Origin: Cyanophora paradoxa CCMP329
Lineage: Eukaryota; Plantae; Glaucophyta
Direction: 5' to 3'
NCBI GenBank assembly: GCA_004431415.1
Contig: QPMI01000029.1
Coordinates: forward strand, 62,001-126,000
Length of the DNA: 64,000 bases
Under the pieces are notes generated by a model, which was not told the DNA's origin, made no database searches, and saw only the letters and a list, made by a program, of their open reading frames with translations. This document shows, in pieces, positions 1-64,000 of the stretch. Each line of letters begins with the position of its first letter. Position 1 is the stretch's first letter. A program made the translations under genes and the position numbers.

Positions 1-1372
1 CGAGAGCGTGCTTAAGCTTGGCGCTGATCGGCGGGCGTGCACGTGCACGTGCGCAGCGCCGCGGGGGTGGACTTGCTCGACAGCCTCGTCGGGGACGGGA
101 AGTTTGCGTACGAGGCCACGGGTACGTGAGAATGTTCTTTCAGCTTCTCCCCTTCCTCTGCCTCCCCAAAGCCGATATCTTCTCGTTCTGTCCTCTTTTA
201 TCCTGCATTCGACTCCGCTCCTGTCGAATTGAATCGGGGCCCGGGCCGCAGGCTGCGGCGCGAACGTCTACCTCGTCGACTCGGTGAGCCCCTTGATATC
301 GATCGAGCCCGGCCAGCGCCCCTTTCTGCTCACCCCCCCCCCTTCCCAGGGCATCAACTTCGACCTGTACCCCGCCCAGTTCGGGCGCAGGGCCTCCGTG
401 GTCTTCGACAACGTGCACGGTGCGAGCTCGAGCTCGAGCGCTCCGCGTCCCAGTGGCGGCCCGGCCGCATCGCGTGCTTGACTCGGCCTGTACGTGTGTG
501 CAGCCCAGGGGACCCTCTTTTCAAGAGGGACTGCAACGGGTGGGTCGCCTCCCCCCCCTCCCCCCCTCCCCCCCCCCTCCCCCCTCCCCATCCCGCCCCA
601 TCCCGCCCGGACTGGACCCCTCACTCTTCCCTCCTCCTTTCCTTCCCCCGCATCCGCGTTTTCGCCCTGCGTGCTGAACCGTGTACACGTGCCAGGCCCT
701 GACATGACCCGCGCGCGTATCGAACAGTCCGCGAGCGTTGTGGGGTCGGCCACTTACGGCGCTGCCAAGCTTGCGAAGCGTGCGCCGGCGCCACGGCCCG
801 CTTTAATTTACTCGAAACTAACTCGTGGGAGGGTCCGACGTCGACGGTCATGGCCATGGGTCTGTATGCAGTTTTCGGGGTGCGTAACCGCTGTACATGT
901 GCCACGCATGCGCAGTCACTGTATGAGCGCTCGAGCCCGATATCGATTGCAGGTCAAGGTCTTCGGCTGCTCTTCAGTAGCCCCCGTTTCCGGCATGATC
1001 GCTGGGGCGGATTTCGTCTTGGTGCCTACGCATCGCGCTTTCAGAGCGGATTAAAGATAACGACAACGCGCAATTTATAATTTTTAACTCTAGATCTGTC
1101 GCAGGCCAACGCACAGAAGCCGGCGGTCGCCCTTCTGCCTTCGTCACAGACGCGTCATCGAATTTGGACGCGGCCGTGAACAAGCGCGCGCTTACATATC
1201 CTGCTGTTGTCTCGCGATCGGCGTCTGATCGAAGGCGCTACGAATACCGTCCGGTCCGTGGCCGCCGCAGACTCACTGACGCCGGCATCGTAGTCGTCAC
1301 CGGCGCCGGAAACAATCGGGGCGGCGATAGCTGCAGGTTTTCCCCCGCGCGTGTTCCCTCGGTGCGTGCTCT
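1..1372 (+). pseudogene. Truncated fragment of the subtilase (S8) gene
   Basis: Exons DPLFKRDCNG, SVVGSATYGAAK and GIVVVTGAGNNRGGDSCRFSPARVPS match 18770-20164. The GHGTH micro-exon is missing and similarity stops before the catalytic Ser exon. Confidence 0.8.
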
Positions 1373-2989
1373 AGAAAACCCGCCGGGTCTAGGCCTCCGG
1401 TACCGGGTTTGGGCATATTTTCCCTCGATCGTGCACACTGTGACACACACGCGCGATCGACGCGATCGATCGGCGCGGGCGGGGCGCCGCTCGCCCTCGA
1501 AGAGGGAGACGAGAGGAGAGGAGGCCGGGCAAGAGGAGGCCGGGCAAGAGGAATGTTTTTTTGCAAAAGTGGACGTCGCATTGATACACCACGGCACATG
1601 TATCAATGTTCTACGTGACGTGCCCTTCCGACCGGTCAGCTATCTAGCCGAAGGTGCTAGCTAGGTGCCGGCCATGGGTCGCTCAATATGGGAGGTTCGC
1701 CTGAGTGGGGGAGCCATGGTTTTCGGTGATAGCCGTAACCAGACCCGCGCGCCCACCCTTGATCAACTCCTCCATCCCTCATGAGCCCTGGAAGTGAAAT
1801 GTCTCGCAGTCCGCCGCCTCCTTGCCGCCGCTCCGCCACCCCTCCTCCTCCTCACTCTGCCTCCTCCCTCCTCCTCACCTGCGCCCCAGGACCCCGATTA
1901 ATCGGTGTCCCGTTTTGTCGAGGTGAAGAAGGTGGTAGGAGGAAGATATGAGGAAGGAGAGGGAGTGGGCGGAGGCAGCGGTAGGGGGTGGGCAGCGGAT
2001 GCGGGGCAGGGCGGGGAAGGGTGCGGGGATAAAAGAATGGAGAGAGCGTGGGCACTGACAGGCGGCGCAGAGAGTTGGGAGTGCGGAGGCGAGGCGGGCC
2101 GCGAGGGGTCTGGAGGGGTCAACCGGGTTAGGGGGGGGGGCCGTGGTCCGAGGGGTGGCCGAAGCCGTGGTGTCGGTAGTCGAAGGTGTAGGCTAATCAT
2201 AAGATCGCCCGTCGTGTTCGACGTAAGCTTGTTATTCTGTCTTAGCCACGTCGTCTAGCAGCTAGGGAATCAGAATTCGAAGCGCCTGAATCGTATTGGT
2301 GGCGACATCAATATAGCCATACCAGTGTCGCGGGCGAAATCTTAGGTGGATGCCTAGCGTTGTTGCGAAAAACGGCCCCTGGCTTTCTCCCGCGGAGTCC
2401 GCTTTGCGGCCTTAGCCGGCCATGCGGCCCTTCAAACCTTTGAAGAGGTTCCGGATCCGGAGCTCCGAGTGCGGAATAAATGTCATGCTGGCGCAGCGTC
2501 TTTAACAATAAGCGTTTATAATAAGCGGGCCGGGAGACTCAAACAGTTGATCCGCGTTTTTGGCGTATATTAAAGCTTTCTCCTTACCAAACTTTGAAAA
2601 GCTTGCTGGTCGCCTGATATACGTCGACGTCGACGCTGACGGCAGATCTCGACGTCGACGGCAGCCCTTGCAATTGCACCACAAAAATATCAATGCAACA
2701 CAAAATCTCTAAAGAATCAGCACAAAAGAATTAGCAAATCGAAATCTGAGCCGTCCTAGGTATGATATCATCCTCTAGCTTCTCCGTCGAAGCCTTTCCT
2801 TCAGCTCCACTCCGGATTCTCCACAAAAGTTTCGAAGAAGAAGCAACACACAAAAGAAGACCTAATTATAAAGAATCAGAGCCACTGAGCGGCCTGGGTC
2901 TGATCTCAAGAGCTGGCTAAACCTACCGTTGTACTATAGCTAGCTATATTACTGCATGCGCTTGTAAATTTAAAGCTGGCCCATTGAAT

Positions 2990-4954
2990 TCACCAATAAA
3001 AGCCCCGAAGCCGCCAAAACCCCGAACCTCCGAAACCTGGGCCCGCAAAGCCTCCGAAAGGCGGGTACATCGGCATTCCAAATTGTACCGATGCTGGGTT
3101 GACGTACTGGGGGTTACCACTGCTGTTAATATAATAGTGACCGCCTTGAGGCCCACATGAATATCATGCCGTGGTATGTCGGTTGTGCAAATGCTGCTGC
3201 GTTTACGCTGGCCATTTGTTGCGCCATTTGTATGGCAATGGCCGCCGCCGCAGCTGTTGAGGTCCTTTCGCGCTCGTACTCATCCCGCTGCAGCTTTTCA
3301 TTCAGCTCCCGCTCCTCCCTAGCCTGCTTCTGCTTCAGCTCCTGCTCCGCCCTCATGTTTCGCTCCAGTTCTTCCTTCTCCTCGCGCAACTTCTTCTCCA
3401 GCTCCTCCTGCTTCCTTTGCTCCTCCGCCTTCCGCGCAATGGCTTCGGCCTCCGCCGCCGCGCCTCGATGCCTTCCCGCCTGACATCTTCGTACTCCCTT
3501 CCGAGGTCCTCTGCGGGGGCCAGGCGAGCCGGCCCCTGCATGACCTCCTCCCGCCACAGCCCGTCGACGTCCGCCGAAGGCTGAAGTACGAGGCGCCGCC
3601 GGATCTCTGAGGCTGCAAGGAGCAGCGCCTGCTGGGCCTTGGCTGCGCTGTTTGACAGCAGCCGTTGAAGGGCGTCCTGCTGAGCCAGCGCCGCCTCCGT
3701 CTTGCACGAGACGCCGAACTCGATTAGACCAGGCACGCCAGGTGGCGCCTCGAAAGCGCGTGGCGCGGCCGCTGCAGCTGACTCCAGAATATCGCCGAGC
3801 TCCCTTGGTGCCAGCGGCAGCTTTTCCATGGCGTCGATTTCCGCATCAGAAATCGCTTTGCGAACCGCAGCTGGAAGCGATCGTACGCATCAGGCTGCAG
3901 CTGGAAGTTCGACGGCAGAGAAAGACATGTGCACGTGCACACCGAGAGTGTTGTTCATGCGGTTGCGCCAGGAAACAATCTCCCTCTCGTTGGCCTTCAA
4001 CAAAGCGTGGAGAGCAGTCTGAAGGAGGGGCTGCACAATCGCGTTGGAGAGTTTAATGCATATGCAAAGGGGCATTTACACCGTTAAATGAATAAAATGC
4101 GATATCTTAGTCCGAGGCACCGTAGCGCTAGCACACACCTTAACCAGGACGGGCCATGGAAGAGCTTCCCGCACCGCGCGCCGATTTTCACAGGGCACGG
4201 AGACCAGCGCCTCGAGGGCCGCAAAGGACGCTATCCCTGCGCTGCCTTCGAGACCGATTCGGGCGATGCCGGAAGCAGAACTTCGATCTTCTCCTTCCCG
4301 ACGCGAATAATGTGCACGCGATTGTGCACGTCGCCATCGCTGATCGGGGTCTCCCGATTGCCGATCGCGTTGACGAGCGACGCCGATGCAGCTCGAACAA
4401 GCTCGGTGGCATGGCGCTGGACCGAATCCGCTGCCACTTGCAGCCGCTGCACCGCAGCAGCCACCTCCTTCTCAACGAAGACCGTGCACCGTTCCTTCAG
4501 CTCGTCCTCAAAACTGGATTAATTATATATATAATTTTAGTTTCAATTTGGCCGATTAAAATTTAGAAATGCGGGCATATGACGGAGATACCATGTGCAT
4601 GATTCGATGCGATCGATGAGCCACGGCCAAAGCTCATTCAGAAGAGCGTTTCGCGCAGCATCGCACCGCTTCTCCGCTTCTGCGGCCATCGCGGCTGCCG
4701 ACAGAAGACGGCCAGCGGGCAGTGGGAGCAGGTGCGTCGCGGCAACATCGTCGACACAGCGATGCGCGCTCGCCTGCTTCGCCACCTCCAGCGCGCTCAG
4801 CAAGGGCATTCCAGGGGCGGCCTGGTCGAACGAATGCAAATTAAATCAACGATCAACGATAAACGGATTAATAAATAAATGCGAACCGCGAGCTGCGCGA
4901 CTATCTCGGCGACGAGGGGCCCGCTGCAGCGGGCCGCGGGGAGGCCGGGCGTAG
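2990..4954 (-). pseudogene. 3' half of the GBP/atlastin-like gene, lacking the GTPase domain
   Basis: Near-identical to 11144-13115. Upstream of 4954 it is joined to unrelated sequence, so P-loop, DxEG and RD exons are absent. Confidence 0.85.
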
Positions 4955-6613
4955 AGGAGGACGTCGCGCCCCGGGAACCATCCCGGGGGCTCCCTGGGAC
5001 CATCGAGGGCGAGGGCGAGAGCGGCGCCGGCGCCAGCGATGGCGATCGCGAGCCAAGTCGCGTGCCCGAAGCGGAACACGCGTAGAATCCAGATCCAGTC
5101 CGCCCGCGGCGCCGCCTAACTGGTCATTACTAGTTATGGCATGCGCATCCTCTCCGGCACTCGTGCCGCTAGAGCTCTTTCATTTCGGCTTTATAGTTAA
5201 TTTGCGCGCCCTGTTTCCGTGTTTCCACTCCAATTGCTTTCTTGGTTCAGTATTGACATCGGACTCCGGGATCCGGAGCGGCTCGCGATCGATATCTATA
5301 TATACTACGATATATAGCCTGCAGCTGCTGACATGTATATGTACAGGCATGATCATGACGACTTTTGATATTAGCTTTTCGACGCCAACCCGTCCAGCGG
5401 TAGTTAACTTGCAGAATAGTAGCGAAAGTACTCAGTGTGTGACTGTACGTGCATTAGTGTTTCTGTTGATGGCCATTGTATAATTTTTGCATTTCTTCAT
5501 TCATTTTCTTTCCATTCTAGGTCGATGTACCGTACCGGACTAATTCTATCTATCTATATATAGCACGACACTTTCAGTTACCTAAGTGCGTGTAGGAGAC
5601 CATTATAATTAGGTTATGGCCAGCAAACTCGCAGCTCGCAGCCGCGCAGAGCCCCACGAATCGCAAAGCCCATCTGTCGATAGTCGAGAGTGTAGGCTAA
5701 TATTAATCATAAGATCGCCCGTGGGGGAAGCTCGAAGGCCCCAGTCTTGTTATTAATTAGAATAGCCTAGCCACGTTGCCACGTAGCCTAGCGCCTGAAT
5801 TAGAATCAGAATTCGAAGCCTGTCTCTCTGGTGGGGAATCAGAATTCGAAGCGCTCGAATCGTATTGGTGACGACATCAATATAACCATACCAGTACTAG
5901 TGTCGCGGGCCGGGCGAAATATTAATCTTGGGCGCCGGCGGCTGCCCAGCGTTGTTGCGGAAAACGGCCCTGGGCTTAAGCGCTATCCCTCCCGGAGTCA
6001 GCTGGCCTCCCGCTTTCGCTTTCCCTGGGCCTCATGATCATGATCAGCTGGCCACAGTGGCCAGGACCTGGCCTGCAGGCTGCAGCCTGCAGCTGGCATG
6101 GCCGGCCTCGGCCGGCGCGGCCATGCGGTCCATGCGGCCCTTCAAAACTTGAATCGAAGGGGGACCGGATCGCAATCGGAACAATCCGAGTGCTCCGAGT
6201 GCGGAACAATCTGTGCGCTTTGATTCGCCGCTTTTCGGATCCTCAAAACCGGAGCTCCGAGTGCGGAACAATCTGTGCGCTTTGATTCGCCGCTTTTCGG
6301 ATCCTCACGTTCAAGTTCGGTAGCTTCTCCGCGAAAACAAGTCCTGATCATGAATTGAAAGCTTGACGTTTCGAACCTCCGAATCGTTCAAAGGTTTGAT
6401 TTGGAGTGAATTTTTTGCTTTTTGGATAACTTTCACGTACCCCAGGTCCCCACTGCTGTTTGTTCGGAAGCCAGCCTGGGCGCCCAGGCGGCACAGCTAA
6501 CTGCAGTCTGCAGCGCGAGAGCACCCGCGAAAGCGAACTAATACTATGAAACTCGGCCGTGCGCCCCCAGCGCACGGCGCAGGCCCGGCCGCGGGCGACG
6601 GAGGCCGTTGAAA

Positions 6614-9520
6614 ATGCAGATGGCGCCCATGCGCATGCATATGCTGGCGTGCACAGCGATTCTGCTGCTGGTGCGGGCGTCGTCCGTGTCGGCGCGCGAA
6701 GTCCCGAGTGATCCGGCTGCTACGTATACGCGTACGTATACCGAAGTCGCGCGGCCGGCGCCGCGGGCCGTGCCCGCCGGCCCCCCGGCGTTCGCTACGC
6801 TGTCGAACGTGACAGAGGGCCGCTACATCGTCGTACGTGCCGCCTCGCGCTTAGCTGCAGCCCCGGATCTCCCGGAGTCCGGCGCCGGCGCCCGCGTCCT
6901 CTACAGCTAGCGCGCTGCAGCTGCAGCTGCAGCTATAGCTATAGCTGTCCAATTAATCGATCCACCCACGCGGAATTGCAAGCTCGATGAACTGACGCCA
7001 GGGGCCGCCGGGCGCCCCCGCCCGGCGCGCAGCGTTTCAAGGAAGGCGCGGCTCGCCTCGCCGCGGGCCGCCGCCTCCGCCTCCGCGCCGCCGGCGCCAG
7101 CCCCAGCTTCCACGAGGCGGCCCACGTGCTGATCGGGCGGCTGCGGGAGCGCCTGCAGCGCGCGGCCCGGCGCCAGGTCCGTCGCGCGCATTGAGAGTTC
7201 CGCCGGGTCCGACGGTCCGTCCGTCCGTTCTGGCAGCTCCTCCGCCACATGGAGAGCGTCCTCGCCGTGGACCACGTCTACCACGGCGTCTTCCCGGGCT
7301 TCGTAGGCCGTAGGCCGTATCCCCCCCAATTCCCCTCTTTCTTTCTCCTCTCTTTCAAGTTTAACATACCCACGCCCTCCGGATTCCCCTCCCCCCTCCT
7401 CCCCCCCCCGGCCCCCCTCAGCCTCCCCCCCTCCCCAACCCCCTTCAACCCCGCCCCCCCTCCCCCCCCGGCGGCTGTTCCCCCTTTGGAGACCTGCCTA
7501 GCCCTCGGCAGCTGCTGCCCTCCGCCCTCGTCCCTTTCGTCTCTGCCCTCTCTCGTCCTCCTCTCGTCCCTTCCCCGCTCCCCGCCAACCCGCCCACCAC
7601 CTACCCGCCCAACCCTTACCCACCCCCTCCTTCTACCCCTCCTCCCTCTCCGCCTCCCCTATCTTCTTTAGCGTTTCTTCCTTTCTATCGCGGCCCATCG
7701 AAGCGCCCCCCCCCCCCCTCGCGCCCCCCCCCCGGCCCCCCTTCCCTCCCCGCCCCGCCCCCGCCCCCCCCCCCCCCCCACCCACCCTCCCCCTCTCCAC
7801 TTCCCCTCTCAACGCACCCGCCGCAGAATGTCGGCGGCAGCCGCGGCGCTGGCGCGGGGCGACCCGGCAGTGGAGACGATCGAGGCAGACGGGGTGGCAC
7901 ATCTCACCGGGTTCACCACCCAGACCAGCGGTCCGCGCTCGCGCTCGCGAATTCGAATTGCGAAGGGCCCGCCGCCCCCCTATATATAGCTACAGCAGGG
8001 AGTACTGCGGCGAGGCTAGCGCTAGACCTTAGCATCTAAACTTCAATTTAACCTTGAGGATCTACAAGCTTAAGAAAGCCCTAGATTTAGAGCCGCGGGG
8101 CCGGGCTTCTAGCTGGACCGTCGACGTCTGCAGACGAGAGCGTGCTTAAGCTTGGCGCTGATCGGCGGGCGTGCACGTGCACGTGCGCAGCGCCGCGGGG
8201 GGTGGACTTGCTCGACAGCCTCGTCGGGGACGGGAAGTTTGCGTACGAGGCCACGGGTACGTGAGAATGTTCTTTCAGCTTCTCCCCCTTCCTCTGCCTC
8301 CCCAAAGCCGATATCTTCTCGTTCTGTCCTCTTTTATCCTGCATTCGACTCCGCTCCTGTCGAATTGAATCCGGGGCCCGGGCCGCAGGCTGCGGCGCGA
8401 ACGTCTACCTCGTCGACTCGGTGAGCCCCTTGATATCGATCGAGCCCGGCCAGCGCCCCTTTCTGCTCACCCCCCCCCCTTCCCAGGGCATCAACTTCGA
8501 CCTGTACCCCGCCCAGTTCGGGCGCAGGGCCTCCGTGGTCTTCGACAACGTGCACGGTGCGAGCTCGAGCTCGAGCGCTCCGCGTCCCAGTGGCGGCCCG
8601 GCCGCATCGCGTGCTTGACTCGGCCCTGTACGTGTGTGCAGCCCAGGGGGACCCTCTTTTCAAGAGGGACTGCAACGGGTGGGTCGCCTCCCCCCCCTCC
8701 CCCCCCTCCCCCCCCCCCCCCCCCCCTCCCCATCCCGCCCCCATCCCGCCCCGGACTGGACCCCTCACTCTTCCCTCCTCCTTTCCTTCCCCCGCATCCG
8801 CGTTGTCGCCCTGCGTGCTGAACCGTGTACACGTGCCAGGCCCTGACATGACCCGCGCGCGTATCGAACAGTCCACGAGCGTTGTGGGGTCGGCCACTTA
8901 CGGCGCTGCCAAGCTTGCGAAGCGTGCGCCGGCGCCACGGCCCGCTTTAATTTACTCGAAACTAACTCGTGGGAGGGTCCGACGTCGACGGTCATGGCCA
9001 TGGGTCTGTATGCAGTTTTCGGGGTGCGTAACCGCTGTACATGTGCCACGCATGCGCAGTCACTGTATGAGCGCTCGAGCCCGATATCGATTGCAGGTCA
9101 AGGTCTTCGGCTGCTCTTCAGTAGCCCCCGTTTCCGGCATGATCGCTGGGGCGGATTTCGTCTTGGTGCCTACGCATCGCGCTTTCAGAGCGGATTAAAG
9201 ATAAACGACAACGCGCAATTTATAATTTTTAACTCTAGATCTGTCGCAGGCCAACGCACAGAAGCCGGCGGTCGCCCTTCTGCCCTTCGTCACAGACGCG
9301 TCATCGAATTTGGACGCGGCCGTGAACAAGCGCGCGCTTACATATCCTGCTGTTGTCTCGCGATCGGCGTCTGATCGAAGGCGCTACGAATACCGTCCCG
9401 GTCCGTGGCCGCCGCAGACTCACTGACGCCGGCATCGTAGTCGTCACCGGCGCCGGAAACAATCGGGGCGGCGATAGCTGCAGGTTTTCCCCCGCGCGTG
9501 TTCCCTCGGTGCGTGCTCTA
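6614..9520 (+). pseudogene. Truncated 5' copy of the subtilase gene (signal peptide, prodomain, partial catalytic domain)
   Basis: MAPMRMHMLACTAILLLV signal peptide and exons colinear with 16965-20164. The catalytic His micro-exon is deleted and the copy ends after ...SPARVPS. Confidence 0.8.
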
Positions 9521-12500
9521 GAGAACCCGCCGGGTCTAGGCCTCCGGTACCGGGTTTGGGCATATTTTCCCTCGATCGTGCACACTGTGACACACACGCG
9601 CGATCGACGCGATCGATCGGCGCGGGCGGGGCGCCGCTCGCCCTCGAAGAGGGAGACGAGAGGAGAGGAGGCCGGGCAAGAGGAGGCCGGGCAAGAGGAA
9701 TGTTTTTTGCAAAAGTGGACGTCGCATTGATACACCACGGCACATGTATCAATGTTCTACGTGACGTGCCCTTCCGACCGGTCAGCTATCTAGCCGAAGG
9801 TGCTAGCTAGGTGCCGGCCATGGGTCGCTCAATATGGGAGGTTCGCCTGAGTGGGGGAGCCATGGTTTTCGGTGATAGCCGTAACCAGACCCGCGCGCCC
9901 ACCCCTTGATCAACTCCTCCATCCCTCATGAGCCCTGGAAGTGAAATGTCTCGCAGTCCGCCGCCCTCCCTTGCCGCCGCTCCGCCACCCCTCCTCCTCC
10001 TCACTCTGCCTCCTCCCTCCTCCTCACCTGCGCCCCAGGACCCCGATTAATCGGTGTCCCGTTTTGTCGAGGTGAAGAAGGTGGTAGGAGGAAGATATGA
10101 GGAAGGAGAGGGAGTGGGCGGAGGCAGCGGTAGGGGGTGGGCAGCGGATGCGGGGCAGGGCGGGGAAGGGTGCGGGGATAAAAGAATGGAGAGAGCGTGG
10201 GCACTGACAGGCGGCGCAGAGAGTTGGGAGTGCGGAGGCGAGGCGGGCCGCGAGGGGTCTGGAGGGGTCAACCGGGTTAGGGGGGGGGGCCGTGGTCCGA
10301 GGGGTGGCCGAAGCCGTGGTGTCGGTAGTCGAAGGTGTAGGCTAATCATAAGATCGCCCGTCGTGTTCGACGTAAGCTTGTTATTCTGTCTTAGCCACGT
10401 CGTCTAGCAGCTAGGGAATCAGAATTCGAAGCGCCTGAATCGTATTGGTGGCGACATCAATATAGCCATACCAGTGTCGCGGGCGAAATCTTAGGTGGAT
10501 GCCTAGCGTTGTTGCGAAAAACGGCCCCTGGCTTTCTCCCGCGGAGTCCGCTTTGCGGCCTTAGCCGGCCATGCGGCCCTTCAAACCTTTGAAGAGGTTC
10601 CGGATCCGGAGCTCCGAGTGCGGAATAAATGTCATGCTGGCGCAGCGTCTTTAACAATAAGCGTTTATAATAAGCGGGCCGGGAGACTCAAAACAGTTGA
10701 TCCGCGTTTTTGGCGTATATTAAAGCTTTCTCCTTACCAAACTTTGAAAAGCTTGCTGGTCGCCTGATATACGTCGACGTCGACGCTGACGGCAGATCTC
10801 GACGTCGACGGCAGCCCCTTGCAATTGCACCACAAAAATATCAATGCAACACAAAATCTCTAAAGAATCAGCACAAAAGAATTAGCAAATCGAAATCTGA
10901 GCCGTCCTAGGTATGATATCATCCTCTAGCTTCTCCCGTCGAAGCCTTTCCTTCAGCTCCCACTCCGGATTCTCCACAAAAGTTTCGAAGAAGAAGCAAC
11001 ACACAAAAGAAGACCTAATTATAAAGAATCAGAGCCACTGAGCGGCCCTGGGTCTGATCTCAAGAGCTGGCTAAACCTACCGTTGTACTATAGCTAGCTA
11101 TATTACTGCATGCGCTTGTAAATTTAAAGCTGGCCCATTGAATTCACCAATAAAAGCCCCCGAAGCCGCCAAAACCCCCGAACCCTCCGAAACCTGGGCC
11201 CGCAAAGCCTCCGAAAGGCGGGTACATCGGCATTCCAAATTGTACCGATGCTGGGTTGACGTACTGGGGGTTACCACTGCTGTTAATATAATAGTGACCG
11301 CCTTGAGGCCCCACATGAATATCATGCCCGTGGTATGTCGGTTGTGCAAATGCTGCTGCGTTTACGCTGGCCATTTGTTGCGCCATTTGTATGGCAATGG
11401 CCGCCGCCGCAGCTGTTGAGGTCCTTTCGCGCTCGTACTCATCCCGCTGCAGCTTTTCATTCAGCTCCCGCTCCTCCCTAGCCTGCTTCTGCTTCAGCTC
11501 CTGCTCCGCCCTCATGTTTCGCTCCAGTTCTTCCTTCTCCTCGCGCAACTTCTTCTCCAGCTCCTCCTGCTTCCTTTGCTCCTCCGCCTTCCGCGCAATG
11601 GCTTCGGCCTCCCGCCGCCGCGCCTCGATGCCTTCCCGCCTGACATCTTCGTACTCCCTTCCGAGGTCCTCTGCGGGGGCCAGGCGAGCCGGCCCCTGCA
11701 TGACCTCCTCCCGCCACAGCCCGTCGACGTCCGCCGAAGGCTGAAGTACGAGGCGCCGCCGGATCTCTGAGGCTGCAAGGAGCAGCGCCTGCTGGGCCTT
11801 GGCTGCGCTGTTTGACAGCAGCCGTTGAAGGGCGTCCTGCTGAGCCAGCGCCGCCTCCGTCTTGCACGAGACGCCGAACTCGATTAGACCAGGCACGCCA
11901 GGTGGCGCCTCGAAAGCGCGTGGCGCGGCCGCTGCAGCTGACTCCAGAATATCGCCGAGCTCCCTTGGTGCCAGCGGCAGCTTTTCCATGGCGTCGATTT
12001 CCGCATCAGAAATCGCTTTGCGAACCGCAGCTGGAAGCGATCGTACGCATCAGGCTGCAGCTGGAAGTTCGACGGCAGAGAAAGACATGTGCACGTGCAC
12101 ACCGAGAGTGTTGTTCATGCGGTTGCGCCAGGAAACAATCTCCCTCTCGTTGGCCTTCAACAAAGCGTGGAGAGCAGTCTGAAGGAGGGGCTGCACAATC
12201 GCGTTGGAGAGTTTAATGCATATGCAAAGGGGCATTTACACCGTTAAATGAATAAAATGCGATATCTTAGTCCGAGGCACCGTAGCGCTAGCACACACCT
12301 TAACCAGGACGGGCCATGGAAGAGCTTCCCGCACCGCGCGCCGATTTTCACAGGGCACGGAGACCAGCGCCTCGAGGGCCGCAAAGGACGCTATCCCCTG
12401 CGCTGCCTTCGAGACCGATTCGGGCGATGCCGGAAGCAGAACTTCGATCTTCTCCTTCCCGACGCGAATAATGTGCACGCGATTGTGCACGTCGCCATCG

Positions 12501-13115
12501 CTGATCGGGGTCTCCCGATTGCCGATCGCGTTGACGAGCGACGCCGATGCAGCTCGAACAAGCTCGGTGGCATGGCGCTGGACCGAATCCGCTGCCACTT
12601 GCAGCCGCTGCACCGCAGCAGCCACCTCCTTCTCAACGAAGACCGTGCACCGTTCCTTCAGCTCGTCCTCAAAACTGGATTAATTATATATAAAATTTTA
12701 GTTTCAATTTGGCCGATTAAAATTTAGAAATGCGGGCATATGACGGAGATACCATGTGCATGATTCGATGCGATCGATGAGCCACGGCCAAAGCTCATTC
12801 AGAAGAGCGTTTCGCGCAGCATCGCACCGCTTCTCCGCTTCTGCGGCCATCGCGGCTGCCGACAGAAGACGGCCAGCGGGCAGTGGGAGCAGGTGCGTCG
12901 CGGCAACATCGTCGACACAGCGATGCGCGCTCGCCTGCTTCGCCACCTCCAGCGCGCTCAGCAAGGGCATTCCAGGGGCGGCCTGGTCGAACGAATGCAA
13001 ATTAAATCAACGATCAACGATAAACGGATTAATAAATAAATGCGAACCGCGAGCTGCGCGACTATCTCGGCGACGAGGGGCCCGCTGCAGCGGGCCGCGG
13101 GGAGGCCGGGCGTAG
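8135..13115. repeat. Segmental duplication copy 2
   Basis: Colinear near-identity with 1-4954. Confidence 0.95.
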
Positions 13116-14465
13116 GGGCGCCCGCCTCGAGGTCCTTCCCCACTTCCTCGCGCAACTTATCGAAGCCCTCGAGAAACGCAGGCCGAACGGCGGAAAGCGG
13201 CAAGCTTTCCGACCCGCAGATGGCCTCGCTGGAAGCGGGCGTGGGCAGGAGGTGGACGACGATCCGAGAGAATGCGGAGCTGAGAAGCCGACGACGAGCG
13301 TTGCGAGATGCGGCAGCCTCGTTCGCTGCCGGGTGCCCTTTCTCGGGCTCCACGCTCATCAGCTTCTGCTGAATTTCATTCGGAGACAGGCCGCCATCAT
13401 AATCGCGGTACACCACGTGCAGAGCGCCGAATTGAGCTCGTCCTGTTAAATTTCGAGTAAGAGGAGCTTTTAAATTAGCAAACACACTAGAAAAATATTT
13501 CGATTGTAAGCACGTGCACCGTGCAACAATGTTGACATCGATTCAGCATCGAATCCTGCAGTGTCGTGTTTGGAGTGTTATTCTCGGTTTTTAGTCTAGG
13601 CATGAAGAACCTATCAGAACGCGCACCAGCTGGAGCTGCATGCGCAGGATCCGTGCGCGGGATGAACGAATCCAGCGCACGAATAGCCGCCATGACGAGG
13701 ATGGACGCGTCGTCCAGCAGCCGTGTTCTGCCGAAGTTGCACTTCCCATCGACGTTGAGCACGACTGCAGCCGAGACCGCCATCGCCACCGTCGCCAGCT
13801 GACAGTCGTGCTCCGCGCCCGCTTCTCCGAACCCTTCCACGTCAAGGTAAGCGACTGTCGTTCCGCCTTTCGTTCCGCGACCATGGCCTGAAGCTGGCCC
13901 CGCCTGATGCAGGAATGTTAAACGGAGAATTGTAAGTTGTACATAAATACGTGCAAACGTGCTGCATGCACTTTATCAAAGAATTTGTAATTATAAGAAT
14001 TCTCGAATCGAAGTAGAGCATGCGGAAGCAGATCTAGATAAGACTAGACGTGCCACGTGGAAGCATATGCATATGTAAGATCTAGATATATGCATATGCA
14101 TAGTGTATATCAGCATTATCATATGCATGCCGGTCGTATATGTACGCGTATTCGCATACCTGACCGGCGCCATGGGTCCGCGGGGACATATGCATATGCA
14201 TGTCGATGCCTCGCGTCTGTGCCCCTCTGTTGCTGACCTTGAAGATGGGCGCACTAGTACTAGTACTGCATCCCTGATCATGACCAGCAAACATGTTCGC
14301 CAGCCAGGACTTGCCCGTGCGGCACGGGCCAATGACCGAGACGATACGCAGCTGGTCGGCGGTGCATCCGCGCAAGAGTGCGAGGGCATCTTGTCTCGCG
14401 CAGAATCCAGCAGGATTGCTGGCCAGAGCGCCGGCCTCCGGAGGCAGGACCTCTATCAGTTTCAT
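11144..14465 (-). CDS. Guanylate-binding protein / atlastin-family large GTPase (multi-exon)
   Basis: IVSVIGPCRTGKSWLAN (P-loop), QTRGI (G2), YLDVEGFG (DxEG), LHVVYRD (RD motif), C-terminal E/K/R coiled coil and Gly/Phe-rich tail; short GT-AG introns. Confidence 0.85.
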
Positions 14466-15267
14466 AATGACAGCCGCTGAGCCGCGATCGCGATCGGACC
14501 GCCGCCGCGCATACACAGCCGTACTACGGTATACGTACGCGTACGCGTGATCGATATCGACCGTCGGACCGAATGCTCTGACCTAGAAGATCTGCCAGGG
14601 CTGCTATAGCTAGCGCTTAGACTGCGCTGCAGCTGGCCCAGTGAGGCTCAGGCCGCTCAGCAGCTATAGCTAGCTAGCTATAGCGCGGCGCTGCTCACTA
14701 TCGATATCACCACTGATTCACCAGTACTAGTGCCATGCATATGGCCAGGCACTGCGGCACTGCCAGGGCGGTGAGCCCGGCCAGTGTGGCAGTGCCATGC
14801 CACGGTGCCACTGGGGCCAGCTGCAGGGGTGAGCTCGAGCTACTAGACTCTGAGACTGTAGTCACTGTACTAGCCAGATGCTGCTGTGAGCCTGTGATTC
14901 GAAAATTCACGCGTACGCACTGCGGGATCCCCGGGAGTCTGCGCCGGCGGCATGTTGCATGGATCGAAGATCTAGCCTAGGCTACCAGTAGTAGATTCAC
15001 CGAGGCAGAATCACTGCCCTGCAGTGGGCCTGCACTAGTACTGCGGCACTGCGGCGCAACTTGGCAAGGCTACCGGCGCCGGTACTACTCAGTCTCAGTC
15101 TGGATCATCTGGCATGCAGCTGGCATGGATCATCATGGCATCGCCAATTCATCCGATGATCGGGCCTCCATGATCCAGCCTCATCAGGCTCCACTGGCCA
15201 GGCCAAGCTTAAGCTTAAAGTCCCTGCAGCTGAGTCCGATCGCGCCGCCGCCGCTGCGGCGATCGCG

Positions 15268-15408
15268 CCTTGAAGATCCTTGAAGATCTCGCCAGGCGCC
15301 TTGAAGATCCTTGAAAATCTCGCGATCGATATCGGACAGGCTCTAGTCCGACTCTAGTAGCCAGGCGCCTTGAAGATCCTTGAAGATCTCGCGATCGATA
15401 TCGGACAC
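15268..15408. repeat. Short degenerate direct repeats (ccttgaagatccttgaagatctcg, three copies)
   Basis: Read directly; intergenic between the divergent GBP and subtilase genes. Confidence 0.7.
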
Positions 15409-16321
15409 ACGAATCTTCGATTCATGATCCGATGATCAACGCCGCGGCGCCGATTCATCGGACATTTTATATTTTATATTTTATCAAATTCGCGCAAATT
15501 TTTAAATATCATATTATAGAACATTAAAACGCAGCACAATTTATATATTCTAGTTTCCATGCAACTTCCGGTCCGAGCCATATATAAATCGCGACGATAT
15601 TATCAAAAATAAATAATAAGGGAGTCGGAGATCGATGACGGACACTGTCTATCCGTCCGATTCTGCGAACTCGGAAGATTGCATGACGGACACCGTGACA
15701 CCGTCCGTGATGGACACCGTGACACCGGGGGGGAGGGGGGGAAGGGGGGGGGGAGGGGGAGAGGAGGAGCTCAGGTCAGGCAGGGGAGGAGTCAGACAGT
15801 CGGGCCGCGGCCGCGGGCCCTAAGCTTCATGAACTCGAACGATATCAGGCCCGCCAGTCTGAAGTCCTGGGGAAATCCGCGCCGTGGGACTCATGATCAG
15901 TGTGACTAGTACTGTGGATCCGGAGCTATATACTTTTGAAATAATTCAGATTCCCCACGGGATGAGGCCTAGCCGCCTAGGACCCGGGAATGAACGAATC
16001 CGTACGTACGTATATACGTATACGTACGGGATGCATGAGGAAAATCTCTATTATTAGTCTATATATATATAGACTAGCTATAGCGGCCCAGTGGAAGCGG
16101 CCTCATGATCAGCCTGGCCTGGCCTCGCGATCGGCCAGTATTGGTGGCGACATCAATGTAACCGTACCAGCTTTGTTGCGAAAAACGGCCCCGCGCTTAA
16201 GCTTTACTAAAAGTTAATTTCTCTCCCGGAGTCCGCTTCGCGGAGCTCGAGCCGGCCTGCAGGCTGCAGCTGCCATGGCCACTGGCCAGCGCATGTGGCC
16301 CTTCAAAGTTCAAACCTTGTA

Positions 16322-16549
16322 CCGTAAAACACAATAATATGACGGTCAAATTTATGTCGTTATAAAAACCGACGTCGACCCCGGCACGAAATTTTCAGGC
16401 TTGTATAGGGCGGTAAATTGGGGGGTAGCACTAAACACGCCCTACTACTAGGCTATGTCGTCCCCAAATTATGTCGTCATGTCAAGTTTTCGGCGACATA
16501 ATTTGGGGACGACATAATAAAGTGCAGACCTTAATATTCTGTTTTACGG
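16322..16549. mobile_element. 228-bp MITE, Tc1/mariner-type
   Basis: TA|CCGTAAAACACAATA ... TATTCTGTTTTACGG|TA (imperfect TIR, flanking TA). It has a 23-bp internal inverted repeat at 16454-16516 and is absent from the paralogous region near 6150. Confidence 0.8.
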
Positions 16550-16964
16550 TAGTGGAACCGGAGTGCGGAACAATCTGTGCGCTTTTCCTCACGTTCAAGT
16601 TCGGTGCATGCGCAACGCCGTGACGACTGCTTCAGAGTGCTTCAGTGCTTCTCCGCGAAAAAAGGCCTGAATTGAAGGCTTGACGTTTCGAACCTCCGAA
16701 TCGTTTTTTCTTTTCAACGGTTTTTTAAGTCCGACGGTCTAGCTTTTGGATAACTTTCACGTACCCCAGGTCCCCACTGCTGTTTGTTCGGAAGCCAGCC
16801 GCGCCTGGGCGCACAGCTAGCTGTAGCGCGAGAGCACCCGCGACCGAAAGCAGAAGTTTTGCTGCAGAACTAGTACTATGAATCTCGGCCGTGCGCCCCC
16901 AGCGGACGGCGCTGGCGCTGGCGCTGGCCCCGGCCGCGGGCGACGGATCCGGAGCCCGTTGACC

Positions 16965-19900
16965 ATGGCGCCCATGGTCATGCGCATGCTGGCGTGCACA
17001 GCGATTCTGCTGCTGGTGCAGACGTCGTCGTCCGTGTCGGCGCGCGAAGGCCCGAGTACTAGTGATCCGGCTGCAACGTTAACCGAAGTCGACGAGTACG
17101 TCGCACAGCCGCGGGCCGTGCCCGCCGCCGCCGGCCCCTCGGCGTTCGCTACGCTGTCAAACGTGACAGAGGGCCGCTACATCGTCGTACGTGCCGCCTC
17201 GCGCTTAGCTGCAGCCCCGGATCTCCGGCGCGCGCCGGCGCCCGCGTCCTCTGCAGCTAGCGCGCTGCAGCTGCAGCTGCAGCTATAGCTATAGCTGTCC
17301 AATCGATCCACCCACGCGGAATCGCAAGCTCGATGAACTGACGCCAGGGGCCGCCGGGCCCCCCCGCCCGGCGCGCAGCGTTTCAAGGACGACGCGGCTC
17401 GCCTCGCCGCGGGCCGCCGCCTCCGCGCCGCCGGCGCCAGCCCCAGCGCTAGCTTTCACGAGGCCGCCCACGTGCTGATCGGGCGGCTGCGGGAGCGCCT
17501 CCAGCGCGCGGCCCGGCGCCAGGTCCGTCGCGCGCATTGAGATCTAGAGTTCCGCCGGGTCCGACGGTCCGACCGTCCGTTCTGGCAGCTCCTCCGTCAC
17601 ATGGAGAGCGACGTCGCCGTGGACCACGTCTACCACGGCGTCTTCCCGGGCTTCGTAGGCCGGTGCGCCGCTCCGCGCCGGCGGCCCGCCCGCTCCCCCT
17701 TCTCGCTCCCCTCCCCCTCCGAGGCTCCCCCGCCCCTTCTCCTTCCCGGCGGTCGCCCTCGCAGCTACTTCCTCCGCTCCTCTTCTCCTTCCCAGCCTGT
17801 GCTTGCTCCCCTCCCCCTTCCCCCCCCCCCCCCCCGCTTCCTCCGACCCAAACGATAGAGACTCCATCCCTGCCTCCCCGGGGGGCCAGCTATCCCCCTC
17901 CCCCTTCCCCCCCCTCCCGCCCTCCCCCCCTTGTGGCCCACCGACCTCTCGCCCGGGCGCTCCGCCAGCCAGCCGCTGCCGCGCCTTCCCCCCCCCCCCC
18001 CCCCCCCCCGCTCCCCCTTCCCCTTCCCCGCCCCCATCGCCCCCGCCCCAACGCCCTCGCCCCCAGCCCACCTACCCCACCCTATACCCTCCCCAAGCCT
18101 GTGGCGGGGGAAGCCCACCTACCCCACCCTATACCCTCCCCAAGCCTATACCCTCTTGTCCCTTCCCCACAATCCCCACACCACACCACACCATCCTCCC
18201 CCGACCCCTCCCGCCCCGTCCCCCTTCCCCTCCTCCCCCTCCCCCCCCCTCCTCCGCCCCCCCCACCCCCGCCCACTAGTGCCCCCTCCCCTGCTCCCTA
18301 GCCTATCCCCCTCCCCCTCCCCCCTCTCCTTTGCACGTCGGCCCTCGAAGCCTCCCCTTCCCCCTCCCCTCCACCCCGAGCTCAAGTCTAACTCTCCCCT
18401 CCTTCTCGCCGCCCCCCCCCCCCCCCCCCCCATCCCCTCCCCCGCTTCCCCTCTCAACGCACCCGCCGCAGAATGTCGGCGGCAGCCGCGGCGCTGGCGC
18501 GGGGCGACCCGGCGGTGGAGACGGTCGAGGCCGACGGGGTGGCCCATCTCACCGGCTTCACCACCCAGACCAGCGGTCCGCGCTCGCGCTCGCGAATTCG
18601 AATTGCGAAGGGCCCGCCGCCCCCCTCTAGCTACAGCAGGGAGTACTGCGGCGAGGCTAGCGCTAGACCTTAGCATCTAAACTTCAATTTAACTTTGAGG
18701 ATCTACAAGAAAGCCCTATATTTAGAGCCGCGGGGCCGGGCTTCTAGCTGGACCGTCGACGTCTGCAGACGAGAGCGTGCTTAAGCTTGGCGCTGATCGG
18801 CGGGCGTGCACGTGCACGTGCGCAGCGCCGCGGGGGGTGGACTTGCTCGACAGCCTCGTCGGGGACGGGAAGTTTGCGTACGAGGCCACAGGTACGTGAG
18901 AATGTCCTTTCAGCTTCTTTCCCCCCTCCCCCCAGAGCCGTTATATTCTAGTTCTCTTCTCTTTAATTATCCCGCATTCAACTCCGCTCCTGCCGAACTG
19001 AATCCGGGCCCCGGGCCGCAGGCTGCGGCGCGAACGTCTACCTCGTCGACTCGGTGGGCCTTTCGATCGAGCCCTGCCAATGCCCTCGTTTGCTCACTAC
19101 CCCCCCCCCTCAGGGCATCAACTTCGACCTGTACCCCGCCCAATTCGGGCGCAGGGCCTCTGTGGTCTTCGACAACGTCCACGGTGCGAGCTCGAGCTCG
19201 GGTGCTCCTTGTCCCAGTGGAAGCCCAACTGCATCGCGTCCTTGACTCGGCCATGTATACGTACTCGTGCAGCCCAGGGGGACCCTTTCTTCAAGAGGGA
19301 CTGCAACGGGTGCGTCGCCTCCGCCCCTCCCCTCTCCGGCCCCCCCGCCTCCCGCCCCTCGCCCCGTGCTGGACCCCTCACTCTTCCCTCCTCCTCCTTT
19401 CCTTCCCCCGCACCCGCACTCAGGCACGGCACGCATGTGCGTTTGCGCTATCGCCCCGCGTGCTGCCGACCCGCGATCCGGGCCAAGCCTAGCCTAGCCC
19501 TCTCCCGAGGTGGCCCTGACGTGACCCGCGCGTCGCGTATGCGCAGTCCGCGAGCGTCGTCGGATCGGCCACCTACGGCGCTGCCAAGCTTGCGAAGCGT
19601 GCGCCGGCGCCCCGCGGCCGGCCCGCTTTAATTTACTCATAACTAACGCGCGTGAGTGTCGTGGGTCTGCACGCAGTTTTCGGGGTGCGTCAGCGTTGTA
19701 CATGTGACACGCGGTCACTGTATGAGCGCTCAAGCCCGATTGCAGGTCAAAGTGTTTGGTTGCTCTTCAGCGGCACCCGTTTCCGGCATGATTGCTGGGG
19801 CGGACTTTATCTTGGTGCCTATGCATCGCGCTTTCAGAGCGGATTAAAGATGAACGACAACGCGCAATTTATAATTTTGAACTCTAGATCTGTCGCAGGC

Positions 19901-22900
19901 CAACGCCCAGAAGCCGGCGGTCGCCCTTCTGCCCTTCGTCACAGACGCGTCGTCGAATTTGGACACGGCCGTAACCAAGCGCGCGCTTTGCATTCGCCTG
20001 TTGTTGTCTCGCGATCGATCTCTGATCGAAGACGCGATTATCCCGGCCCATGGCCGCCGCAGGCTAACTGACGCCGGCATCGCGGTCGTGACCGGCGCCG
20101 GGAACAATCGGGGCGGCGACAGCTGCAGGTTTTCCCCCGCGCGTGTTCCCTCGGTGCGTGCTCTGGACCCGCCGGGCATCCTTTCTCTCGATCGCGGCAC
20201 GCGATCGATCGCGACCTTCTCGTGCAGGCGATCACCGTCGCAGCGATCGATGGCTTCGGAACCCGGGAAATGCACCCCGTGAGCAACGGCGGTGCGTCTC
20301 GCAGCGACGACCTGCATTGATATTAACGGCCGCTGTGCACTCGAGAGAGAGCTCTGCAATAACATATATCGCATTCGTGGACTCGCTGTCCTTAACCGTG
20401 AAACGGCAATTAGCTGCAAAACCGCGTGCAATGATCATGACGGCGAACTTAGCGGTCGCTGCGCACTCAGTCGCCACACTTGCCCCGTAGGGGCCCCGCA
20501 CGGCGATGTGCAATACATATTAACGGCCGCTTTTACTCGCAATCGACGTCGACTCGCAGGCGCCTGCGTGGACGTCTTCACGGTCGGGGGCAACGTCACA
20601 GGCCTTGACTTCAGCAACACATCCAGAGTGGCGCAGTTCAGCGGTGCGCAACGCTCCGTCCTTCTATCTCTTAGATTATCAAAGGATCTTAAGCTTGTTC
20701 TAATCAAGCTTGCGCCCAAATATGCGCTGACTTTCGCGCCGCGCCTCATGCGACCTCTGCTTGCGCGTGCCCCGCGCTTCGGCAGGAACCAGCGAGGTGC
20801 CACCCTCTCCCCCCGTCCAATCTCCCCTTTTCTCCCCCCGATTAGGCTTAGGGCGGGCCATCCTATGCCGGAGCATCAAGCGCACCTGCAATCCCATGTG
20901 CGACGCCGTGACGTTCCTGACATGGGTGGACGAATTGCGCAGGCCGCGGCGCTGGTCGCGGGAGTGGCCGCGATGCTTTTCGAGGAAGACGCCAACGCAA
21001 GTGTGGCGCGGGTTACGAATCGTATCCTCGCCAATGTCCTCGGCGCCGTGGCCAAAGGCACCAAGGTACTTGCGAGTTGCAGTATCTGTGTCGGACCGCG
21101 ACGGGCTTTGTTGTGACGCTTTCTAATCGCATTTCCGCGCGAATTTTCGGGCCCGCAGGGTGCTCCGAACAGCCTGCTTCAGATAAAGAACCTCCTCTTC
21201 TCCACCCCGAATTTCAATCCGCGATCCGAGTGCCGGGTCTGCGTGCCCGCGTGCAAGAACGGCGGGTTCTGTGAAGGCGGCATCTGCAATGTGCGACCTC
21301 GTACCCCACCCGACCCCGCGCCGGGGCCCATGTCAACCCCGATCGAGCCTGAAACACCTGCGCAGTGCGTCCCCGGATTCCAGGGGCTGACCTGCGAGAC
21401 GTACAACCCGTTCCGCCTGCTGGAGCCTCTCCCGGGAACCGGCTTCTTTTCCGGACAGGTGAAGAACATGAAGAAGAACGAATCTCTGTACGCTTCGATT
21501 CTTCGAGTCTCTGATACGCCCCGGCGCCGCCGCCGCCGCCGCCGCCGCAGAACGTGACGGTCCGGTGGGACTACGTGGGCGTGGAGGCCCGCCAGCTGGT
21601 CACGTTCACGTTCACGACAATCCCCAGCCCCAGCATCTTCAACCCCCCGGCCCCCGTCGTGCGCACGCGCGTGCTCGTGCCGCTGAAGCGAGATAACGTC
21701 CATCAATAACGTGTCCACCGATCATTGTGTAATCCCTAAGCCTAAGATCCAGTACTAGTAATAAGATCTCGTAAAACGCGATCCGAATCGTTCGTTCGTC
21801 AAATTCGTAATGCGATGCGCGCGCAGACCGTGACGATGGCGAGGGACCTCCCCTTTGCTCAGCGCTCCTTCACCTGGACGGTACCCCCCGGGCTCGACTT
21901 CCCCATCTTCATCACGGCCCGCAGCGCGGCGCCCTTCGCCGCCGCCTCCAACTTCACCGATTTCGCGATCAGCGGCGGTCCGTGCGCCGCGCGCCGCACT
22001 GCGGCGAGCTCGTCACTAGGATACAATCCATTCGTCTTTAATTTTCATTTCGTTCCTGTTGCGCTTCGATTCCGTTGTGATTACGTCGCTTCCTTTCCTT
22101 TACTTTAGATTAGGTGCTTTTAGGGTAACGCGCCGATCGCGACTGATCGCGACGTCGACGCGGGGCTGCCAGCGTGCAACATCCCGGCGGTGGACGTGTG
22201 CGAGCGGCCCGTGATCGTTGACACGACGGAGAACCGCGTCTCCGCCTTCCCCCGCATCCGCTACACGGTCCGTCTTTGCAAGCTTTAGTTATTATTAGGC
22301 CGAGAAGCTAATTGTAAGCGGACTCTGCACAGATTAACGGGGACGCACCCGGGACCGTTCTGCGCCTCCGCTTCCCCCCCGGCCCCTCGCGGTTCGTGCG
22401 ATCGCGACAGCAAAACACGCTTCGATCGCGAATTCGAACGTGCCAATATTCAATGCGGCCCGCAGCACGATCACGCTGAGCACCTGCGGCAGCATAACCA
22501 ACTTCGCGACGGTGCCGGGCTCGAGATCGCGCCGCTCACAGAAGAGACAGAGAAGCTGAGCCGCGGCCGGCCCTCGCGCGCCGTGCAGGGCACGAACGTC
22601 CACGGCCGGTGCCACGTCTTCGCTAACACCTCCAAGCTTGCATCGGACGGCTTCGGTCGGACCTCCCCGTCAATTAAATCTTTCATGTGTTGTTCTCACA
22701 TCTGTTCCTGGGTGCGCAGGGCACGCGTCCCAGTGCCCGCCGGTGCAGGCCCCCGTGCGCCAGAACTTTGTGCAAGTGCCCCTGGACACGGACCCCGGAC
22801 CCTTCCGCGCCGCGGGGAACGACAGCGAAGTCCGCGCTGTCCCATCTTTGCCCTTCCACGACTTCTGAATTTCTGAATTTCCGATCGCATGCGCAGCTCT

Positions 22901-25900
22901 ACGTCGTCATCACTGCGACGCACATTCTGCAGCCTTCGCGTGAGCGGCTGCGCGGCAACTTCGCCCTCACCATCCGGGACCCGCTCTGCCGTTCGCGATC
23001 GGCCTGCCGTTCGCTCTGCCACGCCCGTCTCCGTTGCGCTCACGCTCTGCTCTGCGCAGCGTCGCCGCCGCCGCCGACTCCCTCCCCTACTCCCTCGCCC
23101 TCCGTCCTTGCCACGCCCACCCCCTCCCCACACATAGGGATACCCCTGATCCAAGCCCTCCGGCCTTCGGCCTACAGGCTTGGATCAGGGGTATCCCTAT
23201 GTGTGCGCGTTTTAGGCACTAAGGTAGTAAGCATTTCTTTTAGGTCTTAGGGTATTAATTACGTCTTTTGGGCACCAGCAGGGAGTGGGTAGACAGGGTA
23301 GAGGGTTGTTTGTAAACTTTCTAAGGGAAATCTCTTCTCGCGGGAATTTTTACATACAACCCTCTACCCTCTCTACCCTCTCTACCCTCTCTCATCCATG
23401 TTCAAACCTCCTCTTCTCATGGTGTAATCTCTTTTTGATCACTGCCCCAAAACCAATAGCATACTTGTTTATCTCCTCCTCCAGCTCAAAAGCAATTAAA
23501 CTTGTATTCCTTTCTGCCTGTTTTCCACAGCTGAATATATCTATTGCCAACATGCCTTGATCACTGTAGCAATGAGCAGAGCAATGGCTTTCATCTAATA
23601 ATAATACTTGGGCAAATCCAGGGGGTGATTTGGTGCCATCAAAAATCTCAGCATGTTTGTGGACAACCTGTATTCCATATTTCTTGATGATGTCTTCACT
23701 GACATTCATGAGCCATTTAGAGAGCCCCACATGGTCGCTAATTGGTTGGCTGAATTGGAAATCAAGCATCACATGGTAACCTTTGGCAAGCATTTTGATT
23801 ACCAATAGAATAGAAAAAACAATACGATTGCTGGAGATTTAAGGCAAAGGATCACTTCCTCCAATGGGATTGTATAAATTTGTGGTTAGATATTGACCAT
23901 ATCTATTTCCTCTGGCTATTTCATCATTTCTTTCAGCATACATTATCACTGTGTAAGTCCCTTGCTGGGTAGCTCTTATAATATATTGGTCATCTTGTGT
24001 GTCAAGAAGTGGCAGTGAATGGAAAGCAAGTCCGAAATTATCTACTGGGACTACTTGGACAGTAATACGGGGTCTTGCTCCATCTGTTCTTCTACATAAT
24101 GCGTAAATATCAGCAGGCAACGTCTCAGTATATCTATAGTGATTTCCCAAAGGCTCCAAAACATCAAGAACAGCAGTCTGAAGGTTGATAATGATTGTGT
24201 TGATTTTGATAATGTAAGGCTCATTCATTCCCGGGACATATGTCCTGATTCTTGTATTCAGATCATCTGGATTGGGTTGATCATTTACTAATAAAGGCGC
24301 TCCAATAATTCCACCAACCCTTAAACCATCTCCAATATAGGCACCTCCTGACCTACATTTAATTGCTCCCCTTCTTGCTTCGTAGGCAAAATTGGTTACC
24401 TTGTTATCATCATTGTAACTATCAGGATCCCCATGAAATGCGTTGAAATTCGCATTTGTTACAAGAAGTTTAGTAGTTTTAACGACCCCATTATTTTTGT
24501 CGCATCTTAACTCTTTTAGTCTTAGCATGTGAGTGTCACCAAAAGTATTTAGGGTTGGTGCTATCTCTGTGGATTCCAGACCATCTGTATTATCAATAAT
24601 AGCATGCTGTAAGACGTGGTTAGCTGGAGCAGCTAATGATAGTTGCGCTGTTAAAATGCGCTCTGGTGGTGCTGGTGCTGCCATTTACTATACTGAAACA
24701 TAATTACGGAATGGGATCATTCGGGAATGGTTCATTATAGAAATTTGATACTTGCGAATCGGGATTTATACAGTTGGCAACCGCCCATGCTGCTTCATCA
24801 TTACGATATCCAAAAATCAATATATCATAACCCCCTACCTCTGATGCCCAAAAATCGAAACTGTTTGGTTGTGTGGCAGGATTTCTTGTGATCCATCCAC
24901 GCCCACCATGGCCTACTGCTTGAACAAAGAAAGTATAACCTTCTAATCCTCCATTCTGAGAGCGACACATAGAATACATTGCCTTAGGTAAAAGCTGATT
25001 AGCCAATTTCCAAGGTCCAGCAATACCTTGGGGTTGTGTGGCATCTTGCGTATTTACATTAGCTCTAATGATACCAAAAGCATACGGGGAATCCCCGCAT
25101 GGAAGAAACATGCGAATTCTTTGGGGATTATCAGCATGTTCAGGTAAAGTGTCCGGAAAATCATTGAAGGCAGCAGAAGAGCCAAGCATTCCCGATACTC
25201 TACAGCCACCACCAATTATTGCTCCTCCTGATCTTATAACAGCAGCAGCCCTTGTATTGTCAAATTCAAATGCTTTGATATCTACACCGTACGCATCAGG
25301 TTGTCCATTTGCTGATTGAAAATTCGCATTCGTTACAAGGAGCTGAGTTGTTTTTACCACACCCGAATTTTTATCCGCGCGTAGTTCTTTTACACGAATC
25401 ATGCTGTTTTTATCAAAAGCATTACCTGAATTTGCCCGTTCTGTTGATTCCATTCCACGAATTTCATCAGACACTTCGTGTTGTCTAAAATGAATTGCTG
25501 GACTCCCCAATGCGTAAACTGGTAATTGGACTCGATTATATTCGCCCATTACCTCTTTTATTTAGAAGGATAGAAAAATAAAGCTTCATCACGGAATTCC
25601 ATATGCTGTCCAGTGAATTGTAAATGTATATGTCGTATTTGCTGTAGCAGTCGCACCAGTAAGCAAGGTAACATACACTGTGGACATGGTTGAACTTGAA
25701 TTCGATAATCCCAGTTTATAGTCAAGCGCTTGGGATGTCACAGGGGTTCCCTCCATTATTAAAGTAATGACAGGAGGTTTCGTGTTGAATGCTGGGCTCC
25801 AATTTAAAATATAAGTGGCTTCTCCACGGCTATTGGCATTCAAAGGTCCTATACTCATCTGGAAAGTCCCAGATAGAAAGCTTTGCCTGATTTCATTCCA

Positions 25901-28900
25901 TGTCGGGATTTTACTTAGACTATTTGTAGTACCAGTGGCCACCTCATAGAAAGACCTTGCGTAAACATTGGTGTTCACACTGAGCTTGTCTACCAAAAGA
26001 TTTGCTGAGAGCTGAGTATATGCTTCGGGGTACGTGTATGGAAAGCCAAACCCATATTTCAGCTTGAAGTAGTATCTCATGAAACTCTTTTCAGTTGGAG
26101 ATAAAACCCGATTAAATATTACCACTTCGGCTACCTCTCCCACAAAGGAAGTAAATGAGAACTCCTTTATTCCGATGGTTGGTGAGTTTGACCATAAGAA
26201 AATTCCAGTAATTGCGGGAGATACATCTGCGCCATTCAAACCCATAGTCAGGGTTGTAGGGGTTAATTGAAAGTCAAATAATCCCCAAGAATTCAAGAAG
26301 CTTGTGGTTGAGACTTGTGTTAATGTGGAAGTGATAATGCCAAGGGAATTGCCATTAGTTGCTCCCAGTGTGATATACCTCCCGTAGGTGGGGTCACCTG
26401 TGTCATCATTTGTGACTGTAAAATGCGGCCGATTACCTGTGTCAGTGTGCTTTCGCACTGAAAATACAGTCATACCAGATGCAAGAATGTTTGATAATGC
26501 TGGGGTATATTGAACTCTATATCCGGCAAAGGTACTTGCACTGATTGCGTATTTATTTCCATTCAGTGCTGTCCCACTGCTTATTGAATACTTGGATGAT
26601 GAAGTAAAACCTATAGAACTCATATTTGGTAAAGCAAGTGGAAGCCCTTCTGCTCTGTTGACCAATGTTTCCAGTACTGTGCCATTGACATCGTTTGAAT
26701 TTGGATACCAGTGAAACACGCAATTGGATGTGAAAAGTGGGTTGGTATATGATAGCAACTGGTCAATTGGTGGCGATGTAGAAATTGGATAGAATTTGAT
26801 GGACTGCTCACCATTTACAATAGAAGGAGTATAAAGGTTGCTTGAAACTACCAGGTTTGATGTGATTGTACCTCCTGTTATGGGCAGATAGCTATTCAGC
26901 CAGTCCTTTGTAACATTTGAGGTAACAAGTTGCGGTGAGAATTTTTCAGCTATCAACCCTTGAACGATATTTGAAGTGGTAAATGGTTGAAGCCAGCTCT
27001 GAACAATGTTTGATGTGGGAATATTTGGTAGGGCCACATTGCTGTTCACAGTCAGCTTGTTCACTATAAGATTGGGGGTGGACACCTGTATGAACTCATT
27101 TGAGGTGTAGGCAGGGCTGATTTGAGGCACTGGGTTGTTCAGGCCATACTTTTGTGATAGATAGTAGCGAATAAATGCCTTTTCATCAGCAGACAAAGCA
27201 CGATTGTAAATTATTATTTCCGCAATTAGTCCAAAGAAGCTTTCTATCCCAATTTTTTGAATTTTGAGATTTGCTACTTCACTCAAATTGAAATTGCCTG
27301 ATAATGTAGGTGACAAATCAACACTATTGAAGCCTACTGTGGTGATGCTTGAAGTGACATGATAATCAAACAAAGCCCATTGGTCGTAGAAACTCGTGGT
27401 TATGGATGCTGTGGAAGTTGGTTGATACACTCCATTTTTTAGATAACTCGTTATCCCAATAGAATCTACACCTTTGGTTCCAAATCTGATATTTCTGCTT
27501 GATGTTTGGTCACTATAAATCATTAATTGAGCAGCAGCACTCATAGAGTCTGTGTAGTTCCTTCTCACACAAAATATCGTCATCCCATTGGTGAACGGGT
27601 TTGCTATATATGGATTTGGTTGAGCCATGTAGGTTATTGTTTCTGTCATCCCAAACACTTTTTTCCCATTGAGTAATGAACCACTCACCACAAGCGCCCC
27701 ATTTGATACTTTAAGAAAAGAAGGCAAAGCATTGGGTTGCCCAGATGCCCTATTGGTGAGTTCTGGTATTGCTGTGCCTGATGGCTCATTTAAAGGATAC
27801 CAGTGGAATACACAGTTTGGTGTAGACAGTGGATTTGTGTATGCTGAAAGGCGTTCCAAGGGAGGTATCAAGTTTTGGATTAGAACCAAGTCTATGGATT
27901 GGCTACCACTTCTTATGTTATTTGTGTAAAGGCTGCCCGAAACAGAAAGATTGGATGTGACAGTCCCTCCTGATTTGGGCAAATAGTTGCTCAACCACCC
28001 TTGTGTTATGTTTGAAGTCACGAAAGGGCTTATCCATCCTTGAACAACATTTGATGCTGTTAATGGTGCTATCCAATTTTGGACGACATTAGATGCTGTT
28101 AAAGGTGCTATCCAATCTTGAACTACATTGGAAGTAGTGAAAGGTTCTATGAGTCCCTTGACAGATGTTAAATCAGCCTTTGGAGCAACCCAATTCAGAA
28201 CTATGTTTGATGTTGGAATATTGGGCAATGAGACATTTGAGGTAACCGAAAGATTATCAATTACAATCTCATTGGATATTCTGACATGATTTACTTTGGG
28301 AGGAGGCTTAGGGACGAGTCCAGTAAACCCATACTTTTGTGCCAGGTAGTAACGGACCTCTTGTTTCTCATTTGCTGTAAGCGCTCTATTGTAGACAATT
28401 ATTTCAGCAAGAGGATGAGGAACACCAGATGTTCCATACAGTTGAACAAATTCCGTAGAGGGAATGCGGTAATCTCCTGGAATGCTTTGTAAATCTTGCC
28501 CATTAAAACCCCATGTTGTTCCAGTTGAGGAAGTATGAAGGTCAAAGATGCCCCAAGTATTCAAAAAATTTGATGGTGTATCAACATACTTTGGAGGAAT
28601 ATTTGCACCTAACCGCGTCATAGCCACACCTAATTTGTTAGTTCCACTGTTTCCATAGTTTAGCACACAGGTTTGCTGTCCTATATTACTGGTCGTTAGC
28701 ACCCAGTGATTAGTATTATTTGTGCTTGTGTGTTTGCGAACACTAAATACAGTCATACCCTTATCAAAGTATCCTGCGGGAAGCTGATTGTCTCTATTAG
28801 TTAAATCACGATAAGAATAATAAGGACTTGATTGATTAGGTATACCAAACTTATTTCCATTGATTTCAGCATTACTTGAAACATACAACCAAGAATTGGC

Positions 28901-31900
28901 AGATGCGCCAACTATATAGCGGTCAAGGTTGCTCAAACTGTTTGGAAATTCTGCCGCTCTATTATCCAGAGAATTGAGAACTGTATTCAGAGGTTCTGTG
29001 GGATACCATTGATATACACAGTTCGGAATTTCTTTGGGGTCATTAGCAGGAGGTATATAATTGAGCTTTATGGAGTGTTCACCAATGGTAATAGATGGTG
29101 TGTGTAGGTCACTCAGCCAGCCCTGAACTACATTCGATGCTGTTAAAGGCGCAATCCATTCTTGAACCACATTTGATGCTGTTAATGGAGCTATCCAATC
29201 TTGAACTACGTTCGATGCTGTTAAAGGCGCAATCCACTCTTGAACTACATTCGATGCTGTTAATGGAGCAATCCATTCTTCAACCACATTCGATGCCGTT
29301 AAGGGTGCTATCCATTCCTGAACTACATTCGATGCTGTTAAAGGTGCTATCCATTCTTCAACTACATTGGAAGTGGTTAAAGGTTCTATATTGGTATTGA
29401 TACTGTCTATGCTTTCTTGTATCTGTGTAATCTGGGCATTGATGGCAGTTATTTCTGCCTCTTGAAGGCTTGAACTTGTTTGGAAATCTTTGATAATAAA
29501 ACCACCTCCTGGTGCTGGTGCTGTATATTGGAGGTTGTTGGCTATAAGACTTCCTGTAACTCTCAGGCTGTTTGTTTGTAGAAGAAGTTTGTTAGGGTCA
29601 CTGGCGAAAGGATTGTCTAATGGCTCAGGATAGCCGTATTTTTGGAGGAGATAACTTCGTATGTTGTCCTTCACGATTTCTGTTGTTGGTTTAATAATCA
29701 CTATTAGCTCTGCTAAATCTTGTTTGGAGGTTGAAGAGCCAATACGACTTTCAGTAACAAGGTTATTGGGAACATGTTTGTAACATTTGAAACACTTCTA
29801 TTGCTACCATTGATCCCAAATGTAACAGTGGAAGGAGAGACTGTTACTTCATAGAGTGTCCATGTCGTCATTTCAGAGTATGTAATTTCTGCTTTTGCGT
29901 TACTTGGTGAAGTGCTTTCACCTAATCCTGCTGCTCCAACCCCATTAGAAACCTGAATATAACAAGTCGCACCATTGTTCCATTTATTGATGCTCCAATT
30001 TGTGGTTCCATAACTCAAAGATAAAACGTTCTCTACATTTGGAGGTGCTGTATCTGTGAATTTCGCGACGAAAAACACAGTTAAATGTTGCTGTGAAGTT
30101 TGGCTCATGAAAAGTTCACACTCAGCCCCCCACGTATTATAGGCTGAAAAGTTGAAGTTGATTGTAGGATACGAATTAAAATAAGGTTTGTTGTTAGGAC
30201 CTCCATTATTCTTAATTTGTGTCGAGTTCCCAGCAACATTACCAAACCCAAGAAGAAAATTCGGTGTCTCAGGGTTATTATCAAACCAAACGTCTCCTGC
30301 TCCGTTTCCAAGTCCACTCACTATCGTTCCATCTTTCATGTTGTCCCTTGCTCTGACCCAAACGAAAACATTAAGAACTGAAAGGACATTAAACGTTGAA
30401 ACATCCAAATAATCCAATTTGAAAGTGTTCTCATATATTTTTAGTTTGCTGTCAGTGTTTCCTTGATTGCTCACGTTAAGATTTCCTGTGATTGTTCCAC
30501 CTGATAATGGTAAGTAGTTCTCTAACAACGCTTCTGAATCTGCTATCCAACCCTCCACAACATTAGAAGTGGTGTAATCATTTAACCATCCTTTTACAAC
30601 ATTTGATGTTGTGCGATCTGTCAATAATGCTGCTACACCATTGGTGGTTGCTAAGTTCATCCCTGTTACTTGTAGTTCCTGAGTCTTGATGAGTAGTTTA
30701 TTATCATCTCTTGGTATTGGGTTTGAAGAGTCTTCTACAAATCCGTAGAACTGATGAAGATACCACCGTAGATTATATAATTCAGCAGCTGTTAAGGCTC
30801 TTGTGAAACAATAGAATTCGCACAGGTCGAATTTTGAGTATTGACTTCCCAAATATACATACTTTACATCATTTCGGGGCAGATGAGAACCATTTGTAAT
30901 CGAAAAGGTCTGTCTCTCTTTCGCATTAACACCCACTTTTACGGATGTGCTTGTGATTGTGATGTCATAGATTGTCCAAGAATCTACTTCGTCAATTGTG
31001 AGTGGAACCCTGAAAGTAGATTGGTCTAATTTACTGATGTTCAGAACGAAACCATCACCCCATTGACCTTTGGAAATACTCCAAATTTGCCCATTACTAC
31101 CAAGTGTAGAAGACCCATCAAACTGTAAAATAGGTTCAAGCGGTTCAGCGCTTCTTAACTTAATCACAAATGCGACAGTTATCCCTCCACTGAAATCGAT
31201 GGTTTCATAGCCTGCTGAATTTGTAGAAGTGAAGGAATAACGGAAAGTAGAGAAGCTATTTGTGTCTGCTACATCATAGAAGGGTTTGTTATTAGGACCT
31301 CCTGAACTCTTGAATACTACACTTCCTGACTGTATCAGTTTTTGAATAACATTAGCATTTGCTTTATTAACAAGCTCATAGACCAGTACATTATTTTCCC
31401 AAGCATCATCCAAACTCGCATTAAATCTTAGAAGGCAATGAGACAAACCCCCAACATCGAAATTTAAGAAGTTTAAAGGTGCTCTTGAAATCTCATTGTT
31501 CCCTATAACAATCTTATCCTTTACCTCCAATTCTCTATTGACTGTAAGATCACCTGTAATGGTGCCACCTGTCAATGGTAAATATTTAGCAAGTTCAGCA
31601 TCAAGCTCAGTCTCTGTAACATAGGGTATTAATGCTGCTGCCAGTGTTGTGGCATATTCAGTTTCTGTTACATAATCATTGAGTATAGTAGTTAATTCGG
31701 TTCCATCTATGTAATTCTTATTTTCTAAATAATCCTCTGTGACCACTCGTGATATATTTTCGTTGTGAATGTTTTTTGCTGCTGCTCTCTGATTTATTTC
31801 TAAAACACCTTGCTTATCAACATCATTATAGTTCGTTTTCTTCCACCCTATCTCACATTGCTTGTAATCGTCTCGATCTCCAACTAAATCATCAGGTAAG

Positions 31901-34900
31901 AGCCGTTCTCGGCTAAATATTAGCTTTGGTCTTGATCCATCAAAAGCGCTAACATCAGTCACATTAATCTGAAGAGTCGCATCTTTGTCTACATAATTAA
32001 TTGGATTGGCTGGAAGAGATGGTATAGGTGGTAATGTTGCTGTCATTGGGATGTCGTCAGGGTAGTAACTTGTTAAATAGATACCTGGTTTGGTGTCTTT
32101 TATTTCAACACCTCCACCAGCTGCCACTAAATTAACTCTTGTAGGTGGTCTAATATAGAGTTCGCCTTCCATTGTGGTTCCAGCATCTAATCCCCTACGA
32201 TTCACATAGTAGTCATTTAATTGTAATCTTTCTTCAATCTCAATATTTTGATAGAGACTTACACCAAGTGGAAAGTCTGTCAACATATTGCCTGCTGATG
32301 CGAAAGTAGGTTGCTGGTCGATTTCATCCCAATCGTGTCTGTGGTCTTCTGGTGGGAACAATTCTGGTACATCAATTTCGTCCCAAGTGTGTCTATGGTC
32401 TGCTGGTGGAAAGTCTTCTGGTATTCCATCGATTTCTCCCCAATCATGCCTATGATCCACAGGCGGAAATCTATCAGGTTTATTCTCGATTTCGTCCCAA
32501 TCATGGCCATGGGGATCAGGTGGATATGTTTGTGGTTTATTTCGAATGTCCTCCCAATCCACTATGAAATCGAATAGATCAGGTGCGAAACCATCAGGTA
32601 AAAGCTGCTCATCAAAAGGCTCGTAGCGATCATAAGTTACAAGATTTGGGTCGAAACCATCTGGTAAGACATTATCCTCTTCAAATCGCCTATCTTCAAG
32701 AGGTATAACATTTACATCTGGTGATAAAAGCTCCTCAGCTGGTTGTTTGTAATCTGTAAATACTGGTTTGTTTCTGACTTTTTCCCAGCTAACTATGTGC
32801 TGCCCAAAGGCTACATTTTCCTCTGCTGTGTATTCCCTCCCAGGTTGCTTCTTTGGTGTAAGGTCAGGTGGATCCCACGGAAGCGGAAAGGGGACAGGAA
32901 CAGGACCGTAATGCTCAAAGATTTCCCTTATAGTTTTCTCACTGACAAGCTTTTCACCATTGGCATACACATTGCTTCCATGGATATTTCGCCACTGCCT
33001 CGTCCTGATTCCAAGGTCTTTTGTGTTTGTGACCAAAGGTAAAAGGTGCCTATCCATTTCGACAAGATCAGGGTGTAAATGGATTGCTACTGGTTGAGTG
33101 GGGCTGCTGTTGATGGTAATTGATGGCTTTTTCTGGTGGACATCATTTGGAGTAAAAAACCCAAACGGCTCATTCCTCGCAAAGTCATATGTTATATCCT
33201 TGGGGTATACATCATTAGTTGAACAGACTTGATTCGTGTTCTGGAAATGGCCCACTTGTAATACTTGGGGAACCTCTGTTTTTGTGGTGCTGCCCTCATT
33301 ATAAATTCTTAAACCCGTGTTCTGTTTGCCCTGCTCATCTTGTACATTGAAAATCAAACGGCCACTATCACACCTTGATGGTATGTCTGGATGGGTTCCA
33401 CTTGGTTTGAGTCTTCTGGGTCTCTTTCTGGTTGCCTTGATCTCTGCTACTTGGTTGGCTTTCACATTGCCCAAACTAAAAGCTATACTGACATCCTCCT
33501 TGTCTGGATCGGTCTGATTTAAGGAAAGAGCATGCTCCCTTGATTGAGTCTTTGAAGAACTGTCAGAGCTGTGGTCGATTGATATTGAACCTTTAACTTT
33601 TATATTATCAAAGTTCACATGCTTTGTGCTGCTGGAATTATCATCTTGAATTGTTTCCAGATTAGGGGGGTAGTTAAAGCTCATGGCTTTTACTATATGG
33701 ATTTATAAAATTCCTTATAAGTATTAGATGCCTCTCAAGGTCGTTTTAGCATTGTCAGGAGGCGGAGCAAGGGGCATTATCATTACCAGACTGCTCAAAG
33801 AAATCGAAAATCGAACTGGCAGGCGAATCATTGACCTTGTGGATCTTGTGAGTGGAACTTCCACGGGTGGGATCATTGCCATTGGGTTGAACATCAGGCA
33901 TCCAGATAGGGCAGGCGAACCCAAACTCACAGCCAGTGATTTACATAATATTTACCTCACTCAGCTGCCCTTGATTTTCGCGAATCCTCGAAATATAATC
34001 GAAAATGCCCTTTTTAACACCAAGTATGATGTGGCTCCTTTGGAAAGCGCAATCTATTCTGTTACTGGCGAATCTCTCATTCAAGATTCCTTAAAGGACA
34101 TTGTGATTACTTCGTTTGATACTCAGTACATGAAACCTATATTTATCACAAATGATAACAACTATAACTTTCTGCCCTGTAAAATAGCAGCAAGGGCTAC
34201 CTCTGCTGCTCCCACCTACTTTTCTCCTGTGAGTATAGTTGATTTTAATCGAGGGGTTACTGCTTGCCTTATTGATGGTGCTATTTCAGGAAACAATAAC
34301 CCAAGTGTGTGTGGCTATAGCCATGCGAGGAAGATTTACAGTGATGATGATGACATTATAGTTATAAGCATCTCTTGTGGGGAGGTAGACCCATATTTAG
34401 AGTCTGATTACTTCGGCTATGGTTATGAGACTGTGAATAGTTGGGGCATTCTCTCATGGATTGCCTCAACAGATGGAAGCCCATTGATCAACATGCTCAT
34501 GGCAGCAAGTGAGCTGTCAGCTCTTGACAAAATGGAGGAGTTGCTACCTTACAACTACGATCAGGATTATGGGAGGTACTATAGGCTATCTGTTCCTCTT
34601 CCAAATCACATAGTCAAGTCCCTTGATGATACCTCTAAAATCCCCGACATGCTTTCGTTCACTGAGACATACATAGCAGCAAACAACACCATGATTAATA
34701 AGCTTTGCGATTTGCTGGTAGCAAACTATGAGTTAAAAAACCCATCAAAAGCTTATATCTCTTCCACTCTCACCCTGTCACCACCTTTGGATGCTAATTG
34801 GTACAAACTTGCTGATGATGCTTTTACTGCCTCCTCCTCTGTGATAGGTAAAGAGCCCCACATGGCTCGACCTTCATCATTTGGCTGGGAAGCTGGGGCA

Positions 34901-37900
34901 TTTGCTCCAGAGCAGATATGGGAGACCCCCACTGAGTACCTTCAAGTTGCTTTCCCATATACTTTTGAGCTCTCTTCAGTGGTTGCCTATGGGTCAGGGG
35001 ACACCAATGCTTTTATAAAGACTTTCAATGTGGCTACATCAACTAATGGGGTCAACTGGTCTTTTATTCGAGCAGAAGGGCAGAACAAAACATTTGTTTG
35101 TGAGAATATAAACAATGCTAATAATTCCGGCGATGTAGCTTTATTAAATGGTTACCCTCTCACCATCAAGGATGCTTTCTACATAGGGTTCTCTTTGAGA
35201 ATCAAGTATGTTCGCATTTATCCCCTTGTCTATGTGAATGCTCCCACAATGAGAGTTGATTTTACAGGTGCCTTTATTCGATAAACTCGAGCTGAAAAGA
35301 ATTGTCAATTCCGTTCATGTCAATGATGTCACCAAAGTAGTCTCTAAACTCAACTGTTAATTCCCTTACCACCAGATGTCGGTCATTAATTCGAATAAAT
35401 TCCCCATGCTCACCATTATAGTAAATATAGCCTCCTATATCCTTGCTTAATTGGAGTCTCAGTATGGCGCCTTGGTTTTGTGGCTGTGATTTTGGGACTA
35501 TATTATGTCTGCTGGCAAAGGGAGCAAGTTCTTTGACATGTAAATAAAGGTACTGCTCAGCATTCATATCTGCCATCTTATTGCTGTAATAAACATATCT
35601 AAGAGGTGTGGATGAAAGTCTGGATCCCGAAAAGGTAGTTCCCCACAAGGGGTGATTGAGTGTGATAGGTTTGCCATCATACTTTAGAAAATTCTCAGGG
35701 CGATATGGAGATTGAGAGGGCGAATTGTCATCCATAAATGAAGACTGGAACTCAGTTGAGCTTAAACCCAATAGCTTACCAATGCGCTTATTGCTTGCTT
35801 TTATACGGAAAAATCTGTTACTGTAAAACTCCACTTTATAAGTGGTTGGATTGTAGAATAATTTGAATTCGAAAGCAACTGTTTTTCCTGCTATAGTTTC
35901 CTCATAGAACACATAGTTCAATCCATAGTTGTATGGTTGGGTGACCCCAAAATGACCCTGATTGATATAACCGGTTGGCAGAGGAGAGATGTTGTAAGTT
36001 ACTGTTTCAGTGACAGAACTATCCTGATAGGTGAATTCCACTATTAAATGATCTGTTCCACACTATTGTAAATGCTGTTTGGAATTTCTGCGTAAATAAC
36101 CCTACACTCTCGAGGTCTCTCTACTGGTGTTGTGAGGGCAACCCTGTAAGAGTTTTCGGTTTCACCTTGGCTGCGATCCCTGCTATCAACATTGACAAGC
36201 CGGTTCATTTTAATATATGAATATAGATAAAAGGAGAATGCCCGTGGATTACATTGAGGTGAGTTCTTTTAATACAATCTCTGGTGACGGTCCTACTTCA
36301 AGCTTTATAGCTCGACTTCCAAACATATATGAGAATGTGAGGGCTGTCAGGCTGGTCTCGGCCGAATTTTATAATAGTATCCCTATGGTGAGTGGTGAAA
36401 CGCAACCAGGGGATATTACAATTGATAATTCATTCAGCATTTTTTGGAGTGAAGAATTCGATGGTGCTGGCATTGATGGCATTCCAACTACTCGACCAGC
36501 GGCCGGCTTTGAACCTTGGAAGCAATTAATTATAAGCCGCAAAAAACCCATTCAAAGCCACCAGCAATTGGTAAATGTAATTAATGCGAAATTCGATGAT
36601 AGAGAGCCGGAACCATCTATTCGCTGTAAATGGGATGAGTCACTAAAACGAATTATATTCCACTCAGAGAAACCTTTCTATCTAGCCTTCTCTGTTGCTG
36701 GAAATCCAAACCAGAAAACGATCCAAAAGTTACTGAGCGCTGCCCGATTGCTTGGTCTTGATCCCGGAAGATATGGAAATTCCCCAATCCAATCACAGGT
36801 TTATAATGCTCTTACTGATGGCATCTTTACTGGTGAACGGGTGAATGGTATTATATCTTCGTTTGAGCCTGAAAAGACCAGGGACAGTGTTTTATTTGTC
36901 AGAGTAAAAGAGTTGGGTGATCTGGTTCAGTGTGGGGATGGTCTCCTGACTGGTTACTTCCATAAAATAGTAGTTCCTGACAAGGACTATGGTGAGCATG
37001 TGGTTTACAATTCAACAGAATCTCACCCACTTTACAAGTACTATAACAAAAAAATGGGTTTGTCTACATTCTCTGTGGATATAGTAAATGCTATAAACGA
37101 ACCAATCGATTTTGAGGGTCAACCTGTCCACCTCACATTTGAAATTCGATATGGGGAGGAGCCAGCAGGCGACCCTGTCTATGAATACTTTAAGATGCGG
37201 ATGTCACAAAGTCATCCAACATATCCAATCATTGCGAGTTTTGGGTAAACACAAGGTTCATTCGTAATTTTTTTATGTTACAGTATAATAAAAGAGAAAA
37301 TCATGGATATTACGTCGACCCTCCAGCGCCTTTCGTTGAAAGAAGCCCTAACAACCCAGAGGAGGCCAAGGCCTTCTTTCTGGATAACTCCCTAATGCTT
37401 GGTCTTGAATCCAAGTCGAAGCCCGTTCTTGTTGTTGTGAACCCGAGCAATACTTTTGAAAATAGTGTTGGAAATCGCATTTCATTCAAACTCCCTCGCT
37501 ACAATTTCTGTGGCAAACTCGAACTTGCCTTCGACCTTCCAGCTATCACTTTTGGTGATGCTGATCTTGTTCGGAATGGGTACACTCGCCCAGTTGGTGC
37601 TTTGGTTCAGCGACTTGAAATTACCTATGGGTCATACACCTACCATATCCCTTCTGATTTCCTTGCTCATTTCCCTCTTGTCTATTATAGTGAGGATCAG
37701 CTTGCCAAAAAGAAGCGATCAATGGGCATGCTTCACGGCATCCCCGCCCATGGAACCAACCGACTTGGTGGCTCATTCTTTGTTGAAATTCCTGTGCCTT
37801 GGCTAAACCACTACCTACCTCTTGGTGCTCTGTCTGGTGAAATGGTAGTAACTGTTTGGTTCAAGGATGTAGGGAAGGGTTATGTTGAGACTTCTTATGG

Positions 37901-40900
37901 TGGTCGTACTCTTCCTAAGGCTGGGGACACAGCCATTGATGGGGACAAGGATGATGGGCTTGGCGTCGCACCTGCTGAATCTGTGCTGGCACATGTTGGC
38001 CAAAACATCACCACTTTCAATCTTGGTGCGCCAAACGTTGAAATTAAAATTACTTCTCCTCGCCTTTATATGTATGCTGTTAATGTGTCTGATGAGCTTT
38101 TCGCTACTGTTATTGAGAAGGTAAAGACAACTGGCATGGCTATCCCTGCTCTGGATATTGGATTTGTGGATGTCAGTGATTTGAAAGCCAAGGGTCTTGC
38201 CCAACCCAATCGAGTTAACCTCTCCCAAATATCAGGTCTCGTTTATGCTCTGCTTGTTTCAGTTCGTGATAACGCTAATGTTGACAAAGCTAATGGTTCC
38301 CACAGTGTACTTAAGACCTACTCCAACTCCAAAGATATTACTTTCACTGTGGAAATTAATGGTCAACGTCTCTATGCCACTGAGCCCATTCCACTGCTCA
38401 AGGGTGCTGAGCTGATTGCTGATGTCTTCAAATGCTCTAATATGGATAAGGTTGCTGATCGCTATGTTCTTTCAGGGCTTCCGTTCTGTCTTGATGGTGA
38501 GAAGGCAATTCGCAATGTTGCCCAGTCTGGCTATGTTGACCTGACCAATTCTTCATCTTCATTCCTCACTCTCTACATGCCCACTGACAAGGTTATTGAT
38601 GTCAATGTTCGCGCTCTCATGCACAGCTTTATCATAGTGGACAAGGACGGGCTGAGGCGAATCAATCTATAAACCATATTCAGTCACATCGTATTATTTT
38701 TATCTGGTTCTTTATAGAAGGAAGCATGGGCGACTTGGACGAATTTAATGCTGGTGAGATGATAAATCCCCCTTTCCGCGTTTTGGCAATTGGCAAATCT
38801 GCTACTGGTAAATCAGAGGCTGTCAAGTACTGGCTCAAGCAGCTACATGATGCCAAAAAGATTGATGTCGTTTTAGTGGTGAGTGGAACAAGCTTCAATC
38901 ATTTCTGGGATAAGGTCGCGACATTACAATTGGGGAAATGGGACGCCCCTTACATTGCTAAATTGCTGGATGAAAGGCAAGAGAAAATAGAAAAGGGGGA
39001 ACCTGTAAACCAATTATGTGTGGTATTGGACGATCTTATTGATAACGAAATAGTTGACCTAACAAGAGACAAAATAATTGGATCCTTGTACAGTAGAGGA
39101 AGACATTCGAAAATATCTATTATCTGTATCACACAAAAGCTAAGGAAAGTCTCATCGACCATTCGCGTCAACTCAGATTATGCTATGTTCCTAAGCGCTG
39201 CCAATAGAAAGGAGCTTGAAGCCATTGAGGAAGAATACAATATAATGCGGGACAAAGATGTTTTCTATAAAATGTTTGAAGAGTACGTACATTCCTATCA
39301 GTTCCTAATTTGGTCATCCGCAGATTATTCTGTAAAATATTTCGTAGATAAAGCGGATTTGGTCAAAGATTTCCCATTTCCACGGTTCCACAGGAAGCCA
39401 AAAAAGAAAGAAGACGAGCTTAAACCACCAGAGAAAGAAGAGGGGCGCAAAGAAGTGAAAAGCCAAGTTCATAGTAATAAGTTAATGCGATATAAACGCG
39501 GTCTATAAAAATATCTCTCACTTTAATAAAGACACAATGCCCCCCAAACGCAAAATAGGCATCCCTGCTGGGGCTGTTGGTTATTCAGGTGGTGGTAACA
39601 ATGGCTCCATTAACACAGACCCGCTTAAATTCAATGGAATGAATGAGATAAAGCCCTCACAGCAGCAAGAGGATCCCCTTAATGCTGCCTATGAGGAATC
39701 CTTTGATGACAAAGCCCCACAGACGTCCACCAGTGATCAGCTCAACATCTCCCCTGAAGCCTCCAAAATGAAGGCTGTGGGTGAGGGTGCCAGGCGAATT
39801 ATTGGTGCTGCTGATGATAAAGGTCTTGGGCTTCAAGATCTATCACTTACTCGCAAAGGTGAAGGCCTCAGTAAAGAATCAGACAAGGTTATCCAGTCTA
39901 TGGCGGGTGAAGTCACATACAAGACCGCTCCCACCCAGAATATTCATAGAGTTCCCAAGGCTCAATGGGACGAAATGACTGCCAAACTTAAAGATTTGGA
40001 AGCCAAATCAAGTGCTTTGGAGCAGTATGTAACTGAGAAGAGAGAGAGGTCCAAACTCAAGGAGATGCTTAGAAAGGAGGTGTTCAAAATGGGGATCACT
40101 GGAATTCCAGACAAACAGTTTATTGCCAAGAAAGAGACCCAAATCGATGAGCAAGCTGTTGATGAAATGAAAACAAAGACCCAAAAGGGGACTATTGAGC
40201 CAGGTGCTACAAAGGCAGAGGTGGACAAAGGCGTAGCCCCCACAGTGTATAAACGACGGGTTTGGCTTTGAAAGCGTTTTTCTATAGATATTATAAATGG
40301 AGGATACCATTAGTTTGGTGGAGTTCACTGTCGATAGCCCTGTGACTGAGAGTTATATTAAAAACGCTTTAGCAAACCAAAAAAGATACAGGGAAGACCC
40401 AGAATACAGAGAGTTTAAGAAACAGCAAGCCTTGGCATCATACTATCGCCGAAAGGCACAAAAAGAAGCAGTGAGGCCCATAGGGAGGCCAATTAAATAT
40501 TATCAGACTACTGAGAGCAGCAACTGAGTTATTTTGTCTCGTTAATAGTAAAATGTGGCAATGGCTCCAACAATTGCTGGATATGTTTCATATACATGTG
40601 ACCAGCAATTATAAATGTAGCTGTTGTGATACTACTATTGACGTCAGCATTGGATCTTCCTCCCCAAGTGGATCCAGGAGTGGGTCTCCCTATGATGTGG
40701 TGCTGAGGACAGGGTCAACTGAGGGGCAAAGGGTAAGCTTGGAGAGCATTGAAGAGGTGACAGGGGAGCAATTTGCTCAGGCTGTAAGCAGCGCTTGGGA
40801 TGAGTACCAAGGAAACCGTCTACATTGAACACATTATCTGCCATCAGGGAGGGTATTAATCTCGTTTCCAAGCATGAGGAGATCGTTTGATATTTTTTGT

Positions 40901-43900
40901 AAAGCTGCTTTGATATGTGGAGACAGGGGGGCTATTCGATGACCAAGGTTGTACAGTTCTATAGAGAGGCGATGTATGGAGTCACTCAATTCAGGGCTTG
41001 GAGACGTCAGTGCCAGATGTGAGAGTTCAAAGGAGACCTCTACAAGGCGAGTATGGATTGGGGTTGTCATAATAATCTACTTTTAGGTAGCATAAAAATG
41101 CGAAAGAGGCGGCTCTGCGTAGAGCTTGATGAGAGCTTCACAGGAAAAAAAAGAGCGCTCAAAACGGCCAATCTGGTGCCGAGATATTCACGTTTGAAGT
41201 TCCTTAAGTGGCTCTAATCGAAAGTTTTAGAAACATTCTTATAGAGCTCTATAAGGAAATAGCTGCGCAATCTCAGCGTTGCGCGGCCATACAAGGAGCA
41301 ATCTTAGGCTTGCGCAGCCACACACTGAGCAATCTCCGGCTTGCGCGGCCATACAAGGAGCAATCTCAGGCTTGCGCAGCCACACACTGAGCAATCTCCG
41401 GCTTGCGCGGCCATACAAGGAGCAATCTCAGGCTTGCGCAGCCACACACTGAGCAATCTCCGGCTTGCGCGGCCATACAAGGAGCAATCTCAGGCTTGCG
41501 CGGCCATACAAGGAGCAATCTCAGGCTTGCGCAGCCCGCGTGTATATGTATATGATATATATGAAAAAAAACAAGTTTCGGTAAAAACTACAGCGCCGTG
41601 ATCGCCATGACGCGGCGAGTCCGGAAAGCTATGTTATATATATATGTCATGTGACATTATGATATATCATATACATATATCATAATGGCATATATATGGT
41701 ATATGCGAACCTGAAAATATTCGTAGCTCGTCACCAGATCATCGTAAGGCTATGATGTTGGGGTCTATAAATATCTACTTTTTACGAGGAATCCAACGGT
41801 GATAGTGCTAGGGGCTGAATCGGTGATTTTAAGATGGGGTACTTACAATTTTCATGACTTTCTCCAGCTAAAATTTGCTTTGTGGAGTAGGGCATACCCC
41901 TCCATGCCATAGTTATCACATATGATGTTCTCATATGCCTCCATCAATCTGCGCAATTCTTTACTTTTCTGGGGGTTGATGTCTTGGGGGGACTTCCTAT
42001 ACTCATCATAATACTGCTGCCTGACTGCCTCCCACAGTTCAACCATGTCCTCAAGGGGGATGTCATCATAGCTGCTATCTGAGTCCATGGTGGTACTGGT
42101 GGGCTTATGTAAGACTGTTTGGGGGTTGGGGGTGTCAAGAATCAATTTTTGGTGGGCACTTGGGGCTTGGCTCTTCACCATGCTATATGAAGATGTCCTT
42201 AAGTGCTGGTGGCCTACAAGCAAGTGGGGTGGATTTTGGGGGGTTAGGGACTCAAGGAGAAGTTAGGGGGGTTTCTGCCAACTGACGTCTTGTTGTTTAG
42301 GTTACCATTCTCAGTCTGGAAGGTGGGGTTTAGGGGGGATTAGGGGTTGTGGAGTGGGTAGGGGGTATTCTCTCACAACTCTATATATTTCTGGCTTGTT
42401 GCTTAAAAATGAAAAGATTTGGAGGCTATAGGAGTTATATATCCCCCCTAACCCCCTAACCCCCCACATGTATACATTATTACCATTTCTGGTCATAAAA
42501 CAACCAGAAAGTAAAAACGATCCCCCCCAGATCCCCCCCAAACTTCTGGAAACCCCCCAAACCCCCCAAACCCCCCAAACCCCCCCAGGCCTATCATGAG
42601 CCCCCTAATCCTCCTCCTCTTCCAAAAATTCCACCAACAGCCCACAGCTCTTGAAGTAAGCCATCATCTCATCCCACTTGAAGACATAACACTCCCTTCC
42701 ACAATACTTGGTAGGCCTCACATATTCCAGTCCAGCCATCTCAATGTAGAACTTCCTTGAGCTGAATTCATTCTTGAATTTATTAATTGTAATGAACTGC
42801 TGGAACCACTCCACACCTGTTGCCTGTTCTCAGTCCTTGGTGTATCCTTGGTAATCTTTTGGGTGTCTACCAAATCCTTGGTGAACAAGGCAGTGACAGG
42901 AACACTTGCTTGTTGGGCAAGGTAGTAGCTGTTGGTCATTGGCCTGTCAGCATACCAGTTCACATCTGTGACATCCACCTTGTTTTTCAAGTAAAGGAAT
43001 ACCATGTGCTGGTTTCTTGGCTCCTTCAGCCAATTACCCAGTGACTTGAAATATTTCATGTCACCCTTTTTCTTGTCACTCACCTCCACAATCACAAACC
43101 TTCTATCTCCAGCCTCCACTTTGATTGGTAGGGTGTTGTTGGTAGTAAATATGATCCTGGCGAAATTCCTCACCTCATGAGAATTGACATACTTAGCCTC
43201 AATTACAATTTCTCAGCAGTGATCATGTCCTTGAGGGCATCACTGTTTGTGAAGGTGTCTTTGCCACTTGCCTCATTCACAGTGATAAGTAGTTTGTGCT
43301 TTCGCTGGTGGGCAAAGTTTCCAAATAAGTCCTTCAGTGGGTTGGCTGTGCTGAAAGCCAAGTCCCCACCCAGTATTTCATTTTGAAACCAATCCAATAT
43401 GATGTTCTTCCCACTCCTTGCTTTCCCTTGAAGATGATTGAAATCCCATTCAACTCCCCAGGTCTCTGAATAATGTGGGCAAAGTACTTCAGTATGTAAT
43501 TGAATGTAGAAGCATCTTCACCACTGAGAATCATCATGTGGTCAAGGAATGGGCTAACATCTTCCTCAGTTACATCAGGAGGAATATCCATTTCACTCAC
43601 ATCCATAAGCTCACCTTTCATACCAGCATAGGCATTAAACACCTTGGCAGTGGTGGAAGCAGATTTTACAGGAGGTGGGAGGAAGTCCAAGTAATCATAC
43701 CTTGTGGCAGTCTCATCTTTCGCCCACTTTTTGATGAAGTTATGAGGCTCCATCTTCATAGACATTAGGTCAAACTCTGTGTACTGAATGTGAGGGTATA
43801 CATCCTCAGCCAAGCTTTTGAAGCTGGTTGTGTCATACTTCTTGGTATGATCATTCCAAGACAAGACAAACCCAGGCTTCATAATGTGAGCAAGTCTGGC

Positions 43901-46900
43901 ATCCATGTAGGGCTTGATCTCCATGTAATCACAGTTGGTAGGAATTGGAGCAGTCTTGTAATCAATGTTGGAAAGGGAAGCTTGACATTCAGGTACATCA
44001 AACCCACTGGCCATAGGTTTTTCCACAAAAGTCACCCTGTAGCCAGTTTTCCCTCCACATAATCACTAACCTCTTCCAAAGCACTCAATACTTTGGGGTC
44101 TTTCCTGATCATACATCCATCAAAGACCAAGACATCCACATGGAGCTTAAGAGCACTGAAGTACTCACAAGCAGCCATTAACACCTGATTCTCAAGGTCA
44201 CATAGTACCATATTCATGGTGGAACCAAGTACATTGCTTTCTTTCTTGCGCTTAGCAATAGCATAGAAGCGCTGCTTCTCAATCCACCAATGAATTGATG
44301 GACTTTGGCCATTTCCTCTTTGAGATCACTGAAGTACTTGTGATTGATAAGTAGGCTAGAGAGGTCAGCCCTTGCCCACCATTGATGACTGCCAGAATGC
44401 TGCGCTTGACATCAGCCTTGGATTTCTGGGTGACCTCACAGAGATCATCAAGAATTTCATCCCTGCTCTGAACATATTTGTTCAGCTGAGGAGTGGCAAT
44501 TGAATGTTTCTCACAATACTGAACAAGCAGGACAGGGTGGCAGTTCACAATGTCAATGTCATAGTAGTAGTCCTTGGAAATGGTGTGGCGAATTTCCCTA
44601 CAGATGCTTTGAAGGCTGGGGTTTTTCCATCCACAAAGTACCTACCAGTGTTGTGCTTCACCTGCTTATATTTACAGGTGTGGTAGCCCTCATGATCGAC
44701 GATAGAAAGTAATTTCTGGATGATGGCTCTCATTTGGGTCTTGTCAGTTTCAGGGCGAAACTGGAGATTATCAAAGTTCTCCACCACCCATTTGAGGTTA
44801 CCTCTGTGGATGCGCTCAGTGAGAATGAAGGTGTTGCCATTGGGGTTGATTGAGCTGAATGAGGGAGCCATTCTATAATAGGGTGAGATAATTATTTCAG
44901 TGAACTATACCCTTAAGTACTTTTCAGAAAAAGGAGTAACTCCAATCAATTTTTTCGGACCCCCCACCCTCATACATAGGGATTTCGCTTCCTTGGCCGC
45001 CCCCTCCGGTCAGGAACAGCCTCTTCAAACAAATACCTGATACACAATAAAGCGCCTGCTCTGTACGTACTAACCCTTACATATTTCTTGTGAAGCTCTC
45101 GAAACTCTGGTCATTTTGAATCCTGCGTTGGATGTATCTCATTTGCTTTGTGTATGCCATTGCTTGATGCGTTTCCTCTTATAGTATAGTTGAGATTTCT
45201 TTTTAAGTAGATTTCACTCTTCAAAACGTTGGAGGGATAGCTTACATGCGCGTACTATTTTTTGGGTGGGCACCCAGTTACTCAGCCTCTTCTCAATCTT
45301 GCCACATTGAGTAATCATCTGATTAATCCAATGAACCTCCCCCAAATCACAGAAATTTATGTCCCCAGAAGCATGTTTAAATAATGAGTTTCTGAGCTCT
45401 TTGCTCTTTTGAACAAAGATATTCTTGACATCACTCCACAAGAGTTTGATAATTGGATTTGACCCTTCACCATACTGCCATGTAGAGGAGTTACCAACCC
45501 GAAAATACCATAGTCCTTGTTTTTTACCTTCAGGGATTCTGTAAAGCACCTTGTGACTAAGAGCCAGACGGGCAACTTCAGCTATTGACTGGTCAGTGCC
45601 CTCCATGATACATCGTGAGACAGCTTGTTTAATAGCCTCCTCATTCTTGGATTGGACAGCAGCCACTTCAGTGGTGTCAATCGTGAGAATTCGAGCATCC
45701 ATTGTGACAATCATCTTGATCTCCTTTGAATATAGTAGAGAAAATAATCTTTAAGTAGTAACTATACCAGCACTTAAAGAAATAAAATGTTCCCTATATA
45801 GAATACAGCCCCCACAACCATGCCCCGCCAAAGCCACTACCAAATTAAGGAGCTTCAGGACAAGATTCTCGGGAATCTGGCGTTCCTTCTGGCCAATCAC
45901 TCCATCAGTGAAAGTGAATATGAATCTTATATTAAACAGACCAACAAGAAGCTCAAGGGGCTTCAAGCTCTCAATCGAGAGCTATTAGGGAAAATCGACG
46001 CCCTTGATGAGACTGATCGCCTTGGCCAAATCCAAGTCGAACAAACTACCACAACTCAAGTCAGAGGAGATGAATACACTACCTTAATAAATGAGCATCG
46101 CGCTCTGAATAATAAATACATCGATTTCACAATCAGAGCTCAGCACCAGATCCTGACCACTCAAGAGTTTATAGACACCTACTCTGAGGAACTCCACACA
46201 AGGCTCCAAGATGCCATCAATTCACAAATGTCGATTAAAACTCGCTTTACATTTGTCTGTCGCTTTTCTAAGGCCAATAATTCGAGAGATTTTATTACCA
46301 AGCACATTTACAGCACCTATGCTATCATGACAAGATCTCGAATCCTCACAAAAGAGACAGCTAAACTTGCCAAGGAATGCCAGTCGCAAATTAATGTCAC
46401 AGATAGCTACAGATTAGATAGCATCCAAGCCCTCAGGGTCATTGTTCTCTCCTTTAAGCCAATCTCAGGAGGAGCATTTATTCCATTGCCTGAGTGGCTG
46501 AAGAATAAACGCGCCATTGTCAATGTTAATAACAAGGACAATAGGTGCTTTGAATACTCCATCCTGAGCTATATTCACAAGGACGAAGTAAATAGCCACA
46601 AGCGCAATGAGACTTCCCAATACAGGAGGTGGTTCAAAAAAGAACTAAATTTCGAGGGCATTGAGTTTCCTGTGAAGGCGGATGCTGATACTATTGATCT
46701 CTTTGAAAATCTCAATCCAGCAATCTCTGTTAATATTTACGACCCTCTAACTCTACAGAAGAAATTAATCTACTCCACAACAGCTCCTCAAGGAACAGGA
46801 AACACCAAGTGGATCTGCTGCTAATTACAGACGAAAATGGTAACAGTCATTATACCACAATATTCAGCATGTCCAGAGTCTTAGCTAAAAATGATAAGCA

Positions 46901-49900
46901 GCGACTCCATTTCTGTAAAACCTGTTCCAACCACTTCAAGACTGAGGAGAAGCTTCAATCCCACATTCAAAGCAAACGTTGTGTGGATTGGAAGACAAGT
47001 GCTGGAGAGACCCCAAAACAACCCACATTCATTGAATTTGGTCTTAAACATCTCTCAAAGACTGTATTCCTCCCCGTGATTGCCTATTGCTATTTCGATT
47101 ATGAAACAGATATTTCTGGTATGTTCAAGATCAAATCAATCTCACTGACAGCTCTTCATAATAATAGAGTAGTACTCACTAAAACCCACTCCAACATCTT
47201 TGAGCTCCTGAGTACCCTCGACAGCACAGCCCCAGAGCTATTCAAAGCCCTATTTACCAACATCCCAATGTCACTGACCAAAGAGCAGAAACGTACCCAT
47301 TACCTTGCTAAAACCTGCTACATCTGTGAGGGTACGTTTTCCCAAGACAACTATAAAGTGAGGGATCATGACCATCAAACAGGCGATTTTGTAGGCTCAG
47401 CCTGTCGCAAATGTAATCTCCACAGACGCACCAGCAATCTCACCAAGATTCCCATAGTGACCAATGATCTGTCCCTATCTGGAACGCAGATATTCAAGGC
47501 AGTCGCCTTAAATCCCGAAAAAAGGGTGGACGTCCTTGCGAAATCATTTGACAACTACATGTCGATCACCTGGGGCTGTTTCAAATTCATTGACATCAAA
47601 AACTTTATTGATTATGGCGTCCAGAACGTGGAACAATTAATGGAAAAGTTCCAGCTTTTCCGCCAGAAATCACACAAAACTTTTGGGATGGATGCTGCCC
47701 ACTATGTCTCAAGTCCAGGGCTTTCGTGGACAGCATGCTATCGATTACCAAGCCCAAAATCGAACTCCTCTCCAACCTTGATATGTACAACATGGTTGAA
47801 GGCATGATCAGGGAGGCCTTTCGATTATGAATCATAAATATGCCAAAAAGGAAAGGGACAGCCACATTATATATTTAGATGCCAATAACCTATATGGTTA
47901 TGCCTGTCCCAAAAGCTTCCCCTCTCGAATTTCCAATGGTCCCCAGAACCCTCAAATTACGACCTGTCATCAGCAGAGGGGGCCATCTTAGAAGTTGACA
48001 TCCATTATCCCCAGCACCTCCATCAACTCCACAAAGAACTGCCTCTTGTCATCAAGAGAACAGAGGATGGACTACAAGCGGCCTGCGAAGACATATACAA
48101 CTTTGTGGTGTCGAAACCTTTGCTCCAATTCATGGTAGCGCAAGGCTTAAAGGTCACCAAAATCCACAGGGTGCTAACATTTACTCAGGCTGCCTTTATG
48201 AAGCCTTACGTCGAATCCAATGCCCAAAACCGCAGAGAAGCCGCCTCCAAACCCGAAAAGGACTTCTTTAAGATCATGAACAATAGCCTTTTCGGCAAAA
48301 CCATTGAGAAAGTGAGAGGAAGGTCTAATGTCAAGATTGCCACCAACGAAAAGCAATTTATGAAATACGCCAGATCGCCCCTACTCAAAGCAGAAACAAG
48401 ACTAAGCGATTCAGCAGTAGCCTTCGAAATGCTACAAAAAGATGTCAAGTTAGATAAGCCCATAGCAATTGGGGCAGTTGTTTTAGATCTTGCCAAGCTG
48501 CGCCTATTTGATTATTATTATAACACCATCAAGCGGAAATGGCCAGACTGTAAACTGCTTTTTACTGATACAGATTCGCTTTGCCTTCAAATAAATTCGA
48601 AAACTATAGCAAAAGACCTACAAGACATTGACACCCACCCCACAGAGCTTGGCAAGTTCAAAGATGAGTTTGAGGGCAGAACCATTACTGAATATGCTGG
48701 TGTGAGGCCGAAATGCTACAGCATTAAAACAGATGATGAGGAAATCAAAAAGCTGGCAGGTGTTTGTAAGGAGACCATTCAAACAGATCTGTCTTTCCAA
48801 GATTATAAAGACCATGTGCTCCACCAAAAACCCAAGCAAATCGAAATGACTGTCCAAAAGAAGCTTGAAAATGAGACCTACAATGTGAAGATGTCAAAGA
48901 TTGCTTTCTAATCCCAATATAGATGTCATCAAAGATCACACGCAGACAAACAGAGTACGATGTGAGTATATTGCCAATCCCAATCCCTCAAGAGGAGAGA
49001 GGGGGTCGCATTCAGAAAAAGAGTGACCTCAAAGCTTTAGTTCCTGCGGATATCCCAACTGCCATTGCTGTGCCCCACTTGGATCCCTTAGCAAGGACAT
49101 TCTATGACACCAAGGTAGGATTTAAAGGCCTTGCTTCATTGGCCAAAGAGCTTCCAGATGTGCCAAGAAAGACAATCCGTAGATTCTATGATGCCCAAGA
49201 AATCAACCAGATAAATAAACCCCTCCCATCTGCCAAGAAGACTGCCTATATCCCAATAAGACAGCCACTCGACTGCTATGCCATAGACCTAATCTTTTAT
49301 CCTTCGTACAGCAAACAGAATCAAGGCTACAACACGTTCCTCACAGCTGTAGAAAATACCACCAGACTGGGCTTTATAATTCCCATGAGGGAAAGACAGC
49401 AGAAAGCACATTGAACGCATTTAAGGAGCTTGAGCAACAAGTCCCTCGTCCAATTGTGAAGATACAAAGTGATGCTGGGAGCGAATTCCTGAACAAGGTA
49501 TTTAAAGACCATTTAGAAACCCAGATGATTGAGCACCAAGTTTCGCAGGTTGGAGATCACAATAGCCAAGGCCGAATAGAAGCCTTTAATCGCACAATAA
49601 AGAAGCTAATTAACTCGTATTGTATAGCGAATAATACTGTAAAGTTTTTCGACAAGCTCCAAGATTTTGCCTACAACTACAATAATACCATCCACTCAGC
49701 AACGGGGATGAAACCAGCAGAGACCACAGAGGTACATGTTCCTCTAATACTCGGAAAAGAAAACGAGAAATTCATGAAGTCAATTGAATATCTAAAAGAC
49801 TATCCAGCAGGGAGCCACGTGAGAACTAAAATAGAGAAGAGCCCATTTGCCAAACAAGGGAATAATTGGAGCCGCGAAATATTTACAATAGAAGGAGTGG

Positions 49901-52900
49901 AGGGGTTCAAATTTAAACTAAGGGACATTTCTGGCAAACTAATAGATCGACTTTATGCCCACTACGAATTACAGAAAGTGGAAACCGTGGAGTTCTTGGA
50001 GGCGCCATCAATAAATGTCATTGAAGAGGCAAAGAAAGAGGCCAGAACAGAGCGACTTTTGGCCAGAGAGGGGATTGAGAGGGCGCCAAACGTGCCAGAT
50101 AAACCATTATTGGAGGACAGAGCAGGGAAGAAGAAGAAACAAGGGAGAGAGTTGGAGAGATTGAGGGTGGCGGGAACAGAGAGATTAGCAGGGGGAGCAG
50201 AGGCAGTAAGGTGGTATAGAGATTTCTCGAATTCAAAGGAGACCTATGAAGCTCCAGCAATTTCCACGAGATCAAGGAGGAGGGCGTAGAGTAGAGAGGA
50301 GGATATGGGGATGGGGGATGGGGGATGGGAAACCCATCCCCTTGTACTCGAATAGAAAATTTCAAAAAACAAAAACAAAATTATTTTTCTGAGAAAAATC
50401 CCATCCCCCTGACTGGCTCCCATCCCCCTCCCATCCCCCTGACCAGATATCGTCACAAATCAACCAAATTTCATACATTTTCCCATCCCCCCTGCCATCC
50501 CCTCTGCCATCCCTCCCATCCCCCTGCCATCCCCTCCGCCATCCATCCCACCCCCCTGCCATCCCCTCAAACCACCCTTTTTTACCAGACACTCCCATTC
50601 CCCTTCCATCCCCCTGACTATTCAAGATATCTGTTTAAGAGAAAACGTAAAGAAATGAAGAGATGGTTGGCAGTCTTAATTATGGATAGAGGCAGGAGAG
50701 GCAGGAGGGTAATATGTAAAATCCCACACAAGAGGGGATTCCTTAGGAAAGTTTAGAAATAACCCTCCTGCCTCTCCTGCCTAATTGGTGCCGAATCCAA
50801 GCTTCTAATACCCCAGAGGCGGCCAACATACTGGTGCCAAAAAGACATGATTAATACCCTAAGACCTGAAATAAATGCTTACTACCCTAGTACCTGAAAC
50901 GCGCACACATAGGGATACCCCTGATCCAAGCCTGTAGGCCGAAGGCCGGAGGGCTTGGATCAGGGGTATCCCTATGTGTCTCCCCGACCGCCCAGCCCAC
51001 TCCCGCCCCTACTTCTGCGAGTCTCTGCGCCGCGGCCGCCGTCATCGCCGCCTGCCCCTCCGCTCCCGTCGCCGGAACCCTCTCCGCCGATGCGCCGGAC
51101 CTGTATCCGTCTCTGCAGGGGCGGGGCGAGGCTGCGTTCAAGTACACCGCACCTTCGACCGGGTCCGGCAGCTCGCGCCCGCTTTTGAGTGGCTCACGCG
51201 ATTCCCGTGCACCTCTCACTCTGCATCCAGGCGGATCACGCTCTCGCTCTGCTCTCCAAACACGACATTCGACACGGTGCGCTTCGAATTCAGATTCGGA
51301 AGCCGTTGGCTCAGCGTAGCTTGCATACTTAGCCGCGCCGGCCCGCAGCTCCTGTACCTCTTCGACGGCTGCGGGAACGTGACGCGGGCCGGCCTCGGGG
51401 CGCCCCTCGCGGCGGACAACGACGGCTGCGGCGGCTCCCGCGCCTCGCGCCTCACCGCCCCCGTCGTCACCGGTCCGCGGCTCTCGTTCCTCGCTTCGAG
51501 CCCGCTCACGCAGCCGTGCGCACGCGTGCGCACGCAGGCCGCGACTACTTCATAGTGGTCGAGGGCCTCAACTCGACGGGCCGATTCCAGCTCGGCCTCA
51601 CGGTGAGTTAGCGGCGCGCCTGAATTCGCACGCGTTGTTAACGTTGCGTCTTATGTTGAGGCAGGACCACGCGTGCCCCGACGCGCCCTCTTGTCGCACC
51701 GCGACGGCCGTCGAGCCCTGCGACGGCGTCGTCGTCGACTCCGTCGTGGGGAAGCCGAACCTCCTCCAGGCGAGCCGCGCTCATCGGCATCCGATTAGCT
51801 CTAATAATAATCGGTTCTCGAGAACACGACATTTAAGATTCGCTCTAATAATAATCGGTCACTGTTGAGATTTGACGGTATACGTAGACGCACTTTGTCT
51901 CTGGCGAGGCGTACTACAGCGTGACTGTCCCCACCAACCGCACCGTCCAAGTCTCCCTCTGCTCCAACGTGCGCGGCGCCAGAACTCGCGATCGATCGCC
52001 TTTTATTTGCGAATCTCAAACGGGGTCTCGCAGCTCACGAATTTCGAGTGCATTCCAAAACTGCCCCTCGCTCAAATTGCGAACCGCGGCGCTTGCTCAC
52101 TCGTCTTCTGTTCGCAACTGTAGCACATATCTCCACATCTTCGACGGTCGCTCTTATGCTGCGCCTCCGTTTTCTTGCCAACGTCCTGATCGTCTTGCAA
52201 TTGTCGGATGCAGGCTGCCCGATCGACGGCTCCCTCCCTTCCCCCACTCGTGTGTCTCTTAACGGTCCGCACTTTCATCTCTCTCTATCCTACATCTCTC
52301 CATTTCCATCCCTGTCCAAATGCGGATTCGATCTGGGCGCCCGGCTGCACAGACGACGGCTGCAACGACTTCGGCTCGAAGGGCTCGTTCTTTGCCGAGG
52401 GAGGTCGCAAGTACATCATTGCTGTGGAAGGCGCGTGGTCGCCCCCGAGTGATGAATGCATTTGTGTCGCGAAGTGCCGCTCAGGGTTGCGCAGGGTGGC
52501 GAGCCGCCGTGGGTCAATTCGCCATGGAAGTCACCGATTCGATTTGCCGACGTGCGTGAGCATGATGCGCGCTGTGTACATGTTTCGCATTCCATGCTAG
52601 GCCGGCCCTTGACCCTCGACTCGACCGCGCCGCAGCAAATGTTAGCGCGACGCTCGAGCTACCGAAACCGACGCCAACGCCGAAGCCCGACGACCGGCCC
52701 GACGACGTGCTCCCAGGCGCCCAGCCGACCACCGCGCTGCCGCCCGTGGTGACGCCCGGACCCGCCCTGCCGGGCGCCACCTGCGAGGCGTTCGACGTAC
52801 CCAGCGCTTTCAACTCGTGCGCCGCGTCGAGCGTGTTCGGAAACACGACGGGCGCTCCGTCGTACAACGGCAACTTCAGCAGTGGGGAGGGCTACCACGC

Positions 52901-55900
52901 CTTCTCGTTCCCCACGGCGCGCGCGGTCACGCTCACCACCTGCAGCCCCGCCACCCTCTTCGACACGATCCTGAGCGTGTGGCCGGCCAGCGCCTGCCCG
53001 CGCAACGCGAGCTCTGCCGGGGCAAGCCCCGCCGCCGTCAACGACGATGACGACGCCTGCGGGCTGCTGTCCACGGTCTCGTTCGCAGCGGAGGCCAACT
53101 TAACATACATCGCCATGGTCGAAGGTGCTTCTTCCGTGTGGATTGATGAAGGACATCTGACCCTGACTCGGGTATCACGAATGCAGGCTTTGGGTCGAAC
53201 GCAGGCAGCTACGAGCTGAAATTCACCGATTCGACCTGTTCGTTCGCTTTTTATTTCTAATTGCGACTCGCGGGTGGTTTCGCTCTGATCGGACGGTTAA
53301 CGTTGCGCAGGCCCGCAGCCGGACCGCTGCCTCGTGGCCGGATCCACGCGCGTCGACGTCACTCAGTGCGGCGCACCGGTGGCCGGCTCGCTCGGCAGCC
53401 TCCGCCGCCTGCCGGCGGCCGCCGTACCGAGCGCGCACTCCAACTTCACCGCCGGCGACGTGCGCTGTCGCTGTGCTTTCATTTCCATCTCCAATTTTTC
53501 AGTTCTCCGATAAATCCGCCATTGTAATCAATCTTCTTTCACTTATTTTACGTATACCGTCCAGGCCTTCTACCACATGTCTGTCCCCACGGCTCGGTGC
53601 CCTTTGAGAGATTTCTCGCGCGATGTCCGCAACGTTGCGTTAACGCGATTCTTCGCCGCACGCGCCCCCTCAGAACAATTACGGTCGACCTGTGCGGTGA
53701 GGTCGAAGACGCGTTCGACGCCGTGCTCTACGTCTTCTCTGGTCGGCATTTTAAGTTCTCAGTCGCTTAATTTCGCACATTTCCCGCATCCAACGCCGCT
53801 TCCCCGCAGGCTGCCCGCTGTCCTCCAGCTACGCGCGTGTCGCCGAGGACGACGACTCGTGCGGCGGCGGAACCTTCCGGCCCCGCCTCTCTTTCGAGGC
53901 CCAAGCAGGCGTAAAGTGCGCCCTCTTCTCTCTCTGTAGCACTTTAGCGGTCTTTAACACGCCGCGCAGCTACACGATTGTGGTTTCCGGCAACGCGGCC
54001 AGCGCCGGCGATTTCCTCCTGCGCCTCAGCGACGCCGTCAGCTGCGCGACGCCGAACCCCAGCCCGAGCGCGAGCGCGACTCCAAGCCCGAGGCCCAGCC
54101 CGACTCCCACGCCATCGCCCACTGCCGGTGCGCTTTACATGCCGGACTGGGTCTGTCGCCACCATCTTCTCAAGCGGCTTCGGCTTGCGTGCGCAGGGCC
54201 CGTCTGCCCCACCATGGAGACGTGCAAGAGGGTGAGCGGGAGCACTGTCGGCTCTCTGAACCGCTTCCGCCGACCAGAGGCGAGTCCGAGCGGAGACCCG
54301 CTTGCGATTGGGCCCGCCCTCGCTTGCAACAAATGCCCTCTGATTCATTCGCTGCAGACGAACTCCCCCGAACGGATTTTCCTGCTCCGCCCGCCTAAAA
54401 CAGGGTCCGAGAGCTCGACATGTTTGTTTGCAGTGTGTAGTGATCATGACGTTATTTTTGCAGGCGCTTGACCGCGCTTACGTGCTTCCCTAACACGAAT
54501 TTCCGTTCCGTGTACCCGATCGCGACAAGCCGCCCCGGATTTATGCTCTGACCTGCTGCAGGGTCGAACGTGCAAGCGTATTCGGGATGCATGCTCCCCA
54601 GCTGCTGCAGTGGAACGGGAACGTTCATCGCGCAGAGCCGTGCGCCCCCGGGACCGCCCCGTGCCCTCCGATCCGCGTCGCCCTGAATCCGGAGTGTCCG
54701 CATGGCGCAGAATCGCGCAGCTGTCCGACGTGCGCTGGCGCCATCCTAAACAAAATCTTCCTCTCTAAGAAGACCTTTTTAACTACTTTCCATGGCGATA
54801 TGCTTTAATTTGGTCTGATCATGTAAATCGAAATACGTGCAGGGGGCGCGGGGGCGCCAACGGCATGATCACCATCTTCAGCGTCGAGGCCGGAAAGCTG
54901 TACTCCATCGTCGGTACGTGTACCCCCATTTAACTGACGCCGTCCCACTTTTAACTGACGCGGGTCGCGATCGGCAGTGGAGGGTGACGGGACCGCCACA
55001 GGCACTTTCCAGCTCGCGGTGATCATACGTTGATTTTGTAATGGCGTGCACGTGTCGCAGTTCACGAACGCGCGTGCCGTGCCGCGCCTCAGATTATGTA
55101 CTCGCCGAATGACGGGGGGTGCCCCCAGGCGTTCAACGCGCTCTCCCAGCTCAAGTGCCGCGCTTTGTTTCCCTCGAAACGTGCTTCCTATGGCGCGAGC
55201 GGCGCTGATCATGAGTGGTGGGCCGCGTCCGCAGCGTCGTTGGAGCACGGCACCAGCGGTATCTCTCCCAAAGCGACGGATCCGCCGGCGAGCTGGAGGT
55301 GCGGCGCCGCTGTCGAAGATGCATATGATTGCATAAACGCGAAAGCTATACTATGTACTTTTTACTGTTAACGTTCCTTGCCAAGTTGTCTCTTTGTCTC
55401 TGAACTTCAATTTGTTCTCTCGGCAGGCGTTGGAAATCCTTGCAGAGACCAGTCCGGTGTGTGTGCGGGTAGTACCTAACGTTCATGGCGAAGTTGCTAG
55501 CGGTGTTTGTGTACGAAGCATCAAGTGTTTGGCAACTTTGCCTCGTTTTAATCCCGGTCGCATGCACATTTTTGCTTCTCTGAGACCGCGGCCGGGCCCC
55601 AGACGCGGACGAACTTCGTGGACCCCCTATCTCGGGCGTTGGAGGCGGAGGGGGCGCCCGCGCTCCCCGCCGACTTCGGAGTCGCCGCGAACCCCCTCCC
55701 GGCCCGCTGCAGGTGCTTATGCGCGGACCGCGCGCACAGCGGTTCCTTGTTTCGCGTACAGCTGAACGTTAACGCTGACGCCTGGCAGCAACCTGCGCAC
55801 GCTCGCGCCGTGCAAGGCCGGCTCGGTCGCCGCCTCGACCGTCGGCAGCGTTTCGAGGTATGAGGCCCTAGCGCTAGCTTTATATAGCTAGCCACTGGCC

Positions 55901-57762
55901 GCCGGTCGACGTCGCCATGCCAACTCAGGTTCTTCCCGGACCGCTTCGGGGCGGCGCTGACGCTGGTCGTCCCGACGAGCCGCGAGCTGGTGGTCACGCT
56001 CTGCGGGCCGGGGACGGGCCCCCCCAACTTCGACGCCGTCCTGGGAGCGATGGTGGAGTGCAACCTCGCCACGTACCAGTTCGACCGTGCGCCATTTCTT
56101 CCTAGAAATTGCGGAAATTGCGAGCTTGCGAGCTTCTTCCGCTTGAACGTCCAATCTCCGTTTTCTTATTTATTAATATCATATTATCCTCCCATCGCCC
56201 CCGGCTTCGCCCTCACCGCCGACCCGCCCCGGCAGGGACGCCCTGCAGCGAGGGGGGGTACGGCGGCACCCTCCGCGGCATCTTCCTCGCGAACCGCACG
56301 TACACCATTCTCGTCACCGGTGCGTACCCATAGAGCCGCAGAAGCGAAAGTGTGCGATTGGTCCGACATGGCAAGCCAAAGTCCATTTAATCGAATCAAA
56401 GCCTGTGCCGTCTGAAATTGTGCCTGGCCCTTCCATTTTCTAAAACAGAATTTCGGAGTCTTGCTTTCTTTGACGCTTGACGTGTTTTCGCTTCAGGCTG
56501 GACCCCGGAGGCCGCGGGAGCCTTCACGCTCACCGTTCAGGACCCGAGTGACGCCTGCGGTGCGCGCGTTTTCGCGGCTGTTTTCGCGTCAATTTTTGCA
56601 CCCGAGCCGAGCCGAGCTGACCGAGGCGCTTCGAATCCGCAGCTGAGGCCCTCCCCCTCGTGCGGACCAACCCCCCTCGCTCGCCTCGCCCGCCTGACTT
56701 TGAATATCGAAAATTCCTGAATTTCGGCGCAGACCCGGGACGTGGACGCGTCGATCTCGGCGGGGGCGACGCTCGCCCTCGCCCCGGGCGCCCCGCTCCC
56801 TTCCGTCCCGGGCGCTGAGGAGGCAAGCATCCCCTTCAATTCTTATCTGTGTTGAATTCACGTTGACGTTTTAAAACATCATCTGAATATCATCATCTGT
56901 TGGTCGTCGCTGACCGTGATCTTCATGCCTTTAACTTGCGCAGGTCATCTCCCTTCGCCTCACGCTGCGCCCCAAGCAAGGCGGCTGGAGCGCAAGCTCG
57001 CCCGGAAAGTGTGCTTTCGCTCAAAATCAAACAAATATTTTCCGGCAGCCGTGGGTAATGTTGTGAGCCCCGCCCTCCCGCGCGCGCAGGCTCAAGCAGG
57101 CGCTGGCGGCCGCGCTGAACATATCAGCCTCGCGCATCGTTGTGCGCCCGGAATCAAAGGGCGCCTCCGAGGGAACGGTCGTCGTCGAGGTGCCTTTAAT
57201 TGGCTCTCGCCTTCGCTTTGCACCCGGGGATTGGTTTTGATTCGCATTACGATCACTGAGTCAGGTCCTCATTCGCGCCCCGGGTTTGTCCTCCGCCCGC
57301 CGCCTCCTCGGTACCCAATCTTCTTTTTCTTCTTTAATCTGTTATCTTCAAATTATCTGAAATTCTAAATCCGAATTTCTTGAATTTCAGCGGAGGAGGC
57401 GAGCCTGGCGGAGCTGCTGGCGGCGCTGCGGGCCCTCATCGCCGGCGGCGCCCTCTCCCTCGGGGCAGATTTCGACCTCCTCGCCGCCTCGGCATCCCGC
57501 TCTTTCACCACCACCGGTGCGCCCCGCGCCCTCCGCCCGGCCCTCCGATTTATACAACATTCCAAGCGTGCCTTGCGACGCAGCGCTCGCGGCGACGACC
57601 GGATCCGGCGCGAATAATGTGACGTCGGCGTTCGTGCCGAGCCATCCCGCCCTCGGCAACTCCGCCGCGGCTGCGTCGCCCTCGTCGCCGGTCGCGGCCG
57701 CCTTTAGTTTGGCGGCGGCGGCGGCTTTCGTCTGCATGGCCGCCCTGTACACTGACATGTGA
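16965..57762 (+). CDS. Large secreted/surface subtilisin-like (S8, proteinase K-type) protease with EGF-like and repeated Cys-rich beta domains; multi-exon; interrupted by the PLV
   Basis: Signal peptide, I9-like prodomain (GRYIV/RFK, DHVYHGVFPGFVG, VETVEADG), DCNG/HGTH, GAGNN, CVDVF and AGTS. Then CKNGGFCEGG...CVPGFQGLTCE (EGF-like), repeated TCS...FDT.L.V...NDD..C modules with P/T linkers, and a hydrophobic C-terminus (GPI-signal-like). The frame ATPTPSP|TAQPTPAP is continuous across the insertion. Confidence 0.75.
23130..23278. repeat. Left TIR (149 bp); 23130-23204 is a hairpin
   Basis: Reverse complement of 50831-50979: outer 75 bp identical, inner 74 bp with 8 mismatches. Confidence 0.97.
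23392..23793 (-). CDS. speD: S-adenosylmethionine decarboxylase proenzyme (prokaryotic-type, pyruvoyl)
   Basis: GYHVMLD N-terminus, GFAQVLLLDESHCSAHCY with the E|SH self-cleavage motif, AIDIFSCG; ~133 aa from ATG at 23793. Confidence 0.9.
   Translation of the reverse strand: MLAKGYHVMLDFQFSQPISDHVGLSKWLMNVSEDIIKKYGIQVVHKHAEIFDGTKSPPGFAQVLLLDESHCSAHCYSDQGMLAIDIFSCGKQAERNTSLIAFELEEEINKYAIGFGAVIKKRLHHEKRRFEHG
23839..24684 (-). CDS. Hypothetical 281-aa protein, paralogue of 24704-25549; possibly a virion protein
   Basis: Shared blocks RLKELRCDKNNGVVKTTKLLVTNANF, RSGGAYIG and terminal RND...DPLP. Confidence 0.8.
   Translation of the reverse strand: MAAPAPPERILTAQLSLAAPANHVLQHAIIDNTDGLESTEIAPTLNTFGDTHMLRLKELRCDKNNGVVKTTKLLVTNANFNAFHGDPDSYNDDNKVTNFAYEARRGAIKCRSGGAYIGDGLRVGGIIGAPLLVNDQPNPDDLNTRIRTYVPGMNEPYIIKINTIIINLQTAVLDVLEPLGNHYRYTETLPADIYALCRRTDGARPRITVQVVPVDNFGLAFHSLPLLDTQDDQYIIRATQQGTYTVIMYAERNDEIARGNRYGQYLTTNLYNPIGGSDPLP
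24704..25549 (-). CDS. Hypothetical 281-aa protein, paralogue of 23839-24684
   Basis: RVKELRADKNSGVVKTTQLLVTNANF, RSGGAIIG, RND...DPIP. Confidence 0.8.
   Translation of the reverse strand: MGEYNRVQLPVYALGSPAIHFRQHEVSDEIRGMESTERANSGNAFDKNSMIRVKELRADKNSGVVKTTQLLVTNANFQSANGQPDAYGVDIKAFEFDNTRAAAVIRSGGAIIGGGCRVSGMLGSSAAFNDFPDTLPEHADNPQRIRMFLPCGDSPYAFGIIRANVNTQDATQPQGIAGPWKLANQLLPKAMYSMCRSQNGGLEGYTFFVQAVGHGGRGWITRNPATQPNSFDFWASEVGGYDILIFGYRNDEAAWAVANCINPDSQVSNFYNEPFPNDPIP
25589..33684 (-). CDS. Giant fibre/receptor-binding protein (~2700 aa) with five LamG/ConA-like modules; single frameshift near 29770 joins the two listed ORFs
   Basis: The alternative frame at 29765-29702 reads PNNLVTESRIGSSTSKQDLAELIVIIKP...NIRSYLLQKYG, completing module 2. 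There are five E(I/F/L/V)...RxYxxxxYG module ends, HxHDWDEI tail-type repeats and YLPxxGGT linkers. Confidence 0.8.
29113..29385 (-). repeat. Coding 39-bp tandem repeat, 7 units (APLTASNVVQEWI)
   Basis: Read from DNA and translation; a shorter second array lies near 27990-28150. Confidence 0.95.
33728..35284 (+). CDS. Patatin-like phospholipase with C-terminal F5/8 type C (discoidin)-like domain
   Basis: LALSGGGARG, GTSTG nucleophile elbow, ATSAAPTYF, LIDGA; C-terminal FTASSS...EYLQVAF...STNGVNW...KYVRIYP...MRVDFTG. Confidence 0.9.
   Translation: MPLKVVLALSGGGARGIIITRLLKEIENRTGRRIIDLVDLVSGTSTGGIIAIGLNIRHPDRAGEPKLTASDLHNIYLTQLPLIFANPRNIIENALFNTKYDVAPLESAIYSVTGESLIQDSLKDIVITSFDTQYMKPIFITNDNNYNFLPCKIAARATSAAPTYFSPVSIVDFNRGVTACLIDGAISGNNNPSVCGYSHARKIYSDDDDIIVISISCGEVDPYLESDYFGYGYETVNSWGILSWIASTDGSPLINMLMAASELSALDKMEELLPYNYDQDYGRYYRLSVPLPNHIVKSLDDTSKIPDMLSFTETYIAANNTMINKLCDLLVANYELKNPSKAYISSTLTLSPPLDANWYKLADDAFTASSSVIGKEPHMARPSSFGWEAGAFAPEQIWETPTEYLQVAFPYTFELSSVVAYGSGDTNAFIKTFNVATSTNGVNWSFIRAEGQNKTFVCENINNANNSGDVALLNGYPLTIKDAFYIGFSLRIKYVRIYPLVYVNAPTMRVDFTGAFIR
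35274..36208 (-). CDS. Minor capsid (penton-like) protein 1; one frameshift near 36058
   Basis: ATG at 36208 gives MNRLVNVDSRDR...RVIYAEIPNSIYN. Adding one G joins the listed ORF, which ends LTVEFRDYFGDIIDMNGIDNSFQLEF, typical single jelly-roll mCP termini. Confidence 0.8.
36238..37248 (+). CDS. Minor capsid (penton-like) protein 2
   Basis: SFIARLPNIYENVRAVRLVSAEFYNS ... FSVDIVNAINEPIDFEGQPVHLTFEI; directly upstream of the MCP. Start may be 36217 or 36238. Confidence 0.8.
   Translation: MPVDYIEVSSFNTISGDGPTSSFIARLPNIYENVRAVRLVSAEFYNSIPMVSGETQPGDITIDNSFSIFWSEEFDGAGIDGIPTTRPAAGFEPWKQLIISRKKPIQSHQQLVNVINAKFDDREPEPSIRCKWDESLKRIIFHSEKPFYLAFSVAGNPNQKTIQKLLSAARLLGLDPGRYGNSPIQSQVYNALTDGIFTGERVNGIISSFEPEKTRDSVLFVRVKELGDLVQCGDGLLTGYFHKIVVPDKDYGEHVVYNSTESHPLYKYYNKKMGLSTFSVDIVNAINEPIDFEGQPVHLTFEIRYGEEPAGDPVYEYFKMRMSQSHPTYPIIASFG
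37275..38672 (+). CDS. Major capsid protein (double jelly-roll)
   Basis: ~460-aa beta-rich protein between mCP and packaging ATPase. ISFKLPR...LELAFDLP, VGALVQRLEITYG, VEIPVPW...YLPLGAL and SGYVDLT resemble DJR MCP motifs. The true start may be ATG 37303 with a homopolymer frameshift near 37347. Confidence 0.8.
   Translation: MLQYNKRENHGYYVDPPAPFVERSPNNPEEAKAFFLDNSLMLGLESKSKPVLVVVNPSNTFENSVGNRISFKLPRYNFCGKLELAFDLPAITFGDADLVRNGYTRPVGALVQRLEITYGSYTYHIPSDFLAHFPLVYYSEDQLAKKKRSMGMLHGIPAHGTNRLGGSFFVEIPVPWLNHYLPLGALSGEMVVTVWFKDVGKGYVETSYGGRTLPKAGDTAIDGDKDDGLGVAPAESVLAHVGQNITTFNLGAPNVEIKITSPRLYMYAVNVSDELFATVIEKVKTTGMAIPALDIGFVDVSDLKAKGLAQPNRVNLSQISGLVYALLVSVRDNANVDKANGSHSVLKTYSNSKDITFTVEINGQRLYATEPIPLLKGAELIADVFKCSNMDKVADRYVLSGLPFCLDGEKAIRNVAQSGYVDLTNSSSSFLTLYMPTDKVIDVNVRALMHSFIIVDKDGLRRINL
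38726..39508 (+). CDS. A32-like (FtsK-HerA) genome packaging ATPase
   Basis: Walker A GKSATGKS, Walker B CVVLDD, SRGRHSKISIICITQ, IRVNSDY. Confidence 0.95.
   Translation: MGDLDEFNAGEMINPPFRVLAIGKSATGKSEAVKYWLKQLHDAKKIDVVLVVSGTSFNHFWDKVATLQLGKWDAPYIAKLLDERQEKIEKGEPVNQLCVVLDDLIDNEIVDLTRDKIIGSLYSRGRHSKISIICITQKLRKVSSTIRVNSDYAMFLSAANRKELEAIEEEYNIMRDKDVFYKMFEEYVHSYQFLIWSSADYSVKYFVDKADLVKDFPFPRFHRKPKKKEDELKPPEKEEGRKEVKSQVHSNKLMRYKRGL
39537..40271 (+). CDS. Hypothetical 244-aa charged protein
   Basis: Long ORF with AT-rich leader, in the same orientation as the capsid module; no recognised motif. Confidence 0.75.
   Translation: MPPKRKIGIPAGAVGYSGGGNNGSINTDPLKFNGMNEIKPSQQQEDPLNAAYEESFDDKAPQTSTSDQLNISPEASKMKAVGEGARRIIGAADDKGLGLQDLSLTRKGEGLSKESDKVIQSMAGEVTYKTAPTQNIHRVPKAQWDEMTAKLKDLEAKSSALEQYVTEKRERSKLKEMLRKEVFKMGITGIPDKQFIAKKETQIDEQAVDEMKTKTQKGTIEPGATKAEVDKGVAPTVYKRRVWL
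40297..40527 (+). CDS. Small basic protein with DPEYRE and GRP-K motifs
   Basis: 76-aa ORF preceded by TATAAATG; resembles the ORF at 44970-45160. Confidence 0.7.
   Translation: MEDTISLVEFTVDSPVTESYIKNALANQKRYREDPEYREFKKQQALASYYRRKAQKEAVRPIGRPIKYYQTTESSN
40553..40828 (+). CDS. Hypothetical 91-aa protein
   Basis: ATG preceded by TAATAGTAAA as for other viral genes; tight gene packing. Confidence 0.6.
   Translation: MWQWLQQLLDMFHIHVTSNYKCSCCDTTIDVSIGSSSPSGSRSGSPYDVVLRTGSTEGQRVSLESIEEVTGEQFAQAVSSAWDEYQGNRLH
40834..41070 (-). CDS. Hypothetical 78-aa helical protein
   Basis: Convergent ORF ending 5 bp from the previous stop; AT-rich leader. Confidence 0.55.
   Translation of the reverse strand: MTTPIHTRLVEVSFELSHLALTSPSPELSDSIHRLSIELYNLGHRIAPLSPHIKAALQKISNDLLMLGNEINTLPDGR
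41267..41536. repeat. 31-bp tandem repeat, ~8.7 units, alternating A/B variants
   Basis: GCAATCTCCGGCTTGCGCGGCCATACAAGGA alternates with GCAATCTCAGGCTTGCGCAGCCACACACTGA. Confidence 0.95.
41852..42088 (-). CDS. Hypothetical 78-aa protein
   Basis: ATG at 42088 (MDSDSSYDDIPLEDMVELWEAVRQQYY...); protein-like composition. Confidence 0.55.
   Translation of the reverse strand: MDSDSSYDDIPLEDMVELWEAVRQQYYDEYRKSPQDINPQKSKELRRLMEAYENIICDNYGMEGYALLHKANFSWRKS
42224..42604. promoter_or_regulatory. Putative replication origin: G-rich and C-rich inverted iteron-like repeats around an AT-rich core
   Basis: ttggggggttaggg / taggggggat arms face atccccccta / ccccccaaa arms; lies immediately after the helicase stop codon. 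Function is inferred. Confidence 0.5.
42605..44871 (-). CDS. TVpol (PolA-like primase-polymerase) fused to SF3/D5-like helicase; about six frameshifts
   Basis: Reconstructed GRYF...SLQSICREIRHTI...YYDIDIVNCHP (motif A), VLVFDGCM (motif C), KGKQGVGKN (Walker A), LITVNE (Walker B), IIFTTNN, GDRRF. Confidence 0.88.
44970..45160 (-). CDS. Small AT-hook protein (not in ORF track; one frameshift)
   Basis: Adding one C near 45110 gives MAYTKQMRYIQRRIQNDPEFRELHKKYVRVSTYRAGALLCIRYLFEEAVPDRRGRPRKRNPYV. Confidence 0.6.
45214..45714 (-). CDS. Hypothetical 166-aa protein, weakly resembling D5 N-terminal-like domains
   Basis: TDQSIAEV...GLWYF...TWQ pattern; by eye only. Confidence 0.6.
   Translation of the reverse strand: MIVTMDARILTIDTTEVAAVQSKNEEAIKQAVSRCIMEGTDQSIAEVARLALSHKVLYRIPEGKKQGLWYFRVGNSSTWQYGEGSNPIIKLLWSDVKNIFVQKSKELRNSLFKHASGDINFCDLGEVHWINQMITQCGKIEKRLSNWVPTQKIVRACKLSLQRFEE
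45820..48911 (+). CDS. Protein-primed family B DNA polymerase, Polinton type; about five frameshifts
   Basis: GGAFIPLPEWLKNKRAIVN, DNRCF...SHY (OTU-like protease motifs), C2H2 finger, EndoVII-like CYIC...DHDHQTG...CRKCN, YLDANNLYGYA, KIMNNSLFGKT, FTDTDSL, PKCYS. Confidence 0.93.
48923..50289 (+). CDS. Retroviral-like (rve) DDE integrase; one frameshift near 49390
   Basis: YAIDL, IQSDAGSEF, GRIEAFNRTIK, YNNTIHSATGMKP, WSREIFTI. atgagg(g)gaaag restores IPMRGKTAESTLNAF. Confidence 0.95.
50304..50617. repeat. GGGGATG / CCATCCCC(C) inverted iteron-like array around an A/T-rich core
   Basis: Three GGGGATG-type units, an A/T tract, then more than ten CCATCCC units. Confidence 0.8.
50831..50979. 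repeat. Right TIR (149 bp); 50905-50979 is a hairpin
   Basis: Reverse complement of 23130-23278. Confidence 0.97.
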
Positions 57763-58664
57763 ATGTGTGTGAATGGGCACGCATAATCGCATTCTATACA
57801 TATGTGTTCACGTATATGCGTACTTCATCCTGCTCCCGCAAACGGCGCACTTCCGCAGAGTGCTCAATTGCAAGACGGTCGCAGACGGCCGACAGGCCAT
57901 GGCCCGAGCGGATCCGGAGCCCCGGAGGGCAATTGCAATCCTCATAGAAAACATTTTGGCTGAAGCGAGGGAACGGGAAGCAAGCTGGGAGAAGCTTAAG
58001 CCCTTCGGTCTTCGTCCCCCCTTGCAATAATGCGAACCTCCTAGTTCTATTTTGTTCGCACACGCTAGCACTGTTCGTGCCTGTCAGAGGCATCACATCG
58101 AAAATCGTAGCCCAACCATCTTGCTTTCCAGGGTCGAGAATGGATACCTAGGTCCAAAACGGTTTGCTTCAATCTCATTTTGCATTTTAATTTTCCACAA
58201 GATAGGCACGGTCCTAAGGGTCGTTCCTTTCCCCAAGACCAATCATGAGCTGACAGTAAGCTTCAAGGCTTCTCTTCAGCAATATTGTGTTGCAATTGCG
58301 ACGTCCCGATCGCGATCCGACGTCGACAGTCCAGAGCTCGGGGCGCGCGTGGCAGCTACATCATCCCGTATACGCTAGCTATAGCTAGCTTTAGGTAAAC
58401 ATAGCTAGCTTCAGGCTGCATCTAGTTCTGTTGCAGCGAAACTCGAGCTCCTTGTCGCAGACGCGGACTCTAGATCTGAGAGCTGGACGATTGAAAACTT
58501 GAAGAAAAAGTGACCAAGCGCTAGAAAGATCGATCAATGAAATGCTAAGTGCAGCGAATAGCTTACCGAAAGCATTACAGCTCAAGAAAGTCCCTCTGCA
58601 TGTTACTTTGAATAGCCTCGCAGATCAGAGCGCGCAATCCGTATCTAGCAAGATATTTGAGCGC

Positions 58665-61600
58665 TCAAATGGCGAGCGCGAAGGGATCGTCGCGGCGGTC
58701 GTTAACGTTGTCGACGTAGACGTCCGTGGTACCGGCCTGGTTGTAGTGGTTCTGTTCGCCGTTGCGGGAGCGACGACGGCGCCCGCGGGCGCCGCCGGCC
58801 GCAAGGCACCAGACGCCGAGGGCGAGGGCGGCGATGACGGCGACGCCACCGACCGCCACGCCGACCGCGATGGACGTCGCTGAGGCGGAGCTGCTGCCGC
58901 CGCTCCCGCTGCCGGCCGGGCCGCCGCCGTCGCCCAGCGCGGGCACGGCCCCCGGGACGACCGTCGAGCCTCCCGTCGCCGCCGCGGCGGCCGTCAGCCG
59001 GGGCTCGGCCGTTCCGATGGAGAACGCGGTGAGATGGTCGCAGGTGCCAATGCTGTCGGATGCACATTAATTGATGTCATGTTTACGCGGAAATTGCACG
59101 GGATCGCGAATTGCACGCACGCGTAGTAAATGGGGGCATTTTGGGGGCCAGTGCGCTGCTCCAACGTCTGACGAGCACAAAGGCGTCAGAATATTAATTG
59201 TAGAAGACGCGCGACGCAGATCAGGGAAGGAACAGTATTGTTATAACGTTAACGACGCGCGCACGACGTTGCTGCAGCTGGACCAGGCCTGCCTCGTGGT
59301 GTTGAAGAAGAGCAGATCGAGCGGCAGCGCCGGCGAGGCGCCCTCGGGGAACGGGATCTCGAATCGCATGGGCGTCGCCAGGTTCGTGATTGCGACGCTC
59401 ATGACAGACGCCTCGATAACCGTCGCGGTGATCGAAATGTTCTCGGGCCTGCGCCAGTGCCGAATTGAAGCCCTAGTCAGCCACACAGTATGACGGAGCA
59501 GATGAGTACGAAAGGTTTAAGCGAGGCGTACTTAGTTCCGGTCGCCGAGAGGTCGCGAACTGTAGGGTACGGGTTGCGGAGATAGTGGTAGAGCACAATC
59601 CCTGCGATTCGAAAGATAACGCACTTGAGGGTTAGCATTGCAAATGCGCGAGTTTGCGCTAATGCAGCAAGAAATCAAACAAGCTTCAAGTTCAAGGGTG
59701 ATCTTTCTCGCACCGGCGCCGGCAGAATCGACCTTCTCAGTGCCGAGCGTGCTCCTGGCGCGCTCAATAATCTCCACGGGAAGTGTGAGGCCGGCAGCGG
59801 CCAGCGGGGAACCGGTGCCGGTGCTCGGGGCGGACTGCAGAGTTTTCTGCTCGTTGCTGGTGGCGCAAACTGCGACGAATAAATGTATGAGAGACCGGAA
59901 GAGGCTATAATCGATGGATTATATATGAATGGATGCCCTGCTAGCTTGCCGCGGCGCGATTGATCGCACCCTTGGCAAACGTGAGAGAGAAACGGGTCCC
60001 GGGCCTGGACTGAGGGCCGGACCCGCAGCCGCGGCAGCCCGCGGCGCGCTCGGCAAAGGCTCTCAGGAGGCCTTCGGTCGCGGCGAAGAGAGTGGACGTG
60101 TTGGCCTTGCCTCCCCAGCCCTCCGAGGCGCAGAACGAATCTGCGGTAAACGGCCGATGAGCGAAACGAAGTTTGAGATTGAGCGCACGAGTTTGCGCGC
60201 GCACCAATCGCAGCAAGAACGATTCCGGAGACCTCCTCTGCGCAAAAGCAGGCCAGCGATCATAAAAACAGCGGGTCGGACGTAGCGTATGATAAGAATC
60301 ACTTCGCAGCGAACCGAAGTCAGTGCAGGGGTCCAGTCTGTCAAGAAGTTCCCTGATGGAAGCGAGCAGCCTCTCTTGCAGCGCCGATCCCTGAGTCCTA
60401 CAATCGAGCAGTCGTTAATCAGATGAATTTGTAACGTAAACGCTTCACAGCGACCGCGACGTCGACGACGATCGCAGACCTCACGAGAACGTCACTAAGA
60501 GCAGAAGCAGCGCCGAGACTCTGGATAATTTCCGCCTTCGAGAGAGCTTTGTTCGCAGCGACGGCTAGTGCATCAAGTCAGCAAGGAAATGCCAAGTCAT
60601 TATCAGGACGCCTTTAGTATGCACGCACTTCCAAGCGTGTCGAGGATCGGAAGAATGACGGATTGAGGAATCGGCCTCTGAGGAGCGGCCTTCCTCGGAT
60701 CGCCGTCGCGGGGGCCGGCAGAGTCGTCGAGTAGCACTGGTCACATAATACAATTGTAAGCGATACTAAATAGTACTCGGATGTTCTTCCCGCATCGTGC
60801 ATGCGCACGCGAAACGGTCTTGGAGATGGTCGTGAGAGACGAGAGCGAGGCCTCCACGTCGCCGTCGCCGTTCACGGTCACGAGGGTCTTCGCCGCCGCG
60901 TCCAGAGTCTTGTCAATGTCCGTCGCGTCCAGAGTGACGATGGCGCTGAGGGGCGCGTCCGCGTACGCTCCGAACTCGTCCGAGATGCGGACGACGAGCT
61001 TGGCCTCGTTGTTCGGGCCCTCGCCCCGCGGAAGCAGCGTCCGTATGGTCTCGGAGCCGCGCGACTGGGTCAGAGGCGTCTCCGCGGTGTTTGCCACGAG
61101 CTGCGCGCGGCGCCTCGTTACGAATTGCAAGCGCAGATAAATCAGCCGAATAGCGCCAATGAAGGCTCAGCACGCGCCTTCAGCTGGTAGTTCAGGGGCT
61201 TCGTGCTGTACTTGGACGCGTAGCCAGAGCAGGTGACGGCAAACTACGTACAGGCAGGCGCCGGTGGAGAGGGGCATAATTAAAAGGACATAAAGCGCCG
61301 AAAAACCGCGAGCAATAAAACTCCAAGCACCTGCGTCTGCAGCGCCTTCCCTTGCGGCGGGTGAATGACGCAGCCGCCGCCGGAGGGCCCCTCGAGGACG
61401 CGGAATGGGATCTCCGTGGAGCCTAGCCACAGAGTTACTTACGCATACATGAATTCTTTGCTCGCAGTGTACAATATTCATACCTGAAGGGGCGTTTGGA
61501 TCCGACCCCTCCTTGGCGGCGCACTTCACGATGTACGTGCGTCCGGGAGTGAGCTTGGTCTTCGACGTGTCGATGGAGAGGCGGGAGGTGTTCGCCGACG

Positions 61601-64000
61601 CGCGGCCCGAGAGCCTGAGGCGGAACGGAACGTGTGAGGGGCTCTTAATCTGGCTTCGTTCGATTCTCTTTTTAGAAAAGGCGCACTGAGAAATGTTAGT
61701 GAAGATGGCCTCGTTTTCGACGTTCGACCATGTGAACTCGGGATTCTTGGATTGTCCGGCAGCGCAAAGCAGCTGATTGCGAGCGCGCCGGCAATAAATT
61801 CCAAAGGCGAAGCACATCAAAGGAGCGGCGGCGTGAGCAGATCGACGTTAGGAGAGACGCGCGCGCACCGACACCTCCTGGCCAGGAAGGATGTACATGG
61901 GGTCCTTGGGGCTCGCTTCCGTGAAATTCACGTCGGGCGCGGCGGGATCCGCGATCCTGAGGGTTGCGGTGGTGTGGGACTTTACGGTTTCGACGGCGGC
62001 GCCGTCCTGGAAGCGCTCGCTCGTGACCTCCAGATGGACGTCGTACTCGTCGCCGGGCTTCATGCCTGCCCACAAATTGAACCCATCGCGTGGAGTCAGC
62101 ACACGCTGGAAGCAGCAATAGAAACGTAAAGACGCTGTGCTCGCCCAAATCCGCTGGAGTGAAGGGGAAGGTGGACGACGTGTCGGCCCCCGCCGGGAGC
62201 GTGACCAGCTGACCGGTGAGCTTGTTCCTCACAGTCCACTTGTGTGACTGCTTGCTCGTGAGTCCGGCCGCTGCGGCCGCTGGCCCGCTGTAGCTCGGGT
62301 CCGACGTAGGCGCGGAATCAAGGGTAATGGGGCGGGTAGACGAGGCGGTGCGACCACTGGCGGCAGCGCCGTCGGCGCTTGAGCTCGCCCCCGCAATGCG
62401 CGCGACGAGGGGCTCAGGCTCGACGATAACCTTGACCGAAACGCTGGAGGCGAGCGCGGGACTCTGCGAGTTGTCCGTCTGCGAGAATGTCGGAGGTCTA
62501 AACGCGCGTCTTCGCATTTGAATTATGACGTACGGCAGTGAAGACTGCATCGTAGACGCCGGGGCGGAGCACTCCGGCGGGAATGGCCAGAGTCGGCTTG
62601 GTCACGTCGACGGTGGCAGGCAGGGTGACGCCGGAAATGGTCCATTTCGCGCCCATATCAGCCGAGCGAATCCACTGGTAGTCTCCCGAACCAACAGTCA
62701 CTGCGCGAAGACGACGTGCACTCTCAGGAATCTACACTCGCGAGTTCAGCGAGTATTTCCAAGTGCGGACGGAAAGCCGGGTCGTCGGTCTTGCAAACGG
62801 TGCGCTGCGCGACGGCCTTGACGATCAACTGGCGATCCGGCTTCGAGTAGACAGTCGTGCCCCCATCAACGGAGACTGCGGGGGGCTGCGCATGCAGCGA
62901 TATTAGTTTTGACTGTAGGACACGTAGATACAACCAGCATAGTTAGATGCAGAGCTCAGTTTGAAATCAGACGAGCAGACCCGGCCCGCCGACTTGCGGA
63001 AGACCATGTAGAGGGGCTCGGAGCGGCCGCCCAGAAAGTTCTCCGCGACGACGGAGATGTTGTACAGCGTGTCTGCCAGAGACAATGGGCACGCGCGCAC
63101 GTTAGGGGTTGCGTGGCGATCGCGAAAAGCAAGCTTAAGCAAAATTTAAAGGCGCTCTGGGAATTGTAATCACATTAATTATATATCCAGGTACGCAGGA
63201 AATGACAAGCTAATGAAGCGAGAGCGGACCGACGGCAAGGTTCGCCGGAAGGATGCACTCGGGGCCCGTGATCGCCGTGAGATCCACGCCAGTAAGGGGG
63301 ATCAGGTTGCAGACGGGGCTGGAGGATTCGCAGCCCCATTTGTACTTGACCGGGCGCGGGCCGGCACCGGACACGATGGACGCCCGAAGCACAGTACGCC
63401 GACAGACCGCGGTCTCCGAAGGCCACTGCATCGTGTCCAGTGTCAGCGTCACAACATATGTGCACGCATGTGTGTGCTCAGAAAACGCCCCAGAAGGCAG
63501 CTATTAAAAAGAATTCCTTACGGTTCCTTTGATGACCGGAGTCGGAGGGGACGCAGGGGGCTCGACGAGGTCGGGGCCAGGCGTGGAGACGGTGGGGTCG
63601 AGCTCGTGTTTGATGGGCTCGCGGAAGTTCAGCTGCTCCTTGGGCACGATCGTCGCGTCGCTCGAGGTCTGCGCAGATGGATCCGCGGATCGAAATCGCG
63701 ATCAAGCAAGGAGCGATTGCATATCAAACGTTAACAAATAAAACGCGCACGACAAAGACGAGCTTGTTGGGGGCGGCCCAGAAGGCCGTGGCGCCCGTCC
63801 CCAGCTTCTTCGCGTCTACGTCCGTCAGGTACGTCGACGCCGGTACCCGCTCCGCCGTCCGGACGGTGGGTGCCGTGAACGTGACCGCGATTTCGCGACC
63901 TGCGCATGGAATCAACGGCCAGAAACTAGTATCAAACATGAGGAGAAGCAGTCTGATATCTTCCATTTATATATATATATAGAGTCCTGTTAACTGGAGA
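58665..64000 (-). CDS. REJ/PKD1-like, GAIN-GPS single-pass membrane protein (multi-exon; 5' end beyond window)
   Basis: YNISVVAENFLG, PLVARIAGA...ITLDS, LVVRISDEFGAYA (REJ-like); FFNTTRQAWSS...GTCDHLTAFSIG (GPS, HL|T); TM IAVGVAVGGVAVIAALALGVWCL and a short tail. Confidence 0.75.

What the first reader, a model, noticed from the sequence alone, without database searches (positions are those of the whole stretch)
23130..23204. Polinton-like virus with parvovirus-style hairpin termini
Seen: each end is a 75-nt palindrome, ACACATAGGGATACCCCTGATCCAAGCC-CTCC-GGCCTTCGGCC-TACA-GGCTTGGATCAGGGGTATCCCTATGTGT (mirror at 50905-50979). It has a perfect 28-bp stem, a 4x4 mismatch bubble and a GGCC stem capped by a TTC/GAA triloop. 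Known: C(GAA)G mini-hairpins are unusually stable in DNA. Polinton TIRs are normally simple, non-fold-back and start with AG, whereas bubble-containing terminal hairpins typify rolling-hairpin replicons. Inference: this lineage may self-prime from, or resolve, hairpin telomeres rather than rely only on protein priming. The 28-bp end motif occurs four times, giving the integrase alternative inner and outer ends.
Basis: partly seen in the sequence, partly recalled or inferred. Interest (0 to 1): 0.9.

Follow-up and report, generated by a model that had tools for sequence, protein, structure and literature searches.

The report
Algal provirus with fixed-orientation hairpin ends
A 28-kb Polinton-like virus integrated in a protist genome ends in the same 75-base fold-back palindrome at both ends, and its one fixed orientation suggests it likely works as a protective cap and start signal on the exposed 3' strand during copying rather than as a parvovirus-style flip-flop telomere; similar palindromic ends were reported in a 2026 preprint.

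Summary
A 27,850-bp provirus (23130-50979, 6-bp TSD) encodes a double-jelly-roll capsid, A32 ATPase, RVE integrase, a PolA-like primase/SF3 helicase and a protein-primed PolB, and ends in identical 75-nt palindromes (z -11.9). Short-read contigs confirm the left junction in 4 of 4 runs and reveal a sister subfamily whose hairpin has a different bubble and a two-sided change in the tip stem, so the fold is likely selected. Both window ends, and the one sister end that can be phased, put the C(GAA)G mini-hairpin on the 3'-terminal strand; no inverted (flop) form was seen, and no HUH nickase is encoded. The PolB keeps its terminal-protein-releasing protease and polymerase motifs but, like an intact relative, has lost proofreading (kept in 79 of 80 others). 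Best reading: a 3'-strand cap and primase/helicase signal, with ends regenerated by protein priming, not flip-flop. Orientation-conserving self-priming (MVM-left-end style) stays open. Terminal palindromes and the hairpin-priming idea are already in a 2026 Halocafeteria preprint; new here are covariation, strand asymmetry and co-occurrence with pPolB. New variant of a known kind; interest 0.55.

The parts
23124..23129 (.). left target-site duplication (6 bp)
   Evidence: identical to 50980-50985
23130..23204 (.). left terminal palindrome: 28-bp stem, 4x4 bubble, 4-bp tip stem; TTC loop on the 5'-terminal (+) strand, GAA loop on the 3'-terminal (-) strand
23130..23278 (+). left TIR (149 nt; first 83 nt identical to the right TIR, then 8 mismatches)
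23283..23382 (.). left subterminal hairpin with arms of 9-nt units
   Evidence: z -8.7; covaries with the right one
23392..23793 (-). S-adenosylmethionine decarboxylase gene
   Evidence: Pfam PF02675 E 1.9e-11; a contig in 1 of 4 runs skips it (joint 23283-23837)
23839..25549 (-). two paralogous 281-aa ORFs of unknown function
   Evidence: no Pfam hit
25589..33684 (-). two long LamG-containing, repeat-rich ORFs, likely virion fibres
   Evidence: Pfam PF13385 weak, below cut-off; 39-bp arrays; ORFs
33728..35284 (+). patatin phospholipase fused to an F5/8 (discoidin) domain
   Evidence: Pfam PF01734 E 2.9e-19, PF00754 E 2.2e-06
35274..37248 (.). two divergent penton-like (minor capsid) ORFs, the minus-strand one broken
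   Evidence: C-terminal motif recalled from PLV pentons; no Pfam hit
37275..38672 (+). double-jelly-roll major capsid protein
   Evidence: AF2 pLDDT 62.8; Foldseek PBCV-1 and SGIV capsids E about 1e-17; nearest sequence P0001, 57%
38726..39508 (+). A32-type packaging ATPase
   Evidence: Pfam PF04665 E 8e-11
41263..41679 (.). 31-bp tandem array (8.7 copies) followed by an AT-rich inverted repeat; candidate internal origin, not supported by skew
42605..44871 (-). PolA-like (TVpol) primase-polymerase fused to a D5/SF3 helicase, in 7 pieces in this copy
   Evidence: pieces; 20 full-length relatives, most with DUF5906 or D5_N; profile hits PDB primase 6k9c E 2e-33; 'TVpol' label recalled from the motif
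45820..48911 (+). protein-primed PolB with TP-region, vOTU, EndoVII-like and polymerase motifs, exonuclease degenerate; at least 3 frame breaks in this copy
48923..50289 (+). RVE (DDE) integrase, in 2 pieces
   Evidence: Pfam rve E 0.015, below cut-off; D, D and E motifs read in the ORFs; 6-bp TSD
50690..50782 (.). right subterminal hairpin
   Evidence: z -9.4
50831..50979 (-). right TIR
50905..50979 (.). right terminal palindrome; GAA loop on the 3'-terminal (+) strand
50980..50985 (.). right target-site duplication

Best explanation
Both ends of this integrated Polinton-like virus carry the same palindrome in one orientation, with the GAA mini-hairpin on the 3'-terminal strand; that strand likely folds back when the end is unwound or displaced, would act as a nuclease-resistant cap and loading signal for the element's primase-helicase, and the end is likely re-copied from the very terminus by terminal-protein-primed PolB, which would keep the orientation fixed. 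Shown: the palindrome, its orientation, the sister variant, the two replicases, the retained vOTU and polymerase motifs, the lost exonuclease. Inferred: folding in vivo, protein binding at the tip, protein priming. Whether PolB copies the whole strand (mavirus-like, helped by the helicase) or only patches a 3' overhang left by internal priming (Streptomyces-like) is not decided.
For: Fold is selected: sister hairpin in 4 of 4 runs has a 3x3 bubble and tip stem GGGC/GCCC instead of GGCC/GGCC, a C-G to G-C two-sided change, loop kept (loose ends). Orientation fixed in what could be seen: both window ends; a 114-nt contig in X9 runs unbroken through stem, bubble, stem and 41 nt of inner TIR at 4.9 times the junction-contig depth; no strand-change joint and no other letters listed in 23158-23176. 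Tip on the 3' strand reads CCGAAGG (window) and GCGAAGC (sister, complement): both are named as exonuclease-resistant mini-hairpins, the first at the ssiA site used by primase RepB' (PMC13037366, passages). 2 of the 4 C(GNA)G hairpins with a 4-bp stem in the 27.9-kb element are these termini. PolB keeps the vOTU Cys motif (invariant in 12 of 12 rows) and His (80 of 80 relatives, window and P0002); the element starts with a short AC repeat suited to slide-back initiation (mechanism recalled). No HUH motif in 127 ORFs. In Halocafeteria, terminal palindromes go with primase-helicase replicases.
Against: A blunt 28-bp fold-back with a paired 3'-OH is itself an ideal primer, so self-priming is hard to exclude. 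The priming residue of the terminal protein was not identified; the N-terminal region matches only unnamed clusters and lacks the SGW-type motif seen in 3 of the 11 other rows, which several other rows also lack. Orientation was phased for one sister contig in one run; 219 pieces and 28 loose ends were not displayed, contigs drop rare variants, and integrated copies may not represent free genomes. The partner base of the sister's outer-stem change is not displayed. Fourfold-site skew follows the coding strand in 16 of 19 ORFs and shows no origin switch, so the patching variant lacks support. Exonuclease loss accompanies helicase gain in mavirus too (10.1101/2024.03.18.585575, passages), so it says nothing specific about hairpins.
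Confidence: 0.45

Rival explanations
1. Orientation-conserving hairpin replication: the 3' hairpin self-primes, a head-to-head junction forms, and the bubble makes one arm the cut site (as at the MVM left end), with the PolB's EndoVII-like domain, the integrase or a host resolvase as nuclease, so only one orientation is released.
For: Paired 3'-OH on the GAA strand at both ends; asymmetric bubble in both subfamilies; EndoVII D-H-x-H and C-N residues kept; asymmetric dimer-junction resolution and a single left-end orientation are described for parvoviruses (PMC1185569, passages); hairpin priming proposed for Halocafeteria elements.
Against: No HUH nickase motif; EndoVII His residues are in 78 of 80 relatives, so not special to this lineage; the protein-priming module is retained; no inner-stem-inner junction contig among the rows shown.
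Confidence: 0.25
2. Excision handle: in the chromosome each palindrome extrudes as a cruciform whose base is exactly the host-virus junction; a junction resolvase (the EndoVII-like domain or a host enzyme) cuts it to release the provirus, and strand-displacement fill-in restores the original orientation. The hairpin serves release, not replication.
For: Outer stem base coincides with the TSD boundary at both ends; no tyrosine recombinase found by Pfam among 28 ORFs; EndoVII-like motifs kept.
Against: No empty-site or hairpin-scar contig seen: the left junction contig is unbroken in 4 of 4 runs; GAA strand asymmetry is not required by this model; EndoVII domains are common in relatives whose ends were not examined.
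Confidence: 0.13
3. By-product: the palindrome arose by fold-back repair of a broken end, is copied passively and is homogenised by panhandle repair; it has no function beyond holding an integrase site.
For: The Halocafeteria authors name accidental annealing as an alternative; templated repair alone gives perfect outer stems and identical ends (identity to position 83).
Against: Templated copying of the outer stem does not explain a two-sided change inside the unpaired centre that keeps a 4-bp stem and a C(GAA)G loop, nor recurrence in five subtypes of another host.
Confidence: 0.1
4. AAV- or poxvirus-type flip-flop telomeres: each round of terminal resolution inverts the hairpin.
For: Bubble-bearing terminal hairpin.
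Against: Same orientation at both window ends and in the phased sister contig; no strand-change joint; no HUH motif.
Confidence: 0.07

Closest known systems
Palindrome-ended endogenous virophages and PLVs of Halocafeteria seosinensis (bioRxiv 10.64898/2026.07.28.741278; abstract, sections 7 and 10, passages read; figures and supplements not seen)
   Same: Palindromes inside the TIRs, adjacent to TSDs; RVE integrase; primase-helicase replicases; hairpin priming proposed.
   Different: There 52 nt in the example and preferentially with non-pPolB replicases; here 75 nt beside a pPolB that keeps vOTU and polymerase motifs. The text read gives no orientation, bubble, GNA tip or covariation data.
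Mavirus-type replication module (10.1101/2024.03.18.585575, abstract and passages)
   Same: pPolB with TP and vOTU but degenerate exonuclease, plus an SF3 helicase and RVE integrase.
   Different: Here the polymerase is a long Polinton-type enzyme with an EndoVII-like insert, the helicase is fused to a PolA-like domain, no maturation protease was found, and the ends are palindromic.
Streptomyces telomeres and end patching (PMC4513846, abstract start and passages)
   Same: Fold-back palindromes with G:A-closed loops on the 3'-terminal strand; terminal protein; hairpin-binding primase.
   Different: Several short packed palindromes there, one long stem plus a second hairpin 150-290 nt in here; Tap/Tpg relatives not seen; no internal origin shown; the element integrates.
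Parvovirus hairpin telomeres (PMC1185569, passages)
   Same: Bubble-bearing terminal hairpin able to self-prime; left ends reported in one orientation.
   Different: No HUH nickase motif; double-jelly-roll capsid, 28-kb genome, identical ends; no flop form seen.
Glaucophyte PLVs with patatin-discoidin fusion (PMC12220804, passages and a supplement look-up)
   Same: Patatin-F5/8 fusion, TIRs, rve integrase; nearest capsid protein is a Cyanophora paradoxa protein.
   Different: The words 'palindrom' and 'hairpin' do not occur in that paper's main text.

Membership tests
Polinton-like viruses (PLV) | double-jelly-roll major capsid protein | tested here: met
Polinton-like viruses (PLV) | A32-type packaging ATPase | tested here: met
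   Pfam PF04665
Polinton-like viruses (PLV) | minor capsid (penton) protein | tested here: inconclusive
   two ORFs with a recalled penton-like C-terminus; no Pfam hit; not folded
Polinton-like viruses (PLV) | 14-40 kb, TIRs, TSD from an integrase | tested here: met
   27,850 bp, 149-nt TIR, 6-bp TSD
Polinton-like viruses (PLV) | placement of the capsid protein in a named PLV clade | not tested
   only 6 proteins matched the profile; no reference set on hand
Polinton/Maverick sensu stricto | protein-primed PolB and RVE integrase | tested here: met
Polinton/Maverick sensu stricto | Ulp1/adenain-type maturation protease | tested here: not met
   no Pfam hit in 28 ORFs; motif scan of 127 ORFs hit only an off-frame 74-aa ORF
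Polinton/Maverick sensu stricto | termini beginning 5'-AG (feature recalled, not found in a paper read) | tested here: not met
   termini begin 5'-AC
Polinton/Maverick sensu stricto | proofreading exonuclease in pPolB | tested here: not met
   Exo II Asp replaced and Exo III deleted in the window and P0002; 79 of 80 relatives keep all four carboxylates
Parvovirus rolling-hairpin replicon | terminal hairpin with mismatch bubble able to self-prime | tested here: met
   (predicted fold)
Parvovirus rolling-hairpin replicon | HUH nickase (Rep/NS1) | tested here: not met
Parvovirus rolling-hairpin replicon | flip and flop orientations at resolved ends | tested here: inconclusive
   only one orientation seen, but few ends phased and contigs drop rare forms
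Parvovirus rolling-hairpin replicon | single-stranded packaged genome | not testable with these tools
   no virion DNA
Streptomyces-type end patching | G:A-closed hairpins on the 3'-terminal strand | tested here: met
   C(GAA)G tip on the 3' strand at both ends
Streptomyces-type end patching | internal bidirectional origin | tested here: inconclusive
   tandem array and AT-rich repeat present; skew shows no switch
Streptomyces-type end patching | terminal protein covalently on 5' ends | not testable with these tools
   TP-vOTU region present; linkage not testable
Palindrome-ended PLVs/virophages (Halocafeteria type) | palindrome in the TIR adjacent to the TSD, with RVE integrase and a primase-helicase replicase | tested here: met
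Palindrome-ended PLVs/virophages (Halocafeteria type) | same integrase or replicase clade as those subtypes | not tested

The most novel reading that the evidence does not exclude
A double-jelly-roll integrating virus caught between protein priming and hairpin telomeres: the GAA-capped 3' hairpin self-primes, the bubble directs one-sided resolution by the polymerase's own EndoVII-like domain instead of an HUH nickase, and the same palindrome, extruded as a cruciform at the host junction, is what releases the provirus from the chromosome. That would be a rolling-hairpin system without Rep and an answer to how RVE-integrated Polinton-like viruses get out.
Probability: 0.2. Interest if true: 0.85.

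Novelty: new variant of a known kind. Interest (0 to 1): 0.55.

Why it matters
How Polintons and PLVs copy their ends and leave the chromosome is largely unknown (stated in the Halocafeteria abstract). This family turns a recent speculation into a test: on the order of ten copies per genome (interior depth 11-17 times the junction contig), at least two hairpin variants that covary, a strand-specific mini-hairpin of a type tied to primase sites, two replicases, and many public runs of the same organism (19 runs holding half or more of the stretch). Counting bubble orientation on long reads separates flip-flop from orientation-conserving mechanisms at once; end chemistry of free DNA separates protein priming from self-priming. 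It also extends palindromic ends to a second, distant host lineage and to an element that still has pPolB.

Tried and rejected
No whole genome is held for this window, so other copies could not be read directly. The 28-mer and a gapped stem pattern found nothing in viral contigs; the gapped pattern gave 28 metagenome loci, none with BLASTN or TBLASTN similarity to the element: chance matches or bacterial repeats. Capsid, PolB and ATPase scans of viral contigs gave no relatives; P0002 gave one distant locus, L083, without a long palindrome. Of 55 IMG/VR loci examined, 2 had a palindrome within 400 nt of a locus end: L030 near a true contig start, L038 at a flank boundary inside its contig; short-read contig ends are not genome ends, so this survey is uninformative. 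Internal origin: skew test negative. 'PolB only patches ends because it lost proofreading': weakened by the mavirus precedent. 'Inner ends as alternative integrase ends': rejected on geometry and the TSD. Rfam: no match. First capsid model unusable (pLDDT 37). Atlas searches: unnamed clusters only. One host exon gave no Pfam hit. No RNA holder listed. Earlier findings of this scan: none. The right junction and the phasing of the window's own hairpin variant in reads remain unchecked.

Full report
1. Observation. The 28-mer occurs four times in 64 kb, none expected by chance; the 75-mer folds as DNA at -37.3 kcal/mol, z -11.9. CTCCCC lies directly outside both palindromes, G+C drops from about 61% to about 42% between them, so the element is 23130-50979 (27,850 bp). 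The TIR is 149 nt; its first mismatch is at position 84 and all 8 mismatches lie beyond the palindrome (chance 0.003 if spread evenly, boundary chosen after the fact). A contig from host DNA into the left palindrome is in 4 of 4 runs laid (at most 3 samples). The right junction was not checked in reads.

2. What the element is. It encodes a double-jelly-roll capsid protein (model pLDDT 62.8; Foldseek PBCV-1 and iridovirus capsids, E about 1e-17), an A32 ATPase, a patatin-discoidin fusion, AdoMet decarboxylase, two penton-like ORFs (motif recalled), an RVE integrase (weak Pfam hit; DDE motifs by eye), and two replicases. No maturation protease was found. It is a Polinton-like virus. Its capsid has few relatives (1 hit; 6); the nearest, P0001 at 57%, is a Cyanophora paradoxa protein, so the host is likely a glaucophyte or similar protist. 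Glaucophyte PLVs with the patatin-discoidin fusion are in print (PMC12220804, passages). Interior contig depth is 11-17 times that of the junction contig; the tool warns this is no copy number, and G+C bias may inflate it, so 'on the order of ten copies'.

3. The replicases. One gene (42605-44871, minus, 7 pieces) has 20 full-length relatives, most with D5-type helicase domains; their profile matches a solved primase. I call it PolA-SF3 (TVpol) from its recalled motif. The other (45820-48911) is a Polinton-type pPolB (1568 relatives). Against its intact closest relative P0002 (44-56% over three stretches) and 80 other long relatives cut to the vOTU-to-motif-A region (81 of 89 could be cut), the vOTU His and EndoVII-like residues are kept, but the Exo II Asp is replaced and Exo III is deleted: 27 residues between two anchor motifs in the window and in P0002, against 118-127 in 72 of the 77 relatives measurable; 79 of 80 keep all four exonuclease carboxylates. 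Exo I may survive two residues out of register in the window but not in P0002. The vOTU Cys motif is invariant in 12 of 12 rows. Krupovic and colleagues report that exonuclease loss accompanies helicase gain in mavirus and that vOTU likely releases the terminal protein (10.1101/2024.03.18.585575, abstract and passages). So protein priming looks retained, and lost proofreading does not prove a mere patching role. Elements with two replicases are known (10.64898/2026.10.13.758929, passages and section 13).

4. The hairpin in other copies. All four runs show the same loose end before 23177: a sister hairpin with a 3x3 bubble and tip GGGC-TTC-GCCC, against GGCC-TTC-GGCC in the window. One tip pair changes on both sides and the loop is kept. 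One outer-stem base also differs; its partner is not displayed (the X9 contig has 6 differences, 4 listed positions fall in its span). In X9 the contig is 114 nt, exactly stem + 17 + stem + 41 nt of inner TIR, unbroken at 4.9 times junction depth. As the stem (28) is shorter than the 31-letter words, an abundant inverted form should have broken it (inference). No strand-change joint and no other letters in the bubble were listed. Limits: 219 pieces and 28 loose ends were not shown, rare variants are dropped, and the window's own variant was not phased in reads. Within these limits the orientation is fixed, with TTC on the 5'-terminal strand and GAA on the 3'-terminal strand. The 3'-strand tips read CCGAAGG and GCGAAGC; a review names only GNA loops as forming exonuclease-resistant mini-hairpins and places CCGAAGG at the ssiA site used by primase RepB' (PMC13037366, passages). 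Two of the four such hairpins in the element are the termini. A second hairpin lies 150-290 nt inside each end with 7 two-sided changes in 30 pairs, 6 of them in two copies of one 9-nt unit, so perhaps only two events.

5. Mechanism. Shown: structure potential, covariation, one orientation, strand asymmetry, a primase-helicase, a pPolB with priming module, no HUH motif in 127 ORFs. Inferred: when an end is unwound or a strand displaced, the 3'-terminal strand folds, resists exonucleases and marks the end for the primase-helicase; pPolB then copies from the terminus with its terminal protein, which preserves orientation and delivers full palindromes at both ends to the integrase (0.45). A Streptomyces-like variant, in which an internal origin leaves 3' overhangs with G:A-closed hairpins that are patched from a terminal protein (PMC4513846, passages), fits the anatomy, and a 31-bp array with an AT-rich repeat is a candidate origin, but skew follows the coding strand in 16 of 19 ORFs with no switch. 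Rivals: self-priming with one-sided resolution (0.25; parvovirus left ends, PMC1185569, passages), cruciform excision handle (0.13), by-product (0.10), flip-flop (0.07). The inner copies of the 28-mer face the wrong way to serve as alternative ends of the element.

6. What is known. A July 2026 preprint reports palindromes inside TIRs next to TSDs in four virophage subtypes and one PLV subtype of Halocafeteria, preferentially with non-pPolB replicases, and proposes hairpin priming (10.64898/2026.07.28.741278; abstract, sections 7 and 10, passages). Its figures and supplements could not be seen and may hold orientation or loop data. Casposon TIRs also hold internal palindromes (PMC4046053, passages). 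Searches of the open library found no report of fixed orientation, a GNA tip or covariation in PLV ends; passages of PMC11296320, PMC12747079, PMC12721341, PMC6431247 and 10.1101/2022.07.28.501842 added none. Subscription papers were not searched. 'Polinton ends start with AG' and slide-back initiation are recalled.

7. Verdict. Real feature, known kind since mid-2026, new variant: palindromic ends beside a pPolB, in another host lineage, with evidence for a selected, strand-specific structure and against AAV-like inversion. Interest 0.55; a Rep-free hairpin replication and excision system has probability about 0.2 and would rate 0.85.

Noticed in passing
window 23283-23382 and 50690-50782: A second hairpin inside each end, diverged between the ends but with 7 two-sided changes among the first 30 pairs (6 in two copies of one 9-nt unit). 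Both lie downstream of outward-pointing genes, so a transcription stop signal is as likely as a replication role.
   Followed up: partly
window 23205-23278 versus 50831-50904: The commonest contig in the runs carries, at four positions, the alleles of the window's right inner TIR (table 3); the left end with its AdoMetDC gene looks like a minority type, yet both hairpins are identical. This hints at a chimeric element whose terminal 83 nt were made alike end to end.
   Followed up: partly
window 45820-48911: PolB has higher G+C at fourfold sites (0.53-0.54) than the structural genes (0.23-0.40), suggesting a separately acquired module.
   Followed up: no
window 35274-50289: Frame breaks in the penton-like, primase-helicase, PolB and integrase genes; those inspected by eye against P0002 look like single-base losses, mostly in base runs, as in long-read consensus errors. 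Decay is not excluded.
   Followed up: partly
window 42228-42587 and 50294-50568: G-rich then C-rich arrays of short units forming imperfect inverted repeats downstream of the primase-helicase and integrase genes.
   Followed up: no
L030 58-248 and 393-540: A free IMG/VR contig with a related primase-helicase has an 84-bp perfect palindrome with a 23-nt centre near its start and inverted arrays of short units further in, a similar two-tier layout; whether it is a genome end is unknown.
   Followed up: partly
window 16454-16516: A separate 23-bp perfect stem with a 17-nt loop in host DNA, perhaps a small transposon end.
   Followed up: no
window 1-21000 and 51000-58000: Host DNA is about 61% G+C with many short introns and three related blocks about 8.1 and 10.6 kb apart; the provirus seems to sit inside a multi-exon gene with a subtilase-like motif read by eye (Pfam gave no hit on one exon).
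   Followed up: partly
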